From: Vicinamibacterales bacterium
GTDB taxonomy: Bacteria; Acidobacteriota; Vicinamibacteria; Vicinamibacterales; UBA8438
Assembly (NCBI GenBank): GCA_965263055.1
Contig: OZ253581.1
Location: 553,650-617,649 of the forward strand
Length of the DNA: 64,000 nucleotides
Direction of reading: 5' to 3'
In this document: piece by piece, positions 1-64,000 of the stretch
Position numbering within the stretch: position 1 is the stretch's first letter
Layout of the letters: the number at the start of each line of letters is the position of its first letter
Program-made: the position numbers and the translations under genes
Notes under the pieces: model-generated
The model's input: the letters and a program-made list of their open reading frames with translations, nothing else
What the model was told of the DNA's origin: nothing
The model's database searches: none

Positions 1-321
1 CTCGGCCGTCTCGGCAGTCCGGGCCGCCCGGGGCCGCTGCTGACGAAGACGCTGTTCTTCCTGGGCGAAGGGTCGGACGTCGGCATTCAGACCGGCGGCC
101 GCGTGCCGGAGGGAATGCCGCACGCGATCGTCACCAACTACGGCGAGCCGTGGTTCCGCGCCTACGACAAGCGGACGGGCGACCTCGTCTGGGAGATGGA
201 GCTCGAAGCGGGGACCACCGGTGTGCCGATGACCTACCTGCACGAGGGGAAGCAGTACATCGTGGTGCCGATCGGGGGCCAGAACGTTCCTGGCCAGTGG
301 GTCGCGCTCAGTCTGCCGTAG
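1..321 (+). CDS. PQQ-dependent (quinoprotein) dehydrogenase, C-terminal fragment; the gene starts upstream of the window
   Basis: Frame 1 is open from nt 1. The translation (...GPLLTKTLFFLGEGSDVG...NYGEPWFRAYDKRTGDLVWEMELEAGTTGVPMTYLHEGKQYIVVPIGG) resembles the last propeller blade of quinoprotein dehydrogenases. This is from recollection only. Confidence 0.55.
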   Translation, partial: LGRLGSPGRPGPLLTKTLFFLGEGSDVGIQTGGRVPEGMPHAIVTNYGEPWFRAYDKRTGDLVWEMELEAGTTGVPMTYLHEGKQYIVVPIGGQNVPGQWVALSLP

Positions 322-910
322 CGCGCCCTGAGGGGCGCGGCGTCGCACGCTCCGTAGCCCTGTCGTCTGTAGCCGAGGGACGCCGGCCGTTCGCGCCGTG
401 GCGCTGCTCGTGCGCCAGCAGCCGTTCCTTGGTCGGCAGGCCGCCGCCGTACCCCACGAGCGTTCCGTCGGTGCCGATCACGCGGTGGCACGGAACGATG
501 ATGGCGATCGGGTTGTGGTGGTTGGCGCCGCCGACGGCGCGCGAAGCGGTTGGTTGTCCGATCCGTCGCGCCAGCTCGCCGTAGGAGATCGTCTCGCCGT
601 ACGGGATCCGCTGCAGTTCCCGCCACACCCGGCGCCGGAACGGCGTGCCGGGGTTCAGTGCGAGCGGCACGTCGAACGTCGAGCGGGCGCCGGCGAAGTA
701 CTCCTGCAACTGCTGTTTCGCCAGGCGGATCGGCGCCGGCAGGCTGTCGTAGCACCGGCGCCACGCCGGGTCGGGCGGGTTTGACGCCTCCTTCGGCAGG
801 TTCACCTGATCGATCTGCGTGTCGTCGCCGACGATGCGCATCGTGCCGATCGGCGTCTGGAAGTCGTGGTACAGCTTGCCGGCGGGCGCGGTCTTGTTCG
901 TTGTTGGCAA
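308..910 (-). CDS. ogt: Methylated-DNA--protein-cysteine methyltransferase
   Basis: Active-site PCHRV motif (IIVPCHRVIGTDG) and an upstream YGELA.RIG...ARAVG helix-turn-wing segment. 200-aa ORF, convergent with and slightly overlapping the previous gene. Confidence 0.85.
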   Translation of the reverse strand: MPTTNKTAPAGKLYHDFQTPIGTMRIVGDDTQIDQVNLPKEASNPPDPAWRRCYDSLPAPIRLAKQQLQEYFAGARSTFDVPLALNPGTPFRRRVWRELQRIPYGETISYGELARRIGQPTASRAVGGANHHNPIAIIVPCHRVIGTDGTLVGYGGGLPTKERLLAHEQRHGANGRRPSATDDRATERATPRPSGRATAD

Positions 911-980
911 TTGGATGATCCCTTACGTTTCTGATCCTATCCCGGCGTCCGAGGACGCGCCTGTCGCCGGCGCCACCCGG

Positions 981-2255
981 TCAGAACCGGACCCCAGCCC
1001 CGGCGTGGACGCGCACCGATCCGACGAGGTCATGCGCGACGTCGACGTGCACCTGGAAGAGCGGCGCGGCGAGGAACAGCCCCACGCCCGCTCCGTCGAG
1101 AAACTCCGCGCCGCGCATTGGACGGCCCGCGTCCCAGACCGTGGCGCGGTCATAGAAGAAGCGCAACCCGGCGCTGCCGGACGAGAGCGGCGACGTCATC
1201 GGCAGCCGCCATTCGAGCGACGCGGCGAGCAATTGGTCGCCCATCCGCGCGCCGACCGGCCAGCCGCGGACCGTCGCGCCACCGCCCAGGAGCGGCTGTT
1301 CGTAGAGCGGGAGCCGACCGGACGCGCCCTCATACAGCAGGCGCGCGGCGACGACCGACTGCCCTGTCACGCCGACGAACGCCTTCGCGTCAAGCCGCGG
1401 CCGCACGATCGACGTCCCACGGCCCGCGATTGCGATCCGTTCGAACGACGCCGCCACCGCCGCCTCGTTGCGCGGAAAGCCGCTGGCAACCGCCGAGCGG
1501 TAGGCCACCCCCGCCTCGGTGCGGGTCAGCCGGTCGACAGCGCCCCCGAACCGCACCTCGTCGCGCGCCAGGGCGGCGTGAAGGCGAAACCCGCGCGGCA
1601 GGCTACGGTCGACGCCTACGCGCACGCCGGTTCGGTCGTCCACCAGTCCGAGGGCCGGATGCCGCCGCCGGCCGCGCGACCCGCTGGCGACCAGGCGATC
1701 GACGATGGGCCCGGGAAGCGGCGCATCCAGCTCGATCGCCGCCCGACGCTCGCCTCCCCAGGTGGCCGGCACCGACAACCGGCTCCTCTCACCCGCGACA
1801 TCCAGCAGGCTGAACCGGGCGCCGTAGGTCAGGCCGTAGCCCTCCTCGTAGCGCATCACCGGCAGGAACATCGTCTGCCGCGCGAGACGGGTCAGTGCGC
1901 GCAGCACGCGGTTCCGGACCGAGGCGGCCGGCCGTTCGCGCACGACGATTACCAGGGCTACCCTGTCGGTCGCGGTCAGAGACCGGTACCGCTTCCGCAC
2001 TTCCACCGTCGCGAAGCGGCCGCTCGCCTCCAGACGGTCCGTCACCGCGTCGATCAGGTCCGGCGTGACCACATCGCCCAGGGCGACGCCCGCCAGGGCC
2101 AGCACCTCGGTATCGGGGGTCGAGTGGTTGCCGTGAACGCGAAGGTCGACGACCGTCTCCGCGGCCGGTGACGGCGCGGTCTGCGCCGCCGCCACGGCCG
2201 GCAGGATCGATCCCGCCGCGGCGGCAAAGAGGCAGGCCAGGCTGCGCAAGCTCAT
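981..2255 (-). CDS. Omp85/BamA-family outer-membrane protein (one POTRA-like segment plus a surface-antigen beta-barrel)
   Basis: Signal peptide MSLRSLACLFAAAAGSILPAVAAAQ. POTRA-like VVDLRVHGNHSTPDTEVLALAGVALGDVV..LIDAVTDRLEASGRFATVEV. C-terminal alternating-strand pattern ending in ...GAGVRF (terminal aromatic residue). Confidence 0.7.
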   Translation of the reverse strand: MSLRSLACLFAAAAGSILPAVAAAQTAPSPAAETVVDLRVHGNHSTPDTEVLALAGVALGDVVTPDLIDAVTDRLEASGRFATVEVRKRYRSLTATDRVALVIVVRERPAASVRNRVLRALTRLARQTMFLPVMRYEEGYGLTYGARFSLLDVAGERSRLSVPATWGGERRAAIELDAPLPGPIVDRLVASGSRGRRRHPALGLVDDRTGVRVGVDRSLPRGFRLHAALARDEVRFGGAVDRLTRTEAGVAYRSAVASGFPRNEAAVAASFERIAIAGRGTSIVRPRLDAKAFVGVTGQSVVAARLLYEGASGRLPLYEQPLLGGGATVRGWPVGARMGDQLLAASLEWRLPMTSPLSSGSAGLRFFYDRATVWDAGRPMRGAEFLDGAGVGLFLAAPLFQVHVDVAHDLVGSVRVHAGAGVRF

Positions 2256-3802
2256 TGCCCGGGCGGATCAAGCGAACGGATCCGGCCGCCGCTCTCCGCT
2301 TCGCGGTAGTTCGTGTAGCGGCGTGTCCCGTGCATCTCGTACCGGCCGGTGGCAAGCGAGAGCGCGGCCCGCATCTCCATCTCCGCCGGCAACCAGACGC
2401 CAGCGAACGGCCGACGCATGGTCATCGACGCCGTCATCTCGTCGAGACGAAACAGCCAGCGTCGCGGCAGGAAGTCGAATCCGAGATTCTCGAACGTATA
2501 GCGGACGATCTGATGCTCCGCCGGATCGATCCAGAGGGTCACCAGCGCGATCTTGTCCATGTCGCGCTCGATCTCGCGTTGCCGCGCGTCATCGTCGCTG
2601 TCGCCGGCGTCGTCCGGGTCGGTTTCGTCGTCACTGAACATCTGTTCGGGGTAGTACTCGATCCGGACGACGTCGCGGCCATCGAGCGTCTCGCGTCCCA
2701 CCAGGTAGTAGCGCCCCGGTTCGAACTCGAAGTCGAGAAAGTAGGAGTCGGAGACGAAGCGCGGCTCGAGGCCGTCCCACCCGGGATCCGAACCCGTCGC
2801 GGCGGCCGCCGTCCCGGTCTCCTCGGTCCCGCCCGACGCGTCGCGTCCATCGTCGGCCGGCGCGTCGGCGCCGGCTGGCGCTTCCGGCAGGGCGACCAAC
2901 GCGCGGTTCGCCTCCCGGAGCGCCGCGACCCGTTCGCGGCCGTCCACGCCGTCCGTCTCCGCCCCCGCCGCCAGCGCGTCCACCACCGCGGCGTCGACCG
3001 GTGCTATCCGCAGGCCGTCGCGCACCGCCAGGTCGAACAGTTCGAGAAACTGCGCGAACTCCGCGTCGGTGGCCGACCCCGCGGCGGGCGCGATCTGCGC
3101 GACGGCCCCATTGAGCATCGCCCGCACCTCGTCGCGCGTCAGGCGCTCCTCCTCCAGCATCGAGAAACCGGCGCGAGCCTGGGCGACCGCTCGGCCGAAC
3201 CCGACCGAGGCAATACCCCCGCGCGACGCCAGGATCCGGTCCGCCGCGGCGATCATCGCGGCCTGGCCGTCGTTCCAGTCCCTCGCCTGTTCCGCAATCG
3301 CGTCGAGCAGCGCCTCGTCGACTCCGCCGCCCCACTCCCGTTCGATCGCGATGCGGACGTTGTCGCGCGCCGACCGCCGCGACCAGCGCGCCGGCGACTC
3401 GCGATCCCGCTGCCGGCGCCGCGCGCGCCGCGCCTCCCGCCGAAGCCAGTCCGCTTCGTACTCGCGACGCTCGGCCTCGCCGATAGCGACGCCATCGAGC
3501 CGAACCGGACTTCGGATGAAGACGCCGTCCCGCTCATACCAGGTGTAGTCGCCGCGCATTCCCCAGAGCGGAACGCCTCCGGGTCCGCTCAACTGGATCT
3601 CGGACGTCTCGTCGAGGATGTACTGCAGCCGTGCCGCGGCGTTCTCCTCCCGCTTCGCGAGCACCTGCTCCATGAAGCGGTCCAGCTCGTTGTCGGCATC
3701 CGGCTGGCCGGCACGCGGTGCGTCCGACGGCGAAAGCGTCAGCGCCAGGGCCACGCCGATCGCGGCAGCGGACCCGCTCCGCGTCGCACGCTTCAGGATC
3801 AT
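2252..3802 (-). CDS. Secreted hypothetical protein, translationally coupled to the Omp85-family gene
   Basis: 516-aa ORF with an N-terminal signal-like segment (AAAIGVALALTLSPSDA). Its stop overlaps the downstream start by 4 nt. It has Arg/Glu-rich and acidic low-complexity inserts. I recognise no family. Confidence 0.5.
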   Translation of the reverse strand: MILKRATRSGSAAAIGVALALTLSPSDAPRAGQPDADNELDRFMEQVLAKREENAAARLQYILDETSEIQLSGPGGVPLWGMRGDYTWYERDGVFIRSPVRLDGVAIGEAERREYEADWLRREARRARRRQRDRESPARWSRRSARDNVRIAIEREWGGGVDEALLDAIAEQARDWNDGQAAMIAAADRILASRGGIASVGFGRAVAQARAGFSMLEEERLTRDEVRAMLNGAVAQIAPAAGSATDAEFAQFLELFDLAVRDGLRIAPVDAAVVDALAAGAETDGVDGRERVAALREANRALVALPEAPAGADAPADDGRDASGGTEETGTAAAATGSDPGWDGLEPRFVSDSYFLDFEFEPGRYYLVGRETLDGRDVVRIEYYPEQMFSDDETDPDDAGDSDDDARQREIERDMDKIALVTLWIDPAEHQIVRYTFENLGFDFLPRRWLFRLDEMTASMTMRRPFAGVWLPAEMEMRAALSLATGRYEMHGTRRYTNYREAESGGRIRSLDPPGQ

Positions 3803-3838
3803 CCAGCCACCCGGTTCCGGGTTCCCCCGTTCCAGCCC

Positions 3839-4813
3839 TCAGCCGGCCGGAATCGACACCAGTCCGAGCGCAATGCCGACACCGATACCGGCAGCATAGA
3901 GCGTGTAGAGCGAGAGGAGTACGATTCCCGCCGGACGCCGGACGACGCGGTACTTCAGCACGACGGCAATCACCGTCAGGAAGAAGACCGCCATCCAGGG
4001 AAAGCCGTAGCGCTGACTGAAGAGATCGAGGTTGAGCGGTTCGATCGCGCTGGAGAGGCCGACGACCAGGAAGAGGTTCAGGACGTTCGCGCCGATGATG
4101 TTGCCGAGCGACAGGTCGGGCACGCCCTTGCGCGCCGCCGTCACGCCGGTGACCAGTTCCGGCACCGACGTCCCGAGCGCGATCACCGTGAAGCCGATGA
4201 CCGATGACGGAACGCCCGCCGCCAGCGCGAGGTTCTGCCCCGAGGTTACGAGGAAGTAGCTGCCGGCCAGAACGCAGCCCCCGCCGACCGTGAACCAGGC
4301 GACCGCGCCGGCGAGTCCCGCCCGGTCTTCGGCACTTGCCTCCGACGCCGCACCGTTCCCCCGCGACCGGAGGATGCCGAACAGGTCCCAGCCAAGGTAG
4401 CCGAATGCGCCGGCCAGCAGCACGCCGCCGAAGATCCGTTCCATCGACAGATCCCAGGAGAAGCCGACCACAAGCAGGCCGCCCGCCACCATCCAGGTTG
4501 CGCGCCGGACGAAATCGGACCGGTCGACGTCGACCGGCATGATCAGTGCTACCGCGCCGACGATCAGCCCGATGTTGCAGATGCAGGAGCCGACCGCGTT
4601 TCCGAGAGCCATTCCCGGATCGCCGCGCAACGCGGCGGTAGCCGACACCACCAGTTCCGGCGTCGTCGTCGCCAGGCTGACGAGCGTGCCGCCGATGACG
4701 ATCCGCGGAATCCTGAGCGCCTTGCCGATCTTGATGCTCGAGTCGACGAACAGGTCGCCCCCCTTGGCGACCAGCGCAAACCCGACAGCGATGAACAGGA
4801 GGTCAATCAACAT
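3839..4813 (-). CDS. CaCA-family Na+/Ca2+ exchanger (YrbG-like)
   Basis: Two alpha-repeat signatures: GGTLVSLATTTPELVVS and ALGTSVPELVTGVTAARKG. Polytopic membrane profile. N-terminus LVAKGGDLFVDSS. Confidence 0.85.
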   Translation of the reverse strand: MLIDLLFIAVGFALVAKGGDLFVDSSIKIGKALRIPRIVIGGTLVSLATTTPELVVSATAALRGDPGMALGNAVGSCICNIGLIVGAVALIMPVDVDRSDFVRRATWMVAGGLLVVGFSWDLSMERIFGGVLLAGAFGYLGWDLFGILRSRGNGAASEASAEDRAGLAGAVAWFTVGGGCVLAGSYFLVTSGQNLALAAGVPSSVIGFTVIALGTSVPELVTGVTAARKGVPDLSLGNIIGANVLNLFLVVGLSSAIEPLNLDLFSQRYGFPWMAVFFLTVIAVVLKYRVVRRPAGIVLLSLYTLYAAGIGVGIALGLVSIPAG

Positions 4814-4920
4814 CTTATTAACATATACGTGCTTATGTATTAATAACAGGGCCTCCGACTAAGTTCACGTATTAATAGTTATGCCACTACATATTACTAT
4901 GGTAGAGTTCGTCTGGCGGA
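4814..4920 (-). promoter_or_regulatory. AT-rich 5' leader/promoter region of the CaCA exchanger with repeated GTATTAATA / TTATTAACATA half-sites
   Basis: About 100 bp of strongly AT-rich DNA in an otherwise GC-rich window. Imperfect inverted repeat CTTATTAACATA-N8-TATGTATTAATAA, plus a third GTATTAATA copy about 30 bp away. There is no SD directly upstream of the ATG at 4813. Confidence 0.35.
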
Positions 4921-4976
4921 AGGCTGCCCTCCAGTTGGGCGCGCGCTCGCTGCTGCCGATCATGTGCGCGCCGGTC

Positions 4977-5663
4977 TCAGATGCCGAGCACCAGTACCGC
5001 GGCCCCGCTGGCCGCAACCACCAGGCCGGCGGCGACGTCAGCGTGGCGCTGAAGCAGGTCGACGCCGACCCGTCCCGGCCCGCCGAGCGGCGCGGCGGCG
5101 AACCAGCGGGCACCGGTGCAGCCGGCCGCCACCGCCGCGAGCATCACGGCGACCGTGAGCAGGCCGAACACCGCCACCACGGCCAGAACCGCAATCCAGT
5201 CACCGGCGATCCCGGGAACCATCATCAGCGGGATCAGCGGCTCGCATGGACCAAGGAGGAACACGACGAACAAGGCGCCCGGCGTCACGCGGCCGTCCGC
5301 GGCAGCACGCCGGTGCGCGCCGTCGAGGCCTCGAAAATGGCGCCAGATGGCCCACGCCGCGTAGGCCAGGCCGAAGCCGATCAGCAGCGCCGCGGCCAGT
5401 TCGCCGCGCGCCGACTCCAGCCACAGCAGCCGGTCGGTCGCCATCCCGAGACCGACGCCGAATGCGCCGATGACGACGGAAGAAGCGACATGTCCCGCCC
5501 CGCACACCGCGGTCACGGCGAGCGTGCGGCCGAGCGTCCAGCCGCGCGCGCGGCCGAGCGCGACGAACGGCAGCGAGTGATCGATGCCGAGCAGCGTGTG
5601 GATAATCGCGAGCGACGCGGCGGTGCCGAGCAGCAGGGTGGTCGTCTGAATCGGATCGGGCAT
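4977..5663 (-). CDS. HupE/UreJ-like membrane protein (putative Ni/Co uptake)
   Basis: Six predicted TM segments. The N-terminal motif IHTLLGIDHSLPF fits the HupE/UreJ H-x3-G-x-D-H signature. Start chosen at the internal Met (MPDPIQ), nt 5663. Confidence 0.45.
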   Translation of the reverse strand: MPDPIQTTTLLLGTAASLAIIHTLLGIDHSLPFVALGRARGWTLGRTLAVTAVCGAGHVASSVVIGAFGVGLGMATDRLLWLESARGELAAALLIGFGLAYAAWAIWRHFRGLDGAHRRAAADGRVTPGALFVVFLLGPCEPLIPLMMVPGIAGDWIAVLAVVAVFGLLTVAVMLAAVAAGCTGARWFAAAPLGGPGRVGVDLLQRHADVAAGLVVAASGAAVLVLGI

Positions 5664-5823
5664 GATGCGGTGAGAGCGGTACGATGGATCCCTGTGCCGG
5701 GGCCACCCCAACGTCAAACGCTACACTATTCTCGTGACTCCGGCCGAAACCAGGCTGCCCGGGAGCGCCGGTCCGTCCGCCGGTCGGTGCGCCGGTCTCC
5801 AGACCGGCACCCTCGAAGACCGC

Positions 5824-6624
5824 ATGACCCGCCTCCGGCAGCTCCTCCGCGAGTTCGACCGCGCCGTTGTCTGCTTCTCCGGCGGCGTCGACTCCGGCTA
5901 CCTGCTGGCCGAGGCGGTCGGCGTACTGGGTGACCGGGCGGTCGCGCTGACTGCGGTTTCACCCAGCCTGGCGCCGGAGGAAGGAGCCGCCGCGCGCGCC
6001 CTCGCGGAGCAGCTCGGCGCGCGCCATCTGCTCGTCGAGACGGCCGAGGTGGACGACCCCCGCTACGCCGCGAACCCCGTGAACCGCTGCTACTTCTGCA
6101 AGACCGAGGTGTACGGCCATGCCGTGGAGGAAGCCGGGCGCCTGGAAATCCCGCATGTCATCGACGGCTTCAATGTCGACGACCGGGGCGATGTCCGTCC
6201 CGGCCGCCAGGCGGCTCGGGAACTGGGTGTCCGCTCCCCTCTCGACGAGATCGGCTTCACCAAGGCGGACATCCGCGAGGCGGCGCGCCGGATCGGCCTG
6301 CCCGTCTGGAACAAGCCGGCCCTCGCCTGCCTGTCGAGCCGCTTCCCGTACGGGACGGCGATCACGCCCGAGCGCCTGACGCAGGTTGCCGGCTGCGAAC
6401 GGGTGCTGCACGAGCGCGGGTTCAGCGTCTGTCGGGTACGGTACTTCGGCGAGGTCGCACGCATCGAGGTGGCGCCGGAGGAAGTGGCACGGCTCACCGG
6501 CAATGCGGCGCTGCTGCGTGAGGTGACTGCCAGGTTCCGCGCCGCCGGGTTCGTGCAGGTGGAGGTCGATCCGGACGGCTACCGCTCCGGCGCGATGAAC
6601 GAGCTGCGGCAGGTGGCGCGATAG
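5824..6624 (+). CDS. larE: ATP-dependent sacrificial sulfur transferase LarE (PP-loop ATP pyrophosphatase)
   Basis: PP-loop FSGGVDSGYL. Conserved NRCYFCK and ACLSSRFPYG motifs. Start at MTRLRQLL (5824) rather than the track start at 5734. Confidence 0.8.
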   Translation: MTRLRQLLREFDRAVVCFSGGVDSGYLLAEAVGVLGDRAVALTAVSPSLAPEEGAAARALAEQLGARHLLVETAEVDDPRYAANPVNRCYFCKTEVYGHAVEEAGRLEIPHVIDGFNVDDRGDVRPGRQAARELGVRSPLDEIGFTKADIREAARRIGLPVWNKPALACLSSRFPYGTAITPERLTQVAGCERVLHERGFSVCRVRYFGEVARIEVAPEEVARLTGNAALLREVTARFRAAGFVQVEVDPDGYRSGAMNELRQVAR

Positions 6625-6631
6625 CGGCGCG

Positions 6632-8212
6632 TCAGAGCGCTCCGACCGTGCGGAACATCTGATCGACAGGAACGATGCGCGTGCGCTCCGCCGTGAACGG
6701 GAGCTCGTAGCTCTCGATCTCGGCGTCCTCGGCACGGATCGCCTCGGTCACGTCGGCGTTGTAGGCCGGGGGCGACGGTTCGTTCGCGAGCAGGGCGTCC
6801 CGGAACGCCTCGGCGTCGCGCGTGACGACGGCGACGGCCAGGCTGTCCGCCTGCAGGTGCCGGCGGATGGCGCCATTGACGTCGTCCAGGGTCAACTCCG
6901 GCAGGCGAGCGGCGATCTCGTCGATGAAGTCGCCGGTGCCGTAGACGGAAGAGTCCATGCCGTAACCGAGCCGCCGGCCGGTGGTCTGCACATACAGGCG
7001 CGAATAGTTCAGGAGGAACTCGCGCGTCGCCTCGAAGTCTTCCTGGCTCAGCCCCTCGTCCACCAGGCGGCGCAGCTCGCGGATCGCCTGGCGGAGTGCG
7101 AAATGCGCGTTATGGTGCGGCACCGGACGGATCCAGATGCTGAAGAACTGCTGGCTGCGCGGGACGTTCGGGACCGGCAGGCGCGACCCGCCGTCCTGGA
7201 TGAAGTTTTCGATGTAGGAATAGTCCCCGTAGTTCAAGCCGCGCGCGCCGCGCATCACGTTCATCAGCAGGCCGCTGAACGTCCGGTGCTCGCCGAAGTA
7301 CGAGTTCGCCACCATCAACGGGAAGAAATCGTCGTCGGCGCGCGTGATGTCGACCGGGAAGCCGATCGAGATCGCGGTGGCGATCGCTTGCTTCTCGACA
7401 ATCAGCAGCTCGTAGCCGTCCGGCCCGGTGGGCGCCGCGATGGCCGCGCGTGCCCCCTCCCCTGCCGGCAGCGCGTCGAGGATCTCGGTCTCGATCCGAT
7501 CGACCAGCCCGTCGGGGTAGCCGCCCCCGATACCGACCAGCGCACGGTCACGCGTGTAGTGCGACGCATGGAACGCGCGAACATCGTCGAGAGTGAGTGA
7601 CGCCAACCCCTCCTCGGTGCCGATGGACGGCGCTTCGTACGGATGCCCCGCGTGCAGCAGGACGTTCAGCGCCTGCTTGCCCAGTTCCTCGTCGTCGCTG
7701 CCGCGGAGGCCGGCGGTCACGCTGTTCACCAGGAAGTCGCGGTTCCGGTCGAAGTCGGCCTGATCGAAGCGGGGCGCGGTCACGAGGTCGCGCACGATGG
7801 CAAAGAACGGGTCCAGGTGGTCGACGTGCACCTCGCCGACGAGCACCGTCATCTCCTTGTCGGACTGCGCACGGATCGCCGCCGACCAGGGGTAGAGCGC
7901 CTCGGTGATCGCCTCGTAGTCCATCGACGTCGTGCCGCCGCGCCCGAGCATCAGCGCGGTGAGGGCGTTCAGCCCGTTCTTGCCGGGCGGGTCGTCGACC
8001 GAGCCGGTCCGGAACCCGATCCGGAACGTGACGAGAGGCGAGTTCGCCACCGGCAGCTCGACGACGCCGGACCCGCCAGCAGCCCCGCCGCCGTTGCCGG
8101 GGTCCGACGGGCCGCAGGCGGCCACCGCGACGGACAGGATGAGGGCGGCAGCGGGTAGCAGCGAATGCCGGCGTGGACGCCGGCGCACTATCCGCCGGCG
8201 CGGCCCGGTCAC
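6632..8212 (-). CDS. M16-family (pitrilysin-like) peptidase subunit without an HxxEH motif
   Basis: 526-aa secreted protein with M16 N/C-domain-like sequence. No zinc motif seen. 4-nt overlap with the upstream M16 gene. Confidence 0.75.
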   Translation of the reverse strand: MTGPRRRIVRRRPRRHSLLPAAALILSVAVAACGPSDPGNGGGAAGGSGVVELPVANSPLVTFRIGFRTGSVDDPPGKNGLNALTALMLGRGGTTSMDYEAITEALYPWSAAIRAQSDKEMTVLVGEVHVDHLDPFFAIVRDLVTAPRFDQADFDRNRDFLVNSVTAGLRGSDDEELGKQALNVLLHAGHPYEAPSIGTEEGLASLTLDDVRAFHASHYTRDRALVGIGGGYPDGLVDRIETEILDALPAGEGARAAIAAPTGPDGYELLIVEKQAIATAISIGFPVDITRADDDFFPLMVANSYFGEHRTFSGLLMNVMRGARGLNYGDYSYIENFIQDGGSRLPVPNVPRSQQFFSIWIRPVPHHNAHFALRQAIRELRRLVDEGLSQEDFEATREFLLNYSRLYVQTTGRRLGYGMDSSVYGTGDFIDEIAARLPELTLDDVNGAIRRHLQADSLAVAVVTRDAEAFRDALLANEPSPPAYNADVTEAIRAEDAEIESYELPFTAERTRIVPVDQMFRTVGAL

Positions 8213-9606
8213 GGCCGTTCCTCCTGTGTCATGACGACCACCGTGCGGTTGTTCGGGGCGAAGTACTCGGTCGCCACCTGCTGCACTTCCTCCGCGGTCA
8301 CCGCATCGTACAACCGGTAGACGCGGTTCACCGTCTCCGGATCCTCGGTCAACTGCAGGTAGTGCCCGAGCGTCCGTGCGATGTCACCCGGGTTGTTCAG
8401 TCCCATCGCAAAGCCGTACCGCATATGCGACTTGGTCGCCGCGAGCACTTCCGCGTCGACCGGCTCGGTCTTCATCCGCTCGATCTCGGCGACGATCGCG
8501 TCACGGACGTAGTCGATCCGCTCCGGGTCAGTGATCCGCGCAATGATCGTGAACAGCGGTGCGTCGCGGCTGTCGAGCGCGCTCCCCTGCACGACGTCGA
8601 CCACCTGCTCCTCCAGATACAGCTTCCGGAAGAGCGGCGATGTCTCCGAGAAGAGCAACTGCGACAGGACGTCGAGCGCCGGCATGTCGATCCGCTCGTC
8701 CGAGAAGGCGGGCGCGTGGTAGCCCATCATCAGCCACGGCAGCGTCGGGTTGGGCCACGTGATGCGCGCCTCGTGCGTATCGGTCTGCGGCGGCTCCCGC
8801 GGAATCTCCGGAACGAAGCTCCCCCGCTCCCAGCCGCTGTAGTACTGCCGGACGAGCCGCTCGAGCTCCGCCGTGTCCGCGTCCCCCACGACGACGATGA
8901 TGCAGTGCTCCGGCCGGTAGTACCGGTCATAGAACTGCAGGCTGTAGTCGTAGTGGTTCGGCATGTTCTGGATGTCCTCCAGCAGGCCGATCGTGGTGTG
9001 TTTGTACGGATGCGTCATATAGGCCAGGTCGTGCAGCCGCTCGCGCAGCAGCGAGACCGGGTTGGAGAAGTTGAGGTTGTACTCCCCCAGGATCGCCCCC
9101 GCCTCCGTCCGGAAGTCCTCCTCGGTGTAGCGCAGGTTCATGAAACGGTCCGACTCGAGATCGATGATCGTCTCCAGCGCGTCGGCCGCGGCGACGTAGT
9201 GATACGCCGTCCAGTCGCTCGTGGTGAAGGCGTTCGAGTCCGCTCCCATCACCTTCACCGCCTCGTTGTAGGCGTCCGTCGGGTACTTGTCCGTGCCGCG
9301 GAACATCATGTGCTCGAAGAAATGGGCATAGCCGGAAAAGCCCGGCTCCACCTCGTTCCGCGACCCGGTCCGGACTACCGTGTAGTAGGCGATGACGCCG
9401 GGACTGTCGTAGTCGATGGCCACTACCTTCAGGCCGTTCTCCAGCTCGAAGGTAGTAACCGGGAACGGGAAGACATCGGCGCGGTCCTGCCCGGCGGCCG
9501 GCGCCACGGAGACACCGGCCCCCAGCGCGATGACCGCCGCCGCGGCAAAGGCGCGCGCGTGCGCCAGCGCAGGCTCCCGCCGCCGCACCCTCCGCCTCGT
9601 GCTCAT
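8209..9606 (-). CDS. M16-family zinc peptidase, catalytic-type subunit
   Basis: Inverted zinc motif HFFEH followed by MMFRGT. Signal peptide. 465 aa. Confidence 0.85.
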   Translation of the reverse strand: MSTRRRVRRREPALAHARAFAAAAVIALGAGVSVAPAAGQDRADVFPFPVTTFELENGLKVVAIDYDSPGVIAYYTVVRTGSRNEVEPGFSGYAHFFEHMMFRGTDKYPTDAYNEAVKVMGADSNAFTTSDWTAYHYVAAADALETIIDLESDRFMNLRYTEEDFRTEAGAILGEYNLNFSNPVSLLRERLHDLAYMTHPYKHTTIGLLEDIQNMPNHYDYSLQFYDRYYRPEHCIIVVVGDADTAELERLVRQYYSGWERGSFVPEIPREPPQTDTHEARITWPNPTLPWLMMGYHAPAFSDERIDMPALDVLSQLLFSETSPLFRKLYLEEQVVDVVQGSALDSRDAPLFTIIARITDPERIDYVRDAIVAEIERMKTEPVDAEVLAATKSHMRYGFAMGLNNPGDIARTLGHYLQLTEDPETVNRVYRLYDAVTAEEVQQVATEYFAPNNRTVVVMTQEERP

Positions 9607-9647
9607 TACCTGCTCCTTCCGTCTGCTCAGGGCTTCGGCATTCTGCG

Positions 9648-11003
9648 TTAGTGAGGGGTCGGCCGCCCCATGATCGTCGGCTTCTGATCGGACAGGCTGT
9701 CGACAACCGCCTGCGACACCACGTTCGAGAAGAGCGGGCGGATGTTCAGGTGGTTGTAAGGCCGGATCTGAATCATCAGCAGGCCGATCAGATCCTCCAC
9801 CGGGTCGGCCCAGTACAGCGTCCCGTAGGCGCCGCCCCAGGTGTAGCTGCCGATCGAGAGCGCGTCGTTCGCCAGGGCCGAGTCGGTCAGGACGCCGAAG
9901 CCGAGACCGAACCCGTAGCCGGGACCCCTGACGTAGACATCCTTGCCGGCCCCGATGTGGTTGCTGATCATGTTGTCGACGGTCATCCGGCCGAGCAGCC
10001 GCACGCCGTTCAACTCGCCGCCGTTCGCGATCATCTGCGCGAACTGGTAGTAGTCGGCGGCCGTGCCGGCAAGCCCCGCCACGCCCCGGAACATCGGCCG
10101 CGGATCGATGTACCGCGGCTGCACCATCAACTCGATCTTGCCCTCGTCGCTCGGCCGGTAGACCGACGCCATCCGTTCCACCTTCTCTTCCGGGACGTAG
10201 TAGTACGTGTCGGTCATGCCGAGCGGCTCAAACATCCGCTCGCGCAGGAACTGATCGAGCGACTGCCCGGAGATCTTCTCCACAAGGACAGCGACGTAGT
10301 CGGTGGAGTCGCCGTACTGCCACTCGTTGCCCGGATGGAAGTTGCCCGGGATGATGGCGGCCGCCGCCACCCGCTCGGCGAGCGTCGGCCAGCCCTTGCC
10401 GTCATTCGTCACCTTGGCGACCTGCGCGTCGGTCAGCCCCTTGCCGCCCGGGTTCATCGTCAGCCCGGAGGTGTGCGTCAGGACATGCCGCACCGTGACC
10501 GGCCACGCCTCCGGCACGGTGGCCGGCCGGACACCGTCCGCGTTGATCCGGACCCTGTGATTCCCGTATTCCGGGATCCACTTGGCGATCGGATCATCGA
10601 GCAGGAACTTCCCCTCCTCGAACAGCATCATCAGCGCCGAAGAGACGATCGGCTTGGTCATCGACATCAACACGAAGATGTCGTCCGTCGTCATCGGGAT
10701 CCGGTTCGCCGCGTCCCGCCAGCCCTGCGCCTCGAAGTGGACCACCTTCCCCTTGCGCGCCACCAGCGTCACCGCGCCGGCGATCTGCTCGGTGTCGATG
10801 TAGTGCTGGATGAAGGCATCGATCCGCTCCAGCCGCTCGGTGGACATGCCGACCGACTCCGCCTCGGCTACCACGATGTCTTCCGCCGCGCTCGCGGCGA
10901 ACGGCGCGTCGCCGTACCCGCCCGGCGCGAGCAACGCGGCCGCAATCACACCCGCCGCTGCCATGACCGGCCAGCGCCGGCGATAGGTCATTCTGCCTCT
11001 CAT
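9648..11003 (-). CDS. Serine hydrolase, beta-lactamase/transpeptidase-like family
   Basis: SxxK motif SMTKP following LMSM. Signal peptide. YGDSTDY and class-C-like layout. Confidence 0.85.
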   Translation of the reverse strand: MRGRMTYRRRWPVMAAAGVIAAALLAPGGYGDAPFAASAAEDIVVAEAESVGMSTERLERIDAFIQHYIDTEQIAGAVTLVARKGKVVHFEAQGWRDAANRIPMTTDDIFVLMSMTKPIVSSALMMLFEEGKFLLDDPIAKWIPEYGNHRVRINADGVRPATVPEAWPVTVRHVLTHTSGLTMNPGGKGLTDAQVAKVTNDGKGWPTLAERVAAAAIIPGNFHPGNEWQYGDSTDYVAVLVEKISGQSLDQFLRERMFEPLGMTDTYYYVPEEKVERMASVYRPSDEGKIELMVQPRYIDPRPMFRGVAGLAGTAADYYQFAQMIANGGELNGVRLLGRMTVDNMISNHIGAGKDVYVRGPGYGFGLGFGVLTDSALANDALSIGSYTWGGAYGTLYWADPVEDLIGLLMIQIRPYNHLNIRPLFSNVVSQAVVDSLSDQKPTIMGRPTPH

Positions 11004-11029
11004 CGTTCTGCCCTCCGCGAATGCCCGCG

Positions 11030-12409
11030 TTACTGGTAGTCCACCGCCGCCAGCGAGACGCGGATGATCTCCTCGTCGTTCCGTGTCACCAGGTGGCGGT
11101 TGGCGTAGGCCGGGTGGGTCCAGTTGACCGCCCGGTCCTCGAAGCGACGCGGTCCGTAGCCCGAGCGCGACGTCGCCTCGATCAGCGTAGTCCGATCGAT
11201 CTCCTCGTAGCCTTCCGGCGTGAACCGCGCGATCATCAGGTCGCCGGCGTCGTTGTTGACGAAGTAGCGGTCGCCGTGGCGCACCATGAACGCGGCGCCC
11301 CAGCGGCGCTGCGCGGTCATCTCATCCGACACCCAGAGCCGCTCTCCGGTCCGCGCGTCGAGGCCGCGCAGCTCGCCGTAACTGTCGACCCCGTAGATGT
11401 AGTCGCCGTCGACAATCGGCGTCGTGATGACCGAATGGAGCGCCCTGGTATCGTCCGGCATCTCGCTCGAGCCGCTGATCTGCCAGACCTGCTCGGCGGC
11501 GGGCCGGTCGCTGGCGAGGCGAAGCATCATCGACCCGCCGTACAACTGGGTCAGAAAGAGCTGGTTGCCGTCCCGGACCGGTGTGGCCACGGTCATGCTC
11601 GAGGGGACCTCCCACCGCTCGGACCAGTAGATCGCCCCGGTCTCCAGATTGAGCGAGGTGACCGCGGTCGGATGCCAGACGATCAACTGCCGCACGCCGC
11701 CCGCCTCGTAGATGACCGGCTGGCCGTAGCCCATCTCGTTGGTCACGTCGATCGCGCGCCAGATCTCCTCGCCCGTCATCTTGTCGAACGCCATCACCAG
11801 TCCGTCCGGCTCGGCGCCGACGATGTGGATCAGGCGGTCGCCATCGACGATGGGGGCGCTGGCCGTTCCCCAGATGGGCACCGTCGTGTCGTAGTCCGTC
11901 GCCGTATCGTGCTGCCAGAGCACCTCACCGGTCTCGACCTGCAGGCAGAGCAGCATCCCGGCCCCGCCGGCAACATAGACCCGGTCGCCATCGACGGTCG
12001 GCGTGGCGCGCGGCCCGGTCGCGTAGGACAACATCAGGTTGCGGTAAGCGGTCAGCCACTCGTACGTCCAGAGGACGTCGCCCGTCGCCTCGTCGAGCAC
12101 CAGCAGCCGCTCGGTGCCGTCCATCACCCGCGTTTCCGGCAGGAACTCGAAGTCGGTGACGAACACCCGGCCGTCGACGATCGCCGGGCCCGAGAAGCCC
12201 GACTCGATCGGCGTCCGCCACGCAACTCTCAACCCGTCGGCCGGGAAGCGGTCGATGATGCCATCCTCGGTCCACACCCCCAGGCGGCCGGCGCCGCGCC
12301 ACTCCGGCCAGTCGGCCGCCCCGAGCGCCGGCGACACAAGCGCCAGTCCGACGGCTGCCAGCATCCATCCCGAAACCGATCGACCCGACCGGCGCGGCGC
12401 TATTCGCAT
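11030..12409 (-). CDS. Secreted PQQ-like beta-propeller repeat protein (BamB-like fold)
   Basis: Signal peptide MRIAPRRSGRSVSGWMLAAVGLALVSPALGAADWPEWRG. Repeated propeller-blade motifs of the type V.V....G.L..LD..TGE.LW. The first 106 codons of the track ORF look non-coding, so the start is placed at Met-107. Confidence 0.7.
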   Translation of the reverse strand: MRIAPRRSGRSVSGWMLAAVGLALVSPALGAADWPEWRGAGRLGVWTEDGIIDRFPADGLRVAWRTPIESGFSGPAIVDGRVFVTDFEFLPETRVMDGTERLLVLDEATGDVLWTYEWLTAYRNLMLSYATGPRATPTVDGDRVYVAGGAGMLLCLQVETGEVLWQHDTATDYDTTVPIWGTASAPIVDGDRLIHIVGAEPDGLVMAFDKMTGEEIWRAIDVTNEMGYGQPVIYEAGGVRQLIVWHPTAVTSLNLETGAIYWSERWEVPSSMTVATPVRDGNQLFLTQLYGGSMMLRLASDRPAAEQVWQISGSSEMPDDTRALHSVITTPIVDGDYIYGVDSYGELRGLDARTGERLWVSDEMTAQRRWGAAFMVRHGDRYFVNNDAGDLMIARFTPEGYEEIDRTTLIEATSRSGYGPRRFEDRAVNWTHPAYANRHLVTRNDEEIIRVSLAAVDYQ

Positions 12410-12665
12410 CAAGAATTTCTCCGTTGCCAAGGTCCGGCCCGGGCACACGCGCCCCCCGGATGTACCGCGCCTATTGTCGCGCAAATCCGACGGCGGGCAA
12501 AACGTCCTTGCCGGCGCAGGCCGAATTGACGCCGCGCAGCCGTTTCGAACCGTCCCCTGTCGAGGACAGGCTCGTCCGCTAGCGAGACAGGCCACTGCCG
12601 CTGCCGCGCGCCGGGCGCCTCCGCAAGACCCCTCGTTCCGGGAACCCGCCGGTCGTGCACCGAAG

Positions 12666-12682
12666 TGGCACACGGTATGCAT
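12666..12682 (+). promoter_or_regulatory. Candidate sigma-54 (-24/-12) promoter
   Basis: TGGCACacggtaTGCAT has canonical GG-N10-GC spacing and lies about 45 nt upstream of the ATG at 12726. GACAGG / CCTGTC repeats lie 80-120 bp further upstream. Confidence 0.45.
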
Positions 12683-12725
12683 ATCTGCCGATTGTGAGTG
12701 CTCGATTGTCGGAAGGAGATACACC

Positions 12726-13982
12726 ATGTCACGCCTGATGCCGCGTTTCGCCTCGTCGTTGCTGGTGGCGCTTCTAGTGACCGCGCTCGGCGCGCCGGTC
12801 GTCGCTGTTTCGGCCGAAGCGGCGCAGCGGGCACGCCCCCGTGGCGGCGGACAGGCGTCGCCTCCCGCGCGATCCGCGCCAGCTCCCCGCGCGCAGGCTC
12901 CTGCTCGCCGGGCGCCAGCCGCACGGGAGCCAGCGCGGCGCGCACCGGCCCCAAGTCCATCGCCACCACGCGCGCAGGCTCCCTCACGGAGCGCACCCTC
13001 CGCGCAGCGGCGCGCGCCCTCTACTCAGCCGCCCCCGTCGGCTTCACGTCCGCCGGCATCGAATCGTCGTGATCGCGCGGCGCGTCCGGTCCAGCGACGC
13101 GCGCCCGACGCTGACGGACGCCGCACCCAGCGACCGTCTTCCCCGCAGCTCTCGCCGCCCGAGGCACCCTCGCGGCCGCGCGCGGCGCCACGTCGCGCAC
13201 CGGAAGCGGCAGCAGCGCCGACAGCTCCGCCCAACCGTCCCGGCCGGACCGATGGGGTTCGACCGAACCGTCCAACGACGCCTTCCGCAGGCGTCAACCC
13301 CCGCCGCACCGGCCGGCCGGCCGGCGGCGCAAGCGCTGCCGGACCGCGGCAGCGTGCGCCACAGGTAGTCGACCGGGGCCGCGCGGTGCCGCGCGTCGGC
13401 TCCGCACCCCGCGTCATCGATACGAGCCGGCCGCGCCTGCGGCGCGACGGCCGCGACTATCGGGTTCCGCAGCCCGGGTACCGCTACGGCTACAACTACA
13501 GAACCGGCTACGGCTACTACCGGCCGTGGCCGACCACCGTGCGGTACCGCCACGTCCCGCTCCGCGGTTACCTGCGGCCGCAGGTCCATGGCTCCTGGTT
13601 CTACTTCCCAGGCTTCCACCTCGGGGTGCCGGTCGGCTACCGCCCGTACGGCGGCGGCGTCTGGTCCACCTACCACTATCCGCACGGCGGCTGGTACGAC
13701 CCGTATGCGTACGGCGGCTACGCGTACAGCAATGGCTACAACGACTTCTACACCGGCTTCCTCCGGCTGAGGGTGCGGCCGCGCGACGCGCAGGTGTATG
13801 TCGACGGCTACTTCGTCGGGATCGTCGACGACTTCGACGGGTTCTTCCAGCGGGTGCGGCTCGAGGAGGGACCGCACACCGTCGAGGTCCGCCACACGTA
13901 CTACGAGACGCTCACGCTCGACGTCCTGATCGTCGCGGGCGAGAAAGTGACCTACGAAGGCGACCTGATTCCGCGGCCGTGA
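12726..13982 (+). CDS. Secreted protein: signal peptide, about 200-aa Arg/Pro/Ala-rich polybasic region, Tyr/Gly-rich region, C-terminal PEGA-like domain
   Basis: GGAGAT RBS 5 nt upstream of the ATG. Signal peptide MSRLMPRFASSLLVALLVTALGAPVVAVSAEAA. Repeats PRAQAP(A/S)R(R/S)AP. C-terminus LRVRPRDAQVYVDGYFVG...GPHTVEV...YETLTLDVLIVAGEKVTYEGDL. Confidence 0.65.
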   Translation: MSRLMPRFASSLLVALLVTALGAPVVAVSAEAAQRARPRGGGQASPPARSAPAPRAQAPARRAPAAREPARRAPAPSPSPPRAQAPSRSAPSAQRRAPSTQPPPSASRPPASNRRDRAARPVQRRAPDADGRRTQRPSSPQLSPPEAPSRPRAAPRRAPEAAAAPTAPPNRPGRTDGVRPNRPTTPSAGVNPRRTGRPAGGASAAGPRQRAPQVVDRGRAVPRVGSAPRVIDTSRPRLRRDGRDYRVPQPGYRYGYNYRTGYGYYRPWPTTVRYRHVPLRGYLRPQVHGSWFYFPGFHLGVPVGYRPYGGGVWSTYHYPHGGWYDPYAYGGYAYSNGYNDFYTGFLRLRVRPRDAQVYVDGYFVGIVDDFDGFFQRVRLEEGPHTVEVRHTYYETLTLDVLIVAGEKVTYEGDLIPRP

Positions 13983-13985
13983 CCC

Positions 13986-14047
13986 GGAGCCCGTGGCAAG
14001 ACCCCGCTACCGTCGAACGGCGATGCCGGGGTTTCGCCGCGGGCTCC
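13986..14047. mobile_element. Miniature (62-bp) derivative of the 166-bp TIR element
   Basis: GGAGCCCGTGGCAAGACCCCGC...GCCGGGGTTTCGCCGCGGGCTCC matches both terminal inverted repeats and the first ~20 internal nt of the full-length copies. It lies between two convergent genes. Confidence 0.6.
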
Positions 14048-14385
14048 TACCGTTCCGTCCCGCAGCTCCAGCAGGCGGTGAATTGCGCTTCGATCGTCTC
14101 GCCGCACTTGCGGCACCGCCACGTCTCGCCCTCCGTGCTGACGGGTGCACCCTTGGAGGTAGCGTACTCCTCGGCGATCTCGACTGCGCGGGCGTATAGC
14201 ACCGCGTCGTGGGCAAGCACCCAGAGCGAAGGACGGGTCTCCATGCCGAAGAGCGTCCCGCCCTGGAACGGCACGAAGTCGGCGCCGCGGATAACGACGT
14301 CGATCCCTTCCCGCTCGAGCAGGCCGCGCAGCAGGTGGGCGTCGCCCGGACCGTCGGCGACGTAAATCTTCCGGAGGTCCGACAT
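14047..14385 (-). CDS. DUF2007-like putative signal-transducing protein with a C-terminal zinc ribbon
   Basis: The N-terminus IYVADGPGDAHLLRGLLEREGIDVVIRG is typical of DUF2007. C-terminal CxxC-N10-CxxC (CRKCGETIEAQFTACWSC). Confidence 0.65.
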   Translation of the reverse strand: MSDLRKIYVADGPGDAHLLRGLLEREGIDVVIRGADFVPFQGGTLFGMETRPSLWVLAHDAVLYARAVEIAEEYATSKGAPVSTEGETWRCRKCGETIEAQFTACWSCGTER

Positions 14386-14387
14386 CT

Positions 14388-16037
14388 CTACTGCGCCGGC
14401 GGCACGTCGATCGACAACTCCGCGCCGAACATCGCGGTTCGATCCTGATCGATGGCGGCCCAGCGCAGCAGCGTCTCACTATCGGGTTCGACCATGTCGT
14501 CGAACACCGTGACGCCGTTGACGCTGACCGTGATCGACTGCGTGAAGTCGAACTGCTCGGGCGACAGCAGCAACGTAAACCCTCGGACGCCGCGCGTGTA
14601 GGCATTGACGCGGTTGCCGCGCTGATCCAGCTCGACCCGCCCGGCCGGGTTGCGTCTCGGGAACGCCTGGCGACCCTGGGGGGCGGCGTCGGCGGGATAG
14701 ATCAGCGCAATGTCGAGGCGCTCTCCCGACCGCTCGATGACCAGCGGGATCCGCTGCCCCGGCGCAAAGCCGATCAGCGCCTCCTTCAGGTCGTCCACCG
14801 ACGGATTCAACTGGCCGTCAACGGCGACGATGGTGTCGTCGTCCACCATCCCGGCGGCCGAGGCGATGGAATCCGCCCCCACCTCCAGGACCCGCAATCC
14901 GGTCCCGTCCTGCAGCTCACCGATCATGTTGATGCCGAGCTGCAGCCCCTGATTCGGATCCAGGATCGTGTTGTACGGATCGAGTTCCGGTTCCCCCTCG
15001 ACCTCGCCCAGATCGTCAATCACCAGCCAGTGCGCCCGATTGAAACGGTCCGCGGTACCCGTCTCCCACGACACTCGAGGCGATAGCGGCCGGCGTGTCT
15101 GTTCGGCCATGAACATCGCCATCGCGTCCGCCTCCTCGTCCCACCAGTCGGTGTTGTGGCCTGCCTCCGGCTTGACGCGGAAATCCACAAAGACGCCCGC
15201 CCCCTGGAAAAGCCGCATGAACGGAACGACCGTCGCCGCCGGATAAAGCTGGTCGCGGCCGCCGTTGACGACGAAGAGCGCCTTGTTGCGCAGGTTGGTG
15301 GCGTGCAGGTCGGTGTCCAGCCCGCCGGCAGGGTTGGCGAGGACTATCGGATGGCCGATCAGCAGGGTGAAGCCGGCCCACGGCGTGGTCGCCGTCATCG
15401 CCTGATAGTAGCCGCCGGTTGCGCCGTCGGAGATGCCAACCAGGTGGACCCGGTTCTCGTCGATGTTGTACGTCCGCTTCAGGTCGTGCAGCACACCTGC
15501 GAGGTTCTCGACCTGGCTTCCGTGCCACCAGAGCGATTCCGGCCACGAAAGCGGCGCCACGACAATGGCGTCCTCGCGGGCAAAGCGTTCCTCCCGGCGC
15601 CACCAGCTCCCGTCGTCCCGCTTCGGACGTGCAACACCGCCGTGCAGGTAGACCACCGCCGGGTATCGGACCGCCGGGTCGTAGCTGTCCGGCACGAGGA
15701 CGACGTACGGATGCTCGACCCCGTCGCGGTTCGTGCGGGTCAGTAGGCGCCGGCCGGTCGGGACGTCGTCCCGATAGGCCCGGCCGGCGCGCAACCGGCG
15801 CCAAATCGACTCGATGTCGGGCTCGAGTTCAAGAATGGCGGACGTCGCCGCGGCGAACTCCGCTTCGGTTGCCGACGCCCAGAACTGCTCCACCGCGGAG
15901 TCCAACGCCAAGTCGTCGTCCGACGACTGTCCGGCTCGCGCGGGGAGTGCGGCGACAGCCAGCAGCCCGACTGCCGCCGCGGCGATAGGCACGAACCGGA
16001 CGCGCGTCGCAGCAAGGACGCGCGTCGCGCAGGTCAC
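14388..16037 (-). CDS. Secreted alpha/beta hydrolase (peptidase/esterase type) with a C-terminal PDZ domain
   Basis: Signal peptide. Nucleophile elbow GISDG. YLHGG oxyanion-like segment. PDZ-like GLRVLEVGADSIASAAGMVDDDTIVAVDG...GQRIPLVIERSGERL. Confidence 0.7.
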   Translation of the reverse strand: MTCATRVLAATRVRFVPIAAAAVGLLAVAALPARAGQSSDDDLALDSAVEQFWASATEAEFAAATSAILELEPDIESIWRRLRAGRAYRDDVPTGRRLLTRTNRDGVEHPYVVLVPDSYDPAVRYPAVVYLHGGVARPKRDDGSWWRREERFAREDAIVVAPLSWPESLWWHGSQVENLAGVLHDLKRTYNIDENRVHLVGISDGATGGYYQAMTATTPWAGFTLLIGHPIVLANPAGGLDTDLHATNLRNKALFVVNGGRDQLYPAATVVPFMRLFQGAGVFVDFRVKPEAGHNTDWWDEEADAMAMFMAEQTRRPLSPRVSWETGTADRFNRAHWLVIDDLGEVEGEPELDPYNTILDPNQGLQLGINMIGELQDGTGLRVLEVGADSIASAAGMVDDDTIVAVDGQLNPSVDDLKEALIGFAPGQRIPLVIERSGERLDIALIYPADAAPQGRQAFPRRNPAGRVELDQRGNRVNAYTRGVRGFTLLLSPEQFDFTQSITVSVNGVTVFDDMVEPDSETLLRWAAIDQDRTAMFGAELSIDVPPAQ

Positions 16038-16984
16038 GGCTGGCTTTCTGTCGCTGCCTGCGCACCACCCAGGCCATGCTGGCCCAGGAAGCGCTGGATC
16101 GTTTCGAAGATCGCGGTCGTCTCTTCGCGGTTGAATCCGCCGTGGCCGCCGCCGGGAACGGTATGCAATTCGTTCGACACGCTGGCGCCCGACAACGCTT
16201 CGTGCAACCGGACCGCATGCCGGTACGGCACGGTCGGGTCGGCATCGCCATGGATCGTCAGCACCGGGGGCAGCCCGGAGCGCACGTAAGTGAGCGGTGA
16301 GACCCTCTCGGCCACGTCTTTCCGATCCGCGAGGCTCCCCATCCAGCGAACCGCGTACGTCTTCTCGTTCGCCCCCGCCAGCAGGTCGCCCACATCGGTG
16401 ATGCCGTACCAGTTGATGACGGCCGCGACCCCCAGGTCACCCCGCGGCTGACACTCCAGGTCGAGGCCCGCAGAGGCGGGGATCATCCCGGTAGTGAGGG
16501 CCAGATGTCCCCCGGCGGAGTTGCCGGTCAGAACGATACGGTCGGCGTCGAAACCGTACTGCTCGGCGTTCGCCTTCACCCAGTGCAGCGCGCAGAGGCA
16601 GTCCTCCACGGCGGCCGGCGCGCGAGAGATCCGGCCCAGGCGGTACTGGACGTTGACCACCGCCCATCCCTTCTCGAGCCACGGAAGCAGCCGAAGCACG
16701 TTGCTCTCCTTGCTGCCTCCGACCCAGCCCCCGCCATGGATGTACATCAGGACCGGCGCGGGGCCCGCGCTGTTGCGCGGCAGGTAGAGATCGACCCGGT
16801 TCTCGAAACCGTTCGCGACGTGGTAGGTCACGTTCGGCACCACCCGGAATTCGTTGGAGACATGCGAAGCCCAGATCTCGGTGGAGCCGAGTTGGGCGTC
16901 CGCCACGGACGGTGCTGCCGCCAAGGCGACGACGGCAAACAGAGAAGCAAACGCGAGAGATCGTCTGGTCATGGCCCCTCCCAT
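16034..16984 (-). CDS. Alpha/beta hydrolase, HSL/carboxylesterase-like
   Basis: HGGGW oxyanion motif and GNSAGG nucleophile elbow. Signal peptide. 4-nt overlap with the downstream gene. Confidence 0.8.
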   Translation of the reverse strand: MGGAMTRRSLAFASLFAVVALAAAPSVADAQLGSTEIWASHVSNEFRVVPNVTYHVANGFENRVDLYLPRNSAGPAPVLMYIHGGGWVGGSKESNVLRLLPWLEKGWAVVNVQYRLGRISRAPAAVEDCLCALHWVKANAEQYGFDADRIVLTGNSAGGHLALTTGMIPASAGLDLECQPRGDLGVAAVINWYGITDVGDLLAGANEKTYAVRWMGSLADRKDVAERVSPLTYVRSGLPPVLTIHGDADPTVPYRHAVRLHEALSGASVSNELHTVPGGGHGGFNREETTAIFETIQRFLGQHGLGGAQAATESQP

Positions 16985-17046
16985 TCTCCGCGAACGAGTT
17001 GTCCGCAGAGTATAGAACAGCTACCGTCAATCCTGCACTCTGCCCG

Positions 17047-17212
17047 CTAGGAGCCCGTGGTGAAACCCCGCGTAGCACCGAGAGCGGTGAGGCGCCCGCC
17101 TGACAAGGCGCGACGAGGGAGCATATTGGCCATATGCGACCGAGGAGCAACGCCGTTCAGGCGGGATGCATCGCCGCTCGAATGTAGTGGGGGTTTCACC
17201 ACGGGCTCCTAG
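17047..17212 (+). mobile_element. 166-bp MITE/REPIN-like element, copy 1
   Basis: CTAGGAGCCCGTGGTGAAACCCC ... GGGGTTTCACCACGGGCTCCTAG, about 23-bp terminal inverted repeats. The interior can pair into a long hairpin. Near-identical copies lie at 19204 and 21307. Confidence 0.8.
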
Positions 17213-17278
17213 ACCACCGCCACGCCGTTAACTCTGTGACGCCTCGCCGGATATCATGGCCCCGAAGGCGGAGGAACC

Positions 17279-19207
17279 ATGAGTACAGCAATTCGCGCGC
17301 TCTCGATTGCGGCAGCCATCGCGCTGTTCCCGGCGACGGACGGGCTGGCGCAGATCACCGAGTTCAACGTGGAGGTAGTCGAGTCGCCGGCGCTCGACGG
17401 GCAGCGCTTCGGTGAGGTGGGCCAGTACGAGCGGCTCCGGGGCATCGTGACGGGTGCGGTCGACCCGGCCGATCGGCGCCACGAGCACATCGTCAACCTC
17501 GATCGCGCACCCCGCAACGCGGCGGGCCTGGTGGCGTATCGCGCCACGGTGGAGATCTACCGCCCGGTCGACATGAGCCAGTGGAATGGCGCCATCTTCC
17601 ACACGGTCTCGAACCGGGGCGGAGCGGGAGCGGCCGAGCCCGCGCTGCTCGAGCGCGGGTTTGCCTTCGTCCGAGTGGGATGGCAGGGCGAGTTGACGCC
17701 GACGGAAACGAACATCGTCGCCTACCTGCCGGTCGCGACGAACCCCGACGGCTCGCCGATTGTCGGGCCGGCCCTCGAGGAGTTCATCTTCAATAATGCC
17801 GAGCCCCGCTCGCGCGGCCGCCTGACCTATCCCGCCGCCTCGCTCGACCCCGGGGGCGGGATGCTTTCGGTCCGTGCGAACCAGAACGGCAAGCGGGAGG
17901 CACCGCCGGATCTCGAGTGGCGCTACGTCAGCGATCGGGAAATCGAGATCGAGCGGCCGGTCGGCTCCGACGGCGGGGCGATCTACGAGTTCATCTACCA
18001 GGCGAAGGATCCGCTCGTGCTCGGACTCGGCTTCGTCGCGATGCGTGACGCCATCTCTTTCCTCCGTTACGAAACCGCTGACGCCACCGGCAACCCGAAC
18101 CCGCTCGCCACGGGGGACGGGCTCGCGGCCACTGCCCTGTCGCTCGGCATCTCCCAGAGCGGCCGGATGCTGCGGGACTTCCTCTATCAGGGGTTCAACG
18201 AGGACACCGCCGGCCGCATGGTTTTCGACGGCATCCACCCGAACATCGCCGGGTCGCGCAAGACGTTTACCAACTATCAGTTCGGCCAGCCGGGGCGCTG
18301 GCAGAAGCAGCACGAAGACCACGTGTACCCGGGCGATCAGTTCCCGTTCACCTACGCCACGCTGACCGATCCGCTCAGCGGCCGGACGGACGGCCTCCAG
18401 GAGCGGTGCCGCACTTCGAACACGTGCCCGAAGATCGTGCACAGCGACGGCGAGGCGGAGTTGTGGCAGGCGCGCGCGTCCCTGATCGTCACCGACCCCA
18501 AGGGACGGCACATCGACTTGCCGGACAACGTCCGCGCGTATCTCCTGTCCGGCACCCAGCATGGAGGCGGTCCGGGAGTCCACACGCGGCCGCCGAGCCG
18601 CGGGATGTGCCAGAACCTGAACAATCCTCTGGCGCTGGCGCAGACGCGGACCGCCCTGAGCGTCACCCTGTACGAGTGGGTGGCGAACGGGGTCGAACCG
18701 CCGCCGAGCCGGTTCCCGACCGTCGCCGGGGGCGGTCTCGTTCCCGCGGGCGCACTCGGTTTTCCCGACATCCCGGGAGTGACGTACTCCGGGTCGTACA
18801 ACCCACTGCGCCTGGCGGACCACCGCTCGCTCCCCCCGATGCACGGCGATGCCTACACGGTGTTGGTCGGGCGCGTCGACGCGGACGGCAACATGCTGGA
18901 CGGCGTGCGGCACCCCAACCTTGCGGCGCCGGTCGGGACATACACCGGCTGGAACCTCCGGCGTGACGGCTTCGCCGAAGGGGCGCAGTGCGCCGGAACC
19001 GGCTCGTTCGTCCCGTTCGCAGCAACCGAAACGGCGCGTAGGGAGTCCGGCGATCCGCGCCCGTCGCTCGAAGCGCGGTACGCCGACCACGCCGCTTACG
19101 TTCGCGCCGTTTCCGAAGCGGCCGACGCGCTGGTGGAAAGCCGGGTCCTGCTTCCAGTTGACGCGGACGCCATCGTGGATCGGGCACGTGCCGCTGGAAG
19201 CAACTAG
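17279..19207 (+). CDS. Secreted hypothetical protein (642 aa), possibly of the large 'alpha/beta hydrolase domain-containing' family
   Basis: GGAGG RBS. Signal peptide MSTAIRALSIAAAIALFPATDGLAQ. The long antisense 735-aa ORF is judged an artefact. The family assignment is recollection only. Confidence 0.6.
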   Translation: MSTAIRALSIAAAIALFPATDGLAQITEFNVEVVESPALDGQRFGEVGQYERLRGIVTGAVDPADRRHEHIVNLDRAPRNAAGLVAYRATVEIYRPVDMSQWNGAIFHTVSNRGGAGAAEPALLERGFAFVRVGWQGELTPTETNIVAYLPVATNPDGSPIVGPALEEFIFNNAEPRSRGRLTYPAASLDPGGGMLSVRANQNGKREAPPDLEWRYVSDREIEIERPVGSDGGAIYEFIYQAKDPLVLGLGFVAMRDAISFLRYETADATGNPNPLATGDGLAATALSLGISQSGRMLRDFLYQGFNEDTAGRMVFDGIHPNIAGSRKTFTNYQFGQPGRWQKQHEDHVYPGDQFPFTYATLTDPLSGRTDGLQERCRTSNTCPKIVHSDGEAELWQARASLIVTDPKGRHIDLPDNVRAYLLSGTQHGGGPGVHTRPPSRGMCQNLNNPLALAQTRTALSVTLYEWVANGVEPPPSRFPTVAGGGLVPAGALGFPDIPGVTYSGSYNPLRLADHRSLPPMHGDAYTVLVGRVDADGNMLDGVRHPNLAAPVGTYTGWNLRRDGFAEGAQCAGTGSFVPFAATETARRESGDPRPSLEARYADHAAYVRAVSEAADALVESRVLLPVDADAIVDRARAAGSN

Positions 19208-19369
19208 GAGCCCGGGGTGAAACCCCGCGTAGCACCGAGAGCGGTGAGGCGCCCGCCTGACAAGGCGCGACGAGGGAGCATATTGGCCATAGGCGACCGA
19301 GGAGCAACGCCGTTCAGGCGGGATGCCCCGCCGCTCGAATGTAGTGGGGGTTTCACCCCGGGCTCCTGG
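19204..19369 (+). mobile_element. 166-bp MITE/REPIN-like element, copy 2
   Basis: Same orientation as copy 1, with a few substitutions (GGGGTG for GTGGTG in the TIR). The right flank is TG instead of TA. Its first 4 nt, CTAG, contain the stop codon of the upstream gene. Confidence 0.8.
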
Positions 19370-19671
19370 AAATCGACGGCGATACCGATCACCAGCTCCG
19401 TGGGCCCGTCCGCCTCGGCGTTCAGGGGAGGCCAATCATTCCTGAAATCCGCCTGACCCTGCGGATTCCGGCGTGGCTGTCGCGGGGGCCGCTCCCCGCC
19501 GGCGTTTCCATCGCCGCAGGGTTCGCGGCACTCAACCTGCTGCTGTTCGTCCCCCTCTACCTCCTCTACTCGCAGGAGAACAACTTCTGGCCCTTCTTTC
19601 CCCTGGGACATCCCCGGGGGGATTACGACTGGGGATGGCCGGGCATCGGGCGCAGCACGTACGAGTACGTA

Positions 19672-21264
19672 ATGCAGTTGTTCGTCCGGCGCTACAACAA
19701 GGACATCTTTCGGGTCAGCGCGGACTGGATTTTCATCGTCTCGTCGCTGGTTCTCGCTAGCCGGTTCGCGAGCACCTGGCGGAGGGCCGCGGTGCCGCTC
19801 GCGGGGCTCGCCTACGCCGCGCTGCTCGCGTTCATGGCATACAGCGGCTTTGTCCACTACCTCTTCGATCGCCCCGGCACGCTGCTTGATGATGTCCTGA
19901 TGCTCGAGAGCGCCTGGATCGTGGTGCGCGACACCTGGGGGCCGACCGATTTCCTCTACTCCGCCTTCCTGCTGGCCACGGCAGTCGGGCTGGGCCTGCT
20001 GGTGACGCGCTATCTCCAGGCGGCATGGCGCTGGGGGGCCGGCCTCGACCCGCGGCGCGTGGCGGCCGGGTGCGTGATGCTCAACGCGTACTGCTTGCTG
20101 TCGCTCACCTGGTTCGGCGTAGCGCGGGACGATCCGATCATTCAGCTACAGGCAAAGCACCTGGTCTACAACTGGCAACGGTCTCAGGACGTGCTGGCCA
20201 CCGTCGAGGCGCTGGACAGTTCCGTGGTGCGGGTTGCCGCCAGCCTGGGCAACACGACACCGGTGCGCCGCCCCGACATCTATCTGTTCTCGGTCGAGTC
20301 GTACGGCGCGACGCTGTGGGCGGACGACGACTACCGTGTCGCGCGACAGGGTCTGATGCGCAAGGTGCAGAGCGAACTGGGCGAAGTCGGGCTGCCCATC
20401 TTCACGCGCTTCGCGGCCTCTCCGGTGTACGGCGGCGGATCCTGGATGAGTACGGCGTCGGCCCTGAGCGGAATGCGGATCGGCAACCATTCGTTGTACT
20501 GGGCGTGGAAGCGCATGGCTCACCGCTATCTCCATCTGATCGCCTACCTGCAACGCAATGGTTACTACACGCTGTCGGTTCAGCCCGGCGCCACGTGGAC
20601 CGAGGATCTCTACGACTACGACGAGGTAATCATTCGCGAAGATTTCTCTTACGACGGCTTTGCCTACGGTTTCGGCCACGTGCCGGACCAATGGGCTCTC
20701 GACTACGCGTTCCGCAACCACTGGAGCCGGCGCCCGCGTCCCCGGCTGCTTCACTTCGTGGCCACCTCCACGCACTATGCATGGGATCCGCCGCCCCGGA
20801 TTACGGAGGACGTCGCGGACCTGGAAATGCCGCAACCGACCTTTCTCGAGACCCGGCCCGACTATGTAGAGCTGGCGCTGACGGTTCCCCAGGGTCAGAA
20901 GCGGGATTTCTTCGTAACCGTGGCCTACGAGTGGGAGCTGTTGCTCGAGGCGTTCCGGAATCGGATCGAACCCGATTTCATCGCGCTGATTCTTGGCGAC
21001 CACCAGCCGCCGTTCATCACGGACGGCCAGGGCGACAGTGATGTCGCCCTCCATGTCGTTACGGACATTCCCGCGCTTCCGGGACTGCTGGCGGGGGCAG
21101 GCTTCGCGGCGGGCGGAAACGTGCCCTGGAAGCCCTCCGTGTCGACGGAGTTCGGGATGGAAGGCATTTATCCCTTCCTGTTGAGTCTGCTGTCCGCGGA
21201 AGCAGGAGACACCCTGGAGTACAGCCCGACCGGCATCGCGGTCCCGGAGTTGCCGACGTGGTAG
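19672..21264 (+). CDS. Membrane-anchored alkaline-phosphatase-superfamily (sulfatase/LTA-synthase-like) protein; the true start is probably upstream (see findings)
   Basis: N-terminal TM helices, then PDIYLFSVESYG and GGGSWMSTASALSGM segments reminiscent of sulfatase-like transferases. The frame is open and membrane-protein-like back to nt 19345. Confidence 0.55.
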   Translation: MQLFVRRYNKDIFRVSADWIFIVSSLVLASRFASTWRRAAVPLAGLAYAALLAFMAYSGFVHYLFDRPGTLLDDVLMLESAWIVVRDTWGPTDFLYSAFLLATAVGLGLLVTRYLQAAWRWGAGLDPRRVAAGCVMLNAYCLLSLTWFGVARDDPIIQLQAKHLVYNWQRSQDVLATVEALDSSVVRVAASLGNTTPVRRPDIYLFSVESYGATLWADDDYRVARQGLMRKVQSELGEVGLPIFTRFAASPVYGGGSWMSTASALSGMRIGNHSLYWAWKRMAHRYLHLIAYLQRNGYYTLSVQPGATWTEDLYDYDEVIIREDFSYDGFAYGFGHVPDQWALDYAFRNHWSRRPRPRLLHFVATSTHYAWDPPPRITEDVADLEMPQPTFLETRPDYVELALTVPQGQKRDFFVTVAYEWELLLEAFRNRIEPDFIALILGDHQPPFITDGQGDSDVALHVVTDIPALPGLLAGAGFAAGGNVPWKPSVSTEFGMEGIYPFLLSLLSAEAGDTLEYSPTGIAVPELPTW

Positions 21265-21306
21265 CCCGCGGTTGACCGGGATACGGCCATGAGCGGGTTG
21301 CCGGGG

Positions 21307-21472
21307 CTAGGAGCCCGTGGCGAAACCCCCACTACATTCGAGCGGCGATGCATCCCACCTGAACGGCGTTGCTCCTCGGTCGCATATGGCCAATAGGCTC
21401 CCTCGTCGCGCCTTGTCAGACGGGCGCCTCACCGCTCTCGGTGCTACGCGGGGTTTCACCACGGGCTCCTAG
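21307..21472 (-). mobile_element. 166-bp MITE/REPIN-like element, copy 3 (inverted relative to copies 1 and 2)
   Basis: Reverse complement of copies 1/2 with about 10 substitutions. Its right-hand CTAG supplies the stop codon of the minus-strand gene 21469..23916. Confidence 0.8.
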
Positions 21473-23916
21473 CGAAGGCGTTCCGCGACGCCCCGCAGCG
21501 TAGCCGCCAGCCCGCCGAGGCGCTCCTGGCTACTTCCCGTCGCGGCGGCGCTCTGCTCCTCCACTCGCTCCGCGGCGGTAACCAGCTCCGCCGCCAGCCC
21601 CGCGTCTCTGTCCGCGCCCTCCGCGCGATCGAGCAGGTTTGACAACGCCGTGCGGCGTTCCGCGGAGAGTGTGTCGCTGCGGCCGAGCTGGTCGAGGTAG
21701 GCGCGGGCGACAACCGGCCGCGCGGACCAGTCGATGCGCCGCTGCTGCTGGGCGTTGAACCCAGGCGGCGCGACTGACGCGGCGGCAGCGAGCTCGTTCA
21801 CTGTCAGGTGTTCGCTCGGGAGCAGCTCCAGCACGTCGAGCCCGCGGGCGATCTCCGTGCCGTAGATGTAGCCCCGGTACCAGTACGCCGACCAGAAGCC
21901 GCCCATCACGAGCCGCTCACTGTCAATCGGGCCGCGGTCGAAGTACGCGATCTCGACCGGATTCACCGAGTCGGTGAAATCGAAGACCGAGATGCCTCCC
22001 TGGTACCACGCCTGCACCATGATGTCGCGGCCCGGCACCGGCACGAGGGAGCCGTTGTGCGCCACGCAATTCTCCCGTTCGGTCTGGGGCACGGGCAGCT
22101 TGTAGTGGCTGCGGAACTCCAGCCGGCCGTCGACGATGTCGTAGATGGCGTTCGCCCCCCACTCGCGGGGGTCGGACGCACGGCAGCGCGGGCGCCCGCC
22201 GCCGCCCCATTCGTCGGTGAAGATCACCTTGGTGCCGTCATTGTTGAACGTCGCCGAGTGCCAGTAGGCGAACGAGGGGTCGGTCGCGTCGTCAAGCCGG
22301 GCCGGATTGACCGGGTCGGAAATGTCCAGCAGGATGCCGTTCCCGGAGCACGCCCCGGCCGCCAGGCCGATCTCCGGGAAGGCGGTGATGTCGTGGCACC
22401 GGCTGCTCTCCGAGGTGCGCTGCGTGCCCGGGCCGTGGTCGCCGCCGCGCCACAGGCCAGCGACGTTGCCGGTCTCCGGGTCCCGGAAGACGAAGGGTCG
22501 GCTGACGACGCCTGCCTCCTCGGGCCGCGCCAGCGGGATCCGGATGACGTCGATCCGGAAGAGCGCGGTGTCCGGGTTCTCGGCCGGCGATTCGTCCGAG
22601 CAGCCCTCGAGCTCCTCCCCGGAACGGACGGAACCGGTTCCGGAACCGTAGACGTAGACGTTGCCCTCGTCGTCGGGATCGGTCACCACGGTATGGGTAT
22701 GCGATCCGCGGCAGGTCTGCACCGCCGCCACCTGCCGGGGCATCCGCATATCGCCGATGTCGAAGATCCGGATACCGCGGAAGCGCTCTTCGCTGACCGG
22801 CTCCGCGACCCCCTGCAACCCGCAGTCGAGCCGGCCCCGCGTCTGCTCGACCGACATGATCAACAGGTTGCCCACGACGGAGACGTCGCCCTGACCGCCG
22901 GGGCAGACCACGGAAGTAACCAGTTGGGGCGAGGCCGGGACTTCGACGCGATAGGTGTTGAACCCGTGGTAGCTGCCTACGAAGACCTGGTCGCCGGCGA
23001 ACGCGAGATCGGTGTTTCCGAAGTTGAGCAGACCGCGCCGCCGCCGGTTCTGCCGGTCGTCTTCTTCTTCCGCCGCTTCCGCCGCGCCCGCATTCGCTGG
23101 CGCATTCCCGGTCTGCGCGGCATTCGTCTCCGGCGTCTGCCCGGCCGCGTTGGGATCGTAGAAGCCATCCGGCTTCGGGCGCGTCGCGACGAGCGCCATG
23201 TTCCAGACCGCCTCGCCGGCGTCATTCAAACCGGACGCGAGGTCGACCCTCGGATCGACCGTCAACTGTCCGAGCAAGGCGTCCATCCGGTCGATTTCCA
23301 TGCTCTGGTCGGCCTCTATGTCGGAGGTGAACGCGAAGAGCTGCGAATCCTGCGCCGCGCCGGGTTGGTCGAGGAGGTTCTCGACCATCGTCAGGGCGCC
23401 GCCATGGTGCTTGATCATCAGTTCGAGGAAGAGCCGGTCGAAGTCGACCCCGTCCGCCGCGGCGAGCTGGTCCATCTCTTCCGGGGTCAGCATGCCCGGC
23501 ATCGGCATCCAGTCGGGCGCATGATGCGCGTCCGTCTCCGTAACCGTCTGGCCGCGCTCGCGCAGCCACTCCTGCATCATCTCGATCTCGTCTTCCTGGG
23601 AGAGCTCGATGCGCCGCGCCATCTGCCGCATGGCGTCGCTCGCGGGGCGGGGATCGAGCAACTCTGTCATCTCCAGCGCCTGGGCGTGGTGAGGGATCAT
23701 CCCCTGCATGAACTTCACGTCGGCGTCGGTGAACCGGATGCCGGCGAGGTCCGAGGCTTCGGCAGCGGAAATCGAGCGGCTCGGCTCACCCGGCGCGCCG
23801 GGCTGCACGATCGGAGGTTGTTGCGCCTGGCTGGCTGCGGCGCCGAACCACAGAAACGCCGCGCCGGCCAGAACGATCGTGGCGGCGGATGGCCTGCGGA
23901 GATGCTGGAGGTTCAT
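21469..23916 (-). CDS. Secreted fusion protein: N-terminal DUF305 (four-helix, His-rich) plus a C-terminal LVIVD-type beta-propeller
   Basis: Two DUF305 half-motifs, MIPHHAQALEM and MIKHHGGALTM. The downstream region has GNLLIMSVE-type repeats. Start at MNLQHLRRP (AGGAGA RBS), with a signal peptide. Confidence 0.7.
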   Translation of the reverse strand: MNLQHLRRPSAATIVLAGAAFLWFGAAASQAQQPPIVQPGAPGEPSRSISAAEASDLAGIRFTDADVKFMQGMIPHHAQALEMTELLDPRPASDAMRQMARRIELSQEDEIEMMQEWLRERGQTVTETDAHHAPDWMPMPGMLTPEEMDQLAAADGVDFDRLFLELMIKHHGGALTMVENLLDQPGAAQDSQLFAFTSDIEADQSMEIDRMDALLGQLTVDPRVDLASGLNDAGEAVWNMALVATRPKPDGFYDPNAAGQTPETNAAQTGNAPANAGAAEAAEEEDDRQNRRRRGLLNFGNTDLAFAGDQVFVGSYHGFNTYRVEVPASPQLVTSVVCPGGQGDVSVVGNLLIMSVEQTRGRLDCGLQGVAEPVSEERFRGIRIFDIGDMRMPRQVAAVQTCRGSHTHTVVTDPDDEGNVYVYGSGTGSVRSGEELEGCSDESPAENPDTALFRIDVIRIPLARPEEAGVVSRPFVFRDPETGNVAGLWRGGDHGPGTQRTSESSRCHDITAFPEIGLAAGACSGNGILLDISDPVNPARLDDATDPSFAYWHSATFNNDGTKVIFTDEWGGGGRPRCRASDPREWGANAIYDIVDGRLEFRSHYKLPVPQTERENCVAHNGSLVPVPGRDIMVQAWYQGGISVFDFTDSVNPVEIAYFDRGPIDSERLVMGGFWSAYWYRGYIYGTEIARGLDVLELLPSEHLTVNELAAAASVAPPGFNAQQQRRIDWSARPVVARAYLDQLGRSDTLSAERRTALSNLLDRAEGADRDAGLAAELVTAAERVEEQSAAATGSSQERLGGLAATLRGVAERLR

Positions 23917-24089
23917 GGGATCGTCTCCTGCCGGGTTGAACGTGTGGCGTGCACGGCATCTTATAGGCTTCGGACCCGGAGTCGGCCTCATCCGCACCTT
24001 CACGGGAACAGAGGACCTCGACCGAGCGGCGGCCCGCTGCGTCGCGTTTCACAGTCATGATGTCCTCTTGGTGGAAGGAGGCGGCATCG

Positions 24090-24440
24090 GATGCGCTACG
24101 AGGATCAGGCGATGGCCGCGGCCGCTTCCGCGCTGAACGCCGCGCGTTCCTTCGCCGAACGAAAACGGATCTCGGTGTCGAGCGAGAGGGTGGCCAACCG
24201 CTTGCCGGTGTCCCGCGACCGGTCCGAGCGCCGTCGGGGACACGACGTATGACGTGGCCGTGGCAACCAGCCGGCGTTCGGTCAATCCCCCCACTTTTGC
24301 GTTGCTCCACGACGCGGGCCAATCCGTGCTTCTCCAGAGCCCGCACGTGATGGTTGACCTTCTGCCGCGAGCTCCGGCGGCCGAACACCCCACCTTGCAC
24401 GTGGCGGCCACCCGGAGCAGCCGCAGCGTCCCGTGCAATC
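24090..24440 (-). pseudogene. Decayed ArsR/SmtB-like winged-helix regulator
   Basis: The recognition-helix-like SRQKVNHHVRALEKHGLARVVEQRK is in one frame. Its natural continuation VGGLTERRLVATATSYVVSP is in a second frame. A plausible C-terminus DRSRDTGKRLATLSLDTEIRF...AAAAIA is in the third frame. Confidence 0.4.
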
Positions 24441-24455
24441 ACGACCGCGCTACTA

Positions 24456-26954
24456 CTACTGGCCGGCCCCTCCCGATGTGGACGTTCCGCCCGGCTGGAG
24501 GTGCGTGACCGACTCCGTGACGCTGTCGATCTTCTCGCGGGAATAGAAGATCGGCACGTAACGGTCCCGGGCCCACACTTCGAACAGGTCGCGGTAGTGG
24601 GGGTTGTCTGGATCGCCCGACTGGCCGGGGGTGTTCAAGCCGACCGAGTTGTCCCAGTCGGCGGTCTCGGTAATCAGCATGAACGACGCGCCGGAGGTCT
24701 GGTTGTCGCCATTGCCGGTGTTGTGGACGGTCCCCCCGTAGCCGCCACGCGGGAACGGGCCGACGTCGAGGCGGCGGCGGAGATCCTCGTTCACCGCGGC
24801 GCTCATCGGATGACGGATCAACGCATGCTTGAACTGCTCGCCGCCATAGCGCCAGGTCGTCGTTTCGGTAGTGCCGAAGCGTTCCCCCAGGCTGTCGAGC
24901 GCCGCCGCCAGCGAATCGCGCAGCACCCGGTCGCGGCCGGCGATGGGATCGTCGCCGAAGCGGCCGTCGGGGGCCGTCAGCCAATCGATCATCCGCTTCG
25001 TGTTGATACCCCCGATGTAGTCGCGCACAGATTCCGGCACGACCACGTCGCGGACGGCGGCGCGCAGCTCGCGGTTCCAGCTCACGTAGATCGCCGCTTC
25101 GACGGAATCCTTGCCGAGCACCGCGTCCCAGGCGAGCAGCATCTCGCGGGCGCGGGCGGAACGGTCATCGATCCCCGGAACGTCGCGCAACAGCGGCACC
25201 AGGTTGCGCGCGGCGACCGACAGTTCATCCATCTGCAGTCGCATGTTGTCGATGACCGTCATGTGCCGGGCGTTGGCGAGCACCTCCTCGACGCGAGCGA
25301 CGCGCATCTGATCGCCCCAGGTGTAGTGGAGCGCCTCCCAGTGGGGGTATTTCGCCGGGTTGTCCAGCAGTGTGTAGTTGTTCGCCGTTCCGAAGTACCC
25401 CTTCTCCGGGTTGTGGACGCTCGGAAGCGCCTTGATCGGCAGGAAGCCGTCCCACTCGTAGCGTCCGTCTCCCGGCACCGGCACCAGGCCGCTGTGGTTC
25501 GGCCGGATCGGGGAGACCCCCACCGCCTGGTACCCGATGTTGCCGGCCCGGTCGGCCCAGACCATGTTCTCCGACGGGATCCGGCTGTAGTTGCACGCCT
25601 CGACGAACTCCTCCCACGTGGTCGCCTGATCCATCCGAAGGCTCGCCAGGTAGGGGGCCGAGCCGTAGTCGAGCCATGCCGCCCGAACCGCGTAGGCCAC
25701 GTTGTTCGCCGTGTCCTCGTAGACGACCGGGCCGTGGCGCGTGTACTTCAGTTCCACCTCCACGTCCGCGTCGCCCTTGACCGGGATCGTGTCGGTCCTG
25801 ACGATCATCGACTCCCAGCCACCCAGGTAGCGGTACTGGTTCGGGTCGGCCGGGTTCGTCTCGTAGACGTACAGATCCTCGTTGTCCTGGCCGAAGACGG
25901 TCAGTCCCCACGCGCCGTGCTCATTGTGGCCGATCGAGATGCCCGGCAGCACCGGCTCGCCGCCACCGATGACGTTCCATCCCGGCGCCACCAGGTGGAC
26001 CCAGTAGCGGAGCGACGGCGCCGACTGCGCGCGGTGGGGATCGTTCGCCATGATCGGATAGCCGCTCAGCGTCCGCGTCCCGTGCACCACCCAGTTGTTG
26101 CTGCCGATGGCGTCCTGCTCCTGCCCCATCAGATCCATCTCGGACGGCATCGCCGCCGCCAACCGCTCGAACGTCTCGCGGTCACCCCGGTAGGCGACGG
26201 TGATGTCCTCCGGCTCGAAGCGGACGGACCGCCGGTGGGCACGGTACCGATCGAGGATCGCGCCTGACAGGAGTGACGCGTCGACCGCCGGATCGAGCGT
26301 CAGGTCCGGATCGCCGATGAAGTAGTTCAGCTCCCCTACGGCGTCGGGTCCCAGCTCGGCGACGGCCAGCGCGCGGTTGATCTCCGACGTCACATTCGAC
26401 ACCAGGCCCTGATGCCGCGACACCACCACCTCCGGCGTCCAGCGCCCCGGCGTGATGCCGAGCAGTTGGAACTCGATCGGGAGCAGGTCCGGCTCCTGCT
26501 CGGTCCGGGCGACATAGGCATTGATGCCGTCGACGAACGCCGGGATGATCGTGTCGCCGCGGTCGTGGTAGTGGCGCATCTCGGTCGTCAGGTCGCCCCG
26601 GAACTGGAACAGCCGGGTACTGATGTCGCGTTCCAGCTCGCGCGGTCCGAGCATCTCGGCCACCGTGCCGGTAGCCTGCCTCCGCCACATCTCGAACTGG
26701 AACAGCCGGTCGCGCGCCGCGGCGTAGCCCTGCGCGAAGAAGAGGTCATGCTCGTTCTCCGCATAGATGTGGGAGATGCCCCACCGGTCGGTCACGATCT
26801 CGACCGGCGCCTCCAAACCGGTAGTCCGGAGCGGCTCGGTCGCCACGTCCTGCGCCGCCGCCGGAGCGCCGAAATGGCCCGGGCCGCCGGTCAGCAGCAC
26901 CGTGCAGACCGACGCCGCGCCGACCGCGAACCGGGTCCTCAGAAACCGTGCCAT
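24456..26954 (-). CDS. Penicillin acylase family protein (Ntn hydrolase, S45; possibly an acyl-homoserine-lactone/beta-lactam acylase)
   Basis: Signal peptide. Autoprocessing/nucleophile site GSNNWVV. Family-typical WGISHIYA and FFAQGYAAARDRLFQFE segments. Confidence 0.85.
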   Translation of the reverse strand: MARFLRTRFAVGAASVCTVLLTGGPGHFGAPAAAQDVATEPLRTTGLEAPVEIVTDRWGISHIYAENEHDLFFAQGYAAARDRLFQFEMWRRQATGTVAEMLGPRELERDISTRLFQFRGDLTTEMRHYHDRGDTIIPAFVDGINAYVARTEQEPDLLPIEFQLLGITPGRWTPEVVVSRHQGLVSNVTSEINRALAVAELGPDAVGELNYFIGDPDLTLDPAVDASLLSGAILDRYRAHRRSVRFEPEDITVAYRGDRETFERLAAAMPSEMDLMGQEQDAIGSNNWVVHGTRTLSGYPIMANDPHRAQSAPSLRYWVHLVAPGWNVIGGGEPVLPGISIGHNEHGAWGLTVFGQDNEDLYVYETNPADPNQYRYLGGWESMIVRTDTIPVKGDADVEVELKYTRHGPVVYEDTANNVAYAVRAAWLDYGSAPYLASLRMDQATTWEEFVEACNYSRIPSENMVWADRAGNIGYQAVGVSPIRPNHSGLVPVPGDGRYEWDGFLPIKALPSVHNPEKGYFGTANNYTLLDNPAKYPHWEALHYTWGDQMRVARVEEVLANARHMTVIDNMRLQMDELSVAARNLVPLLRDVPGIDDRSARAREMLLAWDAVLGKDSVEAAIYVSWNRELRAAVRDVVVPESVRDYIGGINTKRMIDWLTAPDGRFGDDPIAGRDRVLRDSLAAALDSLGERFGTTETTTWRYGGEQFKHALIRHPMSAAVNEDLRRRLDVGPFPRGGYGGTVHNTGNGDNQTSGASFMLITETADWDNSVGLNTPGQSGDPDNPHYRDLFEVWARDRYVPIFYSREKIDSVTESVTHLQPGGTSTSGGAGQ

Positions 26955-27003
26955 GTTGCGCTCCTCCCCAATGCCGCTCGTTTTCCGGCATTATAGCGAG
27001 CCG

Positions 27004-28440
27004 ATGGCTGACAGCGCGCCGCCGCCGCGGAACGCTCTCGTCGCCTCCGAGGACTGGTGGGCGGTCTGGATGGCAGGATTGATGCTGGCCGCGACGGTGG
27101 GCGGCCTGATCGCCTTCGTCCCGGGCGTCGGCCGCTGGAGCACGCTGCCGTTCGAGGCGTTTGCCGGCCGCGAATGGGGGCTGCTCGCACTCGGACTGGG
27201 TCTGGCGTCGCTGACCGCGGCGGCGGTACAGGTGATTTCGGGCGATGGCGCCCGGCAGGCGCGGGCCTTCGTTCCGCTCTTCGCCCTGGCGGTGATCGCC
27301 TACGTCTGCGCCAACCAGGCGGGCGTCCGGGCGGCCGGCTTCGGCTACGCCTTCTGGGGGCTGCTGATCGGCCTCGCGATTGCCAACACCGTCGGGACGC
27401 CGTCGTGGCTGCGGCCCGCGATTCGGAGCGAGCTGTACATCAAGACCGGCCTGGTGCTGCTCGGCGCCGAGGTGCTGTTCGGCAACATCCTGAGCCTGGG
27501 GTTGCCGGGACTGTTCGTCGCCTGGTTCGTCACGCCGGTTGTCATCATCTTCATGTACCAGTTCGGGACACGCGTTCTCGGCATCGCGAGCCGGTCCCTC
27601 GTCATCGTCATCGCCGCCGCGGCGTCGGTCTGTGGCGTATCGGCGGCCATCGCCGTCGCCGCCGCCGCCCGCGCCCCCAAGCAGGAACTGACGCTGGCGG
27701 TCGGCATGTCGCTTATCTTCACCGTGGCGATGATGGTGCTGATGCCCCTCGTCGTCCGTGCTGCCGGGATGGACCTGGTAGTGGGCGCCGCGTGGATCGG
27801 CGGCACGGTCGACGCGACGGGCGCCGTCGTCGCCGCCGGGGCGCTGCTGGGCGAGCAGGCGGAACAGATTGCGGCCGTCGTCAAGATGATTCAGAACATG
27901 CTGATCGGCGTCGTGGCATTCCTGGTGGCGGTCTTCTGGGTAACCCGGATCGAGGCAACCGGCGCCCGCAAGCCCGACGCGATGGAGATCTGGCACCGCC
28001 TGCCGAAGTTCATCATCGGCTTCGTCGCGGCATCGCTCGTCTTCTCGTTCGTCCTGACGCCGTCGCTCGGCGCGGCGCGGGTCACCGAGGCGCTCGATCT
28101 CACCTCCGACCTTCGCGGCTGGCTCTTCTGCCTGGCGTTCGTCAGCATCGGGCTGGAGTCCAGCTTCCGCGAGCTGGCGCGCCACGCCGGGGGCAGCCGC
28201 CCGATTCAGCTCTATGTCACGGGCCAGGCATTCAACGTCGTGTTGACGCTGGTCGCCGCGTACCTCGCGTTCGGCGGGATCCTGTTCGATCGGCCGATGG
28301 AGGCGGACGCTGCCGGCGGCGGGGCGGGCGGAACGGCCACCGCGATCGAAGCTAACCTCGCCGCCGGACGGGATGCAACGGGGCTCTTCTATACCGAAGT
28401 GGACGGCTGGCAGACGCTGGTGATCGATCGGAATCCGTAG
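27004..28440 (+). CDS. YeiH/UPF0324-family membrane transporter (putative sulfate exporter family)
   Basis: About 11 TM helices. Segments LYIKTGLVLLGAEV and VCGVSAAIAVAAA are typical of the family. Start at MADSAPP (27004); upstream codons overlap the divergent gene. Confidence 0.7.
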   Translation: MADSAPPPRNALVASEDWWAVWMAGLMLAATVGGLIAFVPGVGRWSTLPFEAFAGREWGLLALGLGLASLTAAAVQVISGDGARQARAFVPLFALAVIAYVCANQAGVRAAGFGYAFWGLLIGLAIANTVGTPSWLRPAIRSELYIKTGLVLLGAEVLFGNILSLGLPGLFVAWFVTPVVIIFMYQFGTRVLGIASRSLVIVIAAAASVCGVSAAIAVAAAARAPKQELTLAVGMSLIFTVAMMVLMPLVVRAAGMDLVVGAAWIGGTVDATGAVVAAGALLGEQAEQIAAVVKMIQNMLIGVVAFLVAVFWVTRIEATGARKPDAMEIWHRLPKFIIGFVAASLVFSFVLTPSLGAARVTEALDLTSDLRGWLFCLAFVSIGLESSFRELARHAGGSRPIQLYVTGQAFNVVLTLVAAYLAFGGILFDRPMEADAAGGGAGGTATAIEANLAAGRDATGLFYTEVDGWQTLVIDRNP

Positions 28441-28445
28441 ACAGC

Positions 28446-29489
28446 TCAGCCTCCCGAGCGGCGGCGCCGGAAGTACTCCACCTGGAACTCGCGCACGTTG
28501 CGGTTGTGTTCGCGCAGCGTGCGGGCGAAGGCGTGCGTGCCGTCGTTGCGGCTGACGAAGTAGAGGTAGTCGACGTCCGCCGGCGCGAGCGTCGCCTGCA
28601 GCACCGCGCGGCCCGGCGCGGCGATCGGGCCGGGCGGCAGCCCCCGGTAGCGGTACGTGTTGTAGGGGGAATCGAACTGGAGGTTGGCGCGGGTCAGGTT
28701 GCCGTCGTAGGCGCCCGCCTGGGTCAGCGCGTAGATGACAGTCGGATCGCTCTGGAGCGGCATGCCGATCCGGAGGCGGTTGTTGAACACTGCCGACACG
28801 AGGTCATGCTCGGACGCCTGTCCGGTTTCCTTCTGAATGACCGAGGCGAGCGTCACCACGTCGCGCACGGCCAGGCCGCGCTCGGCGGCGCGCGCCCGCA
28901 TCCCGGCGTCGAGCACCTCACGGAACTGCGCCACCATCGCCGCCACGAGGTCGCGGGCGGTCGTATCGCGCGGCAGGGAGTAGGTCTCCGGGAACAGGTA
29001 CCCCTCGAGATCCGTGGCGTCCGTATCGAGATCGGCGACCAACGACGGGTCCGAGGCCGCATCGAGGAACGCCGCCGCCTCGCCGATGCCGGACGCCTCG
29101 ACGATTGCCGCCATCTCCGGCAGCGTCAACCCTTCGGGAAACGTGATCGGCCGAAGGAAGACCCGGCCTTCGGCAATCGTGGCGACAACATCGAGAGGTG
29201 CGATCGGCGTCTCGAAGTAGTACTCCCCCGCCTGCAGATCGCGGTCACGGCCGCTCTGCCAGAGTGCGAGGCGGAACGTCAGCTCGTCCGCCACCACCCC
29301 CGCGTCCACCAGGCGCGCGGCAATGACCCGCGCCCCCTCGCCCGGCGCGACGTCGACGAATACGCCGCCGGCCGGCAGGCCGGCATGGGGCGCCGCCAGA
29401 CGCCTCTCGAACTCCTGCCAGGCGTAGAGCCCGCCCAACCCCGCCAGCAGGAGCAGGCAGACGAGCGCGATCAGCAGACGCCTTAACAT
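28446..29489 (-). CDS. mltG: Endolytic murein transglycosylase MltG (YceG-like)
   Basis: N-terminal TM anchor. LASVIQKE catalytic-Glu segment. SPYNTYRYRGLPPGPIAAPG signature. Confidence 0.85.
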   Translation of the reverse strand: MLRRLLIALVCLLLLAGLGGLYAWQEFERRLAAPHAGLPAGGVFVDVAPGEGARVIAARLVDAGVVADELTFRLALWQSGRDRDLQAGEYYFETPIAPLDVVATIAEGRVFLRPITFPEGLTLPEMAAIVEASGIGEAAAFLDAASDPSLVADLDTDATDLEGYLFPETYSLPRDTTARDLVAAMVAQFREVLDAGMRARAAERGLAVRDVVTLASVIQKETGQASEHDLVSAVFNNRLRIGMPLQSDPTVIYALTQAGAYDGNLTRANLQFDSPYNTYRYRGLPPGPIAAPGRAVLQATLAPADVDYLYFVSRNDGTHAFARTLREHNRNVREFQVEYFRRRRSGG

Positions 29490-29920
29490 CCGCCGCTCTC
29501 CGCGTCGAGGTGGTCCTGCAGGATGACTGCCGCGGCCGCGGCGTCAAGCTGCTTCTTGCGGCGGCGCCAGTTGCGCTCGCGCGCGGCCAGGCGCTGATCC
29601 GCCTCCACGCTGCTGAGGCGCTCGTCGTGCAACGCCACCGGTACGTCGACCGACCGCCGAAGCGCGTCGACAAACGTGAGCACACGGGCGGTCTGCTCGT
29701 GGGCAGCACCATCGAGGCGGCGCGGCAGGCCGACCACCACCCTCTTCAGGCCATCCGACTCGGCCGCGAGCATCGCCACCTGGCCCGCCACTGCCGCCGC
29801 GCGGGCGCCGGCCGGGCCGCTCGGTGCAATAGTCCGCAACGGCCGGGCCAGCGTCCCGGTCGGGTCGCTCACCGCCAGCCCGATGCGCCGTTCGCCGTAG
29901 TCGATTCCCAGAACGCGCAT
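29483..29920 (-). CDS. ruvX: Putative pre-16S rRNA nuclease / Holliday-junction-resolvase-like YqgF
   Basis: MRVLGIDYGERRIGLAVSD N-terminus and DERLSSVEA motif. Start at the internal Met. Confidence 0.85.
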   Translation of the reverse strand: MRVLGIDYGERRIGLAVSDPTGTLARPLRTIAPSGPAGARAAAVAGQVAMLAAESDGLKRVVVGLPRRLDGAAHEQTARVLTFVDALRRSVDVPVALHDERLSSVEADQRLAARERNWRRRKKQLDAAAAAVILQDHLDAESGGC

Positions 29921-30051
29921 CTGCGGATGTCCGGCGGCGCCCATATCCCGCCGCGCTCATCCCTCAGACTACGTCCCGACCGTGGGAGGTGTCCACTCAT
30001 TCGCCGATCCGGTAATATTGCGTTTGCACCCACGTAACGTGGAACCTGAAC

Positions 30052-31232
30052 ATGTTGAGCAAGACCCGGCTTACCGTCCTGCTGGCTACCGTTTCGGTAG
30101 TCATCTTCACGCTGATCGGCGGCTATCTCGGACGCGTCTCCGCCGGCGAAGACACCTACCGGCACCTGCGCGTCTTCGAGGACGTCGTGTCGCTCATCTC
30201 GAACAACTACGTCGAGGAAGTGAATCTCGACGAAGTGGTGGACGGCGCGCTCCGCGGCTTGGCGGAGGGACTCGACTCCGACAGCGCCTACCTGACGCCC
30301 GAGGATGCGGATCGGATCGAGCGGGGCGAGCCACTACCGGACGGCCGGGTCGGCGCGGAGATCACCCGCCGCTACTACCTGCAGGTGGTCGCCTCGCTGG
30401 AGGGCTCTCCGGCGGCCAGGGCGAATATGCTGCCGGGCGACTTCATTCGAGCCGTCGACGGCCGGCCGACGCGGCTCCTCTCGGCGGTCGAGGGCCAGAG
30501 GCTGCTCCGGGGCGAGCCGGGCACTGACGTGACGCTGTCGCTCATCCGCGGCAGCACCCAGGAACCGTACGACATCACGCTGACGCGCGAAGCGTTGACT
30601 GCCCCCCCTGCGGCAGGACGGATGCTGACCGGCGAGGGCGCAGGCATAGGCTACCTGCGGATTCCCGCCTTCGGCGACGCCGCCGCTATCGAGATCGCCG
30701 ACGCTGCGGCGGCCCTGGCGGGCAGCGGTGCGACACACCTGATCGTGGACCTCCGCGGCACGGCTGAAGGAACGTTCGACGGAGCGATCGACGCCGCACA
30801 ACTGTTCGTCGCCGGCGGAGCCATCGCCATCCGCGAGGAGCCGGACGACAGGCAGATGACGATCGAGGCCGGACGGACGCCGCGGCACCGGTCACCCTTC
30901 CCGTCACCTTGCTGACGAACTACGGCACCTCGGGCCCGGCAGAGCTGTTCGCCGCGGCGCTGCTCGATCGCGACCGGGCGATGTCGGTCGGCCAGCAGAC
31001 CTCCGGGCGGACCAGCCTGCAGCGCCTCGTCCGTCTACCCGACGGTTCGGGCCTGTGGATGTCCTGGGCGCGTTACCTGAGCCCGTCCGGGGAAGCGATT
31101 TACCCCTTCGGCCTTCAGCCGGACGTGCCCGTCGAAGTCATCCTCCCGGAACTTGGCGAGCCGCTGCCGGACGAGGATCCGGTGCTCGACCGGGCGATCG
31201 ACGAGATCGCCCGCACGGCTGATACGGCCTGA
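30052..31232 (+). pseudogene. S41 (C-terminal processing peptidase, Ctp/Prc-like) homologue, split by a frameshift near 30870-30880, with catalytic residues substituted
   Basis: ORF 30052..30915 carries the TM anchor, PDZ and start of the protease core. It continues in another frame (...DAAAPVTLPVTLLTNYGTSGPAELFAAALLD...GQQTSGRTSLQ...). The expected GSASASE and TFGKG motifs read GTSGPAE and TSGRT. Confidence 0.6.
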
Positions 31233-31334
31233 GGACCGCCCTGCCGCGCCGTATCCCCGGCCGTCACTGGTATACTGACTGGCTGCCCATGGGGTTTCGA
31301 ACCATTCGTTGCGGGGATTTGCGCCACGCAAGAT

Positions 31335-31411
31335 AGGCGCGTAGCTCAGTTGGTTAGAGCGCCTGCTTGACATGCAGGAGGTCGGCGGTTCGAGTCCGCC
31401 CGTGCCTACCA
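31335..31411 (+). tRNA. tRNA-Val (anticodon GAC), CCA encoded
   Basis: A 77-nt cloverleaf built by hand. Acceptor AGGCGCG/CGUGCCU, D-arm GCUC/GAGC, anticodon stem CCUGC/GCAGG with loop UUGACAU, T-arm GGCGG-UUCGAGU-CCGCC, discriminator A plus CCA. Confidence 0.9.
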
Positions 31412-31488
31412 TGTTCCATGCCCCCTTTTCATCCCTCCAACCGTCGCAGCATGCCCCGCCTGAGCCCGTCCGCTCCGGTGCAGACCGC

Positions 31489-33429
31489 ATGAGCCAGGTA
31501 ACGGTCACGCTGCCGGACGGCTCCACGCGGGCCGTGCCGGCCGGCGCCCCCGTCGCCGATCTGGCGAAGGAGCTGTCGCCGCGTCTGGCGAAGCAGGCGC
31601 TCGCCGCGGTCGTCGACGACCGGATGGTGGACCTCACCTTCCCGCTGGAGGCGGACGCCGCGGTCCGGTTCGTGACCCCCGGCACGCCGGACGCGCTCCA
31701 GCTCTACCGCCACAGCACCGCCCACCTGATGGCGGCGGCGGTGACCGTCCTCTTCCCGGAGGCGCAGTGCGGCATCGGCCCGGCGATCGAAGACGGCTTT
31801 TTCTACGACTTCGTCGTCAACCGCCCGTTCGTGCCGGAGGACCTCGAGGCGATCGAGCGGAAGATGACCGAGATCGCCCGGCGGGATCTCCGCTACGAGC
31901 GGAAGATGATGTCGAAGGAGGAAGCGAAAGCGCATTTCGACGGGCGCGGCGAGCCGCTCAAGGTGCAGTTGATCGAGGAAAAGGGGGGACCTCGGGTCTC
32001 CTGCTACACGATCGAAGACGCCTTCATCGACTTCTGCACCGGCCCGCACGTCCCCTCCACCGGACGGCTCAAGGCGTTCAAGGTGCTGTCGAGCTCGAAC
32101 GCCTACTGGAAGGGGGACGCGCGGAATCAGCCGATGCAGCGGATCTACGGCACCGCGTTCTTCAAGTCGTCGCAGCTGACCGAGCACCTCCATCGCATCG
32201 AGGAGGCGAAGAAGCGCGACCACCGCAAGCTGGGGAAGGAACTGGGACTGTTCACCTTCCATCCCTGGGCGCCCGGCGCGCCGTTCTGGCAGGCAAAGGG
32301 AGCGACGCTCTACCGGCTCCTGTCGGACTACATGCGCGAGGCGCTTGTGGGCGAGGGTTACCAGGAGGTCCGGACGCCACTTGTCTTCAACAAGGCGCTC
32401 TGGGAGACCTCCGGCCACTGGGAGCACTACCGGGAGAACATGTTCCTGGTGGAATCGGACGGCGAGCCGTTCGGCCTGAAGGCGATGAACTGCCCCGGCC
32501 ACATGCTGATGTTCGCGAGCGAGGGCCGCAGCTACCGCGATCTGCCGCTGCGGTTCCACGATCAGGGCGTGCTGCATCGGAACGAGGCGTCCGGCGTGCT
32601 GAGCGGGCTGACCCGCGTCCGGCAGTTCGCGCAGGACGACGCCCACTGCTTCATCACGGAGGATCAGATCGGCGACGAGGTGGAACGGCTTCTCCGCCTG
32701 GTCGACCGGGTCTACACGGACTTCGGCCTCGCCTACGAGGTAGAGCTGTCGACACGGCCGGACGACTACCTGGGCACGGCAGAGGCCTGGGACCATGCGG
32801 AAGCGCAATTGAAGTCAGCGATCGAGGCGACCGCCACGCCGTTCACCATCTCCGAGGGGGATGGCAGCTTCTACGGGCCGAAGATCGACCTGCACGTGAC
32901 CGACGCGCTCGGCCGCCGCTGGCAGTGCGCGACGATTCAGCTCGACTACCAGATGCCGCAGCGCTTCGGCCTGAAGTATGTCGGCGCCGACAACGCCCAG
33001 CACACGCCGGTGCTGATCCATCGCGCGATCTTCGGGAGCTTCGAGCGGTTCATCGCGCTGCTTATCGAGCAGTACGCCGGCGCGTTCCCGCTCTGGCTCG
33101 CGCCGGTGCAGGTCCGCGTCCTGACCATCGCCGACCGGCACATCGGCCATGCGGAAACGGTGCGCGACCATCTCGCGGCGGAAGGATTCCGCGTGGAGCT
33201 GGACGGCCGGCAGGAGAAGATCGGACTGAAGATCCGCGAGGCGCAGCTCCAGAAGATTCCCTTCATGCTGGTCGTCGGCGACCGGGAGACCGAGCAGGGA
33301 ACGGTGGCGGTCCGGAGCCGCACCGCCGGCGATCAGGGGGCGCGCAGTCTGGACAACCTCGTGGGGGCGCTCCACGCCGAGGTGGGCGCGAAGCGATCGG
33401 CGGATCCAGCGGCGGGCCAGACGGGGTAG
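31489..33429 (+). CDS. thrS: Threonine--tRNA ligase
   Basis: TGS domain N-terminus (VTLPDGS...), the HSTAHLMA editing-domain motif and class II core motifs. The track ORF starts inside the tRNA, so the start is moved to MSQVTVTL. Confidence 0.95.
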   Translation: MSQVTVTLPDGSTRAVPAGAPVADLAKELSPRLAKQALAAVVDDRMVDLTFPLEADAAVRFVTPGTPDALQLYRHSTAHLMAAAVTVLFPEAQCGIGPAIEDGFFYDFVVNRPFVPEDLEAIERKMTEIARRDLRYERKMMSKEEAKAHFDGRGEPLKVQLIEEKGGPRVSCYTIEDAFIDFCTGPHVPSTGRLKAFKVLSSSNAYWKGDARNQPMQRIYGTAFFKSSQLTEHLHRIEEAKKRDHRKLGKELGLFTFHPWAPGAPFWQAKGATLYRLLSDYMREALVGEGYQEVRTPLVFNKALWETSGHWEHYRENMFLVESDGEPFGLKAMNCPGHMLMFASEGRSYRDLPLRFHDQGVLHRNEASGVLSGLTRVRQFAQDDAHCFITEDQIGDEVERLLRLVDRVYTDFGLAYEVELSTRPDDYLGTAEAWDHAEAQLKSAIEATATPFTISEGDGSFYGPKIDLHVTDALGRRWQCATIQLDYQMPQRFGLKYVGADNAQHTPVLIHRAIFGSFERFIALLIEQYAGAFPLWLAPVQVRVLTIADRHIGHAETVRDHLAAEGFRVELDGRQEKIGLKIREAQLQKIPFMLVVGDRETEQGTVAVRSRTAGDQGARSLDNLVGALHAEVGAKRSADPAAGQTG

Positions 33430-33481
33430 ACTGTCCGTTCGCGGCGAGCCGCGGACGAACGTAACGAAGGGAGCAATAGAG

Positions 33482-34051
33482 ATTCCTCCAGGACGGGGCC
33501 CCCGAGGGCCACGCCGCGACTTTCGTCAGCCGCGTACACGGGTCAACGACCGGATTCGGGTTCGTGAGATCCGCGTCATCAACGATGAGGGCGAGCAACT
33601 CGGCTTGATGGCGCCGGCGGACGCGCTCGCCATTGCGCGTGAGAAGGGGCTCGACCTAGTCGAGATTTCGGCGACGGCGCGGCCGCCGGTCTGCCGGATC
33701 ATGGACTTCGGGCGGTACCAGTACGAGGAGCAGAAGCGAACGCGGCTGGCACGGAAGCATCAGAAGACGATCGAGGTCAAGGAGATCAAGTTCCGTCCGA
33801 AGGTGGACGAGCACGACTATCAGTTCAAGAAGAAGCATGTGGAACGCTTCCTTGCCCACGGCGACAAGGTGAAGGCGACGATCTTCTTCCGCGGGCGGGA
33901 AATGGCGCACCCTGACTTCGGCCGCCACATCCTCGATCGGCTGGTCGACGAGTTGCAGGAGGTGGCGGTGCAGGAGACCGCGCCGCGCATGGAAGGGAAC
34001 CAGATGCATACGATCCTGTCGAGCCGCGTGGTGACGAAGAAGCGGCGGTAG
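33482..34051 (+). CDS. infC: Translation initiation factor IF-3, non-canonical AUU start
   Basis: The conserved N-domain ...RVNDRIRVREIRVINDEGEQLGLM lies upstream of the track start and is in frame. AAGGGAG SD lies 8 nt upstream of ATT at 33482. There is no ATG/GTG/TTG in that stretch. Confidence 0.8.
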   Translation: MPPGRGPRGPRRDFRQPRTRVNDRIRVREIRVINDEGEQLGLMAPADALAIAREKGLDLVEISATARPPVCRIMDFGRYQYEEQKRTRLARKHQKTIEVKEIKFRPKVDEHDYQFKKKHVERFLAHGDKVKATIFFRGREMAHPDFGRHILDRLVDELQEVAVQETAPRMEGNQMHTILSSRVVTKKRR

Positions 34052-34079
34052 CAGGCAGGGGACGTGACGGAGACGACAG

Positions 34080-34277
34080 ATGCCGAAGCTGAAAACCCAT
34101 CGTGGCGCGGCGAAACGCTTCAACCGGACCGGCACCGGCAAGGTGACGCGGAAGAAGGCGTTCGCGCGGCACATCCTGACCACGAAGACGACGAAACAGA
34201 AGCGGAAGCTGCGCGGTACGACGACGGTCTCCGACGTTGACACTCCACGCGTCGCGCGGATGATTCCTTACAAGTAA
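34080..34277 (+). CDS. rpmI: 50S ribosomal protein L35
   Basis: [14 protein letters not shown]... is the canonical L35 N-terminus. Confidence 0.95.
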
Positions 34278-34319
34278 CGGCCGGCAGGCACAGGCAAGGA
34301 CAGGAAGGACGCCAGCACC

Positions 34320-34694
34320 ATGCCTCGAGTGAAACGTGGACCCATCAGGCGGAGGAAGCGGAAGAAGCTTCTCGCCCGCGCCAAGGGTTTCTTTCAGACC
34401 AAGAGCAAGCTGTACCGCGCCGCGAAGGAAGCGGTCGACACGTCACTGAACTACGCGTTCATCGGACGCAAGCTTCGGAAGCGCGACTTCCGGCGGCTCT
34501 GGATCACCCGCATCGGCGCCGCGTCGCGGCAGCACGGGCTCAGCTACAGCCAGTTCATGCACGGATTGAAGGCGACCGGCATCGGTCTCGACCGGAAGGC
34601 GCTGGCCGACCTCGCGGTGCGCGAGCCGGACGCCTTCGCGCATCTCGCCGAGCGGGCGCGGGAGGCGCACGCGCCGACCGCCGCCGCGTCGTAG
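34320..34694 (+). CDS. rplT: 50S ribosomal protein L20
   Basis: MPRVKRG...[13 protein letters not shown]...[21 protein letters not shown]. Confidence 0.95.
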
Positions 34695-34723
34695 GGCGTC
34701 CGTCCCGCCGTGACGGGCTCCCG

Positions 34724-35773
34724 ATGGCTGACGTTCTGACCGCCGACGAAATCCGGGCTTCCTTCCACGCCGACCTCGCGCTGACCGAGACGGCCGAACA
34801 CCTCCAGGCGCTGCACGACCGGTACCTGGGCCGGAAGCGGGGCGCCGTTCAGGCGCTCCTCAAGTCGGTCGCCTCCGCCCCGCCGGAGATGCGCCGCGCT
34901 CTGGGGCAGCAGGCGAACCAGCTCCGGAAAGAGATCGAGCACGCACTCGGCGAGCGGCGCGACGCCCTCGCGGCGTTCACCCGTCCTGCCGGCGCGGTCG
35001 ACGTCACCCTGCCGGGGCGCGATGTCCGGATCGGCCACCGGCACCCGCTGACCCTGATCCGAGAGGAGATCGAACGGATCTTCACCGGCCTGGGATTCGA
35101 AATCGTCGATGGCCCCGAAGTGGAGGACGACTACCACAACTTCGAGGCACTCAATATGCCGCCGGAGCACCCGGCGCGCGACATGCAGGACACGCTCTAC
35201 CTCGACGGGCCGCTCCGAACGCAGCACGGCCCGCCCGGCACGCTGCTCCGCACGCACACGTCCGGGATGCAGATCCGTTACATGGAAACGCACACGCCGC
35301 CGGTCCGGATCATCGCGCCGGGCCGCGTCTACCGCCGCGACAACCCCGACCTGACGCACTCGCCGATGTTCCAGCAGGTCGAAGGGCTGCTCGTCGGCGA
35401 GGATGTGACGATGGCGGACCTGAAGGGGACGCTGGAGTGCTTCCTGCGGCAGCTCTTCGACCCCGACACGCGGGTAATGTTCCGCCCCAGCTTCTTCCCC
35501 TACACCGAGCCGAGCGCCGAGGTGTTCATCAGTTGCGTCTTCTGCGGCGGCGACGGCTGCCCGGTCTGCAAGAAGACCGGATGGCTGGAGATCCTCGGGA
35601 GCGGGATGGTGCACCCGGCGGTGCTCGAGGCGGTCGGATACGACCCTGATCGGCTCACCGGCTGGGCCTTCGGCATCGGCATCGACCGGATTGCGATTCT
35701 GAAGTACCGGGTGCGCGACATCCGCGCCTTCTACGACAACGACCTGCGGCTGCTGGAGCAGTTTGCGCTGTGA
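34724..35773 (+). CDS. pheS: Phenylalanine--tRNA ligase alpha subunit
   Basis: Class II motifs (HPARDMQDT, RTHTS, GRVYRRD, FFPYTEPS, GSGMVHP, GWAFGIGIDR). Confidence 0.95.
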   Translation: MADVLTADEIRASFHADLALTETAEHLQALHDRYLGRKRGAVQALLKSVASAPPEMRRALGQQANQLRKEIEHALGERRDALAAFTRPAGAVDVTLPGRDVRIGHRHPLTLIREEIERIFTGLGFEIVDGPEVEDDYHNFEALNMPPEHPARDMQDTLYLDGPLRTQHGPPGTLLRTHTSGMQIRYMETHTPPVRIIAPGRVYRRDNPDLTHSPMFQQVEGLLVGEDVTMADLKGTLECFLRQLFDPDTRVMFRPSFFPYTEPSAEVFISCVFCGGDGCPVCKKTGWLEILGSGMVHPAVLEAVGYDPDRLTGWAFGIGIDRIAILKYRVRDIRAFYDNDLRLLEQFAL

Positions 35774-37938
35774 AGATCCTGGTGTCGTGGCTGCGCGAGT
35801 TCGTGCCGGTCACGGTCTCGATCGAGGAGCTGGCCGACGCGCTCACTCGGCACGGTTTCGAGGTGGGGTCGATCGATCCGGCGCCCGCCGTTCCGGGCCG
35901 GCCGCCCGGCGGACCGGACGCGGTGCTGGACCTCGAGGTGACCACTAACCGTCCCGACTGCCTGAGCGTCGTCGGTATTGCGCGCGAGGTATCGACCATC
36001 TACGGCGAGCCGCTGACGCTGCCGGCCCTGGCGGACGCGAAGGTGGCGGAATGCAGCGGCGCGGCGGGGCGACCGGACGATCCGCTGCCCGTCACGATTG
36101 AGCCGGACGCGCTCGACCTCTGCCCCCGCTACGTAGCGTCGCTCGCGCGGGTCACAATCGGACCCTCCCCCGCCTGGATGGCGGCACGGCTCGAGGCGGC
36201 CGACATCCGTCCGATCAACAACCTGGTCGACATCACCAACTACGTCCTGATCGAGATGGGTCACCCGATGCACGCCTTCGACCTCGCCCGCCTGGACGGC
36301 GGCGAGCTGCGGATCCGCCTCGCGCGGGCCGGTGAAACCGTCACCACGCTGGACGGCGTCGAGCGGAAGCTTCAGGGCGACATGCTGGTGATTGCCGATG
36401 CCACCCGCGCGCAGGCAGTCGCCGGCGTGATGGGAGGCGCCCACTCGGAGGTTGCCGGCGGCACGCGGCGGGTGGCGTTCGAGAGCGCCTGGTTCGATCC
36501 GATCTCGGTGCGCCGGACCGGCCGGCGCCTGACGTTGTCGACCGAGGCGTCGTACCGGTTCGAGCGAGGCGCCGACATCACCGCGCCGGTCCGCGCGATG
36601 CGGCGCGCGCAGCAGTTGCTGGTCGAACTGGGCGCCGGCACGCCGGAGGGGCCGATCGTCGACCGCTACCCCGCTCCGCGCGGGCGGCCGACGGTTACGC
36701 TGCGCCACGCCCGCATCGGCCGCGTCCTGGGCGTAGACGTGGAGCCGGCGTTCGTCCCTGCGGCCCTCGGGCGGCTCGGCTTCGGCGTCGAGGAGGTGCC
36801 GGTCGGCGCTCAGACGCCCGTCGGCGATCAGACTATGGCCGGCGACGGCGGCCACACCTGGCGCGTCACCGTCCCGGGTCACCGGGTCGACGTCAGCCGC
36901 GAGATCGACCTGATCGAGGAAGTGGCGCGGCACTATGGCTACGAGCGGCTGCCCTCGACCTTCCCGGCGATGACCCACCCGCCGGCACCCGAGAGCGACG
37001 CGCTGATGCAGCAGCGGCTCGCGCGACGCGTCCTGACCGCGAGCGGCTGCTCCGAGGCGGTCACCTACGGCTTCATCGAGGAGTCCGCGGCCCGGCCGTT
37101 CGTCGACCGCGTCGAGGAGATCGTCCGCATCGCCAACCCCCTCTCGGAGCTTTTCGCGGTCCTGAGGCCGTCGCTCCTGCCGGGGCTGATCGGCGCACTG
37201 GTCTACAACCGTCACCGCGAGCACCGCGACATCCGGCTGTTCGAGATCGGCCACCGGTTCACCGCAGGCGGCGGTGAGATGCGCAGTGTCGCCGTGGCAC
37301 TGACCGGCGCCGCCACCGCCGCTCACTGGAGCAGCGACGAGCGACCGTCCGATTTCTTTGATCTGACCGGAATTGTCCACCGCCTGTGCGACGCGTTCGG
37401 CGTGGCGGCAAGTTTCGAACCGCTGAAGCAGTCGACGCTCGTGCCGGGACGGGCTGCCACCGTCCTTGCGCCGGCGCCGGACGAGACCGCGGCACCGCGC
37501 CCGCTCGGCACGGTGGGGCAACTGGCGTTCGACATCGCCGAGGCACGCGGAATCCATCGCGCCGGCGCCGAAGCGGTCTGGGTGGCGGAACTCGATCTCG
37601 ATGCGCTCGCCTCGGCCGGCGCCGACCGGCGCCGGATGATCGCCACTCTGCTCCCCCGCTACCCGTCTAGCGTGCGCGACCTGGCCGTCGTCATCGATGC
37701 CGCCTTGCCCGCCGCCTCGGTTCGTGGCACCATCCGTTCGGCCGCGCCGGAGACCCTGCTGGATGTCCACGAGTTCGATCGGTACGAGGGCCGGGGCATA
37801 CCGAAAGGGCGTGTCAGTCTGGCGTTCCGGCTGACTTTCCGGGCAACGGATCGCACATTGACCGACGCGGAAGTGCAGCAGGCGATGGATTCGATCGTCA
37901 GCGCCCTCCAGACGGCGCACGAGGCGACGTTGCGATGA
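35770..37938 (+). CDS. pheT: Phenylalanine--tRNA ligase beta subunit (short form lacking the N-terminal OB-fold tRNA-binding domain)
   Basis: MKILVSWLREFV... B1 domain, then a direct jump to LDLEVTTNRPDCLS. B3/4, B5 and the FDX-ACB C-terminal domain are present. 4-nt overlap with pheS. Confidence 0.9.
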   Translation: MKILVSWLREFVPVTVSIEELADALTRHGFEVGSIDPAPAVPGRPPGGPDAVLDLEVTTNRPDCLSVVGIAREVSTIYGEPLTLPALADAKVAECSGAAGRPDDPLPVTIEPDALDLCPRYVASLARVTIGPSPAWMAARLEAADIRPINNLVDITNYVLIEMGHPMHAFDLARLDGGELRIRLARAGETVTTLDGVERKLQGDMLVIADATRAQAVAGVMGGAHSEVAGGTRRVAFESAWFDPISVRRTGRRLTLSTEASYRFERGADITAPVRAMRRAQQLLVELGAGTPEGPIVDRYPAPRGRPTVTLRHARIGRVLGVDVEPAFVPAALGRLGFGVEEVPVGAQTPVGDQTMAGDGGHTWRVTVPGHRVDVSREIDLIEEVARHYGYERLPSTFPAMTHPPAPESDALMQQRLARRVLTASGCSEAVTYGFIEESAARPFVDRVEEIVRIANPLSELFAVLRPSLLPGLIGALVYNRHREHRDIRLFEIGHRFTAGGGEMRSVAVALTGAATAAHWSSDERPSDFFDLTGIVHRLCDAFGVAASFEPLKQSTLVPGRAATVLAPAPDETAAPRPLGTVGQLAFDIAEARGIHRAGAEAVWVAELDLDALASAGADRRRMIATLLPRYPSSVRDLAVVIDAALPAASVRGTIRSAAPETLLDVHEFDRYEGRGIPKGRVSLAFRLTFRATDRTLTDAEVQQAMDSIVSALQTAHEATLR

Positions 37939-38019
37939 CCCGTGAACCCGGCGCGGCGCCCTGCGAGACCGGCGACGCGCCCGTATTTCCGCTATCACCA
38001 GCAAGGAGCACGACCTGCC

Positions 38020-38340
38020 ATGAACCCGACCGTCCCTGCCACCCTTGACACCACCCTCGACCTTGCCGCGGCTCGGGCCCGCACGGTTGAGACCGCCAGT
38101 CTCACCGCCATCCAGCAGCTTGCCGACAAGGTTTCGGCACTCGTCGAACTGCTCGACGCAACGCGCCGCGAGCTGGCCGATGCAAAGCAGGAGAACGCGC
38201 AATTGAAGCAGAACCTGGACGATCAGGGCGTGGTCGCCCAGCAGGATCGCCAGGAGTTGGAGGCGCTCCGCACGGAGCGCGCGCAGTTGCAGACGAGGGT
38301 TGCGGCCATTCTGGATCAGCTCGAGGCCGTCGAGCTCTAG
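38020..38340 (+). CDS. Coiled-coil protein, ZapB-like (putative cell-division factor)
   Basis: AAGGAG RBS. Heptad-rich ...LADKVSALVELLDATRRELADAKQENAQLKQNLDD...LRTERAQLQTRV. It lies immediately upstream of zapA. Confidence 0.5.
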   Translation: MNPTVPATLDTTLDLAAARARTVETASLTAIQQLADKVSALVELLDATRRELADAKQENAQLKQNLDDQGVVAQQDRQELEALRTERAQLQTRVAAILDQLEAVEL

Positions 38341-38347
38341 AGTCCAC

Positions 38348-38683
38348 GTGGACGATCCGACACCGGAAAGCGAGACGGTGACGGTCCGGATCCTGGACCA
38401 GTCCTATCCCGTCCGAAGCACTCTCGACCGGGCGGAGCTGCATCGCCTCGCCGACTATGTCCAGAAGAAGATGCGGACGATCTCGACCCAAACGCCGCAC
38501 GGGGACCTGGTGCGGGTTGCCGTGCTCGCCGCCCTCAACATCGCGGATGACTACTTCCGTTGCCGGGAGCACCGGATCGACAGGGACCGGGCGATCCGCG
38601 AGCGGACGGCGGCGATCGAGGCAGCTGTCGACCGCGCGATCGGCGGCGGTTCCCCGCCGGCGGAAGATGTCGCTGATCCGTAG
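38348..38683 (+). CDS. zapA: Cell division protein ZapA
   Basis: VTVRILDQSYPVRS...LADYVQKKMRTI...LVRVAVLAALNIADDYF matches the ZapA core. GTG start at 38348, just after the upstream stop. Confidence 0.7.
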   Translation: MDDPTPESETVTVRILDQSYPVRSTLDRAELHRLADYVQKKMRTISTQTPHGDLVRVAVLAALNIADDYFRCREHRIDRDRAIRERTAAIEAAVDRAIGGGSPPAEDVADP

Positions 38684-38780
38684 GCGGGCGCTTGCGTGCG
38701 GTGCCCGCGCGGGCTAACATTTCCTTAGCAACAGCGGTAATGCGTGTCGGATGCGGCGCCGGTCGCGGGGCGGCGGCGCG

Positions 38781-38996
38781 AATCCTGAGATTAGAGTTCC
38801 CTGCAGTACGCGTGATGGTTGGAGGCTCGTTTGAGCCATTGTTAAATCGAAGCGAATCGCGACGCGTCGCCGTGTGCATGCCTCGGCGCGAGGAAGCCTG
38901 AGAGGCGGCGTTTGATGACAGCGGTTCCACCTGCGGACGCAGGTTCATACGACCTCCCCACACGGTAATCGCGGGGCTTTTCGTTCGACCCAGGTT
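38781..38996 (+). ncRNA. ssrS: 6S RNA candidate (ends approximate)
   Basis: 5' AAUCCUGAGAUUAGAGUUCCCUGCAG... pairs with 3' ...CGCGGGGCUUUUCGUUCGACCCAGGUU to form a long interrupted helix. Internal segments resemble E. coli 6S as I recall it: UGAGCCAU, GCAUGCCUCGGCGCGAGGAAGCCUGAG versus GCAUGCUCGGUCCGUCCGAGAAGCCUUAA, and the hairpin ACCUGCGGACGCAGGUUCA versus ACCUUGAACCAAGGGUUCA. It lies downstream of zapA, as in E. coli. Confidence 0.6.
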
Positions 38997-39029
38997 CCGG
39001 CATGCGCGCCGCGTTGCAAGGAGGCGCGC

Positions 39030-40625
39030 GTGTTGGAACTTGGTCCGATTCTTGCGGGGGCCGTTACAGCTGGGGCTGTCGGTCTGTCCATCCTCTTCTT
39101 CTGGATCTCCACGCGCCGCCGCGTCGCCGCCGAGACCGTCGATCGCGCCAGGGCGGACGCCGAACGCCTCCTCGCCAACGCCGAACGCGAGGCGGAGGCC
39201 AAGCACAAGGAAGCACTTCTCAGCGCCAAGGAACAGGCGCACGAACTGCGTCGGGAGGCCGAGGCGCAGGCTCAGGCGCGCGGCGCGGAGGTTGCCGCGC
39301 TCGAGCGTGACCTGGACGGAAAGCGCCAGGCGGTCGACGACCGCGAGGTGGAGCTCACCCGCGCGACGCGGCGGATCGAGGAGCGCGAATCGGCAAGCGC
39401 GGCGCGAGATCAGGCGCTTGCGCGGCGCGAGGCGGCGGCCGAAGCGGAAGAGGCCCGCCGCCAGGAGCTGGTCGCCGAGGCGCAGCGCGCGCTGCAGCAG
39501 GTTTCCGGCATGACCGCCGCCGAGGCGAAGACGTTGCTGATGCAGCAGCTCGAGGCCGACGCCCGGCACGACGCCGCGCACCTCGTGAAGCGGCTGGAGC
39601 ACGAGGCGCGCGAGACCGCCGAGGCGAAAGCGAAACAGATCATCACGCAGGCCATTCAGCGGAGCGCTCCGGACCATGCCGTCGAGACAACCGTATCCGT
39701 GGTGGACCTGCCGAGCGACGACATGAAGGGACGGATCATCGGACGCGAGGGGCGCAACATCCGCGCGCTCGAAACCGCGACGGGTGTCGAGCTGATCGTC
39801 GACGACACGCCGGGCGCGATCATCCTTTCCTGTTTCGACCCGTACCGCCGCGAGATCGCCCGGCGCGTCATCGAGCAACTGGTCGTCGACGGCCGTATCC
39901 ACCCGGCCCGGGTGGAAGAGGTGGTCGAGAGGGTGCGTACCGAGATGGACGCAGCGACGCTGAAGGAGGGTGAAGCGGCGGCGTTCGAGCTCGGCCTGCA
40001 TGACCTCCATTCGGAGCTGAGCCGGATGATGGGCCGGCTGAAGTACCGCACCAGTTACGGCCAGAACGTCCTTGCCCACTCGAAGGAAGTGGCTTACGTC
40101 GCCGGCGTGATGGCGCGCGAAGTGGGGCTCGATGCGAGAACCACCATCCGTGCCGCGTTCCTGCACGACATCGGCAAGGCGATGGACCGCGAGCTGGAGG
40201 GGACCCACCTGGAACTCGGCATCGACTTCCTCCGGAAGCATGGCGAGAGCGAAGCGGTGATCGACGCCATGGCGGCCCACCACATGGACATCGACTGGCC
40301 GTCGCTCGAATCGATGATCGTCCAGGCGGCCGACGCGGTCTCCGCCGCCCGTCCCGGCGCGCGCCGCGACATCCTGGAGTCGTACATCAAGCGGATCGAG
40401 AAGCTGGAGGACATCGCCGAGTCGTTCCAGGGTGTCGGGAAAGCGTTCGCGCTACAGGCGGGGCGGGAAATCCGCATCATGGTGCAGAGCGAGAAGGTCT
40501 CCGACGAGGACGCCGTCTGGCTGTCGCGCGACATTGCCAAGCGGATCGAGAACGAGCTGCAGTATCCCGGCCAGATCAAGGTGACGGTGATTCGCGAAAC
40601 ACGCTCCGTCGAGTACGCGAAGTAG
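39030..40625 (+). CDS. rny: Ribonuclease Y
   Basis: N-terminal TM helix, long coiled coil, KH domain (GRIIGREGRNIRALE) and HD domain (HSKEVA...FLHDIGKA). AAGGAGG RBS with a GTG start. Confidence 0.9.
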   Translation: MLELGPILAGAVTAGAVGLSILFFWISTRRRVAAETVDRARADAERLLANAEREAEAKHKEALLSAKEQAHELRREAEAQAQARGAEVAALERDLDGKRQAVDDREVELTRATRRIEERESASAARDQALARREAAAEAEEARRQELVAEAQRALQQVSGMTAAEAKTLLMQQLEADARHDAAHLVKRLEHEARETAEAKAKQIITQAIQRSAPDHAVETTVSVVDLPSDDMKGRIIGREGRNIRALETATGVELIVDDTPGAIILSCFDPYRREIARRVIEQLVVDGRIHPARVEEVVERVRTEMDAATLKEGEAAAFELGLHDLHSELSRMMGRLKYRTSYGQNVLAHSKEVAYVAGVMAREVGLDARTTIRAAFLHDIGKAMDRELEGTHLELGIDFLRKHGESEAVIDAMAAHHMDIDWPSLESMIVQAADAVSAARPGARRDILESYIKRIEKLEDIAESFQGVGKAFALQAGREIRIMVQSEKVSDEDAVWLSRDIAKRIENELQYPGQIKVTVIRETRSVEYAK

Positions 40626-40638
40626 GCGGCGCGCCAGC

Positions 40639-41661
40639 GTGAAGGCAGACACCGTCGCCGACCGGGGCGAGCACGCCGTCATCGAGGGGATCCGCGCACG
40701 CCTGGGGCCGCCACCGGCAGGCATCGTGGTCGGCATCGGCGACGACGCCGCCGTCATCGAGCCCGACCGGGGCGCGCTGACGGTCGTCACCACCGACACC
40801 CTCGTTGAGGGAATCCACTTCGACCTCGCCCTCGGCTCGCCCGCCGACGCCGGCCACAAGGCGCTGGCCGCCAACCTGAGCGATCTCGCCGCGATGGGCG
40901 CAGCGCCGCGCGCCGTGCTGCTGGCGCTGTCGCTCCCGGGAAATTGCCCGATCGCCGACATCGACGCCCTCGTGGACGGCCTCCTCGCGCTCGCCGCCCA
41001 CCACCGGGCCGCGCTCGTCGGCGGCGACGTCACCGCGTCGCCCGGCCCGATCGTCGTTGGCATTACCGCCTTCGGGAGCGCCAAGCGGCGGCGCCTGCTG
41101 ACGCGCGACGCGGCCCACCCGGGTGACGTCGTCTGGGTCAGCGGAACCATCGGAACCGCCGCCGCCGGGCTCGACGCGCTTCGGGCCGGCGGCGCCGCCG
41201 CCGCCGGTCTCCCCGCCTGCGTCGAACGGTGCCGGCGTCCGGACCCGCGCGTCGCCCTCGGTGTCGCGCTCGGCCGGAACCGGGCCGCGCACGCCTGCGT
41301 CGACCTGAGCGACGGCCTTGCCGACGGCGTGCGGCAGATCGCCGCCGCAAGCGGCGTTGGCATCCGGGTCGACGCCGAGTCGCTGCCAATCCACCCCGAG
41401 GCCCGCGCCTGGTTCGAGGCGGCGGGAGACGATCCCGTGCTGGCCGCCTTGGCCGGCGGCGACGACTACGAGCTCGCCTTCACGACGCCACCTCGCCGGA
41501 CCGGACGGCTCCGGCATGTCCGGCGCCAGATTGGCGACCTCCCGCTGACGCCGATCGGCGTAGTGACGAAGGAATCAGACGTGCGGCTCGCCCGCGGCGG
41601 ACAGGAGGAGCCGCTCCCCGAGGGCTTCGTCCACTTCGGGGCGGTTCCGGCCACCCCGTAA
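40639..41661 (+). CDS. thiL: Thiamine-monophosphate kinase
   Basis: GEHAVIEGI...GIGDDAAV...TTDTLVEGIHF and the AIR-synthase-like fold motifs GGDV and DLSDGL. Confidence 0.85.
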   Translation: MKADTVADRGEHAVIEGIRARLGPPPAGIVVGIGDDAAVIEPDRGALTVVTTDTLVEGIHFDLALGSPADAGHKALAANLSDLAAMGAAPRAVLLALSLPGNCPIADIDALVDGLLALAAHHRAALVGGDVTASPGPIVVGITAFGSAKRRRLLTRDAAHPGDVVWVSGTIGTAAAGLDALRAGGAAAAGLPACVERCRRPDPRVALGVALGRNRAAHACVDLSDGLADGVRQIAAASGVGIRVDAESLPIHPEARAWFEAAGDDPVLAALAGGDDYELAFTTPPRRTGRLRHVRRQIGDLPLTPIGVVTKESDVRLARGGQEEPLPEGFVHFGAVPATP

Positions 41662-41664
41662 GGC

Positions 41665-43509
41665 TCAGACGGTCGCCCGCGGCGCCGCGGGCGCCAGCAC
41701 CGCCTCGGCGCCGCTCCCGTCCGGTTCCTGATCCTGGTACTGCAACTGGTAGAGGGTGTGGTACAGGCCGCGCTGCCCGAGCAGCTCCTGGTGGGTCCCC
41801 GCCTCGCGCAGCTCCCCCTTGTGGAACAGCAGGATCCGGTCCATGTCCTGCACCGTCGACAGCCGGTGCGCGATGGCGATCGTGGTCCGTCCCGCCATCA
41901 GGACGCCGAGAGCATCCTGGATCAGCCGTTCGGTGTCGGTGTCGACGCTGGAGGTCGCTTCGTCGAGCAGCAGGACTTCGGGCGCAAACGCGAGGGCCCG
42001 GGCAAACGAGAGCAGTTGCCGCTGGCCTGTCGAGAGCGTCGCCCCCCGCTCGGCCACCTCGCTGTCGAGGCCGTCGGGCAAGCGATCGATGAACCGGTCG
42101 GCATGCACGCTCGCCGCCGCCGCGCGCACCTCCGCGTCGCCGATCTCGTCGTGGCCGAGCCGGATGTTCTCGCGGACGCTGCCGGAAAAGAGATGGACGT
42201 CCTGCAGCACCAGCCCGAAGCGCCGCCGCAGGTCGGGCAGCGGCAGATCCCGGATGTCGACCCCGTCAATCGTGATCCGGCCGCGGTTGACGTCGTAGAA
42301 GCGAATCAGCAGGTTAATCAGCGTCGTCTTGCCCGCCCCGGTGGCACCGACTACACCCACCCGCGCGCCCGGAGGGACGTCGAAGGTCACGTCGCGGAGC
42401 ACGTAGTCGTCGTCGCGGTAGGCGAACCAGACCCCTTCGAAGCGGATATGCCCCCCGGCCGGCGCCGCTTCGAGCGCAGCCTCGGGCGCTGCCGCAGGCG
42501 CCCCCTCGGGCGACTTCAGGCCGACCGGCGTGTCGAGCAGGCCGAAGATCCGTTCCGACGAGGCCATCGCCGACTGCATCACGTTGAACTTCTCCGACAG
42601 GTCGCTAATCGGCCGGAAGAACTGCTGCGCGTAGCCGATGAACGCGATGAGCGACCCGAGCGTGACCGTCTCCTGCAGCGCGCGGCCGCCGCCGTACCAG
42701 AGGATCAGGCCGGTCGCCACGGCGCCCAGAAGCTCGATGGCGGGATAAAAGGTGGCGTAGTAGAAGATCGAATCGATATTGGCGTCGCGGTGCGACTGGT
42801 TGATCCGCCGGAACTGCGCGAAGTTGCGACGCTCGCGGCGGAATACCTGCACGGTCGCCATCCCGGTGATGTTCTCCTGCAGGAAGGCGTTGATCCGGGC
42901 GATCCAGGTCCGCACTTCCCGATACGACCCGCGCGCGTTGACCCGGAACCACTGGGTGACGGCGGCGATGACCGGCAGCACCGCGAAGGTGACCAGGGCG
43001 AGTCGCCAGTCGAGCACCAGCAGCAGCACCATGATGCCGGCCAGCATCACGATGTCGCGGACCACCGCCACCACGCCCGCGGCGAACAGGTCGTTCAGCG
43101 CGTCGACGTCGGTCGTCACCCGTGTCATCAGCCGGCCGACCGGGTTGCGGTCGTAGAACGCGACGTCGAGCCGCTGCAGATGGCGGTAGATCTCCATCCG
43201 GAGGTCGTACATGATCCGCTGCCCCATCATCTGCAGCGTCAGGGTCTCGACGTAGCCGAGGACGAAACCGCCGAGCAGGACGCCCAGGAAGATCAGGACG
43301 ATCTCTCCCAGGCCGTCCAGGTTCCCGGTAGCGATGTGGTTGTCGATGGCCAGCTTGGTGAGCCAGGGCGGCGCAAGCTGCAGCACCGATCCGGCCACAA
43401 TGGTGACGAGGGCCAGCATGACTGACCGCCGGTGCGGCCAGAGGTAGCCGAGCAGCCGGCGCATCAGGCGTGCGTCGTACGCCTTGCCGAGCACTTCCGG
43501 TTCGTGCAC
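41665..43509 (-). CDS. ABC exporter, fused permease/ATPase (MsbA-like type I exporter half-transporter)
   Basis: Six TM helices, Walker A GATGAGKTT, signature LSTGQRQL, Walker B LLLDEATS. The GTG start overlaps the stop of the upstream paralogue. Confidence 0.85.
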   Translation of the reverse strand: MHEPEVLGKAYDARLMRRLLGYLWPHRRSVMLALVTIVAGSVLQLAPPWLTKLAIDNHIATGNLDGLGEIVLIFLGVLLGGFVLGYVETLTLQMMGQRIMYDLRMEIYRHLQRLDVAFYDRNPVGRLMTRVTTDVDALNDLFAAGVVAVVRDIVMLAGIMVLLLVLDWRLALVTFAVLPVIAAVTQWFRVNARGSYREVRTWIARINAFLQENITGMATVQVFRRERRNFAQFRRINQSHRDANIDSIFYYATFYPAIELLGAVATGLILWYGGGRALQETVTLGSLIAFIGYAQQFFRPISDLSEKFNVMQSAMASSERIFGLLDTPVGLKSPEGAPAAAPEAALEAAPAGGHIRFEGVWFAYRDDDYVLRDVTFDVPPGARVGVVGATGAGKTTLINLLIRFYDVNRGRITIDGVDIRDLPLPDLRRRFGLVLQDVHLFSGSVRENIRLGHDEIGDAEVRAAAASVHADRFIDRLPDGLDSEVAERGATLSTGQRQLLSFARALAFAPEVLLLDEATSSVDTDTERLIQDALGVLMAGRTTIAIAHRLSTVQDMDRILLFHKGELREAGTHQELLGQRGLYHTLYQLQYQDQEPDGSGAEAVLAPAAPRATV

Positions 43510-45320
43510 TACGACTCCGCGAGGGCCGCTTCCAGCAACTGCCTCTGGTGCAGGCCGGCGTATAGGCCGCCCGCCGCCACCAGTTCGGCGTGGGTCCCCC
43601 GCTCGACGACGCGGCCGTCGTCAAGCACCAGGATCAGGTCGGCGTCGCGCACGGTCGAGATGCGGTGTGACACGAGGATGGTCGTCCGCTCGCGCATCAC
43701 CCCCCGCAAGCGCGACAGGATCGCCTCCTCCGTGTGCGTGTCGACGGCGGAGAGGGCGTCGTCCAGGATCAGGATCCGCGGGTCGGTCAGCAAAGCGCGC
43801 GCCAGCGCCGCCCGCTGCTTCTGCCCGCCGGACAGCGTGATCCCCCGCTCCCCCACCTCGGTCGCAAGTTCCTTCGGAAAATCGGCAACGTCGGTGTCGA
43901 GTTGCGCCAGGGCCACCACCTCGGTCACGCGGCGGGTGATCGGGCCGGCCAGCGCCTCCGTCCCGCCGTCCGCCAGCGCGCCGAAGGCGACGTTCCCCCC
44001 CACCGTCTCGGAGAAGAGCAGCGGCTCCTGCGGCACGTAGCCGATCGCACCGCGCAACTGATCGAGCGGCAGGTCGCGGACATCGACGCCATCGACGAAA
44101 ACCGCGCCCGGCGGCGGGTCGAACAGCCGCGGCAGCAGCTCGACCAGGGTCGACTTGCCCGATCCGGTAGGGCCGATCAGAGCGAGCACGTGTCCCGGTT
44201 CGACCCGCGCGGAGACGTTCGAGAGGACCGGCCGCCCGTTATAGGCGAACGTCACGTCCCGGAACTCCACGGCGCCGCGGATTGCGTCGACCGGCACCGG
44301 TCGCTCCGGATCGCGGATGGCAGGTTCCACCTCCAGAATGTCGAGCATCCGGCGCCAGGCCGCCATGCCCCGCTGGAGCATGTTGGTCACCCAGCCGAAC
44401 GCGATCATCGGCCAGGCGAGCATCATCACGTAGGCGTTGAACGCGACGAACTCGCCCATCGTCATCCGTCCCTCGATCACGTAGCGGCTGCCGACCCAGA
44501 GGACCAGCAGACCGGAGATCCCGAGGAACAGCCCGAGCGAAGGATGAAACGCTCCCTGCAGCTCCACCAGCCGGCGGCTCCGCTCCAGGTACTCGTGGTT
44601 CACGCCGCGAAAGCGTTCCACCTCCACGCCCTCCCGCCGGTAGGCGCGCACCACCCGGACGCCGGCCAGCGCCTCCTGAACCACCGCGCTCATCCGGGCC
44701 AGTTGCTCCTGCACCGCCTCCGAACGCCGGTAGATCGCACTGCCGAACCACTTCACTACGACCGATACGAACGGCAGGGGCAGGAGCACCACGAGCGTCA
44801 GGACGGGAGAGATGGAGAGCATCAGCGCCACCGCGACGACGAACGTGATGGACGTCGTGGCCGAGTACATGATGGCCGGCCCCGCCATCATCCGGACCGC
44901 CGACAGATCGTTCGTCGCGCGTGACATCAGGTCGCCGGTCCGGTTGGCGTGGAACCAGGCGGGGGGCAGCCTTTGCAAGTGACTGAAGAAATCGTTCCGC
45001 AGGTCGAATTCCACCTCGCGCGACGCGCCGATGATGATCCGCCGCATCAGGAAGCGGCAGACGCCGGCGGCCGCTGCGAGGCCGACCAGCATCGCCGCAT
45101 AGGCAACGAGCCCCGGACCGGCGTCCAGCGCCGCGGCGGCTCCCTGCTCCGCCGTGGCCCCCTGCGCAAGACGCCCATTCAGATGGTCTATCGCGAGTTT
45201 CAGCACCCACGGCGTCAGCAGTTGCAGGCCGGTGGCGCCGAGCAGAAAAATCGCCCCCACGGCGAACCGGCGCCGATACCTGAGCAGGTACGGAAGGAAG
45301 GCGGACGCGGCTGACGGCAT
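43509..45320 (-). CDS. ABC exporter, fused permease/ATPase (partner half-transporter)
   Basis: Walker A GPTGSGKST, signature LSGGQKQR, Walker B LILDDALS. Start at MPSAASAF (Met-150 of the track ORF). Confidence 0.85.
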   Translation of the reverse strand: MPSAASAFLPYLLRYRRRFAVGAIFLLGATGLQLLTPWVLKLAIDHLNGRLAQGATAEQGAAAALDAGPGLVAYAAMLVGLAAAAGVCRFLMRRIIIGASREVEFDLRNDFFSHLQRLPPAWFHANRTGDLMSRATNDLSAVRMMAGPAIMYSATTSITFVVAVALMLSISPVLTLVVLLPLPFVSVVVKWFGSAIYRRSEAVQEQLARMSAVVQEALAGVRVVRAYRREGVEVERFRGVNHEYLERSRRLVELQGAFHPSLGLFLGISGLLVLWVGSRYVIEGRMTMGEFVAFNAYVMMLAWPMIAFGWVTNMLQRGMAAWRRMLDILEVEPAIRDPERPVPVDAIRGAVEFRDVTFAYNGRPVLSNVSARVEPGHVLALIGPTGSGKSTLVELLPRLFDPPPGAVFVDGVDVRDLPLDQLRGAIGYVPQEPLLFSETVGGNVAFGALADGGTEALAGPITRRVTEVVALAQLDTDVADFPKELATEVGERGITLSGGQKQRAALARALLTDPRILILDDALSAVDTHTEEAILSRLRGVMRERTTILVSHRISTVRDADLILVLDDGRVVERGTHAELVAAGGLYAGLHQRQLLEAALAES

Positions 45321-45371
45321 CGATCTGATGAGGATAGCAGGCGCGGCCGGCGCGGCGCCGAGGAGCAGCAA

Positions 45372-46232
45372 GTGACGACGAAGAAACGGATGATAGCCGC
45401 CCTGACCTGGGCCCTGATGGCCATCGGCGCCGTCATGCCCGCGGCGGCCCAGCAACCGGATGAAGAGCTCCCCGAGTACGTCTGGGCGATCAACGAGTCG
45501 CTCTGGGTCGGCCCCCCGGTCGGTGAGGACTACACCATCGAGCTGTCGGGCGGCATCTGGCGGCCGACGCCGTCCCTGGTCGCCTCGAGCGAGCAGTTCG
45601 GCATCATCGGCACGAAGATCAACTTCGGATCGGACCTCGGCCTCACCCGAACGGACCACCCCGAGGCGCGGCTGACCATCAAGCGGGGCCGGCAGAAGCT
45701 GCGAGTTTCGTTGGTGCCGATGCAGTATCGGCAGATGCGGACGCTGGAGCGACCGCTCATCTTCCACGGCATCCGGTTCGACGCCGGTCTGCCCGTCGAA
45801 TCGACGCTCGAATGGAACGCCTGGCGGATCGGCTACGAGTTCGACGTCCTCTCGTTCCCCCGTGCCTACCTCGGCGTAATCGCCGAGGCGAAGTACAACC
45901 AGATCGACGTGACGCTCGCCACGCCCTCCCTCGACCCTGAGTGGCTGAAGGTGAAGGCGCCGATCCCGGCGGCGGGACTCGTGTTGCGGATCTACCCGAC
46001 GCGTTTTTCGCCGATCACCGCCGAAGTGTCCGGTATTCGCCTCCCGGAAGGCACGGTCGACGAGGGAAGCGGCCTCTACTTCGATCTCGACGTCTACGCC
46101 ACGCTCAACCTGGCGCGGACCGTCGGCATCAGTCTCGGTTACCGCTCGATCGACTTCAACTATCTGTTCGAGCGCGATAGCGGCGACCTGAGGCTGGAGG
46201 GGCTCTACCTGCAGGCTGTCGTCCGCTACTGA
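45372..46232 (+). CDS. Outer-membrane beta-barrel protein, hypothetical
   Basis: Signal peptide MTTKKRMIAALTWALMAIGAVMPAAAQ. Alternating hydrophobic strands. C-terminal ...LYLQAVVRY (terminal aromatic residue). Confidence 0.55.
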   Translation: MTTKKRMIAALTWALMAIGAVMPAAAQQPDEELPEYVWAINESLWVGPPVGEDYTIELSGGIWRPTPSLVASSEQFGIIGTKINFGSDLGLTRTDHPEARLTIKRGRQKLRVSLVPMQYRQMRTLERPLIFHGIRFDAGLPVESTLEWNAWRIGYEFDVLSFPRAYLGVIAEAKYNQIDVTLATPSLDPEWLKVKAPIPAAGLVLRIYPTRFSPITAEVSGIRLPEGTVDEGSGLYFDLDVYATLNLARTVGISLGYRSIDFNYLFERDSGDLRLEGLYLQAVVRY

Positions 46233-46274
46233 CGCCAGCGCCCGTCGTGCAACCGCACTACATCCGAGCTGAGG

Positions 46275-47081
46275 TCAGTCGTCCCGGGCGTTGCCGGCAG
46301 CCAGCGCCGCCACCCGATTGGCCGTAATCGACTCCAGGCGGCAGCCGGCGTAGCGCGCCAGCACCTCCACGCCGGCAATCCAGTGCGGAGCCCTCTGCGC
46401 GGCCTCGGCATCGCCAGCTTTCCCGGACTCGGCGCCGTCATCCCGCGCCGCGCGCGCATCGTCGGCGTAGAGCAGCGCCATCAGCTCGCCGCCCACGACG
46501 ACGGGCACCGCCATGGCGCCTCGACCCGCATCCACGGCGGCACTTCCTTCACTGACCGCTCGGTCCATCAGGGCCGGATCGATGCCGCCCGCCGCGTAGT
46601 CCATCGGATCGCCCATAGCCTCGTCGAACCCCGCGAACCGCCAGCCCCTTATCGCGTCACCCGTGGCGACGAACAGTGCGGCTCGCCCCGCCTCGCCGGC
46701 GACCACGTCCACCAGCACGTCGAGGACGCCGCTCAGCGTCGTTGCTGCGTCGATGCGACGCACGCCGGCCAGCAGCGCGCGGGGCCCGCTCTCCGCCACG
46801 TCGGCCAACGCGCGAGCGATCGACGCATCGGTCTCTGCGGCCGATTCCGCCGCCGCCCCGTCGAGCGCCTGCGCGATTGCCGCGTCGCGCTCCGCGACCG
46901 CGGCGTCGAGCGATTCCTGCCGCTCCAAGTCCGTCCGCGCGAGCAGCTCTTCGATCAGGCCGTGGATCTCGACCGACGCGATGTCGCGCAGTCGCGCCAC
47001 CCGCTCGGCGATCTCCTGCTCGTAGTCGCGGGCGTCGGCCATCGGATGGTGGGGGTCTGCCCGTCTCCGCCGGGCGCTCAT
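46275..47081 (-). CDS. Hypothetical protein with an N-terminal coiled coil and a GAF-like C-terminal half
   Basis: 268-aa ORF (alternative start MADARDY at 47042). LSGVLDVLVDVVAGEAGRAALFV...MAVPVVVGGELMALLYAD resembles a GAF fold. Confidence 0.4.
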   Translation of the reverse strand: MSARRRRADPHHPMADARDYEQEIAERVARLRDIASVEIHGLIEELLARTDLERQESLDAAVAERDAAIAQALDGAAAESAAETDASIARALADVAESGPRALLAGVRRIDAATTLSGVLDVLVDVVAGEAGRAALFVATGDAIRGWRFAGFDEAMGDPMDYAAGGIDPALMDRAVSEGSAAVDAGRGAMAVPVVVGGELMALLYADDARAARDDGAESGKAGDAEAAQRAPHWIAGVEVLARYAGCRLESITANRVAALAAGNARDD

Positions 47082-47086
47082 TGGAT

Positions 47087-47092
47087 TATAAT
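47087..47092 (+). promoter_or_regulatory. Possible -10 box (TATAAT) for ssrA
   Basis: A perfect TATAAT lies 19 nt upstream of the mature tmRNA 5' end in GC-rich surroundings. No convincing -35 element. Confidence 0.3.
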
Positions 47093-47110
47093 GACTGTGT
47101 GCTCGTCAAT

Positions 47111-47468
47111 GGGGGCGACACGGCTTCGACGGGGGTCATGGAATCGTCGGATGCATGCCGAGCACCATCGACTCGTAAATCCGATGGAAAACCAAGTAAC
47201 TGCGGACACGCAGCTGCCTCTCGCTGCCTAGACGGTAGCGACGCCTCTTCCGATCCCGCCCGCGGGCCGGAAGCCAGGTGTCATATTAGCGGGCTGGCCA
47301 CCACGCGCGGCACCGACACGTGGCGGCGAGACGTCATCGGGGCTGGTTCCTCCGGCGGTTTCCGCCGCCCTTAGACGCCGGGGACGAGACAAACAAGGGC
47401 GGACACGCATGTAGAGTCCGACGGGTCTGGGTTCTCGGACGCGGGTTCGACTCCCGCCGCCTCCACCA
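47111..47468 (+). ncRNA. ssrA: tmRNA (SsrA)
   Basis: 5' GGGGGCGACACGGCUUCGACGGGG and 3' ...GGACGCGGGUUCGACUCCCGCCGCCUCCACCA. Acceptor stem with a G3:U70 pair. Internal tag ORF ...GAA AAC CAA GUA ACU GCG GAC ACG CAG CUG CCU CUC GCU GCC UAG gives (A)ENQVTADTQLPLAA*. Confidence 0.9.
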
Positions 47469-47538
47469 CTTAATACCTGTAAGTGACTGTAAATACATAC
47501 CTTATATATTCACACGGTCTCTGGGTATACAAATTGCT

Positions 47539-48066
47539 CTACAGTTGAGGTGATGCGGGATCCCCGCTGGGGAAGCCTGCCCGACCCGACCGACGGCGCC
47601 TCGACACCGGTCGTCCCGTCATGTGTTTGCGGATGGTGCTCGCGTGGCAGCCGGCCGCCACCGCCTGCTTGGCAATCTGGCCGGCGTACCACAGGTCGGA
47701 CATCTGCGGGCGCCGCTGCTTCAGCGCGCGGTAGGCCTGTTGCCAGCGCGCGTACCGCGCCTGCGAATAGAGCGTGCGAGCCTCGCGCCGCGTCGTGCTC
47801 GGTGTGTAGCGCGGGTCGGCGGCCGTCGCCGCATCGACGAGGTGGCGAATGGCGGCGGTGTCCAGGACGTAGGCGCCGCGATCGAAGTCAATCAGGTCCG
47901 CCAGCGCCACGGCCGTGTCCGCGACGACCAGCGCCACGTCCCCGTGCGTGCGCAGGCCCTGGTCCACGTGTGCCGAGGTCAGCGCGACCCGGTTGATGTC
48001 GCTGCGTTTGTCACAGACGATGAAGCGTGCCGCCTCGCGCGGCCCCGCGGGGATCGTCTGCAAGCG
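47539..48066 (-). pseudogene. Gene remnant / hypothetical protein with a C-terminal HTH-like tail
   Basis: Only the distal ~175 codons of the 237-aa track ORF look protein-like (...FIVCDKRSDINRVALTSAH...MSDLWYAGQIAKQAVAAGCHASTIRKHM). No clear start, and the upstream part is Arg/Cys-rich noise. Confidence 0.35.
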
Positions 48067-48208
48067 CGGTAATGTCGAGATCGGCCAGGACGCCGCGGGC
48101 ATGGAAATAGCGGGCCAGCAGCCGGTTCGGCATCTGCCGGAAGAAGTCGCGGGTGGCATAGTGGCGCGCCATCGACCCTCTGCGCGCCCGACCCGGGCCT
48201 CCCGGCAC
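48011..48208 (-). pseudogene. N-terminal fragment of an unrelated protein (about 38 credible codons), out of frame with the downstream remnant
   Basis: MARHYATRDFFRQMPNRLLARYFHARGVLADLDITAL reads like a genuine N-terminus. It then degenerates and stops. The neighbouring remnant is in a different frame. Confidence 0.3.
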
Positions 48209-48415
48209 ACCGCCGTGCGCCGCAGACGGCCGTGATCGGGCGCGGTCTGCATGGCGGGCGCACGTCGGGTGCCCTCGCGGTCGACGGTGCCTGCGCGTGC
48301 GGTCGACCGGCGCGAGCCCCCTACGGTCCTGAAGCCTCCGGCGAGTCCGCCCTCCTGCCGCGCGGTGGGCCGGCTCGCGTTCGGCCCGCCCCGTGCGGTC
48401 CCGAAGCCGCCCCGT

Positions 48416-51400
48416 CTACCAGCCCACCGTGCCCCGGCCGACGGCTCCGTTGCTTGCGCCGTCGACCAGCGGACTCTCGCGGCGCTGCGCGTCGATGCCC
48501 AGCTCGAAGGTCAGGCTCTCCCGGTTCAGCACCCCGAGACCGTAGCCGAGCCGGTAGTCCCGCCCGTGCTCGGACGTGCTGAAGCCGACCCGCGGCGTGC
48601 CGACGAAACGCCTGCCCATCGGCAGGCCGTAGCCGACCTCGCCATCGAGGCGGTTGCCCGACGCGACGCCGCCGGACGCCAGCCCCGCCATCGTCTGCCG
48701 GCCCCACAGCGCCTCGGCGCCGCTCGTCGCCTGCCCGCCCCACGACGGCGCCACCCGCGCCACAAAGCCCAGCGGCGTCGACGGCGTCGGGTTGTAGCTC
48801 AGCGACAGCGCCACGCCCCGCTCGGAGAACCCCTCGGCCTGGTGCAGCAGCAGCGTCCGCACGCGCACGTCCACCGCCAGCCCCGACGATGCATCCGACA
48901 CAATCAAGCCGGCGCCGACGTCCATGCCGGCGCCGGTCTCGGCGTCCCCGCCGTCGTGCCGCAGCCCCACCTCGACGCTCGGCGTAAGCGACAGCCGGCC
49001 GGCGAGCGTGAAGGCGCGCGAGCCTTCAAGCCCCGTCCGGAAGCGGGTCACCGCCGTGTCGGTCGCCTGCAGGCGCCCCGCCGGGCCGTCCACGCCGTCG
49101 ATCGACGTCCCGACCCACAGCGCATCGGCCTTGAACGCCAGCGCGAAGCCGCCCGCACCGCCAGCGACCAGCTCGCCCCGCGTCCCCGCCGCCGCCATCG
49201 CCATCGACAGGCCCGCCTCCAGGGCCGGACCGCCCTGCGGCGTCAGCAGCAGCCCGCCCGACCCGTAGCCGGCCACGCCCCACACCGTGACGCGGTCGGT
49301 CGCCTTGTAGCCGAGCCACGGGTACAGGCCCGTCACCGACGAGGCCACCTGGCCGCCGGCGACCCCGGTGTACTCGCCCAGGCCCCGGCTGTGCGACAGC
49401 GACAGGCCCGTCACCAGCGGCCCCGTCGCGTAGTCGGCCCCGACCATCGTCGTGCGCACGTCGCCGCCCAGCGACAGCGCGCCCTCGCGCCCGGAGAAGC
49501 GCGACCGCGCCCCGCGGCTCCAGAACGAGAGGATGCCGCCGTGGCCCGTCTCGCGACCCAGCTCGAAGGCCGAGCCGGTCAGCACGTCGCCGCCGCCGAG
49601 GCCCATCCGCACGAGTCCGCCGCCATTGAACTGGCTGTCCGGGCGGGACCCGCCGCCCAGCGGGCCGGCGACCATGCCCATCGGACCCGACGCCGCGGCC
49701 AGGCGCCCGTCGCCGGCCAGCCCCGACATCCCGAGCGGCGCCGTCCCGGTCGCCGACGCGCCGGACAAAGAACCGCCGGCGCCCGCGCCCATCGGCCCCG
49801 CGCCGGCCGCCCCGCCGAGCTGGCGCAGGAAGCTGAGCGCGATGTCGCGCTCCATGCCGCGCCGCAGCTCCCGGCCCGCGAACCGGCCCCGGAAGCCCGG
49901 CGCGCGCGGCGCCGCCAGCCGCTCCTCCACGTGCTCCACCACATGCACCGCCGCCGTCCGCCCGAACCGCGCCAGCAGCGCCCGCGGCATCGAATCGTGG
50001 TTCGCAATCGTCCCGGTCGCCTCGCCGTCGGCCAGCCGTCCCCCCGAGGGGTTGGACAGCCGCAGCGTCAGCGTCTCCTCGCCCTCGTCGTGGGCGTCGT
50101 CGAGCACCGCCACCTCGATCGTCTTCGACGACTCGCCCGCCCGGAACTTCAGCGTCCCGCTCGTGGCCGTATAGTCGTCGCCCGCGTGCGCGCTGCCGTC
50201 CGCCGTCGCGTAGTCCACCGTCAACGCGGCGCTCGCCGCGCGGCTGAGCGTGACGGCGAAGGCCAGCAGGGCGCCTGAGTTCTCGTCCACCCGCGCATCG
50301 GCCACCGCGATGCCCACCGGGCCGGCCACCGTCGCCGACAGCGCATGCGACAGCGGCCGGCCGTCGTCGGTGCAGATCGCCCCGCTCGCGTCGCAGTCCG
50401 TCGTCTCCGGCAGCCGGACCGTCACCGCCTCGTGCGAGTCCGGCTCGATGGTGATCTTCCACCGGTCGCGGCGGCCGTCGACCCGGCGCGCCTGTGTGAC
50501 CTCACCGCCCGTCACCGTGAACGACGCGTCGCGGACCGTCGTGTAGCTGATATTGATCCCCTCGCTGAACGCCACCCGGAAGCTGAACGACCCCGGGCCG
50601 CGGTGCTCTGCCGGCATGCCCTCGAAGCTCGCCGTCAGCGGCTCCGGTGCCGCGGCGACGGCATCGGTCGCCGCGCTGGTGAGGCGCTCCTCGTGGCCGG
50701 CGTCGTCGGTGAAGCTGACCCGGACCTGTAGCCGCGTGCCCTCGTCGGCCGCCACCGGCGTGTAGGTCGAGCGAGTCGCCCCGCCAATGTCGGCGCTCGT
50801 GCGGATCCACTGGTAGGCAAAACGCGCGGTGTCCAGCCCGTCGGCGTCGGCGATGCCCGACGTCGAGGCGGTCAGCGCCTCCCCGACCTGCGGCGTCCCG
50901 CCGATGGTCGGCGCACCCACGGCCGCCGTGTTGCTCTCCGGCTCGTCCGCCGGGCCGGCCACCGTCGCCGAGGGGCTGTTGCTCAGCCGCCGGCGGTTCT
51001 CGCCCCGGGTGCAGATCGCCCCGGAGACCTCGCATTCGCGCCCCGCCGGCAGCGTGATCGTCACGTCTCCGTCCGAGTCGGGCGCGACCGCGATCTCCCA
51101 CCGGTCGTGGCGCCCGTCCACTCCGCGCACCCCGGTCACGGCGCCCCCGCTCACCGTGAACGCATCGTCGCGCAGCGCCTGGTAGTCGATGCCGATGTCC
51201 TCGCTGAAGGCGACATGGAAGCGGAACGCGCGCTCGCCGTCATGCGCCTCCGGCACCCCCTCGAAGCTCGCCGTCAGCGGCTGGTCCTCCTGCGTCTGGC
51301 TCTCGGGACCCGGGCCGTTCACGATGGCCGACGCCCCGGTCGACAGGGCTCGGCCGTCCGAGGTGCAGACCGCGCCGTCCGCCTCGCACTCCGCCGCCGG

Positions 51401-54400
51401 GGCCAGCGTGATCGACAGCGCCTCGCGGCTGTCCGGCGCGACCGTGATCGACCACACGCCGCTCTCCCCGTCGACCCGGGCCGCGCCGGTCACGGCGCCC
51501 CCCGCCACCGTCAGGACGCGCGTCCGCATGGCCTCGGGCGTGACCGCGACCGCCTCGCTGAACGCGATGCGGAAGCTGAACGCGGTCTCCCCGTCGTGCG
51601 CCTCCGGCAGCTCCTCGAACGCCGCCGTCAGCGGATCGGCCGTGCGGCCGGGGGCGTTCTCCAACACCCGCACCGTCACCGTCGGGATCGGCCGGTCATA
51701 CGTCACCGCAACGGACGTGTGGGTCAGCGTCGCCGTCGCGCCGGCCGCCGATGCCGGGGCGTTCACCGTCACCGTCTGGCGCCGGAACCAGTTCTCCTTG
51801 GTGAACTGCAGCGTCGTCGGGGTCGCGACCACCTCGACCGTGTCCGAACTCACCGTCAACGTCGGATGGGGCGGGTTCACGTAGGCCGGCGTGTGCGTCA
51901 GGCGCACCTGATACGTCGTCGTGCCCCCCGCCGCGACCTCCAGGGTCGCGTCGCCCTCGCCGCCCGCCACCTGGTACCCTCTGCGGCCCTCCGGGTCCAC
52001 CCGCAGCTCCGTCAGCTTCGGCAGCGCCTCGAACTCGTCGTAGGGCAGCGAGCTCAGCGACGGGTTCTTCTGTAGTTCCAGTGTCTTCAGAGATTGCAGG
52101 TCGGAGAACACCCCGGCCGGCAGCGAGCTGAGCTGGTTGTTGTCCAGCTCCAGCGTTTCCAGCGCCGCCAGCCCGGAGAACACCCCGGCCGGCAGCTCGC
52201 CAAGCCCGGTCTCCCTCAGGTACAGCCGCTCGAGGTTCACCAGCCCCTCGAAGTCGTCGCTCTGCAGGCTCATCGTGAACGCCGACTCCGTGCTCGGGTT
52301 GCGGCCCAGGTCGAGCGACTGCAGCTTCGCCAGATGCTCCTCGGTCACCCCGGAGCAGTCGCCCTTGTAGCTGTGCCGGTTCTTCAGCAGCACCAGGATG
52401 CGGTCGCGGACGCGCGGCGTGCGGGCGCAGATGCCGCCGCGGTCCAGGTCGTCGTCGAGAATGGTCAGGGTCACGTCGCCGGGGTCCGTCACGCCCTCGA
52501 TGGACGCCGAGCCGGACACCGTCACGACGTCGGTTGGCTCAGGGACATCGTCGTTAACCAGCCTGATCGTCACCGTCCCGGTGCTCGCGGTCGCGTTCGC
52601 GGCAAAGCGCAGCTCCCGGTTCGTACTCAGCTCGAAGTCGTCGTCCGTCGCCGGGGCCACCGGACTCGCCGACACCGTCACCGTGAAGGCGGTCGCCGAG
52701 GCCGGCGACACCGTCGCCGACACCGTCACCGCGCCCGCGTCCGGGTCGCTCAGATGCAGCGTCACCGCCGGCGTCTCCGCGTTGGTGCTGACCGCGTCCG
52801 AGGGGTCCGACCACTCGCTGTCCGTCTCGCCGTTCACCGCCTGCACCCGCGCCTGATGGGGCGTGTCCGCCGTCAGCCCGGTGATCGTCGTCGTGGTCCC
52901 GGTGCCGCTGTGCGTGACGTTCTCCCAGTTGCCGCTCGTGCCCTCGCGGTACTCCACGGTGTAGCCGGTGATGGCCGGGCCGCCGTTGCGCCCCGGCTCG
53001 GTCCAGGTCACGTCCAGGCTGTCGGTCGTGCCCGAGGTCGCCGACACCGTCGGCTTCGCCGGTGTGTCCGGCTGCTCGTTTGCGTCCATCACCGTCACCG
53101 TGATGGTCTGGGTCCCCGTCTGCTCCCGGTCGCCCGTGCCACTGGTCGCCTGCACCACCACCAGATAGGCGTTGTCGGTGTTCGCGTCCTGCGGGTCCTC
53201 GTAGTCCGGCGCCGTCAGGAACGTCAGCACGCCGGAGTTGTTGATGGAGAACAGCGCCTGGTCCGCGCCGCCGCTGAGCGCATAGTCGGTGATGTCGTCA
53301 GTCGTGTCGCTGTCCTCCGCCTCCACCGTGCCCACCGCCGTCTGGTTCTCCGCCGGGTTGAAGGTCGTGCTCGAGGTGAACGCCGGCGCCGCGTTCGCGT
53401 CCGTCGCGCCGCTGCCCGAAGCGGACCAGCCGCCCGTGCCCTCGGCGTTCGTCGCCCGCACCTGCACCTGGTAGCTCGTGTCCTCCAGAAGCCCCGTGAG
53501 GATCGCCGTGAGGGCGGTGCCGATGTGGCTGCCGTCACTCCACGGCGCGCTCGTGCCCGCCCGGTACTGCACGTCGTAGTCCGTGATCTCCGGGCCGTCG
53601 TTGTCCGGCGCCGACCAGTTCACGTTCAGGCTCGTCACCGACGCCGGCGACACCGACGGCGCATCCGGCGCACCCGGCGCCTCGGTGTCGTCGTCCATCA
53701 CCGTCACCGTGATGGTCTGGGTCCCCGTCTGCTCCCGGTCGCCCGTGCCGCTGGTCGCCTGCACCACCACCACATAGGCGTTGTCGGTGTTCGCGTCCTG
53801 CGGGTCCTCGTAGTTGGGCGCCGCCTGGAACGTCAGCACGCCGGAGTTGTTGATGGAGAACAGCGCCTGGTCCGCGCCGCCGCTGAGCGCATAGTCGGTG
53901 ATGTCGTCAGTCGTGTCGCTGTCCTCCGCCTCCACCGTGCCCACCGCCGTCTGGTTCTCCGCCGGGGTGAAGGTCGTTGAAGAGGTGAACGACGGCGCGG
54001 CGTTGGCGTCCGTCGCGCCGCTGCCCGAAGCGGACCAGCCGCCCGTGCCCTCGGCGTTCGTCGCCCGCACCTGCACCTGGTAGCTCGTGTCCTCCTCAAG
54101 CCCCGTGAGGATCGCCGTGAGGGCGGTGCCGATGTGGCTCCCGTCACTCCACGGCGCGCTCGTGCCCGCCCGGTACTGCACGTCGTAGTCCGTGATTTCC
54201 GGGCCGGCGTTGTCCGGCGCCGACCAGTTCACGTTCAGGCTCGTCACCGACGCCGGCGACACCGACGGCGCATCCGGCGCACCCGGCGCCTCGGTGTCGT
54301 CGTCCATCACCGTCACCGTGATGGTCTGGGTCCCCGTCTGCTCCCGGTCGCCCGTGCCGCTGGTCGCCTGCACCACCACCACATAGGCGTTGTCGGTGTT

Positions 54401-57400
54401 CGCGTCCTGCGGGTCCTCGTAGTTGGGCGCCGCCTGGAACGTCAGCACGCCGGAGTTGTTGATGGAGAACAGCGCCTGGTCCGCGCCGCCGCTGAGCGCA
54501 TAGTCGGTGATGTCGTCAGTCGTGTCGCTGTCCTCCGCCTCCACCGTGCCCACCGCCGTCTGGTTCTCCGCCGGGTTGAAGGTCGTTGAAGAGGTGAACG
54601 ACGGCGCGGCGTTGGCGTCCGTCGCGCCGCTGCCCGAAGCGGACCAGCCGCCCGTGCCCTCGGCGTTCGTCGCCCGCACCTGCACCTGGTAGCTCGTGTC
54701 CTCCAGAAGCCCCGTGAGGATCGCCGTGAGGGCGGTGCCGATGTGGCTCCCGTCACTCCACGGCGCGCTCGTGCCCGCCCGGTACTGCACGTCGTAGTCC
54801 GTGATTTCCGGGCCGGCGTTGTCCGGCGCCGACCAGTTCACGTTCAGGCTCGTCACCGACGCCGGCGACACCGACGGCGCATCCGGCGCACCCGGCGCCT
54901 CGGTGTCGTCGTCCATCACCGTCACCGTGATGGTCTGGGTCCCCGTCTGCTCCCGGTCGCCCGTGCCGCTGGTCGCCTGCACCACCACCACATAGGCGTT
55001 GTCGGTGTTCGCGTCCTGCGGGTCCTCGTAGTTGGGCGCCGCCTGGAACGTCAGCACGCCGGAGTTGTTGATGGAGAACAGCGCCTGGTCCGCGCCGCCG
55101 CTGAGCGCGTAGCCGGTGATGTCGTCAGTCGTGTCGCTGTCCTCCGCCTCCACCGTGCCCACCGCCGTCTGGTTCTCCGCCGGGTTGAAGGTCGTGCTCG
55201 AGGTGAACGCCGGCGCCGCGTTCGCGTCCGTCGCGCCGCTGCCCGAAGCGGACCAGCCGCCCGTGCCCTCGGCGTTCGTCGCCCGCACCTGCACCTGGTA
55301 GCTCGTGTCCTCCAGAAGCCCCGTGAGGATCGCCGTGAGGGCGGTGCCGATGTGGCTGCCGTCACTCCACGGCCCGCTCGTGCCCGCCCGGTACTGCACG
55401 TCGTAGTCCGTGATCGCCGGGCCGTCGTTGTCCGGCGCCGACCAGGTCACCGTCAGGCTCGTCACCGACGCCGGCGACACCGACGGCGCATCCGGCGCGG
55501 CCGGCGCCTCGGTGTCGTCGTCCATCACCGTCACCGTGATGGTCTGGGTCCCCGTCTTCTCCCGGTCGCCCGTGCCACTGGTCGCCTGCACCACCACCAC
55601 ATAGGCGTTGTCGGTGTTCGCGTCCTGCGGGTTCTCGTAGTTGGGCGCCGCCTGGAACGTCAGCACGCCGGAGTTGTTGATGGAGAACAGCGCCTGGTCC
55701 GCGCCGCCGCTGAGCGCGTAGCCGGTGATGTCGTCAGTCGTGTCGCTGTCCTCCGCCTCCACCGTGCCCACCGCCGTCTGGTTCTCCGCCGGGTTGAAGG
55801 TCGTGCTCGAGGTGAACGCCGGCGCCGCGTTCGCGTCCGTCGCGCCGCTGCCCGAAGCGGACCAGCCGCCCGTGCCCTCGGCGTTCGTCGCCCGCACCTG
55901 CACCTGGTAGCTCGTGTCCTCCAGAAGCCCCGTGAGGATCGCCGTGAGGGCGGTGCCGATGTGGCTGCCGTCACTCCACGGCGCGCTCGTGCCCGCCCGG
56001 TACTGCACGTCGTAGTCCGTGATCGCCGGGCCGGCGTTGTCCGGCGCCGACCAGGTCACCGTCAGGCTCGTCACCGACGCCGGCGACACCGACGGCGCAT
56101 CCGGCGCGGCCGGCGCCTCGGTGTCGTCGTCCATCACCCTCACCGTGATGGTCTGGGTCCCCGTCTGCTCCCGGTCGCCCGTGCCACTGGTCGCCTGCAC
56201 CACCACCACATAGGCGTTGTCGGTGTTCGCGTCCTGCGGGTTCTCGTAGTTGGGCGCCGCCTGGAACGTCAGCACGCCGGAGTTGTTGATGGAGAACAGC
56301 GCCTGGTCCGCGCCGCCGCTGAGCGCATAGTCGGTCACCTCGTCGTCCGCGTCGCTGTCCGACGCCCGCACCGTGCCCACCGCCGTCTGGTTCTCCGCCG
56401 GGTTGAAGGTCGTTGAAGAGGTGAACGACGGCGCGGCGTTGGCGTCCGTCGCGCCGCTGCCCGAAGCGGACCAGCCGCCCGTGCCCTCGGCGTTCGTCGC
56501 CCGCACCTGCACCTGGTAGCTGGTGTCCTCCAGAAGCCCCGTGAGGATCGCCGTGAGGGCGGTGCCGATGTGGCTCCCGTCACTCCACGCCCCGCTCGTG
56601 CCCGCCCGGTACTGCACGTCGTAGTCCGTGATCGCCGGGCCGTCGTTGTCCGGCGCCGACCAGTTCACGTTCAGGCTCGTCACCGACGCCGGCGACACCG
56701 ACGGCGCATCCGGCGCGGCCGGCGCCTCGGTGTCGTCGTCCATCACCGTCACCGTGATGGTCTGGGTCCCCGTCTGCTCCCGGTCGCCCGTGCCGCTGGT
56801 CGCCTGCACCACCACCACATAGGCGTTGTCGGTGTTCGCGTCCTGCGGGTCCTCGTAGTTGGGCGCCGCCTGGAACGTCAGCACGCCGGAGTTGTTGATG
56901 GAGAACAGCGCCTGGTCCGCGCCGCCGCTGAGCGCGTAGCCGGTGATGTCGTCAGTCGTGTCGCTGTCCTCCGCCTCCACCGTGCCCACCGCCGTCTGGT
57001 TCTCCGCCGGGTTGAACGTCGTGCTCGAGGTGAACGAGGGCGCCGCGTTCGCGTCCGTCGCGCCGCTGCCCGAAGCGGACCAGCCGCCCGTGCCCTCGGC
57101 GTTCGTCGCCCGCACCTGCACCTGGTAGCTCGTGTCCTCCAGAAGCCCCGTGAGGATCGCCGTAAGGGCGGTGCCGATGTGGCTCCCGTCACTCCACGCC
57201 CCGCTCGTGCCCGCCCGGTACTGCACGTCGTAGTCCGTGATCTCCGGGCCGGCGTTGTCCGGCGCCGACCAGGTCACCGTCAGGCTCGTCACCGACGCCG
57301 GCGACACCGACGGCGCATCCGGCGCACCCGGCGCCTCGGTGTCGTCGTCCCTCACCGTCACCGTGATGGTCTGGGTCCCCGTCTGCTCCCGGTCGCCCGT

Positions 57401-60400
57401 GCCGCTGGTCGCCTGCACCACCACCACATAGGCGTTGTCGGTGTTCGCGTCCTGCGGGTCCTCGTAGTTGGGCGCCGCCTGGAACGTCAGCACGCCGGAG
57501 TTGTTGATGGAGAACAGCGCCTGGTCCGCGCCGCCGCTGAGCGCGTAGCCGGTGATGGCGTCGCCCGTGTCGCTGTCCGACGCCACCACCGTGCCCACCG
57601 CCGTCTGGTTCTCCGCCGGGTTGAAGGTCGTGCTCGAGGTGAACGCCGGCGCGGCGTTCGCGTCCGTCGCGCCGCTGCCCGAAGCGGACCAGCCGCCCGT
57701 GCCCTCGGCGTTCGTCGCCCGCACCTGCACCTGGTAGCTGGTGTCCTCCAGAAGCCCCGTGAGGATCGCCGTAAGGGCGGTGCCGATGTGGCTCCCGTCA
57801 CTCCACGCCCCGCTCGTGCCCGCCCGGTACTGCACGTCGTAGTCCGTGATCTCCGGGCCGTCGTTGTCCGGCGCCAGCCAGGTCACCGTCAGGCTCGTCA
57901 CCGACGCCGGCGACACCGACGGCGCATCCGGCGCGGCCGGCGCCTCGGTGTCGTCGTCCATCACCGTCACCGTGATGGTCTGGGTCGCCGTCTGCTCCCG
58001 GTCGCCCGTGCCGCTGGTCGCCTGCACCACCACCAGATAGGCGTTGTCGGTGCTCGCGTCCTGCGGGTCCTCGTAGTTGGGCGCCGTCAGGAACGTCAGC
58101 GCGCCCGACGTCGAGCCGATAGAGAACAGCGCCTGGTCCGCGCCGCCGCTGAGCGCGTAGTCGGTGATGGCGTCCCCGTCGAAGTCCCCCGCCCGGACCG
58201 TCCCCGCCGCGGTCTGGTTCTCCGCCGGGGTGAACGTGTCTGACGACGTAAACGCCGGCGCCGCGTTCGGGAAAACGTCGTTGTCGACGATCGTGCCGAT
58301 GGCGGAGTTGTCCTCGAGCCTCGCGTTGCTCGCGCTCCCCAGGGTCACCTCGAAGGTCTCGTCGCTCTCGACGAGTTCGTCGTCGACCACGCCGACCTGA
58401 AGCTGCGCCGTCGTCTGCCCCGGCGGGAACGTCACAAACCCATTCTGCGGGAAACTGGTGAAGTCCTCCTCTTCCGCCGTCTGACCGATGTTCAGGAACG
58501 TACCCCAGCCCACCGTCACCGTCCTGCCGCTCGCCGGCGTCAGCGTCACCGTGAACTCCACGTTGGACTCCTCGGGCGCCGATATATCGGCGATGATCAG
58601 CGCCGGCCGCGCGTCGTCGTCGGTGATCGTGCCCGTCGCGGTGGTCGCATCCGCTGCCAGCGTCGCGTTCGACGACGGGCTCGACAGCGCCACCGTGAAG
58701 GTCTCGTCGTTCTCGTCGAGGGCGTCCTCGGCCGTCGCCACTGTGAACGTCGCCGTCGTCTCGCCCTTGGGGACGGTCACCGACCCCGTCGTCGATTCGA
58801 GATCCGCGGCCGCCGCCTTCTCCTCGTCGCCCTCGATCGTCGACGCCGTCCAGGTCGCCGTCACGTCGTCCGTGGCCGCCGCCGACAGCGTCACGGTGAA
58901 CTCCACCGGAGCGCCCTCGGTCGCCGCCGCGTCCGCCACGCCCAGCGTCGGCGGGTCGTCGTTGTCGGTGATCGTGCCCGTCGCGGTCGCCTCTCCGAGG
59001 GTCGCGTTCGACGGACTCGACAGGGTCAGCGTGAAGGTCTCGGCGTCGGGCTCGTCGAGGGTGTCGTCTTCCGTCGCCACCGCGACGGTCGCCGTCGTGT
59101 CGCCGGGCATGACGGTCAGCGTGTCGCTCGCCGCCGTGAAGTCCGCGGGCGAGGTGGCGGTGTCGCCGGTCGTCGCCCAGTTCACCGACACCTCCCGGCC
59201 GCTCGCCGCCGACAGCGTCACCGGGAACTCCACCGGAGCGCCCTCGGCCGCCGTCGCATCGCCCACGCTCACCGTCGGCGGATCGTCGTCGTCCTCGATG
59301 GTGATGGTCGAGCGCGTCTTGTCGCCCGCCGTCGCGTTCTCGAAGTCGTAGATTTCCAGCGTGAAGGTCTCGTCGGGCTCGTCGAGATCGTCGATGCGGA
59401 TGGCATCTCCCTCAGAATAGTCGACGGTATCGCCGGCTGCGATTGCGTGTATTCCGCTAAGCAGGGACGAATTCAGGTCCAGGTCCGCATCCGTCGCCGT
59501 GTCGCCGGCCACAGCCACCCGCCGGACCTTGAACCGCACCCGCTTCTCGCTTGCCTCCGACAGCGTCACGCGGAACGGGAATCCGCTATCCACCAAATTG
59601 TCCGGGTCCCAAAGGCCTTCGATCACGGTCTGGTCCTCGACGCTGATGGTCGGCGGATCGTCGTTGTCGGTGATCGTGCCCGTCGCGGTCGCGTCCGACG
59701 CCAGCGTCGCGTTCGCCGACGGGCTCGACAGCGTCAGCGTGAAGGTATCGTTGTCCTCGTCGGTGGTGTCGTCCACCGTCGGCACCGTGATCGTCCCCGT
59801 CGTCTCGTTCGCCGAGACGGTCGCCGTCCCCGTCGTCGACTCGAAATCCGCCGTCTCCGCGCTGTCGCCGGTCTCGATCGACGCCGTCCAGGTCACCGTC
59901 ACGTCGGTCGTGGCCGCTTCCGACAGCGTCACCGTGAAGGCCACGCCATCGCTCTCGGCCGCCGCCGCGTTCGCCACGCTCAGCGTCGGCAGCACGTCGT
60001 TGTCCACGATCGTCACCGTCGCCTCGGACGGGGTTCCCGCCGTCACGCCGGCCGGCAGCGTCCCGAAGGAGAGCGACACGCTCTCGCCGGCGTCGACATC
60101 CGCGTCATCGGTCGCCGCCAGCGTGAAGGTCTGTTCCGTGTCGGTCGCGCCGAAGGTCACGCTCTCCGGCACCCCCGACCAGTCCGCCCCGGTCTCGCCC
60201 GGCGGCGTCGCGCCGCCCGCGCCCGCCGCCGAAACCGGCACCGTCACCTCGCGCCCCGGCGCGGCGTCGAGCTGCACCGTCACCGCCACCGTGCCGCCCT
60301 CGTCCACCGAGTACGACCCCGCCCCGAACGACACCGCCGCCGTATCGTTGTCCACGATCGTCAGCGTCGCCCGCACCGCATCGTGGGCGCCGTGCAGCGT

Positions 60401-63400
60401 GTGGATCAGCACAAACGCCGAGGTGGGGCTCATCTCCAGCACCACCGTCTCGTCGTCCTCCACCACTTCGTCGTCGTGGATCACGACGTCATGGGTCCAC
60501 ACGGCCTGGTAGCGCGGCTGCCCGTCCACCGTCGCCGGCGTGAAGTCCGACACCTGAAAGCGCGCCGTCACCGACACCGCATCGTAGTCAGTGCCTCCCG
60601 TCGCCGTGCCGCCGACGCGCGCCAGTTGCACCGCCAGTGCCGTCGCCGGCGGCGCGTTCTCCGCCGTCGTCGCCGTCACCCTGACCGTCACCGGGCCCGC
60701 GTCCTCGGCCACCGTCGCCGGAACCGCCAGCACGAAGTCCACCGGCACGTCGTTGTCGCTCACCGCCACCGTCGCCGCGCCCGGCTCGCCCACCGTGTAG
60801 CCGGTGTCGGTGCCCAGCGTCACCGTCACCGTCCCGGCGTCGTCGTCCGTGTCGTCGTCGTCGGTCTCCAGCGCCAGCGGGGCCGTGGCCGCATCCGCCG
60901 CGAAGGTCACCGACGACGGCACCGCGCTCGCATCCTTCAACACCGAGCCGGTCTCGCTCACCGCCACCGCCACCGTCAGCGCTGCCGTCGTCGACCCGGT
61001 GCGCGACAGCGTGAACGCCGCATCCGTGCCCTCCGTCACCGTCTCGCCGCCGGTCGCCGCCGCCACCGTCACGGTCGGCAGCCCCTCCGCCCGCGTCACC
61101 GTCACCGTGTAGGTCTCCGTCGTCGTGCCGTCTTCGGCCGTCACCCGCACCGTGATGACGTTCGCGCCCACGTCCAGCGGCACCTGGTGGCCGGCCGCCG
61201 TGTCCGCGTCGGCGATCGGATTGCCGTCCGAGTCCAGATACGCCACCGAGGCGCCGTCGTCGCTCTTCGTCGCCGTGAACGTCAGCGTCTCGACGTCGTT
61301 GGCCACCATCGCCGTGTAGGTGGTGGTGTCCGAGCCAAAGGTCAGCAGGTCCGTACCGCCGCCGCTCACGGCGAGCCCGCTCAACGTCGCGTCGGTGGAG
61401 GCGGCGCCCACGCGCACCGTGGCCGTGTCGGTATCGGTGTAGGTACTCCCGCCCTTCCCCGTGACCGTCAGCGTGAACACCAGGTCGCCGTCCGACGAAG
61501 GCGCGGTAAAGCTCGCGCTATCGGTGTCGGCGCCGCTGAGCGTGACCGTCGCGCCGCTCGTCTTCGTCCATTGGTAGGTGACGTTCGTACCCCAGGCGCC
61601 GCCGCTGGCGCTGCCGTCGAGGGTCACCGCCGCGCCCTGCGCCACCCGCTGGTCTCCGCCCGCATTCGCCGTCGGCACGAACTCGTCGGTGCCGGGGTTG
61701 CCTTCCAGTTTGAGTGTCGCGAGCGCGGTGAGGTCGTCGAAAACGCCCGCCGGCAGGCTGATCAGGGAGTTGTAGTGCAGCCCGAGGTACGTCAGCGCGG
61801 TGAGTTCGTCGAAAACGCCCGCCGGAAGGTTGCTCAGGGAGTTGTTGCCCAGGCCGAGGCCCGTCAGCGCGGTGAGGCCGTCGAAAACGCCCGCTGGCAG
61901 GTCGCTCAGGGAGTTGTCGTTCAGGTCGAGTGTCGTGAGCGCGGTGAGGCCGTCGAAAACGCCCGCCGGAAGGTTGCTCAGGGAGTTGCGGTTCAGGCGG
62001 AGTTCCGTGAGCGCGGTGAGGTCGTCGAAAACGCCCGCCGGAAGGTTGCTCAGGGAGTTGCCACCCAAGCCGAGCAACGTGAGCGCGGTGAGGTCGTCGA
62101 AAACGCCCGCCGGCAGGTCGCTCAGGGAGTTGTCCCCCAGGTAGAGTGTCGTGAGCGCGGTGAGGTCGTCGAAAACGCCCGCCGGAAGGTTGCTCAGGGA
62201 GTTGTTGTACAGGTGGAGTTCCGTGAGCGCGGTGAGGCCGTCGAAAATGCCCGCCGGCAGGTTGCTCAGGGAGTTGTTGTCCAGGTCGAGGCGCGTGAGC
62301 GCGGTGAGGCCGTCAAAGTCGCCCTCCTTCAGGTCGAGGCGCGTGAGCGCGGTGAGGCCGTCAAAGTCGCCCTCCTTCAGCGACGTGATGCCCGCGTCTG
62401 ACAAATCCAAAAACCCGATTGCCGCCAGATGCGCAGCCGTCACGTTGGCGCAGGCGCTGACCCCGGACACCGCCGCCACGATGGCGTCGCGCACCTGCTC
62501 GGTGCGCTCGCACACGCCGGGAAGGGCCGCTCGGGTCACCGTGACGGTGTAGGTCTTCACGGTGCTGCCGTCTTCGGCAGTCACCTTGACCTTGATGACG
62601 TTCTCGCCGAGAGCAAGCGAGGCGTCGAGCGCGTCCGTGTTCGTATCGGCGTCCGTGATGGCGGCGTCGCTGCTATCGAGAAACTCGACCGTCGCAGCGT
62701 CGGCGGTCGTCGAGGGCGTCACCGTGATCGTCGAGATCGAGTTTTCCACCAACGCCGTGTAGTCCGTGGTCGCCGCGGCGAACGTCGGCGCCAGCGTCCC
62801 GTCGCTCAAGCTCAGAGCCCTCAGCGTGGCGTCGGTGGAGGCGGCGCCCACGCGCACCGTGGCCGTGTCGGTATCGGTGTAGGTACTCCCGCCCTTCCCC
62901 GTGACCGTCAGCGTGAACACCAGGTCGCCGTCCGACGAAGGCGCGGTAAAGCTCGCGCTATCGGTGTCGGCGCCGCTGAGCGTGACCGTCGCGCCGCTCG
63001 TCTTCGTCCATTGGTAGGTGACGTTCGTACCCCAGGCGCCGCCGCTGGCGCTGCCGTCGAGAGTCACCGCCGCGCCCTGCGCTACCCGCTGGTCTTCGCC
63101 CGCATTCGCCGTCGGCACGAAGTCGTCGGTGCCGGGGTTGTTGTCCAGAGAGAGATCCGTGAGCGCGGTGAGATTCTCGAAAACGCCCGCCGGCAGGCCA
63201 CTCAGGGAGTTGCCGCCCAGGGTGAGGTCCGTGAGCGCGGTGAGGTTGTCGAACACCCCGGCGGAAAGCGTGTCCAGAGAGTTGGTGTGCAGATACAGAT
63301 ACTTCAACGAGGTCAGCTCGTTGAACACCCCGGCGGGAAGCATGGTCAGCCCGTTGTGAGTCAGACTCAGCGCCGTCAGCGAGGTCAGCTCGTCGAACAC

Positions 63401-64000
63401 CCCGGCGGGAAGCGTGGTCAGAGAGTTGGAGTGCAGATACAGCAATGTCAGCGCGGTCAGCTCGTCGAACACGTCGTCGGGAAGCGTGGTCAGAGAGTTC
63501 CTGCCCAGCCACAGCAATGTCAGCGCGGTCAGCTCGTCGAACACGTCGTCGGGAAGCATGGTCAGAGAGTTGTTCTGCAGATCCAGCGACGTCAGCCTGG
63601 TCAGCCCGTCGAAATCCCCCGCCGCGAGAGCGGAGATGCCCTTGCGATTCAGATCCAGCGAGCCGGTGATGGCGGCGAGATGGGTGTCGGTGACAAGGGC
63701 GCAGTTATCGACGCCGGAGATTCTGTCAAGGATCGCGTCGCGCACCTGCACGGTGCGCTCGCAGACCGGCGTCGGGGCTCCCGGCTCGGCGGCAAGGACC
63801 TCCAGCGGCAGGTCGGAGGATTTCCTCAAGGCATAGCCCAAATGTTTCGAGGGCAGCCCCGGCAGGGTCCCGATGTCCGCCGTGACGGCGGAGGCCGAGC
63901 CCGCGCTCCGGGTCACCGTCACCGAGTCGCTGTGGACCATGCCGACGGGAATCGTGAGCGTGGTGGCCCCGCCGTCGATCTCGCCGTTGAAGACGCTTAC
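48416..64000 (-). CDS. Giant surface protein (>5,190 aa, N-terminus beyond the window) with a modular LRR / PKD / cadherin-like / Calx-beta / FN3 passenger and a C-terminal autotransporter-type beta-barrel
   Basis: One uninterrupted ORF, open to the window edge. The domain calls below were read from sequence motifs (see findings). The C-terminal ~520 aa are Gly/aromatic-rich with alternating strands and end in ...GRGTVGW. Confidence 0.85.
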   Translation of the reverse strand, partial: VSVFNGEIDGGATTLTIPVGMVHSDSVTVTRSAGSASAVTADIGTLPGLPSKHLGYALRKSSDLPLEVLAAEPGAPTPVCERTVQVRDAILDRISGVDNCALVTDTHLAAITGSLDLNRKGISALAAGDFDGLTRLTSLDLQNNSLTMLPDDVFDELTALTLLWLGRNSLTTLPDDVFDELTALTLLYLHSNSLTTLPAGVFDELTSLTALSLTHNGLTMLPAGVFNELTSLKYLYLHTNSLDTLSAGVFDNLTALTDLTLGGNSLSGLPAGVFENLTALTDLSLDNNPGTDDFVPTANAGEDQRVAQGAAVTLDGSASGGAWGTNVTYQWTKTSGATVTLSGADTDSASFTAPSSDGDLVFTLTVTGKGGSTYTDTDTATVRVGAASTDATLRALSLSDGTLAPTFAAATTDYTALVENSISTITVTPSTTADAATVEFLDSSDAAITDADTNTDALDASLALGENVIKVKVTAEDGSTVKTYTVTVTRAALPGVCERTEQVRDAIVAAVSGVSACANVTAAHLAAIGFLDLSDAGITSLKEGDFDGLTALTRLDLKEGDFDGLTALTRLDLDNNSLSNLPAGIFDGLTALTELHLYNNSLSNLPAGVFDDLTALTTLYLGDNSLSDLPAGVFDDLTALTLLGLGGNSLSNLPAGVFDDLTALTELRLNRNSLSNLPAGVFDGLTALTTLDLNDNSLSDLPAGVFDGLTALTGLGLGNNSLSNLPAGVFDELTALTYLGLHYNSLISLPAGVFDDLTALATLKLEGNPGTDEFVPTANAGGDQRVAQGAAVTLDGSASGGAWGTNVTYQWTKTSGATVTLSGADTDSASFTAPSSDGDLVFTLTVTGKGGSTYTDTDTATVRVGAASTDATLSGLAVSGGGTDLLTFGSDTTTYTAMVANDVETLTFTATKSDDGASVAYLDSDGNPIADADTAAGHQVPLDVGANVITVRVTAEDGTTTETYTVTVTRAEGLPTVTVAAATGGETVTEGTDAAFTLSRTGSTTAALTVAVAVSETGSVLKDASAVPSSVTFAADAATAPLALETDDDDTDDDAGTVTVTLGTDTGYTVGEPGAATVAVSDNDVPVDFVLAVPATVAEDAGPVTVRVTATTAENAPPATALAVQLARVGGTATGGTDYDAVSVTARFQVSDFTPATVDGQPRYQAVWTHDVVIHDDEVVEDDETVVLEMSPTSAFVLIHTLHGAHDAVRATLTIVDNDTAAVSFGAGSYSVDEGGTVAVTVQLDAAPGREVTVPVSAAGAGGATPPGETGADWSGVPESVTFGATDTEQTFTLAATDDADVDAGESVSLSFGTLPAGVTAGTPSEATVTIVDNDVLPTLSVANAAAAESDGVAFTVTLSEAATTDVTVTWTASIETGDSAETADFESTTGTATVSANETTGTITVPTVDDTTDEDNDTFTLTLSSPSANATLASDATATGTITDNDDPPTISVEDQTVIEGLWDPDNLVDSGFPFRVTLSEASEKRVRFKVRRVAVAGDTATDADLDLNSSLLSGIHAIAAGDTVDYSEGDAIRIDDLDEPDETFTLEIYDFENATAGDKTRSTITIEDDDDPPTVSVGDATAAEGAPVEFPVTLSAASGREVSVNWATTGDTATSPADFTAASDTLTVMPGDTTATVAVATEDDTLDEPDAETFTLTLSSPSNATLGEATATGTITDNDDPPTLGVADAAATEGAPVEFTVTLSAAATDDVTATWTASTIEGDEEKAAAADLESTTGSVTVPKGETTATFTVATAEDALDENDETFTVALSSPSSNATLAADATTATGTITDDDARPALIIADISAPEESNVEFTVTLTPASGRTVTVGWGTFLNIGQTAEEEDFTSFPQNGFVTFPPGQTTAQLQVGVVDDELVESDETFEVTLGSASNARLEDNSAIGTIVDNDVFPNAAPAFTSSDTFTPAENQTAAGTVRAGDFDGDAITDYALSGGADQALFSIGSTSGALTFLTAPNYEDPQDASTDNAYLVVVQATSGTGDREQTATQTITVTVMDDDTEAPAAPDAPSVSPASVTSLTVTWLAPDNDGPEITDYDVQYRAGTSGAWSDGSHIGTALTAILTGLLEDTSYQVQVRATNAEGTGGWSASGSGATDANAAPAFTSSTTFNPAENQTAVGTVVASDSDTGDAITGYALSGGADQALFSINNSGVLTFQAAPNYEDPQDANTDNAYVVVVQATSGTGDREQTGTQTITVTVRDDDTEAPGAPDAPSVSPASVTSLTVTWSAPDNAGPEITDYDVQYRAGTSGAWSDGSHIGTALTAILTGLLEDTSYQVQVRATNAEGTGGWSASGSGATDANAAPSFTSSTTFNPAENQTAVGTVEAEDSDTTDDITGYALSGGADQALFSINNSGVLTFQAAPNYEDPQDANTDNAYVVVVQATSGTGDREQTGTQTITVTVMDDDTEAPAAPDAPSVSPASVTSLNVNWSAPDNDGPAITDYDVQYRAGTSGAWSDGSHIGTALTAILTGLLEDTSYQVQVRATNAEGTGGWSASGSGATDANAAPSFTSSTTFNPAENQTAVGTVRASDSDADDEVTDYALSGGADQALFSINNSGVLTFQAAPNYENPQDANTDNAYVVVVQATSGTGDREQTGTQTITVRVMDDDTEAPAAPDAPSVSPASVTSLTVTWSAPDNAGPAITDYDVQYRAGTSAPWSDGSHIGTALTAILTGLLEDTSYQVQVRATNAEGTGGWSASGSGATDANAAPAFTSSTTFNPAENQTAVGTVEAEDSDTTDDITGYALSGGADQALFSINNSGVLTFQAAPNYENPQDANTDNAYVVVVQATSGTGDREKTGTQTITVTVMDDDTEAPAAPDAPSVSPASVTSLTVTWSAPDNDGPAITDYDVQYRAGTSGPWSDGSHIGTALTAILTGLLEDTSYQVQVRATNAEGTGGWSASGSGATDANAAPAFTSSTTFNPAENQTAVGTVEAEDSDTTDDITGYALSGGADQALFSINNSGVLTFQAAPNYEDPQDANTDNAYVVVVQATSGTGDREQTGTQTITVTVMDDDTEAPGAPDAPSVSPASVTSLNVNWSAPDNAGPEITDYDVQYRAGTSAPWSDGSHIGTALTAILTGLLEDTSYQVQVRATNAEGTGGWSASGSGATDANAAPSFTSSTTFNPAENQTAVGTVEAEDSDTTDDITDYALSGGADQALFSINNSGVLTFQAAPNYEDPQDANTDNAYVVVVQATSGTGDREQTGTQTITVTVMDDDTEAPGAPDAPSVSPASVTSLNVNWSAPDNAGPEITDYDVQYRAGTSAPWSDGSHIGTALTAILTGLEEDTSYQVQVRATNAEGTGGWSASGSGATDANAAPSFTSSTTFTPAENQTAVGTVEAEDSDTTDDITDYALSGGADQALFSINNSGVLTFQAAPNYEDPQDANTDNAYVVVVQATSGTGDREQTGTQTITVTVMDDDTEAPGAPDAPSVSPASVTSLNVNWSAPDNDGPEITDYDVQYRAGTSAPWSDGSHIGTALTAILTGLLEDTSYQVQVRATNAEGTGGWSASGSGATDANAAPAFTSSTTFNPAENQTAVGTVEAEDSDTTDDITDYALSGGADQALFSINNSGVLTFLTAPDYEDPQDANTDNAYLVVVQATSGTGDREQTGTQTITVTVMDANEQPDTPAKPTVSATSGTTDSLDVTWTEPGRNGGPAITGYTVEYREGTSGNWENVTHSGTGTTTTITGLTADTPHQARVQAVNGETDSEWSDPSDAVSTNAETPAVTLHLSDPDAGAVTVSATVSPASATAFTVTVSASPVAPATDDDFELSTNRELRFAANATASTGTVTIRLVNDDVPEPTDVVTVSGSASIEGVTDPGDVTLTILDDDLDRGGICARTPRVRDRILVLLKNRHSYKGDCSGVTEEHLAKLQSLDLGRNPSTESAFTMSLQSDDFEGLVNLERLYLRETGLGELPAGVFSGLAALETLELDNNQLSSLPAGVFSDLQSLKTLELQKNPSLSSLPYDEFEALPKLTELRVDPEGRRGYQVAGGEGDATLEVAAGGTTTYQVRLTHTPAYVNPPHPTLTVSSDTVEVVATPTTLQFTKENWFRRQTVTVNAPASAAGATATLTHTSVAVTYDRPIPTVTVRVLENAPGRTADPLTAAFEELPEAHDGETAFSFRIAFSEAVAVTPEAMRTRVLTVAGGAVTGAARVDGESGVWSITVAPDSREALSITLAPAAECEADGAVCTSDGRALSTGASAIVNGPGPESQTQEDQPLTASFEGVPEAHDGERAFRFHVAFSEDIGIDYQALRDDAFTVSGGAVTGVRGVDGRHDRWEIAVAPDSDGDVTITLPAGRECEVSGAICTRGENRRRLSNSPSATVAGPADEPESNTAAVGAPTIGGTPQVGEALTASTSGIADADGLDTARFAYQWIRTSADIGGATRSTYTPVAADEGTRLQVRVSFTDDAGHEERLTSAATDAVAAAPEPLTASFEGMPAEHRGPGSFSFRVAFSEGINISYTTVRDASFTVTGGEVTQARRVDGRRDRWKITIEPDSHEAVTVRLPETTDCDASGAICTDDGRPLSHALSATVAGPVGIAVADARVDENSGALLAFAVTLSRAASAALTVDYATADGSAHAGDDYTATSGTLKFRAGESSKTIEVAVLDDAHDEGEETLTLRLSNPSGGRLADGEATGTIANHDSMPRALLARFGRTAAVHVVEHVEERLAAPRAPGFRGRFAGRELRRGMERDIALSFLRQLGGAAGAGPMGAGAGGSLSGASATGTAPLGMSGLAGDGRLAAASGPMGMVAGPLGGGSRPDSQFNGGGLVRMGLGGGDVLTGSAFELGRETGHGGILSFWSRGARSRFSGREGALSLGGDVRTTMVGADYATGPLVTGLSLSHSRGLGEYTGVAGGQVASSVTGLYPWLGYKATDRVTVWGVAGYGSGGLLLTPQGGPALEAGLSMAMAAAGTRGELVAGGAGGFALAFKADALWVGTSIDGVDGPAGRLQATDTAVTRFRTGLEGSRAFTLAGRLSLTPSVEVGLRHDGGDAETGAGMDVGAGLIVSDASSGLAVDVRVRTLLLHQAEGFSERGVALSLSYNPTPSTPLGFVARVAPSWGGQATSGAEALWGRQTMAGLASGGVASGNRLDGEVGYGLPMGRRFVGTPRVGFSTSEHGRDYRLGYGLGVLNRESLTFELGIDAQRRESPLVDGASNGAVGRGTVGW
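52795..58270 (-). repeat. Nine tandem 609-bp units (203 aa: cadherin-like plus FN3) inside the giant gene
   Basis: Exact 609-nt periodicity of the antisense ORF coordinates (53224, 53833, 54442, 55051, 55660, 56878, 57487). There are nine NAAP(A/S)FTSS...WSASGSGAT protein repeats. The inner copies are near identical at the DNA level. Confidence 0.85.
61390..61700 (-). repeat. About 310-bp segment (PKD-like domain coding) nearly identical to 62830-63140, at an offset of exactly 1,440 bp
   Basis: Sequence lines 61381-61620 and 62821-63060 are identical block for block from about the 10th base onward. Divergence starts after about 61620/63060. Confidence 0.8.
62283..62378 (-). repeat. Perfect 48-bp tandem duplication (2 x 16 aa, KEGDFDGLTALTRLDL) inside LRR block 2
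   Basis: AGGTCGAGGCGCGTGAGCGCGGTGAGGCCGTCAAAGTCGCCCTCCTTC occurs twice back to back. The protein reads LKEGDFDGLTALTRLDLKEGDFDGLTALTRLDL. Confidence 0.8.

Follow-up and report, generated by a model that had tools for sequence, protein, structure and literature searches.

IS630 inserts at TA or CTAG targets with duplication of the TA, and IS1301 of Neisseria meningitidis is a member of the IS5 family. Among short repeats, ERIC, Correia elements and REPINs form hairpins, occur in high copy number near gene ends and are co-transcribed, some of them having a TA target; their sequences differ from those considered here, as do their mobilising enzymes where these are known, and we know of no description, for any of them, of exact stop-codon overlap in about 45% of copies. 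IS5 duplicates Py-T-A-Pu, most often CTAG (PMC5493358). The elements described below resemble E. coli IS5 and the IS5 family, including its IS1182-like members, in having a DDE_Tnp_1 transposase with an N-terminal DUF772, an IS of about 1.2-1.5 kb, short terminal inverted repeats and a duplicated Py-T-A-Pu target (PMC5493358), and they differ from IS5 in their termini (CAGCCCGTGG...) and in their host, which belongs to the Acidobacteriota. The passages of PMC2193550 that deal with IS1301 (citing Hilse 1996) give it an AYTAG consensus target and a duplicated TA, so that CTAG targeting with a 2-bp duplication would not be confined to IS630; IS1301 is an autonomous IS of another host, for which those passages report neither a MITE nor a stop-codon pattern. 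MITEPsy1 of Pseudomonas syringae (100 nt, from ISPsy2) inserts, according to excerpts of PMC3189936, at CTAG or YTAA with duplication of the target, and it is likewise short, non-autonomous and similar to its IS in the terminal repeats only. Its sequence and host are unrelated to ours, it has few copies where dozens per genome are found here, stop-codon landing goes unmentioned in those excerpts of its description, and, unlike MITEPsy1 as portrayed there, the present element forms a hairpin over its full length and shows covariation.

The repeats considered here lie in a 64-kb stretch of DNA, referred to throughout as the window, and they are MITEs: short, non-coding and dispersed in many copies, with inverted termini, target duplication and ends shared with an IS. 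We consider it likely that they represent a Vicinamibacterales (Acidobacteriota) MITE family that is moved onto CTAG by an IS5/IS1182-like transposase, with landing on stop codons being the joint result of target specificity and selection; the element is of the IS5 type, and stop-codon landing is the expected outcome of a known kind of transposon. The host context is that of soil Acidobacteria. The relevant features are as follows:

13986-14047, no strand assigned: mini copy, a 62-bp hairpin of two joined termini
14047-14385, minus strand: gene for a 112-aa protein whose matches to DUF2007/DUF7577 are weak and below threshold
17050-17209, plus strand: MITE copy 1, 160 bp
17279-19207, plus strand: gene for a 642-aa Abhydrolase_10 protein, full-length, with a Pfam match
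19207-19366, plus strand: MITE copy 2, 160 bp
19367-19400, minus strand: residual 3' end of a convergent gene that has been lost, reading CTGG AAATCGACGGCGATACC...
21310-21469, minus strand: MITE copy 3, 160 bp, in the opposite orientation to copies 1 and 2
21469-23916, minus strand: gene for an 815-aa DUF305 protein, full-length, with a Pfam match

Allowing up to 3 mismatches, the 20-nt terminus GGAGCCCGTGGTGAAACCCC matches the window 8 times, whereas shuffles give an expectation of 0. The three 160-bp copies are palindromic, their 20-nt termini agreeing arm to arm with 0-1 mismatch, and copy 3 is 97% complementary to copy 1. All three lie within 4.4 kb and are recent, an arrangement that resembles local hopping.

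Copy 1 lies between two divergent genes, 16034-16984 (minus strand) and 17279-19207 (plus strand), in the intergenic DNA upstream of both starts; CTAG flanks it at 17047-17050 and 17209-17212, with no real stop codon there; a spurious ORF antisense to the hydrolase gene (16505-17050, plus strand) also stops at the junction TAG, and long GC-rich ORFs are frequent in these genomes. The left junction of copy 2 is a CTAG (19204-19207) that includes the TAG stop (19205-19207) of the 642-aa gene, and its right flank reads CTGG (19366-19369), whose part outside the element, TG-G (19367-19369), represents the second target copy in decayed form. Copy 3 has CTAG at 21307 on its left and at 21469-21472 on its right, the latter including the stop (CTA, 21469-21471) of the 815-aa gene. 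The mini copy, flanked by CCC on the left and TA on the right, fills the gap between the convergent genes 12114-13982 (plus strand) and 14047-14385 (minus strand), and its last base together with the TA at 14048-14049 forms the stop (CTA, 14047-14049) of the latter gene, whose TAG thus overlaps the base of the mini hairpin.

Relatives in which the locus is syntenic, at 85-93% protein identity, provide empty sites for all four window elements. Full copies 1-3 are absent from five of them (L099, L100, L101, L185 and L189): the copy 2 site reads GCAAC-TAA-AAGTCGACGG in L100 and GCAAC-TAG-GCACTCG in L101, and the copy 3 site reads GCCGGC-TA-CCGCAGG in L099, with the stop at the identical aligned position. 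The mini-copy site is empty in L185 and L186, which represent one lineage, the TGA and CTA of the two genes abutting directly; L099, L100, L101 and L189 carry an equivalent hairpin of 40-62 nt at the same place. The CTA that opens the 19367-19400 stretch is, in relatives, the stop codon of a convergent gene, which is kept in L185 (7939-8742, minus strand) and L189 (7984-8745, minus strand) and ends in ...GAAATCGAC / GAAGTCGAC. The 642-aa protein has homologues of 642-645 aa at 100% coverage, the 815-aa protein has 815-aa orthologues in the syntenic L099 and L100, and the 112-aa protein has 112-aa orthologues in syntenic loci. All three window genes that end at junctions are real and full-length, and the native stops of the 642-aa and 815-aa genes were the insertion targets of copies 2 and 3, respectively. 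As judged from these sequence comparisons, the elements inserted into the TA of native stops, with duplication of the target and no change in protein length.

A preliminary description of this locus had listed flanks for copies 1, 2 and 3 (CTAG, with CTGG to the right of copy 2), which read the same on recheck, and had called for empty sites, which exist for all four window elements and show insertion into the TA of native stops with a duplicated target. Its proposal that insertions fall at the 3' ends of genes without destroying them agrees both with the empty sites and with full-length Pfam junction ORFs (ribosomal protein L11, M48, M20). It had also placed the TAG of three genes astride an element end, which holds, and taken the G of each TAG to be the terminal G of the element, which is uncertain given that the whole CTAG may be a 4-bp duplication. 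A target duplication, which it proposed to be of TA, is borne out by TA or CTAG on both sides and by the empty sites, its length being ambiguous between 2 and 4 bp, for at CTAG sites the two yield identical sequence. Several IS copies have concordant flanks (CTAA/CTAA three times, TTAG/TTAG twice) and about nine are discordant, and the concordant flanks, together with CTAA/CTAA around a relative on plasmid pLB1, suggest that the IS probably duplicates 4 bp. In nine MITE copies the outer bases are discordant and the inner G/C is invariant, a pattern by which the MITE copies with a varying outer base lean towards a 2-bp TA duplication.

A census with a flank-free pattern gave, among the matches listed, 56 paired copies beyond the window, which with the four window copies make up the set of 60 used below. 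The element occurs at no fewer than 98 loci, dozens of them from one MAG; the MITEs measure 159-196 bp, the minis 54-88 bp, and the family has no ORF of its own. The left flank is CTA in 42/56 and the right flank TAG in 39/56 of the census copies among the matches listed. With the window copies included, 45/60 copies among the matches listed have TA on both sides, and 36 of those 45 conform to C-TA/G..C/TA-G, where slashes mark the element ends. The target is scarce: the 64-kb window contains 12 CTAG, where base composition would predict 182 and a Markov model 70, and in these genomes, which are 69% G+C, CTAG is about 15-fold under-represented and, as we calculate it, occurs in coding DNA about 10-fold less often than between genes. 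Among stop codons TAG ranks second, at about 38% (TGA 314, TAG 217, TAA 37). Since CTAG contains TAG on both strands and is rare, more so in coding DNA, and since TAG is a common stop, about one-fifth of the available CTAG sites are stop codons preceded by C; with CTAG rebuilt on both sides of an insertion, nearly half of the copies then sit on a TAG stop with the protein unchanged.

A gene-like ORF ends exactly at the junction in 27/60 copies (about 45%, among the matches listed plus the window), the census genes having been called with a crude GC-frame caller. Free CTAG sites divide into 31 stop, 78 intergenic and 55 coding, so that stops account for 31/164 or 19%; the comparison with the 27/60 (matches listed plus window) gives an odds ratio of 3.5 (p=1.4e-4), and against the 2.1% of TA dinucleotides that lie on stops the excess in that same set has p=2e-29. 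In the window alone, 2/3 full copies are on stops, a share that does not differ significantly from that of random CTAG sites (p=0.09); when coding sites are left out, the enrichment on stops, measured against intergenic CTAGs, falls to about 2-fold (p=0.07). Pfam domains were found in 6/8 of the junction ORFs tested, those of L11, the M48 peptidase and the M20 peptidase matching to the profile end. The MITE shows no preferred orientation with respect to the adjoining gene (16:10, p=0.33), which is what passive insertion driven by the target would give.

These figures uphold parts of the preliminary description: CTAG/TA targeting (36/45 of the copies with TA on both sides, among the matches listed plus the window), the scarcity of CTAG in a GC-rich genome (12 in 64 kb against 182 or 70), and enrichment at stop codons relative to unoccupied CTAG (about 45% among the matches listed plus the window, against 19%, and 2% for TA). 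The further idea that scarce CTAG, enriched at TAG stops, funnels insertions there is right insofar as about one-fifth of available sites are stops, and falls short of the roughly 45% observed. Availability of targets alone would place about 19% of copies on stops; reaching about 45% appears to require selective loss of coding insertions, possibly more, and we infer that selection causes the excess over site availability. The excess may owe shares to selection and to an extra preference. Full-length IS copies seem to be on stops less often, on a rough reading of short metagenome contigs, which fits selective filtering and equally fits a benefit specific to the MITE.

About 50 full-length IS with these termini were found, 1.46-1.55 kb long and encoding DUF772 + DDE_Tnp_1 in every case. 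The parent IS (L070, 2352-3821) has a 97% identical copy in L048, which lies in the MITE-rich genome; outside the terminal 19-20 nt, (G/C)AGCCCGTGGTGAAA, it has no similarity to the MITE. The 49 metagenome copies, which span 60-95% transposase identity, have the ends GCAGCCCGTGGTGAAAGTC...CCACGGGCTGC and are flanked by CTA and TAG in 34/49. The transposase, of 456 aa, is IS5/IS1182-like, with DUF772 (PF05598) at 64.4 bits (cut-off 23.1) and DDE_Tnp_1 (PF01609) at 25.3 bits (cut-off 23). Its best NCBIfam matches are IS1182 and IS5, none being IS630, and both remain under the curated cut-offs (IS1182 156 against 270 bits; IS5_4 83 against 140), so that any assignment to a named IS1182/IS5 subgroup is tentative. 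The pLB1 relative, 48% identical, is annotated as an IS5 family transposase. Mobilisation of the MITE in trans by the IS transposase appears probable, the link between the two being drawn from common termini, a common target and co-occurrence. An IS5/IS1182-like transposase would mobilise the 160-196-bp non-coding MITE in trans and insert it at Py-TA-Pu, overwhelmingly CTAG, duplicating either TA or all of CTAG and rebuilding CTAG at both junctions. A hit on a stop would then regenerate an in-frame TAG and leave the protein untouched, convergent genes that abut or share the site would each keep their own stop, and purging by selection of insertions at coding CTAGs would leave about 45% of survivors on a stop codon.

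The preliminary description had attributed the family to IS630/Tc1-mariner, whose transposase would insert the MITE at TA in CTAG and duplicate the TA. The resemblance is real, for the TA or CTAG target, the apparent TA duplication and the short inverted-repeat elements with TA on both sides match IS630/Tc1-mariner and its MITEs, and the constant inner G...C with a varying outer base in nine MITE copies is what a 2-bp TA duplication predicts. The transposase here is nevertheless of the IS5 type: L070, L048 and the roughly 49 metagenome copies all encode DUF772 + DDE_Tnp_1, no IS630-type gene was seen adjoining any terminus, and CTAG/YTAR targeting is, in the passages of PMC5493358, PMC3189936 and PMC2193550 that bear on it, equally typical of the IS5 family. 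The attribution is therefore very improbable; an IS with GGAGCCCGTGG termini belonging to the IS630 family, in a genome that bears the MITE, would restore it. Scarcely credible is the reading in which the genes are truncated, extended or spurious and end where they do only because every junction reads TAG. Spurious ORFs such as 16505-17050 (plus strand) do end at junction TAGs, and long GC-rich ORFs are common, but element-free orthologues end at the same aligned codon with the same lengths (642, 815 and 112 aa), an in-frame junction TAG must, with a C-TA-G target, have been a stop beforehand, and the Pfam alignments of L11, M48 and M20 extend to the profile ends. For the three window genes the empty-site alignments rule this artefact out.

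A different kind of alternative, compatible with insertion by an IS5-type transposase, is that the hairpin is useful at gene ends as a terminator, convergent-gene insulator or mRNA stabiliser, so that copies are retained or enriched there and target choice would explain landing on stops only in part; we regard this as unlikely, though deserving of more weight than the two readings above. The predicted structure of each copy is a single extended hairpin (-112 to -115 kcal/mol, z -7 to -10) whose basal stem encloses the UAG. Across 24 copies 97.8% of cells are paired, compensatory double changes affect 13/56 pairs (4.9±1.4 in shuffles, 0/500; at most 4 in slid controls), and wobble pairs are strongly one-stranded, with 100 G.U against 11 A.C cells (about 9:1). 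The mini hairpin between convergent genes is kept in five diverged genomes with paired stem changes, by our own reading of the sequences, and MITE copies seem more stop-associated than parent IS copies. Against such a role stand the unbiased orientation, the only 2-fold excess once coding sites are excluded, and the recent, clustered window copies with their look of local hopping; the hairpin is followed by no T-run or U-tract, no copy drew a terminator-like call, and Rfam 15 covariance models gave no match on the elements (13500-22000 scanned), the sole match in that interval being a weak ALIL within a gene (20.8 against 50 bits). A palindromic transposon may, moreover, show covariation because of the needs of transposition or because subfamilies whose arms were already complementary have spread. 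We tentatively entertain the possibility that, after CTAG-directed insertion onto stop codons, hairpins are kept as structured, strand-specific elements at 3' ends, acting for instance as insulators or stabilisers between convergent genes, with the stop in the basal stem. Such a role, if true, would explain the covariation over the whole element and the imbalance of roughly 9:1 between G.U and A.C on one strand, the higher stop association of the MITEs relative to their parent IS, and the fact that the mini hairpin has long persisted where the PEGA and DUF2007 genes meet.

The 20-nt inverted terminus GGAGCCCGTGGTGAAACCCC, which has eight matches at three or fewer mismatches in the window (G+C 69%) and none in 100 shuffles, bounds four elements:

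17050-17209, MITE copy 1, 160 bp, CTAG on either side
19207-19366, MITE copy 2, 160 bp, left flank CTAG, right flank CTGG
21310-21469, MITE copy 3, inverted, 160 bp, CTAG on either side
13986-14047, mini version, 62 bp, TA on the right side only

The flanks reported for the full copies in the preliminary description are confirmed, as are the three open reading frames (ORFs) that it had seen terminating in a TAG that straddles an element end:

17279..19207, plus strand, 642 aa, Abhydrolase_10 domain
21469..23916, minus strand, 815 aa, DUF305 domain
14047..14385, minus strand, 112 aa, weak matches to DUF2007/DUF7577, sub-threshold only

A fourth ORF ending at a junction TAG, 16505..17050, is antisense to a hydrolase gene and spurious. 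The three full copies are recent, being absent from five relatives, 95-97% identical to one another, and confined to 4.4 kb, and the mini copy is old. Gene order is unchanged in the five relatives (L099, L100, L101, L185, and L189, loci from related genomes whose proteins are 85-93% identical). At 100% coverage, the 642-aa protein has homologues of 642-645 aa, and the site of copy 2, which reads GCAAC-TAG[element]CTGG-AAATCGACGG in the window, is empty in L100 (GCAAC-TAA-AAGTCGACGG) and in L101 (GCAAC-TAG-GCACTCG). The site of copy 3 is empty in L099 (GCCGGC-TA-CCGCAGG), with the stop of the 815-aa gene aligned to the same codon in the relatives and the window, as TAG, TAA, or TGA depending on the relative. 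The mini copy corresponds to a 40-62-nt hairpin in four relatives, and its site is empty in L185/L186, where convergent genes adjoin as TGA/CTA. Native stop codons were therefore hit: in all three cases the element inserted at the TA of a stop that was already there, duplicating the target and leaving the protein as it was.

Where the TA forms part of the stop it is conserved; the duplicate at the other end of the element has decayed and reads TG at copy 2 and CC, CA, CA, CG, and CG in the orthologues of the mini copy. On its right, copy 2 is flanked by the leftover 3' end of a convergent gene that is still present in relatives; a single CTAG or CTAA once held the stop position of both convergent genes, and duplication gave one to each. 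In L185, which comes from a MITE-rich genome, a tandem duplication (7920-7945; GGAAGCAACTAG GGAAGCAACTTAG) lies at the stop of the gene orthologous to that for the 642-aa protein, and its second part terminates in the stop of the convergent gene; slippage, or a footprint left at that same CTAG, could account for it. The same locus holds a 27-nt micro-hairpin (8723-8749; GGAGCCCGTGG-CGAAA-CCACGGGCTCC, flanked by CA and TC), consisting solely of terminus nt 1-11 and their complement, which is the smallest derivative found. A TIR-like match at L099 12262 / L100 12343 lies inside coding sequence and is due to chance.

A census in one genome per species, with a pattern that comprised the terminus and excluded its flanks, returned at least 98 loci; almost all belong to Vicinamibacterales MAGs, and a single 4.55-Mb MAG contributes dozens. 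Matches outside Acidobacteriota (Streptomyces, Nocardioides, Kineococcus, and others) occur in the number that we estimate chance to give for an 18-base pattern in 596 Gb, and were rejected. The tabulation of flanks and stop positions proposed in the preliminary description supports its claim of CTAG/TA targeting: among the matches listed, 56 paired copies show CTA on the left in 42 cases and TAG on the right in 39, and C-TA/G...C/TA-G (slashes marking element ends) accounts for 36 of the 45 copies flanked by TA at both ends, counting the listed copies and the four in the window. Two copies, L069 5030-5189 and L088 3633-3792, apparently the same locus in two genomes, have CA rather than TA on both sides (C-CA/.../CA-G). 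A second palindromic repeat, centered on CTAG (aacccccggcNNNNgCTAGcggggac or ggggtccccgCTAGcgcttgccggggg) and different from the MITE, recurs in several Vicinamibacterales loci (L071 7307 and 7361; L080 5325; L020 298; L027 2207 and 3319; L036 2672 and 4559).

Stop positions were scored with gene-like ORFs of at least 80 codons, GC3 of at least 0.78, and GC2 of at most 0.62, and one such ORF ends exactly at a junction TAG in 27 of 60 copies. Pfam domains are present in six of the eight junction ORFs tested; for three of them (ribosomal protein L11 and the M48 and M20 peptidases) the match extends to the end of the profile, and these are therefore intact genes. The target itself is rare, with 12 CTAG in the window, five of which flank elements, against 182 expected from base composition or 70 from a Markov model. 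The 164 unoccupied CTAG in 786 kb of related loci divide into 31 at gene stops, 78 intergenic, and 55 coding, and TA dinucleotides in general lie on stops in 2.1% of 9,740 cases. An 11-mer junction pattern that allowed 2 mismatches proved over-permissive, with 1452 matches without TA, and the TA-flanked ones alone were used. Occupied sites are on stops more often than free CTAG (27/60 vs 31/164; odds ratio 3.5, p=1.4e-4) and far more often than TA sites generally (p=2e-29). These counts and the empty sites bear out the earlier proposal of a rare, stop-enriched target at which insertion is harmless. Coding sites are under-occupied (p=0.03), the stop excess is about 2-fold once they are excluded (p=0.07), and most of the added enrichment probably comes from selection against insertion in coding sequence. 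Stop usage in the related loci is TGA 314, TAG 217, and TAA 37 (total 568); TAG is unusually common as a stop for a G+C of 69%, ending about half of the ORFs listed for the window and 217/568 in the related loci. CTAG is ~15-fold under-represented and, by our arithmetic, coding DNA has it ~10-fold less often than intergenic DNA.

The attribution to the IS630/Tc1-mariner superfamily made in the preliminary description has to be abandoned, as an insertion sequence (IS) with the same termini encodes a transposase with DUF772 and DDE_Tnp_1 domains. In a screen for termini 0.4-3 kb apart, L070 2352-3821 showed them 1,470 bp apart (ccTA/GCAGCCCGTGGTGAAAGTCCC...CCACGGGCTGC/TAgg) around a 456-aa ORF at 2421-3791, and L048, from the MITE-rich genome, contains a copy 97% identical to it. 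The best NCBIfam matches of the 456-aa protein are IS1182 and IS5, both under the curated cut-offs, and IS630 is absent from them. Searching metagenomes with the protein yielded 80 loci, among which 49 IS copies (1.46-1.55 kb; transposase identity 60-95%) have the ends GCAGCCCGTGGTGAAAGTC...CCACGGGCTGC, with CTA/.../TAG flanks in 34; the stop association of IS copies is a rough figure only, the metagenome contigs being short and of varied G+C. The terminal 19-20 nt are the sole similarity between MITE and IS, as is common between MITEs and their partner elements. A relative on plasmid pLB1, 48% identical and annotated as 'IS5 family transposase', has the ends CAGGCCGTTGACGAAGTC and CTAA at both flanks. 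Two further candidates, L043 274-1444 and L071 2532-3976, contain no transposase and were rejected as separate small elements around ordinary genes. A further DUF772 and DDE_Tnp_1 transposase gene lies in L187 (8666-9805), which comes from a relative at greater distance (81% identity), ~700 nt downstream of the stop of the orthologous hydrolase gene.

The target duplication of IS5 is Py-T-A-Pu, most frequently CTAG (PMC5493358), MITEPsy1 has repeats similar to those of ISPsy2 and inserts at CTAG or YTAA (PMC3189936), and IS1301 targets AYTAG with duplication of TA (PMC2193550). These precedents fit the target seen here, MITEPsy1 being alike both in its CTAG/YTAA insertion and in repeats that resemble those of an IS, and the element is an IS5-type MITE with a Py-TA-Pu/CTAG target. 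The empty sites that had been called for demonstrate insertion at the TA of the stop with the target duplicated; duplications of 2 and of 4 bp predict identical sequences at a CTAG site. In IS copies the supposed terminal base changes together with the far flank (three cases of CTAA/CTAA, two of TTAG/TTAG, plus pLB1), which fits an IS starting at CAGCCC and speaks for 4 bp, and nine MITE copies with a deviant outer base, the inner G...C being invariant, speak for 2 bp. The choice decides only whether the G of the TAG belongs to the element or to the target, and the stop-codon outcome is unaffected.

Each copy folds into one hairpin (-112 to -115 kcal/mol, z -7 to -10), the basal stem of which is lengthened by the palindromic CUAG. 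Over 24 copies, 97.8% of cells are paired, and compensatory double changes occur in 13 of 56 pairs, against 4.9±1.4 in shuffles (0/500 reach 13) and at most four in a slid-partner control; window copy 2 contributes one, T...A to G...C at terminus position 9. On one strand of this alignment, which includes window copies 1-3, G.U wobbles occupy 100 cells in 22 pairs, two of these pairs being invariant, and A.C mismatches 11 cells in 9 pairs, so that better folding is expected of this strand than of its complement. The pattern points to a constraint on a single-stranded form, be it RNA or a transposition intermediate of DNA. A structural role for the hairpin at gene ends is a minority reading, which would not exclude the IS5-type insertion described here. 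A co-transcribed role is disfavored by the unbiased orientation of the MITE relative to the abutting gene (16:10, p=0.33), by the lack of a U-tract and of a terminator call at any copy, and by an Rfam search of 13500-22000 that gave no match on the elements. A sigma-70-like motif (CTGACA-16 nt-CATATT), scored as a consensus match only, lies near the element apex (17100-17127, 19257-19284, and the center of copy 3) and is well conserved over the 24 copies.

Our literature search found no specific earlier description of MITEs landing on stop codons, and nothing specific on MITEs in Acidobacteria or on this element in Vicinamibacterales, a dominant, poorly studied soil group. The element offers a clean, checkable example of a transposon target rule that steers insertion to exact gene ends and spares the proteins, because the palindromic target has a stop codon on both strands and because of the oligonucleotide biases of the genome, and the likely family of an abundant undescribed Vicinamibacterales repeat is corrected from IS630 to IS5-like. 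For annotation, genes ending in TAG followed by GAGCCCGTGG should be taken as intact, and intergenic hairpins at GAGCCCGTGG as mobile DNA and not as terminators. Each insertion also doubles a rare CTAG and so creates new targets for the element and its parent IS. In L048 (2501-4166), a full-length IS ends at ~3970 and a 194-bp MITE starts at 3973 with TA alone between them, and one therefore inserted into the junction CTAG regenerated by the other. Such doubling may explain clusters like the three copies within 4.4 kb in the window and those in L013, L016, and L089. Elsewhere in the window, 48416-64000 (minus strand) is one uninterrupted open frame, over 5,195 codons long, that continues past the window end and carries nine 609-nt tandem repeats of 93-97% identity (53083-58254) and 72-nt repeat arrays (61622-62413 and 63134-63637); it probably encodes a giant repetitive surface protein.

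Follow-up and report, generated by a model that had tools for sequence, protein, structure and literature searches.

The 166-bp repeat found three times in the 64-kb window (the whole stretch of DNA analysed here) is a MITE (miniature inverted-repeat transposable element, non-autonomous) of soil Acidobacteria, namely of the Vicinamibacterales (Acidobacteriota). Its three copies are separate, recent insertions into an old and conserved gene block and not the borders of a cassette. Very probably the element is moved in trans by an insertion sequence (IS) of about 1.47 kb, IS5/IS1182-like, that inserts at CTAG/YTAR, and the window copies are three recent products of this activity.

Three insertions in an ancestral gene block

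The first-pass annotation had placed the three copies at the positions and on the strands listed here, and had described self-complementary arms, a TGGCCA centre and direct GCGAC.GAGGAGCA repeats, all of which are present.

13983–14050, no strand assigned: mini derivative of about 65 bp, two terminal repeats and a 22-bp spacer
17047–17212, plus strand: MITE copy 1, CTAG on both sides included, in a divergent intergenic region
17050–17069, plus strand: left terminal inverted repeat of copy 1, GGAGCCCGTGGTGAAACCCC, with its partner at 17190–17209; 0 mismatches, both arms
17091–17169, plus strand: apical core of copy 1, GGCGCCCGCCTGACAAGGCG, then GCATAT-loop-ATATGC, then CGTTCAGGCGGGATGC
17279–19207, plus strand: Abhydrolase_10 family protein, 642 aa, with a signal-peptide-like N-terminus; ancestral block, not cargo
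19204–19369, plus strand: MITE copy 2, whose left CTAG gives the TAG stop (19205–19207) of the 642-aa Abhydrolase_10 gene
19474–21264, plus strand: membrane protein of about 596 aa, no Pfam or NCBIfam family; ancestral block
21307–21472, minus strand (inverted): MITE copy 3, between convergent genes

In the alignment the three copies are about 95–98% identical over the 166 element columns, and the sequence that flanks them is unrelated. Copy 1 is situated between the start of an esterase gene (16984, minus strand) and that of the Abhydrolase_10 gene (17279, plus strand); the covariance model scores it at 199.9 bits on the plus strand versus 68.5 on the minus strand. Its apical core holds both direct GCGAC.GAGGAGCA repeats, the source of the element's asymmetry. 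About 105 bp separate copy 2 from the downstream GTG start of the membrane-protein gene (19474), and the right-hand CTAG of the copy has decayed to CTGG. The right CTAG of copy 3 gives the TAG stop (21469–21471, minus strand) of a DUF305 gene. The element has no coding capacity, as had been noted: the ORF peptide quoted in the annotation comes from frame 3 on the bottom strand of the repeat and recurs with it.

A search with the 20-nt terminal repeat, allowing up to 3 mismatches, gave 8 matches in the window versus 0 in dinucleotide shuffles. Two of the eight belong to the mini derivative, a fourth element that the annotation had overlooked. It is located where a PEGA-domain gene and a DUF2007-like gene converge, and it occupies the TAG stop of the one on the minus strand. 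Its orthologues are 40-bp versions in the related loci L100 (4890–4929) and L101 (4888–4928), and L103, from OZ252008.1, reads gtgaCTACcg with no insertion.

Exactly two genes do lie between the copies, the outer two of which are inverted relative to one another. From this geometry the annotation had proposed a composite arrangement that imported or rearranged the enclosed genes as an accessory cassette, a reading that the synteny in relatives refutes. The order esterase, Abhydrolase_10, membrane protein of about 591 aa, DUF305, penicillin amidase is identical in L100 and L101, whose orthologues are 93% and 89% identical and which contain none of the three 166-bp copies. A more distant relative, OZ252008.1, also lacks the three copies; the flanking genes are retained there, and additional genes have been inserted between them. 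Moreover, each copy has its own CTAG flanks and carries no transposase gene. Since the gene order is shared with relatives that lack the copies, the block is ancestral, and the copies entered intergenic CTAG sites later, in three independent events. The Abhydrolase_10 gene has orthologues of 85–93% identity in conserved synteny, and membrane-protein orthologues of 591 and 594 aa occupy the same position in L100 and L101. As for what the two genes encode, the product of 642 aa belongs to Abhydrolase_10, whereas "sulfatase-like" for the membrane protein finds no support in Pfam or NCBIfam.

Two of the insertion sites were recovered empty. Site 2 reads gcaaCTAAaagtcgacgg in L101 versus gcaaCTAG(158 bp)CTGGaaatcgacgg in the window, and site 3 reads gccggCTACcgcagg in L100 versus ggggCTAG(158 bp)CTAGcgaagg. 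The net gain at both is 162 bp, that is, 158 + 4 or 160 + 2. At site 1 the copy is absent from L100 and L101, whose spacer has diverged too far to define an empty site to the base. The window insertions would thus postdate the split from relatives with orthologues of about 90–93% identity, and would have entered pre-existing intergenic or stop-codon sites.

Target site and matching transposase

Of 72 terminal-repeat pairs, about 85% have the flanks CTA...TAG, with no conservation further out. From base composition 182 CTAG sites would be expected in the window; there are 12, of which MITE junctions account for five. In 21 of 61 copies (34%) the TAG at the junction terminates a GC3-supported ORF, versus 14 of 117 unoccupied CTAG sites that serve as such a stop. 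Copies pile up on stops because TAG is present in CTAG whichever strand is read and because the site is duplicated; an insertion on a TAG or TAA stop leaves both frame and stop intact, and such insertions therefore survive.

The same ends occur on an IS. L070:2349–3822 and L048:2500–3973 are 1474-bp ISs (both CTAG flanks included) that are 97% identical, with CTAG followed by CAGCCCGTGGTGAAAGTCCC at one end and GCCACGGGCTG followed by CTAG at the other. Both contain an intact 456-aa ORF with DUF772 and DDE_Tnp_1 domains, for which the best NCBIfam matches are IS1182 (top) and IS5, both below the cut-offs. Nearly all of 80 metagenomic relatives (60–95% amino-acid identity) have these ends and CTAG flanks. 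Positions 2–15 of the MITE terminal repeat (AGCCCGTGGTGAAA) are identical to the ends of this IS5/IS1182-like family, CTAG followed by CAGCCCGTGGTGAAAGTC, and the similarity between MITE and IS is confined to the terminal 15–20 bp or so. One IS copy (L116) begins GAGCCC, as the MITE does, and CAGCCC/GGGCTG is found at both ends of some MITE copies. The 64-kb window encodes no transposase of this family; one genome holds an intact IS together with at least 35 MITE copies. Judged by these ends, the matching transposase is that of a large IS5/IS1182-like DDE family, neither IS630 nor RAYT, the two partners suggested initially.

An IS630/Tc1-mariner origin would make the repeat a MITE GGAGCCC...GGGCTCC, inserted in CTAG with duplication of the central TA by an IS630-family transposase. 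IS630 targets CTAG and duplicates TA. The CTAG flanks are compatible with insertion at the TA of CTAG, and a 2-bp duplication directly explains the TTAG...CTAG or CTAG...CTAA flanks of several copies. All ISs found with matching ends encode DUF772 and DDE_Tnp_1 (IS5/IS1182-like), not DDE_3, and the IS630-type copies in the relative L105 have ends, CTAG followed by TGGTTCGTCAC, that are unrelated to those of the MITE. The flanks provide a further objection. Non-palindromic direct repeats border the IS as CTAA/CTAA in L155, L160, L162 and plasmid pLB1 and as TTAG/TTAG in L138, and MITE copies with CCAG/CCAG and CTGG/CTGG were also found; none of these is expected if only TA is duplicated. We therefore consider IS630 mobilisation very unlikely. 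Flanks such as TTAG/CTAG, seen in roughly six copies of the IS and several of the MITE, would fit either TA-only duplication or 4-bp duplication followed by decay. Most likely the target duplication comprises all 4 bp, and minimally the central TA. The IS family inserts at YTAR, mostly CTAG.

These direct observations (the repeat family, the flank statistics, the empty sites and the ends in common with the IS, together with the co-occurrence of IS and MITE and hairpin conservation by compensatory changes) are best explained by an element that has no gene of its own and has its terminal 15 bp or so in common with the IS5/IS1182-like family of about 1.47 kb. The 456-aa DUF772 and DDE_Tnp_1 transposase would mobilise it in trans, targeting CTAG, a tetranucleotide that is very rare (or YTAR in more general terms), presumably with a 4-bp staggered cut, and duplicating the target.

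Spread of the family and comparison with known repeats

With the covariance model we found about 78 oriented copies in 844 kb of fetched Vicinamibacterales loci from roughly 20 genomes, in size classes of 166, 184 and 202 bp. This copy number and the empty orthologous sites in relatives bear out the initial view of a non-autonomous, multi-copy MITE-type family. More than 98 genome-contig stretches bear the terminal repeat, nearly all of them Vicinamibacterales MAGs. MITE copies are 97–99% identical across genomes in which the identity of an orthologous gene is only 84%, falling to 69% at third codon positions, which indicates recent spread.

IS5 itself has a YTAR target and a 4-bp duplication. 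The system described here resembles the IS5 family and its derived MITEs in its DDE transposase with DUF772 and DDE_Tnp_1, its YTAR target (mostly CTAG) with flanks best explained by 4-bp duplication, its short terminal inverted repeats, and a non-coding derivative that has only the IS ends in common. It differs in that the 456-aa transposase scores best against the IS1182 model, below the IS1182 and IS5 NCBIfam cut-offs, in that the ends (CAGCCCGTGGTGAAAGTC) are unlike those of IS5, and in that the element is a full-length, structurally conserved hairpin, not two joined ends. Correia elements (CREE/NEMIS) of Neisseria are non-coding, about 100–160 bp long and hairpin-capable, with terminal inverted repeats of about 25 bp, a TA-containing target duplication, many intergenic copies by genes and internal-indel size variants; promoter, IHF-site and RNase III functions have been shown for them. 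Our element shares length, lack of coding, terminal inverted repeats, TA-containing duplication, intergenic copies, indel variants and hairpin, but has no sequence similarity to them, a CTAG target instead of TA alone, and a candidate partner transposase, none being established for Correia elements. The enterobacterial ERIC/IRU repeats are imperfect palindromes of 120–170 bp in intergenic regions or 3'-UTRs, with conserved secondary structure and internal-insertion variants. Palindrome size, position, conserved structure and longer variants by internal insertion are alike; in contrast, our element has IS-type terminal repeats, target duplications and demonstrable empty sites, so its transposition is far better supported than that of ERIC/IRU.

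Upkeep of the hairpin

The 166-mer folds as one long hairpin, with -114 kcal/mol for the top strand and -103 kcal/mol for the bottom strand (z-scores -12 and -10). Unusually, the whole hairpin is kept up by compensatory changes. The apical core is conserved above the level of the terminal repeats, and the internal loops are conserved while the stems covary.

Paired stems preserved by compensatory changes are also found in REPINs, which are likewise multi-copy and extragenic. A REP doublet moved by a RAYT (IS200/IS605-like, single-strand) transposase would account for this long hairpin, and preference for one strand is a signature expected of elements that move as single-stranded DNA. REPINs, however, lack target duplication and are tied to a single-copy RAYT gene, whereas our element has CTAG duplications, a strict CTAG/YTAR target and the ends of a DDE IS. 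It bears no RAYT signature, and neither a GTAG nor a CGTC tag is present at its ends; true GTAG-tagged REP-like hairpins are separate small repeats nested in some large variants. No RAYT gene was seen adjoining any copy in a non-exhaustive look. The REPIN-like alternative raised in the annotation is hardly tenable.

Mobilisation by the IS5/IS1182-like transposase could be combined with a further role, in which the mobile element also carries a functional single-stranded structure (RNA or DNA) and selection maintains the apical core as well. Several properties point in this direction. Paired cells amount to 97.6%, and both sides changed in 18 of 51 pairs versus 5.7 in shuffles and 2–6 in slid controls. 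G.U variants are frequent, whereas A.C variants occur as rare singletons. Of the two strands, the top one is the more stable in 59 of 61 copies as RNA and 60 of 61 as DNA. The size classes differ by whole 17–18-nt stem-loops added in an internal loop, and L112 and L118 have the same apical core with different outer arms. Against this, there is no orientation bias, genes reading into the 5' and 3' ends numbering 20 versus 23; a U-tract terminator is absent, and an Rfam search with the element gave no match to a known structured RNA family, a possibility that the annotation had entertained. The copies are related by descent, making the counts non-independent, and template switching in quasi-palindromes could yield paired changes in the absence of selection. 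One genome showed a replichore bias (p = 0.014) that local GC skew did not reproduce. We regard such a function as rather unlikely; possible roles include a 3'-end or stability element, a transposase regulator or a folded transposition substrate. A plain selfish MITE nevertheless leaves the compensated hairpin, the strand preference and a core more conserved than the terminal repeats unexplained, and the hairpin may be needed for transposition of the element or for its being tolerated.

Insertions in the window and at orthologous loci

The repeat is present in the window as three full copies and one short derivative, referred to here as the mini element:

17047-17212, + strand: MITE copy 1, both terminal inverted repeats perfect
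19204-19369, + strand: MITE copy 2, at the Abhydrolase_10 stop codon
21307-21472, − strand: MITE copy 3, at the stop codon of DUF305, a gene of the opposite strand
13983-14050: mini element of ~65 bp, little beyond two terminal repeats, on a third stop codon

The three full copies lie exactly where the first-pass annotation had placed them. When aligned in one orientation, their 166 element columns are ~95-98% identical, and similarity ends exactly at CTAG on both sides. Terminal inverted repeats had been put at ~23 bp, and two of ~20-23 bp were indeed found in each copy. The 20-nt terminal repeat GGAGCCCGTGGTGAAACCCC has eight matches in the window with up to three mismatches (none in shuffled sequence), comprising the six ends of the three copies and two in the ~65-bp element. 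The copies have no coding capacity, as had been noted from the sequence; the open frames are only those that arise by chance in sequence of 65-69% GC. A search for in-frame insertions within genes, of the kind known for RPE, returned no spanning ORF with coding-type GC3 on both sides. A weak sigma-70-like sequence (CTGACA-16 nt-CATATT, 9/12) is located inside copies 1 and 2 (17100-17127 and 19257-19284) and points to the right end of the element; it is kept in the close family and is not conserved in the diverged relatives L112 and L118.

Searched with Rfam 15 at gathering thresholds, the copies matched no family, and relaxing the cut-off to E ≤ 10 brought up a single microRNA model at 21 bits, attributable to chance. 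Three RNA genes unrelated to the repeat are encoded elsewhere in the window, all on the + strand: a one-piece tmRNA (47111-47468, 151.8 bits), a 6S RNA (38795-38981, 58.2 bits) and a tRNA (31335-31408).

Copies 1 to 3 delimit two genes, for a 642-aa Abhydrolase_10 protein and a ~596-aa membrane protein, and it had been suggested that the pair may have been acquired or rearranged by recombination between copies, as in a composite arrangement. The 642-aa protein is encoded on the ENA contig ERZ25071132:ctg819747, where every copy is present and identity to the window is 99.7%. Its orthologues in two relatives (loci L100 and L101) are 93% and 89% identical, with 87% third-codon-position identity between the window and L100, and both loci share the gene order Peptidase_M16, beta-lactamase, PQQ, PEGA, DUF2007-like, 550-aa protein, esterase, Abhydrolase_10, ~591-aa membrane protein, DUF305 and penicillin amidase. 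None of the three 166-bp copies is present at the orthologous locus of L100 or L101. Because these relatives keep the same two genes in the same order without the repeats, the pair is not an acquired cassette. The earlier label "sulfatase-like" for the second bracketed protein likewise found no backing in Pfam or NCBIfam.

Presence/absence polymorphism was found at the insertion places of copies 2 and 3 (sites 2 and 3) and at the mini element. At site 2, L101 has the empty site gcaaCTAAaagtcgacgg and the window reads gcaaCTAG-(158 bp)-CTGGaaatcgacgg; at site 3, L100 has the empty site gccggCTACcgcagg and the window reads ggggCTAG-(158 bp)-CTAGcgaagg. Both insertions add a net 162 bp. Site 1, where copy 1 is inserted, is a diverged spacer between divergent promoters in which the element is absent from the relatives and no base-exact empty site can be drawn. 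The mini element has orthologous 40-bp versions in L100 and L101, and the more distant relative OZ252008.1 (locus L103) is empty there, reading gtgaCTACcg. By these comparisons the gene block is ancestral, and each of the three copies entered it independently, after the L100 lineage had split off.

Two further observations concern the same interval in OZ252008.1. At the position orthologous to site 2 (L103, ~9918-9945), directly 3' of the Abhydrolase_10 stop codon, a 12-13-bp stretch of flank is duplicated in tandem (GGAAGCAACTAG followed by GGAAGCAACTTAG), which could be replication slippage or the footprint of a lost element. In addition, the stretch between Abhydrolase_10 and DUF305, which in the window contains the membrane protein alone, has four extra genes here (L102/L103, 9939-14930), encoding 267-aa, 574-aa and 331-aa proteins and a 279-aa CarboxypepD_reg protein; at deeper divergence this interval thus varies irrespective of the MITE.

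In the public ENA contig L099, from the same species and 99.7% identical, the stretch 11926-12070 corresponds to window 19204-19369, and copy 2 has five deletions there (7, 4, 3, 4 and 1 nt). These are either real decay or long-read consensus errors at a strong hairpin. The gene caller runs a 676-aa ORF through this copy.

A likely partner insertion sequence and its target

A search of the 64-kb window for a transposase of a matching family gave none. Unpaired matches to the terminal repeat in other genomes led to a 1474-bp element (L070:2349-3822, both CTAG flanks counted) that is 97% identical to L048:2500-3973 from a different species. The L070 element begins CTAG-CAGCCCGTGGTGAAAGTCCC and ends CTTCTGCCACGGGCTG-CTAG, and it encodes a 456-aa ORF with DUF772 (Pfam, 9.5e-18) and DDE_Tnp_1 (1.5e-05) domains. 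The best NCBIfam models for this transposase were IS1182 (1.2e-45) and IS5_4 (2e-23), both below their curated cut-offs; a plasmid homologue with 48% identity was annotated by its depositors as "IS5 family transposase". A metagenome scan returned more than 555 relatives of the IS, and the ends of 80 that were fetched (60-95% amino acid identity) are nearly uniform, CTAG-CAGCCCGTGGTGAAAGTC...GACTTTCACCACGGGCTG-CTAG. The sequence AGCCCGTGGTGAAA is common to the MITE and the IS relatives. The MITE start GAGCCC is shared by one IS, and CAGCCC/GGGCTG stands at the two ends of some MITE copies. The intact L048 element, in OZ252008.1, adjoins a MITE copy at a common CTAG. From these shared ends, the IS5/IS1182-like element is likely to be the partner of the MITE.

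Other partners had been put forward. An IS630/Tc1-mariner element was rejected, as the IS630-type copies in L105, a locus from an 8.5-Mb relative, have unrelated ends and all elements with matching ends are IS5/IS1182-like. The family had also been called "MITE- or REPIN-like", with a RAYT transposase as a possible partner. The first half of that description holds, given the terminal inverted repeats, CTAG flanks and empty sites. The REPIN half and the RAYT partner are unsupported, since target duplications are present and the ends lack a GTAG/CGTC tag.

Elements of the IS5 group characteristically insert at YTAR with a 4-bp duplication. Direct flanks that are not palindromic were found for both element types: CTAA/CTAA for ISs in L155, L160, L162 and plasmid pLB1, TTAG/TTAG for the IS in L138, and CCAG/CCAG and CTGG/CTGG for MITEs. 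Such repeats favour a duplication of 4 bp at YTAR. Flanks of mixed type (TTAG/CTAG, for example) are also present, and a 2-bp duplication of TA only would be a possible reading of them.

About 85% of copies are flanked by CTA...TAG, and farther out nothing is conserved. In the window, CTAG occurs 12 times; 182 occurrences are expected from base composition (69% GC), an under-representation of ~15-fold, and five of the 12 sites are MITE junctions. In 21 of 61 distinct copies (34%), divided 11 to 10 between the two ends, the junction TAG doubles as the stop codon of an ORF that is supported by GC3 and at least 300 nt long. As a control, 14 of 117 unoccupied CTAG sites in the same loci (12%) fall on such stop codons. 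The stop codon is preserved because the duplicated target has TAG on both strands; insertions inside genes would presumably be purged. The relative represented by L105 has two tandem IS630-type elements (L105:14391-16741, HTH_32 and DDE_3), each with CTAG flanks, so that another IS family, unrelated to the first, is in competition for this rare site.

Family size, variants and spread

A scan for exact matches to the terminal repeat, with one genome per species, returned at least 98 stretches, almost all of them in Vicinamibacterales MAGs; a scan of viral contigs gave no matches. The single 4.55-Mb chromosome of OZ252008.1 has more than 30 terminal-repeat blocks and at least 35 MITE copies. BLAST, pairing of terminal repeats and a covariance model trained on 34 distinct copies yielded ~78 oriented copies across 844 kb of fetched loci. 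Together with the three full copies and one mini element of the window, these counts bear out the proposal of a multi-copy family.

The common size classes are 166, 184 and 202 bp (CTAG on both sides counted), the difference being one or two extra stem-loops of 17-18 nt (GGACTGNCGCAGTCC) on the right side of the apical internal loop. Other sizes include minis of ~60-95 bp and larger variants with other small nested hairpin repeats. Nested within three large variants of 250-326 bp (L043:3505-3776, L068:5333-5582 and L073:2637-2962) are one to three copies of another small hairpin repeat, GTAGGGGCAACCCTTGTGGTTGCCCC, which starts with GTAG as classical REP sequences do; GCAGAATTC-type repeats are also present in these variants. 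Hairpins of ~30-40 bp made of two IS/MITE terminal repeats only (L129:588-624, L134:715-751, L181:795-830, L164:233 and L103:10720-10752) adjoin IS copies or sit in intergenic regions, and may be extreme deletion derivatives. An ~80-bp short version that carries a CTAG flank as well as the right-arm motif GGGATGCGTCGCCGCTCGAATGCAGCGGGG was found in a MAG assigned to a different phylum (Longimicrobiales, Gemmatimonadota; L078:5080-5157), either through horizontal transfer or through misbinning.

A non-orthologous copy in OZ252008.1 matches copy 1 at 98.8% identity, whereas the orthologous Abhydrolase_10 genes of the two genomes are 84% identical (69% at third positions). Set against this gene divergence, the near-identity of the MITE copies and of the IS in two other species indicates either recent horizontal spread or very strong constraint.

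Hairpin structure and apical core

The 166-mer is predicted to fold into a single long hairpin, at −114 kcal/mol for the top strand (z = −12) and −103 kcal/mol for the bottom strand (z = −10). Across 34 distinct copies, pairing is intact in 97.6% of 1730 cells. Changes on both sides were seen in 18 of 51 pairs. Shuffles gave 5.7 ± 1.4 such pairs, with 18 not attained in any of 500, and slid controls gave 2-6. Template switching inside quasi-palindromes could also contribute to these paired changes. G.U variants occur at high frequency, two of them invariant, and A.C variants are rare. The top strand is the more stable in 59 of 61 copies as RNA (−107 versus −98 kcal/mol) and in 60 of 61 as DNA.

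While the stems covary, the internal loops, the direct GAGGAGCA-type repeats and the motifs GGGATGCATCGCC and TCGAATG.AG are conserved. The apical core is retained in L112:1668-1831 and in two L118 hairpins with different outer arms, and of 19 positions in the L112 terminal repeat only 9 agree with the MITE repeat. The core, of ~80 nt, is built from a GCAUAU/AUAUGC stem, a pair of purine-rich GAGGAGCA-type strands in the internal loop and a flanking CCCGNCUGA/UCAGNCGGG stem. We regard it as rather unlikely that this core is a functional single-stranded RNA or DNA module, carried by MITEs with different terminal repeats and selected on one strand; such a module could, for example, regulate the IS5-like transposase or be a folded transposition substrate.

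The orientation of copies relative to flanking genes showed no bias, with genes reading into the 5' end in 20 cases and the 3' end in 23 and captured stop codons similarly balanced. Because orientation is unbiased with respect to transcription, a directional terminator or promoter role is without support. By coordinate, copies in OZ252008.1 are 6+/15− in one half and 9+/3− in the other (Fisher p = 0.014, with the boundary picked after the data had been viewed). The sign of local GC skew was not associated with orientation in OZ252008.1 or other genomes, and a replichore bias is unconfirmed. The hairpin might serve in transposition, in its tolerance by the host or at the RNA level.

The element is a MITE, probably of IS5-family type, with a structurally constrained hairpin core. 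The non-autonomous MITE reading of the first-pass annotation is supported by its size (below ~300 bp), lack of coding sequence, terminal inverted repeats, CTAG flanks, empty sites and dispersed copies. A literature search for MITEs in Acidobacteria, or for CTAG or stop-codon MITEs, returned nothing specific, and this is a first description of an abundant MITE family, with its likely IS5/IS1182-like partner, in the Vicinamibacterales, a lineage that is dominant in soil, has few cultured members and is known largely from MAGs. For annotation, the family matters in that ORFs have already been mis-called through MITE copies. For evolution, it presents a transposon that is limited to a strongly avoided tetranucleotide and gathers on stop codons, leaving the genes unharmed. 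The strand-asymmetric, covariation-supported hairpin with its conserved core offers a tractable case in which to weigh transposition need against an RNA-level role for MITE structure. If the reading of the core as a functional module is true, a structured non-coding element would be travelling in these "MITEs", which would then be more than inert deletion derivatives.

Follow-up and report, generated by a model that had tools for sequence, protein, structure and literature searches.

In the window, i.e. the whole 64,000-nucleotide stretch of DNA that was analysed, most of the last quarter of the sequence belongs to a giant adhesin-type gene, the features of which are listed in Table 1. Since its frame is still unclosed at the window end, the window includes neither the N-terminus of the protein nor any signal peptide. 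From the N-terminal to the C-terminal side, the domain order is LRR, PKD, Cadherin-like, LRR, PKD, Cadherin-like, several Calx-beta, nine Cadherin–FN3 pairs, LRR, three copies of an unannotated domain without a Pfam match, Calx-beta and an uncharacterised C-terminal domain. Elsewhere in the gene, segments 61359–61658 and 62799–63098 are 96% identical to each other, and the N-terminal part includes a perfect tandem duplication of 48 nt at 62282–62380.

Table 1. Features of the window by position
Feature	Position	Strand	Remarks
tmRNA gene	47111..47468	+	Tag ADTQLPLAA
237-codon open reading frame	47539..48252	-	Between giant gene and tmRNA gene; no Pfam match
Giant adhesin-type gene	48416..64000	-	At least 5,174 codons; frame open to window end
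C-terminal ~530 residues	48416..50002	-
Last Calx-beta domain	50003..50320	-
Unannotated ~110-residue Cys-containing domain, three copies	50369..51636	-	65–73% nucleotide identity
LRR block	51998..52273	-	Immediately C-terminal of array
Whole array, units 1–9	52781..58267	-
Unit 9	52781–53395	-	615 nt
Unit 8	53396–54004	-
Unit 7	54005–54613	-
Unit 6	54614–55222	-
Unit 5	55223–55831	-
Unit 4	55832–56440	-
Unit 3	56441–57049	-
Unit 2	57050–57658	-
Unit 1	57659–58267	-
Highly similar tract	53081..58078	-	~8.2 periods; codon ~63 of unit 1 to codon ~104 of unit 9
Calx-beta-rich region	58268..60970	-	Directly upstream (N-terminal) of array
Region with both N-terminal LRR arrays	61622..63637	-
Two LRR arrays	61622–62413 and 63134–63637	-	72-nt period; PKD and Cadherin-like modules after each

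The ninefold repetition at 609-nt spacing reported in the preliminary description was recovered: nine cadherin+FN3 units of 203 residues follow one another on the minus strand with their starts 609 nt apart, within one open reading frame (48416..63940). Unit 9 is longer because of two extra codons in its FN3 domain, and unit 1 keeps its length of 609 nt only because two 3-nt indels compensate each other. Every unit consists of a Pfam Cadherin domain (PF00028; 146.9 bits over seven stretches, cut-off 28.8) followed by fn3 (PF00041; 310.7 bits, cut-off 25). The AlphaFold model of one unit (pLDDT 96.5) comprises two beta-sandwiches, for which the top solved structures found by Foldseek are Ig/FN3 and FN3–FN3 tandems; titin Fn3 was matched with a TM of 0.84, normalised by target length, and the cadherin-23 EC12–13 tandem was placed at rank 45. 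The sequence has DSD, DANAAPxF and MDDDTEAP at the positions expected of the cadherin motifs DXD and DXNDN-AP-x-F (linker), which are candidate Ca2+ sites, and the domain junctions of the array may be stiffened by Ca2+.

The last 534 residues of the giant protein match nothing in Pfam and, by sequence, nothing in the PDB; the C-terminal domain has more than 1,500 metagenomic relatives. It consists, in order, of a helical stretch, a Gly-rich linker and long predicted strands, and ends in GTVGW; its AlphaFold model is poor (pLDDT 35). It is a putative outer-membrane anchor, the pointers to such a role being limited to the terminal tryptophan and the long predicted strands. Through it the giant protein may be displayed on the cell surface, where the array would act as a stalk or as a multivalent adhesion part. 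One homologue carries a Sec signal peptide.

Variation and recombination among the units

The inner units are nearly identical in DNA, as originally described: identity among units 2–8 is 94.7–98.9%, corresponding to 7–32 differences in 609 nt. The first and last units had been called diverged, which holds for only half of each. Unit 1 is divergent only over codons 1–62, approximately the initial 185 nt, whereas the divergence of unit 9 begins at about nt 315 (codon 105), so that the highly similar tract is shorter than the array (Table 1).

All of the alternative residues listed in the preliminary description are present in the units, but the list was incomplete: 41 codons are variable, 29 changing the amino acid and 12 silent, and the variants beyond the list include A/S5, N/T13, Q/K92, T/R101, M/R103 and S/L131. 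Concentration of the differences at a handful of positions is weakly supported, with seven variable residues in the densest 15-codon window (permutation P = 0.10) and P = 0.19 for the longest invariant run. The reassortment of variants between units, in turn, was confirmed by recombination statistics drawn from 7–9 units and 20–26 informative sites: the 26 informative sites of units 2–8 fall into 13 partitions, 208 of the 325 pairs that these sites form fail the four-gamete test, the Hudson–Kaplan Rm is at least 9, and compatibility is higher between neighbours than after shuffling (0.41 versus 0.64, P = 0.001), also when sites in the same codon are collapsed (0.37 versus 0.64, P = 0.008). Site incompatibility, Rm and the compatibility of neighbours fit intragenic recombination, in keeping with the unequal crossover or gene conversion proposed earlier.

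Relatives of the array in other genomes

The expectation that copy number varies was borne out by homologous arrays of 9, 7, 5, 3 and 3 units, and an array of Latescibacterota has more than 15. Loci within one species differ as well, and in sister strains whose flanking DNA is 99.4–99.9% identical, the syntenic locus is altered, shortened, replaced or frameshifted. Conservation from strain to strain stops at the 3′ end of the tmRNA gene, a likely island boundary; the sequence available contains no att repeat that matches this 3′ end. At position 47959, the window is missing 135 bp that every sister contig has.

By the taxon labels that submitters gave to the other metagenome-assembled genomes (MAGs), the window has 94.9% nucleotide identity over 5.1 kb to OZ253576 (Vicinamibacterales), 92.5% over 3.8 kb to Ca. 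Rariloculus (Gammaproteobacteria), 92.6% over 3.9 kb to a member of Micropepsaceae (labelled Alphaproteobacteria) and 90.8% over 1.7 kb to Ca. Entotheonella. The segment shared with three loci (L011, L013 and L014) at 92–95% nucleotide identity includes the Calx-beta-rich region, and identity to other loci is limited to the Calx-beta and array part, indicating that this module is set in different gene backbones. At the Micropepsaceae locus, GC content is 70–72% in the gene and 55–56% in the flank; all matches of the RNase Y encoded in the window are to Acidobacteria-named proteins. The Micropepsaceae copy is adjoined by a P4-type integrase and IS21 IstB, in sister strains the end of the locus opposite the tmRNA gene carries a tyrosine recombinase, and the module may be mobilised by integrases. 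A search of viral contigs gave no relatives.

Not only the units but also their minor alleles are shared. Foreign arrays contain, at the same positions, 49 of the 57 minor alleles (86%), the 2-nt LEED change among them, against a base rate of 7.2% for alternative bases chosen arbitrarily (odds ratio 79, P = 2e-44); when only the three loci labelled as other phyla are counted, the figure is 43 of the 57. RDDD, LNVNW, TEAPGAP and DNAGPE are recurring states as well. The dS within the array is 0.047, as compared with 0.051–0.053 to arrays labelled as other phyla, and dS between arrays is 0.05–0.08. With shared minor alleles and equal dS, the mosaic appears to derive from a horizontally shared pool and not from local mutation followed by homogenisation.

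Across genomes, the first units of arrays form clusters with one another, as do the last units, and the edge half-units outside the highly similar tract are orthologous to the edge half-units of other arrays. Inner units cluster partly by genome, and the nearest relative of each inner unit is in its own array (7–22 differences versus 14–28 for the most similar foreign unit). Some of the shared single-base states could be due in part to recurrent mutation at permissive sites.

Origin of the repeat variation

The array is best read, with a probability of roughly 70%, as the recombining, central length-variable region of a giant adhesin-type protein, with variants from a horizontally shared pool. 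This region consists of beta-sandwich domains, cadherin-type and FN3 in alternation, and its ~97%-identical repeats would recombine among themselves by unequal crossover and short-tract gene conversion, altering copy number and shuffling a limited set of alternative residues; edge half-units, partnerless on one side, would stay diverged. Most of the alternative states would not have been made in the window array but would come from a travelling pool of unit variants, which would spread among unrelated bacteria as the Calx-beta and (Cadherin–FN3)n module is transferred horizontally. The module is present in different backbones and is located in strain-variable regions with integrases at their flanks. 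The exchanging bacteria are probably co-resident sponge symbionts, and the source of the window may be a sponge habitat. A more far-reaching and tentative version, proposed because dS is equal within the array and between phyla, is a community-wide cassette pool in which co-resident bacteria from different phyla repeatedly swap pieces of the module and the array is a reshuffled sample of variants kept up by the host-associated community and not by the lineage; beyond being a length-variable stalk, the array would then be a recombination "landing pad" for incoming DNA.

It is unlikely that the copy number, the mosaic or both were produced in assembly from collapsed, expanded or chimerised reads of co-occurring strains. 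Several strains do co-occur in single samples, sister-strain contigs (L003 and L008) stop inside or just before the giant gene, short-read contigs (L004–L006) end at window positions 47.2–47.7 kb, and related arrays show 610- and 611-nt spacings and frame breaks, but the frame in the window is intact over 15.5 kb and all nine units at exact 609-nt spacing. Moreover, independent complete chromosomes contain intact homologues of 4,801–5,102 codons with the same kind of mosaic, and an artefact would not yield alleles common to genomes labelled as other phyla. The locus is one at which metagenome assemblies and gene calls are unreliable.

Local concerted evolution had been implied as the cause of both the near-identity and the variants; in its pure form, recent amplification was followed by point mutations in single units that spread by gene conversion. 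The near-identical inner units between diverged edges, the nearest relatives within the same array and the related contig L008 (0.8% within the array versus 4–8% to other arrays) would all fit, but this model is largely refuted and has a very small probability: most minor alleles pre-exist in foreign arrays, among them the multi-nucleotide codon states AGC/TCA, GCC/GGT, ACG/AAC and CTG/GAG, and within-array dS is not below between-genome dS.

Equally improbable is programmed diversification for antigenic or ligand variation, whether by a diversity-generating retroelement, by silent-cassette conversion or by strong positive selection on binding loops. In codons 20–40, the surroundings of the cadherin DXD loop, dN/dS does reach 1.32, and the variable residues T/N127, T/N129, D/A136 and E/A139 belong to the B strand and BC loop of FN3, but the local excess comes from very few sites, loops are not enriched for variable residues (13 of 29 are in strands, the same as background) and the variable residues coincide with family-wide permissive columns. 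The overall dN/dS of 0.62 gives no evidence of antigenic selection or of the antigenic variation suggested at first. The array was also rejected as the target of a diversity-generating retroelement, with no reverse transcriptase among the called flanking genes in sister contigs and with variation that involves all four bases and is not adenine-specific.

If the sharing of units and variants between phyla holds, the locus is a concrete sequence-level case of attachment modules circulating in a host-associated community, and repeat arrays would be a tractable marker of recent gene flow in such a community.

Comparison with known systems

Classical (type Va) autotransporters resemble the window protein in their very large passenger and their strand-rich C-terminal domain ending in an aromatic residue, but the C-terminus of the window protein has no solved-structure relative by sequence, and the type Va assignment was rejected because the autotransporter beta-domain PF03797 gave no match in the last 800 residues even at E <= 1. 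The giant RTX/T1SS adhesins LapA, SiiE and MpIBP are multi-thousand-residue proteins with near-identical Ig-like Ca2+-binding extender domains. The window protein is likewise giant with a long run of near-identical repeats, and the Entotheonella locus encodes RTX repeats downstream of the array, but the window protein lacks C-terminal RTX repeats and was not assigned to this class. Having no HemolysinCabind (RTX nonapeptide) match and a strand-rich end with a terminal tryptophan, it likely follows a different route of export or anchoring.

Cadherin and FN3 genes are enriched in sponge MAGs and laterally transferred among them (Robbins et al. 2021, PMC8163846). The eukaryote-like proteins of these symbionts have cadherin, FN3 and LRR domains as the window protein does and, like the present module, are found in taxa typical of high-microbial-abundance sponges and bear evidence of lateral transfer between lineages. 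That study is a gene-family census, in which near-identical unit arrays, polymorphism shared at the level of units and locus context are not described.

Highly identical tandem domains are already known to give rise to surface proteins of variable length (Whelan et al. 2021, PMC8201768). Like these periscope proteins or fibrillar adhesins (SasG E–G5, Rib and Sgo_0707 SHIRT; PMC8201768), the window protein has folded domains in tandem that are highly similar in DNA (94.7–98.9% identity, unit pLDDT 96.5) and a repeat number that differs between homologues and strains; its Cadherin–FN3 repeat has two domains, as does SasG E–G5, and candidate ligand-binding domains (LRR, PKD) are similarly N-terminal of the array. 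Periscope proteins belong to Gram-positive pathogens, whereas the window belongs to a diderm Acidobacteriota MAG, and the window protein differs in lacking an LPXTG motif, its C-terminal domain being the putative anchor, and in having more domains C-terminal of the array. What is new is that genomes with labels of different phyla share the units, and even their alternative residues, in nearly the same form; a reassorting unit polymorphism common to several phyla has not been described for the periscope class. The giant protein belongs with the periscope-like adhesins, and the exchange of its repeat module between phyla is notable.

Anatomy of the array and of the giant gene

A repeat search of the window found nine copies at an exact start-to-start spacing of 609 nt between about 53.08 and 58.25 kb, bearing out the unit number and spacing of the preliminary description; Tandem Repeats Finder did not report the array, since a 609-nt unit exceeds its maximum period of 500. 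The array is encoded on the minus strand within one ORF of 5,174 codons, its unit-opening motif NAAP[AS]FTSS recurs at residues 1892 + 203n of that ORF (window positions 58267, 57658, then stepwise to 53395), and every unit pairs a Pfam Cadherin domain with an fn3 domain on its C-terminal side. The edge units had been described as diverged and the inner ones as almost identical. Units 2 to 8 are indeed 94.7-98.9% identical at the DNA level, but only part of each edge unit is diverged: in unit 1 the departure from the consensus is confined to the first ~185 nt, and in unit 9, which is 615 nt long, to the part past ~nt 315. The near-identical tract therefore extends over about 8.2 periods. Within the array, 41 codons (29 amino-acid-changing, 12 silent) and 55 nucleotide columns are variable, a list that includes all of the alternative states noted earlier and is longer.

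The reading frame of the giant gene reaches the window edge at position 64000 without closing, which places the true N-terminus outside the window; with 63941-64000 also in open frame, the ATG listed at 63940 need not be the start codon. The LRR arrays constitute a second repeat layer in the gene, and the short perfect duplication within them suggests very recent slippage or duplication.

Features of the giant gene and its tmRNA-side flank (window coordinates)
Feature	Coordinates	Strand	Remarks
tmRNA gene	47111-47468	plus	tag ADTQLPLAA; directly beside the giant gene
237-codon ORF	47539-48252		~135 bp present in every sister contig missing at 47959
Giant ORF	48416..63940	minus	
C-terminal ~530 residues	48416-50002	minus	Gly-rich linker, terminal Trp
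Region C-terminal of array		minus	LRR block, one further Calx-beta (Pfam)
~110-residue domain, three copies	50369-51636	minus	conserved cysteines, without Pfam match; PLTASFEG.PE.HDG...F.F...FSE...C...G.ICT
Array	52781-58267	minus	nine Cadherin-fn3 pairs (Pfam)
Near-identical tract	~53081-58078	minus	
Region N-terminal of array		minus	LRR_8 arrays, K319L-type PKD, Cadherin-like, several Calx-beta (Pfam)
Duplicated LRR-PKD-Cadherin-like super-module	61359-61658 / 62799-63098	minus	1,440 nt apart, 96% identity
LRR arrays	61622-62413 and 63134-63637	minus	72-nt units, 64-89% identical
Perfect 48-nt (16-residue) tandem duplication within LRR	62282-62380	minus	LKEGDFDGLTALTRLD x2

An AlphaFold model of a single unit (pLDDT 96.5) consists of two beta-sandwiches, and its best matches among solved structures are Ig-FN3 and FN3-FN3 tandems (NCAM, contactins, titin, neogenin), with the cadherin-23 EC12-13 tandem at rank 45. 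The C-terminal region had no match in Pfam (E <= 1), NCBIfam or PDB (single-sequence and profile PDB searches) beyond Calx-beta; with no Pfam match even at that threshold, the protein was not placed among the classical autotransporters. Metagenomes hold more than 1,500 relatives of the C-terminal domain, and its AlphaFold model, built with 33 close homologues, had a pLDDT of 35 and could not be used. The terminal tryptophan is found in the giant protein and in three intact homologues, and one homologue (L013, a gammaproteobacterial locus) begins with a Sec-type signal peptide, features that make surface anchoring of the giant protein plausible. The C-terminal domain may represent an undescribed family of outer-membrane anchors.

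The module in other genomes

A scan covering one genome per species located the unit in 48 loci, the closest of which are all in complete chromosomes, with labels from different phyla; the Micropepsaceae are an alphaproteobacterial family. More distant units in Dehalococcoidia and Latescibacterota have 60-74% amino-acid identity. The named relatives of the RNase Y encoded in the window are all proteins of Acidobacteria or Acidobacteriota MAGs, at 73-76% identity, and among the housekeeping proteins of the window one cluster neighbour bears the label Vicinamibacterales.

Homologous arrays, with copy number counted as recognisable close units
Locus	Label and accession	Nucleotide identity to window	Units	Intact ORF (codons)
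Window			9	
L011	Vicinamibacterales, OZ253576	94.9% over 5.1 kb	7	5,102
L014	Micropepsaceae, OZ252020	92.6% over 3.9 kb	5	4,801
L013	Ca. Rariloculus (Gammaproteobacteria), OZ253579	92.5% over 3.8 kb	3	4,936
L012	Ca. Entotheonella, OZ244252	90.8% over 1.7 kb	3	
L008	related contig, 612-nt period		~8 or more	
	one Latescibacterota array		at least 15 in a run	

Several features are evidence that a module consisting of Calx-beta domains and the array has probably moved between gene backbones. High identity to the other loci is limited to the Calx-beta and array part of the gene, and at those loci the LRR region at the N-terminal end and the C-terminal domain are either missing or different. At the Micropepsaceae locus the gene has 70-72% GC against 55-56% in the flank, and it adjoins a P4-type integrase gene and an IS21 IstB gene (L014 19-1128 and 1463-2224). 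At the Entotheonella locus an ORF with RTX repeats follows the array (L012 12203-13597), which suggests that the same repeat module is used there on a different secretion chassis. Exact matches between the window and the gammaproteobacterial locus reach 288 nt, but they were not counted as separate proof that transfer was very recent, since runs of this kind are likely in a unit with long invariant stretches. No relatives of the unit were found in IMG/VR, and a phage vehicle is not supported.

A 2.18-Mb contig labelled Rhodobacterales (ERZ25072854 ctg60405, also in NCBI; retrieved as both L010 and L036) carries fragments of Cadherin-FN3 and Calx-beta genes, with a resolvase and several transposases interspersed among them. 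The fragments are apparently what is left of the same module after disruption by insertion sequences.

Reassortment, origin and constraint of the unit variants

The variants had been proposed to reassort between units, and recombination is evident among units 2 to 8, where 26 biallelic informative sites define 13 different partitions, 208 of 325 site pairs fail the four-gamete test and the Hudson-Kaplan minimum is nine events inside 609 nt. Adjacent informative sites are more compatible than shuffled ones (0.41 vs 0.64, P = 0.001, with all informative sites; 0.37 vs 0.64, P = 0.008, with multi-base changes per codon collapsed). Short haplotype blocks therefore exist in the array, and the variant sites are not randomly distributed in the manner that would have spoken against reassortment.

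Concerted evolution within the array had been offered as the source of the pattern, and of this the recombination stands, together with a local homogenisation that is real but weak. The mean nucleotide difference is 3.2% among the window's inner units, 3.8% between these and the inner units of the Vicinamibacterales homologue L011, and 4.2% between the window and the gammaproteobacterial unit; it is 0.8% within the related 612-nt-period array of L008. Synonymous divergence is 0.047 inside the window array, against 0.051 in the comparison with L011 and 0.053 in that with L013. In a neighbour-joining tree the first units of different genomes group together, as do the last units, and inner units group only partly by genome; unit 1 of the window has 17-20 differences to the first units of L011 and L014 and 43 to its own neighbour.

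The origin of the variants does not fit the earlier proposal. Foreign arrays carry 49 of the 57 minor alleles of the window array at the homologous position, against a base rate of 128/1,770 (7.2%) for an arbitrary alternative base (odds ratio 79, P = 2e-44), and 43 of the 57 are still shared when the comparison is restricted to the three loci whose labels name other phyla. The LLED-to-LEED change (CTG to GAG), which is single in the window, recurs in L011, L013 and L014, as do the RDDD, REKT, LNVNW, TEAPGAP and DN(D/A)GP(E/A) combinations. The shared alleles and the similar synonymous divergence argue that the mosaic of the window array came about by shuffling variants that already existed and are shared horizontally.

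The variable residues are not significantly clustered (P = 0.10), contrary to the earlier impression that differences are concentrated at a few positions, nor are they enriched in loops, 13 of the 29 lying in strands. They sit at columns that are variable family-wide (median entropy 1.78 vs 1.19 bits, P = 9e-4). The Nei-Gojobori dN/dS among units is 0.62 overall, 1.32 in codons 20-40 (few sites) and 0.18 in codons 161-203. The pattern suggests that constraint is relaxed at permissive positions; it does not demonstrate an antigenic hot spot.

Strain variation and comparison with known systems

The prediction that copy number varies was borne out both by the homologous arrays and by syntenic sister loci. 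Sister contigs are 99.4-99.9% identical to the window in the flanks and diverge from the 3′ end of the tmRNA gene onward, beyond which they carry different cargo. In L061 the gene is 98% and the array 95% identical, with one frame break; in L060/L007 the units are fewer and more diverged, frame breaks are numerous and the far end holds a tyrosine recombinase; L062 has only a short remnant and the recombinase; and L059, L063 and L066 have a different giant gene at the syntenic locus. Short-read contigs end at 47.2-47.7 kb and two long-read contigs within the giant gene. Identity to the sister strains falls from ~99.9% to ~98% at 47959. The locus may be a tmRNA-targeted integrative island, but exact and 11-13-mer searches of the available sequence found no second copy of the tmRNA 3′ end (att repeat).

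Related arrays also have 610- and 611-nt spacings and frame switches (L008 2016-5685, L061 1413-1425, L007 4700-10800), which are either real gene decay in sister strains or assembler consensus errors in repeats. Fragmented protein-database calls were rejected as evidence of pseudogenes, since the database also lists a 747-residue product for L011, whose gene is intact; the DNA itself was therefore examined for frame breaks.

The observation of the preliminary description is thus confirmed, and its inferences of recombination and variable copy number have support, but the variants originated otherwise than it assumed. The array stands out as an unusually clear example of a repeat module that is shared, together with the polymorphism inside it, by genomes labelled as different phyla. 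Among sponge-associated MAGs, genes for cadherin, FN3 and eukaryote-like repeats (ELR) are known to be enriched and to undergo lateral transfer (PMC8163846). A sponge habitat may be proposed for the source of the window from the taxon mix and the contig style, which match the Sanger sponge metagenome notes, where HiFi reads are assembled with metaMDBG. Periscope-type variable-length adhesins consist of folded tandem domains with high DNA identity and variation in repeat number (PMC8201768); the array shares both of these sequence-level properties, and its two-domain unit parallels the E-G5 unit of SasG (PMC8201768).
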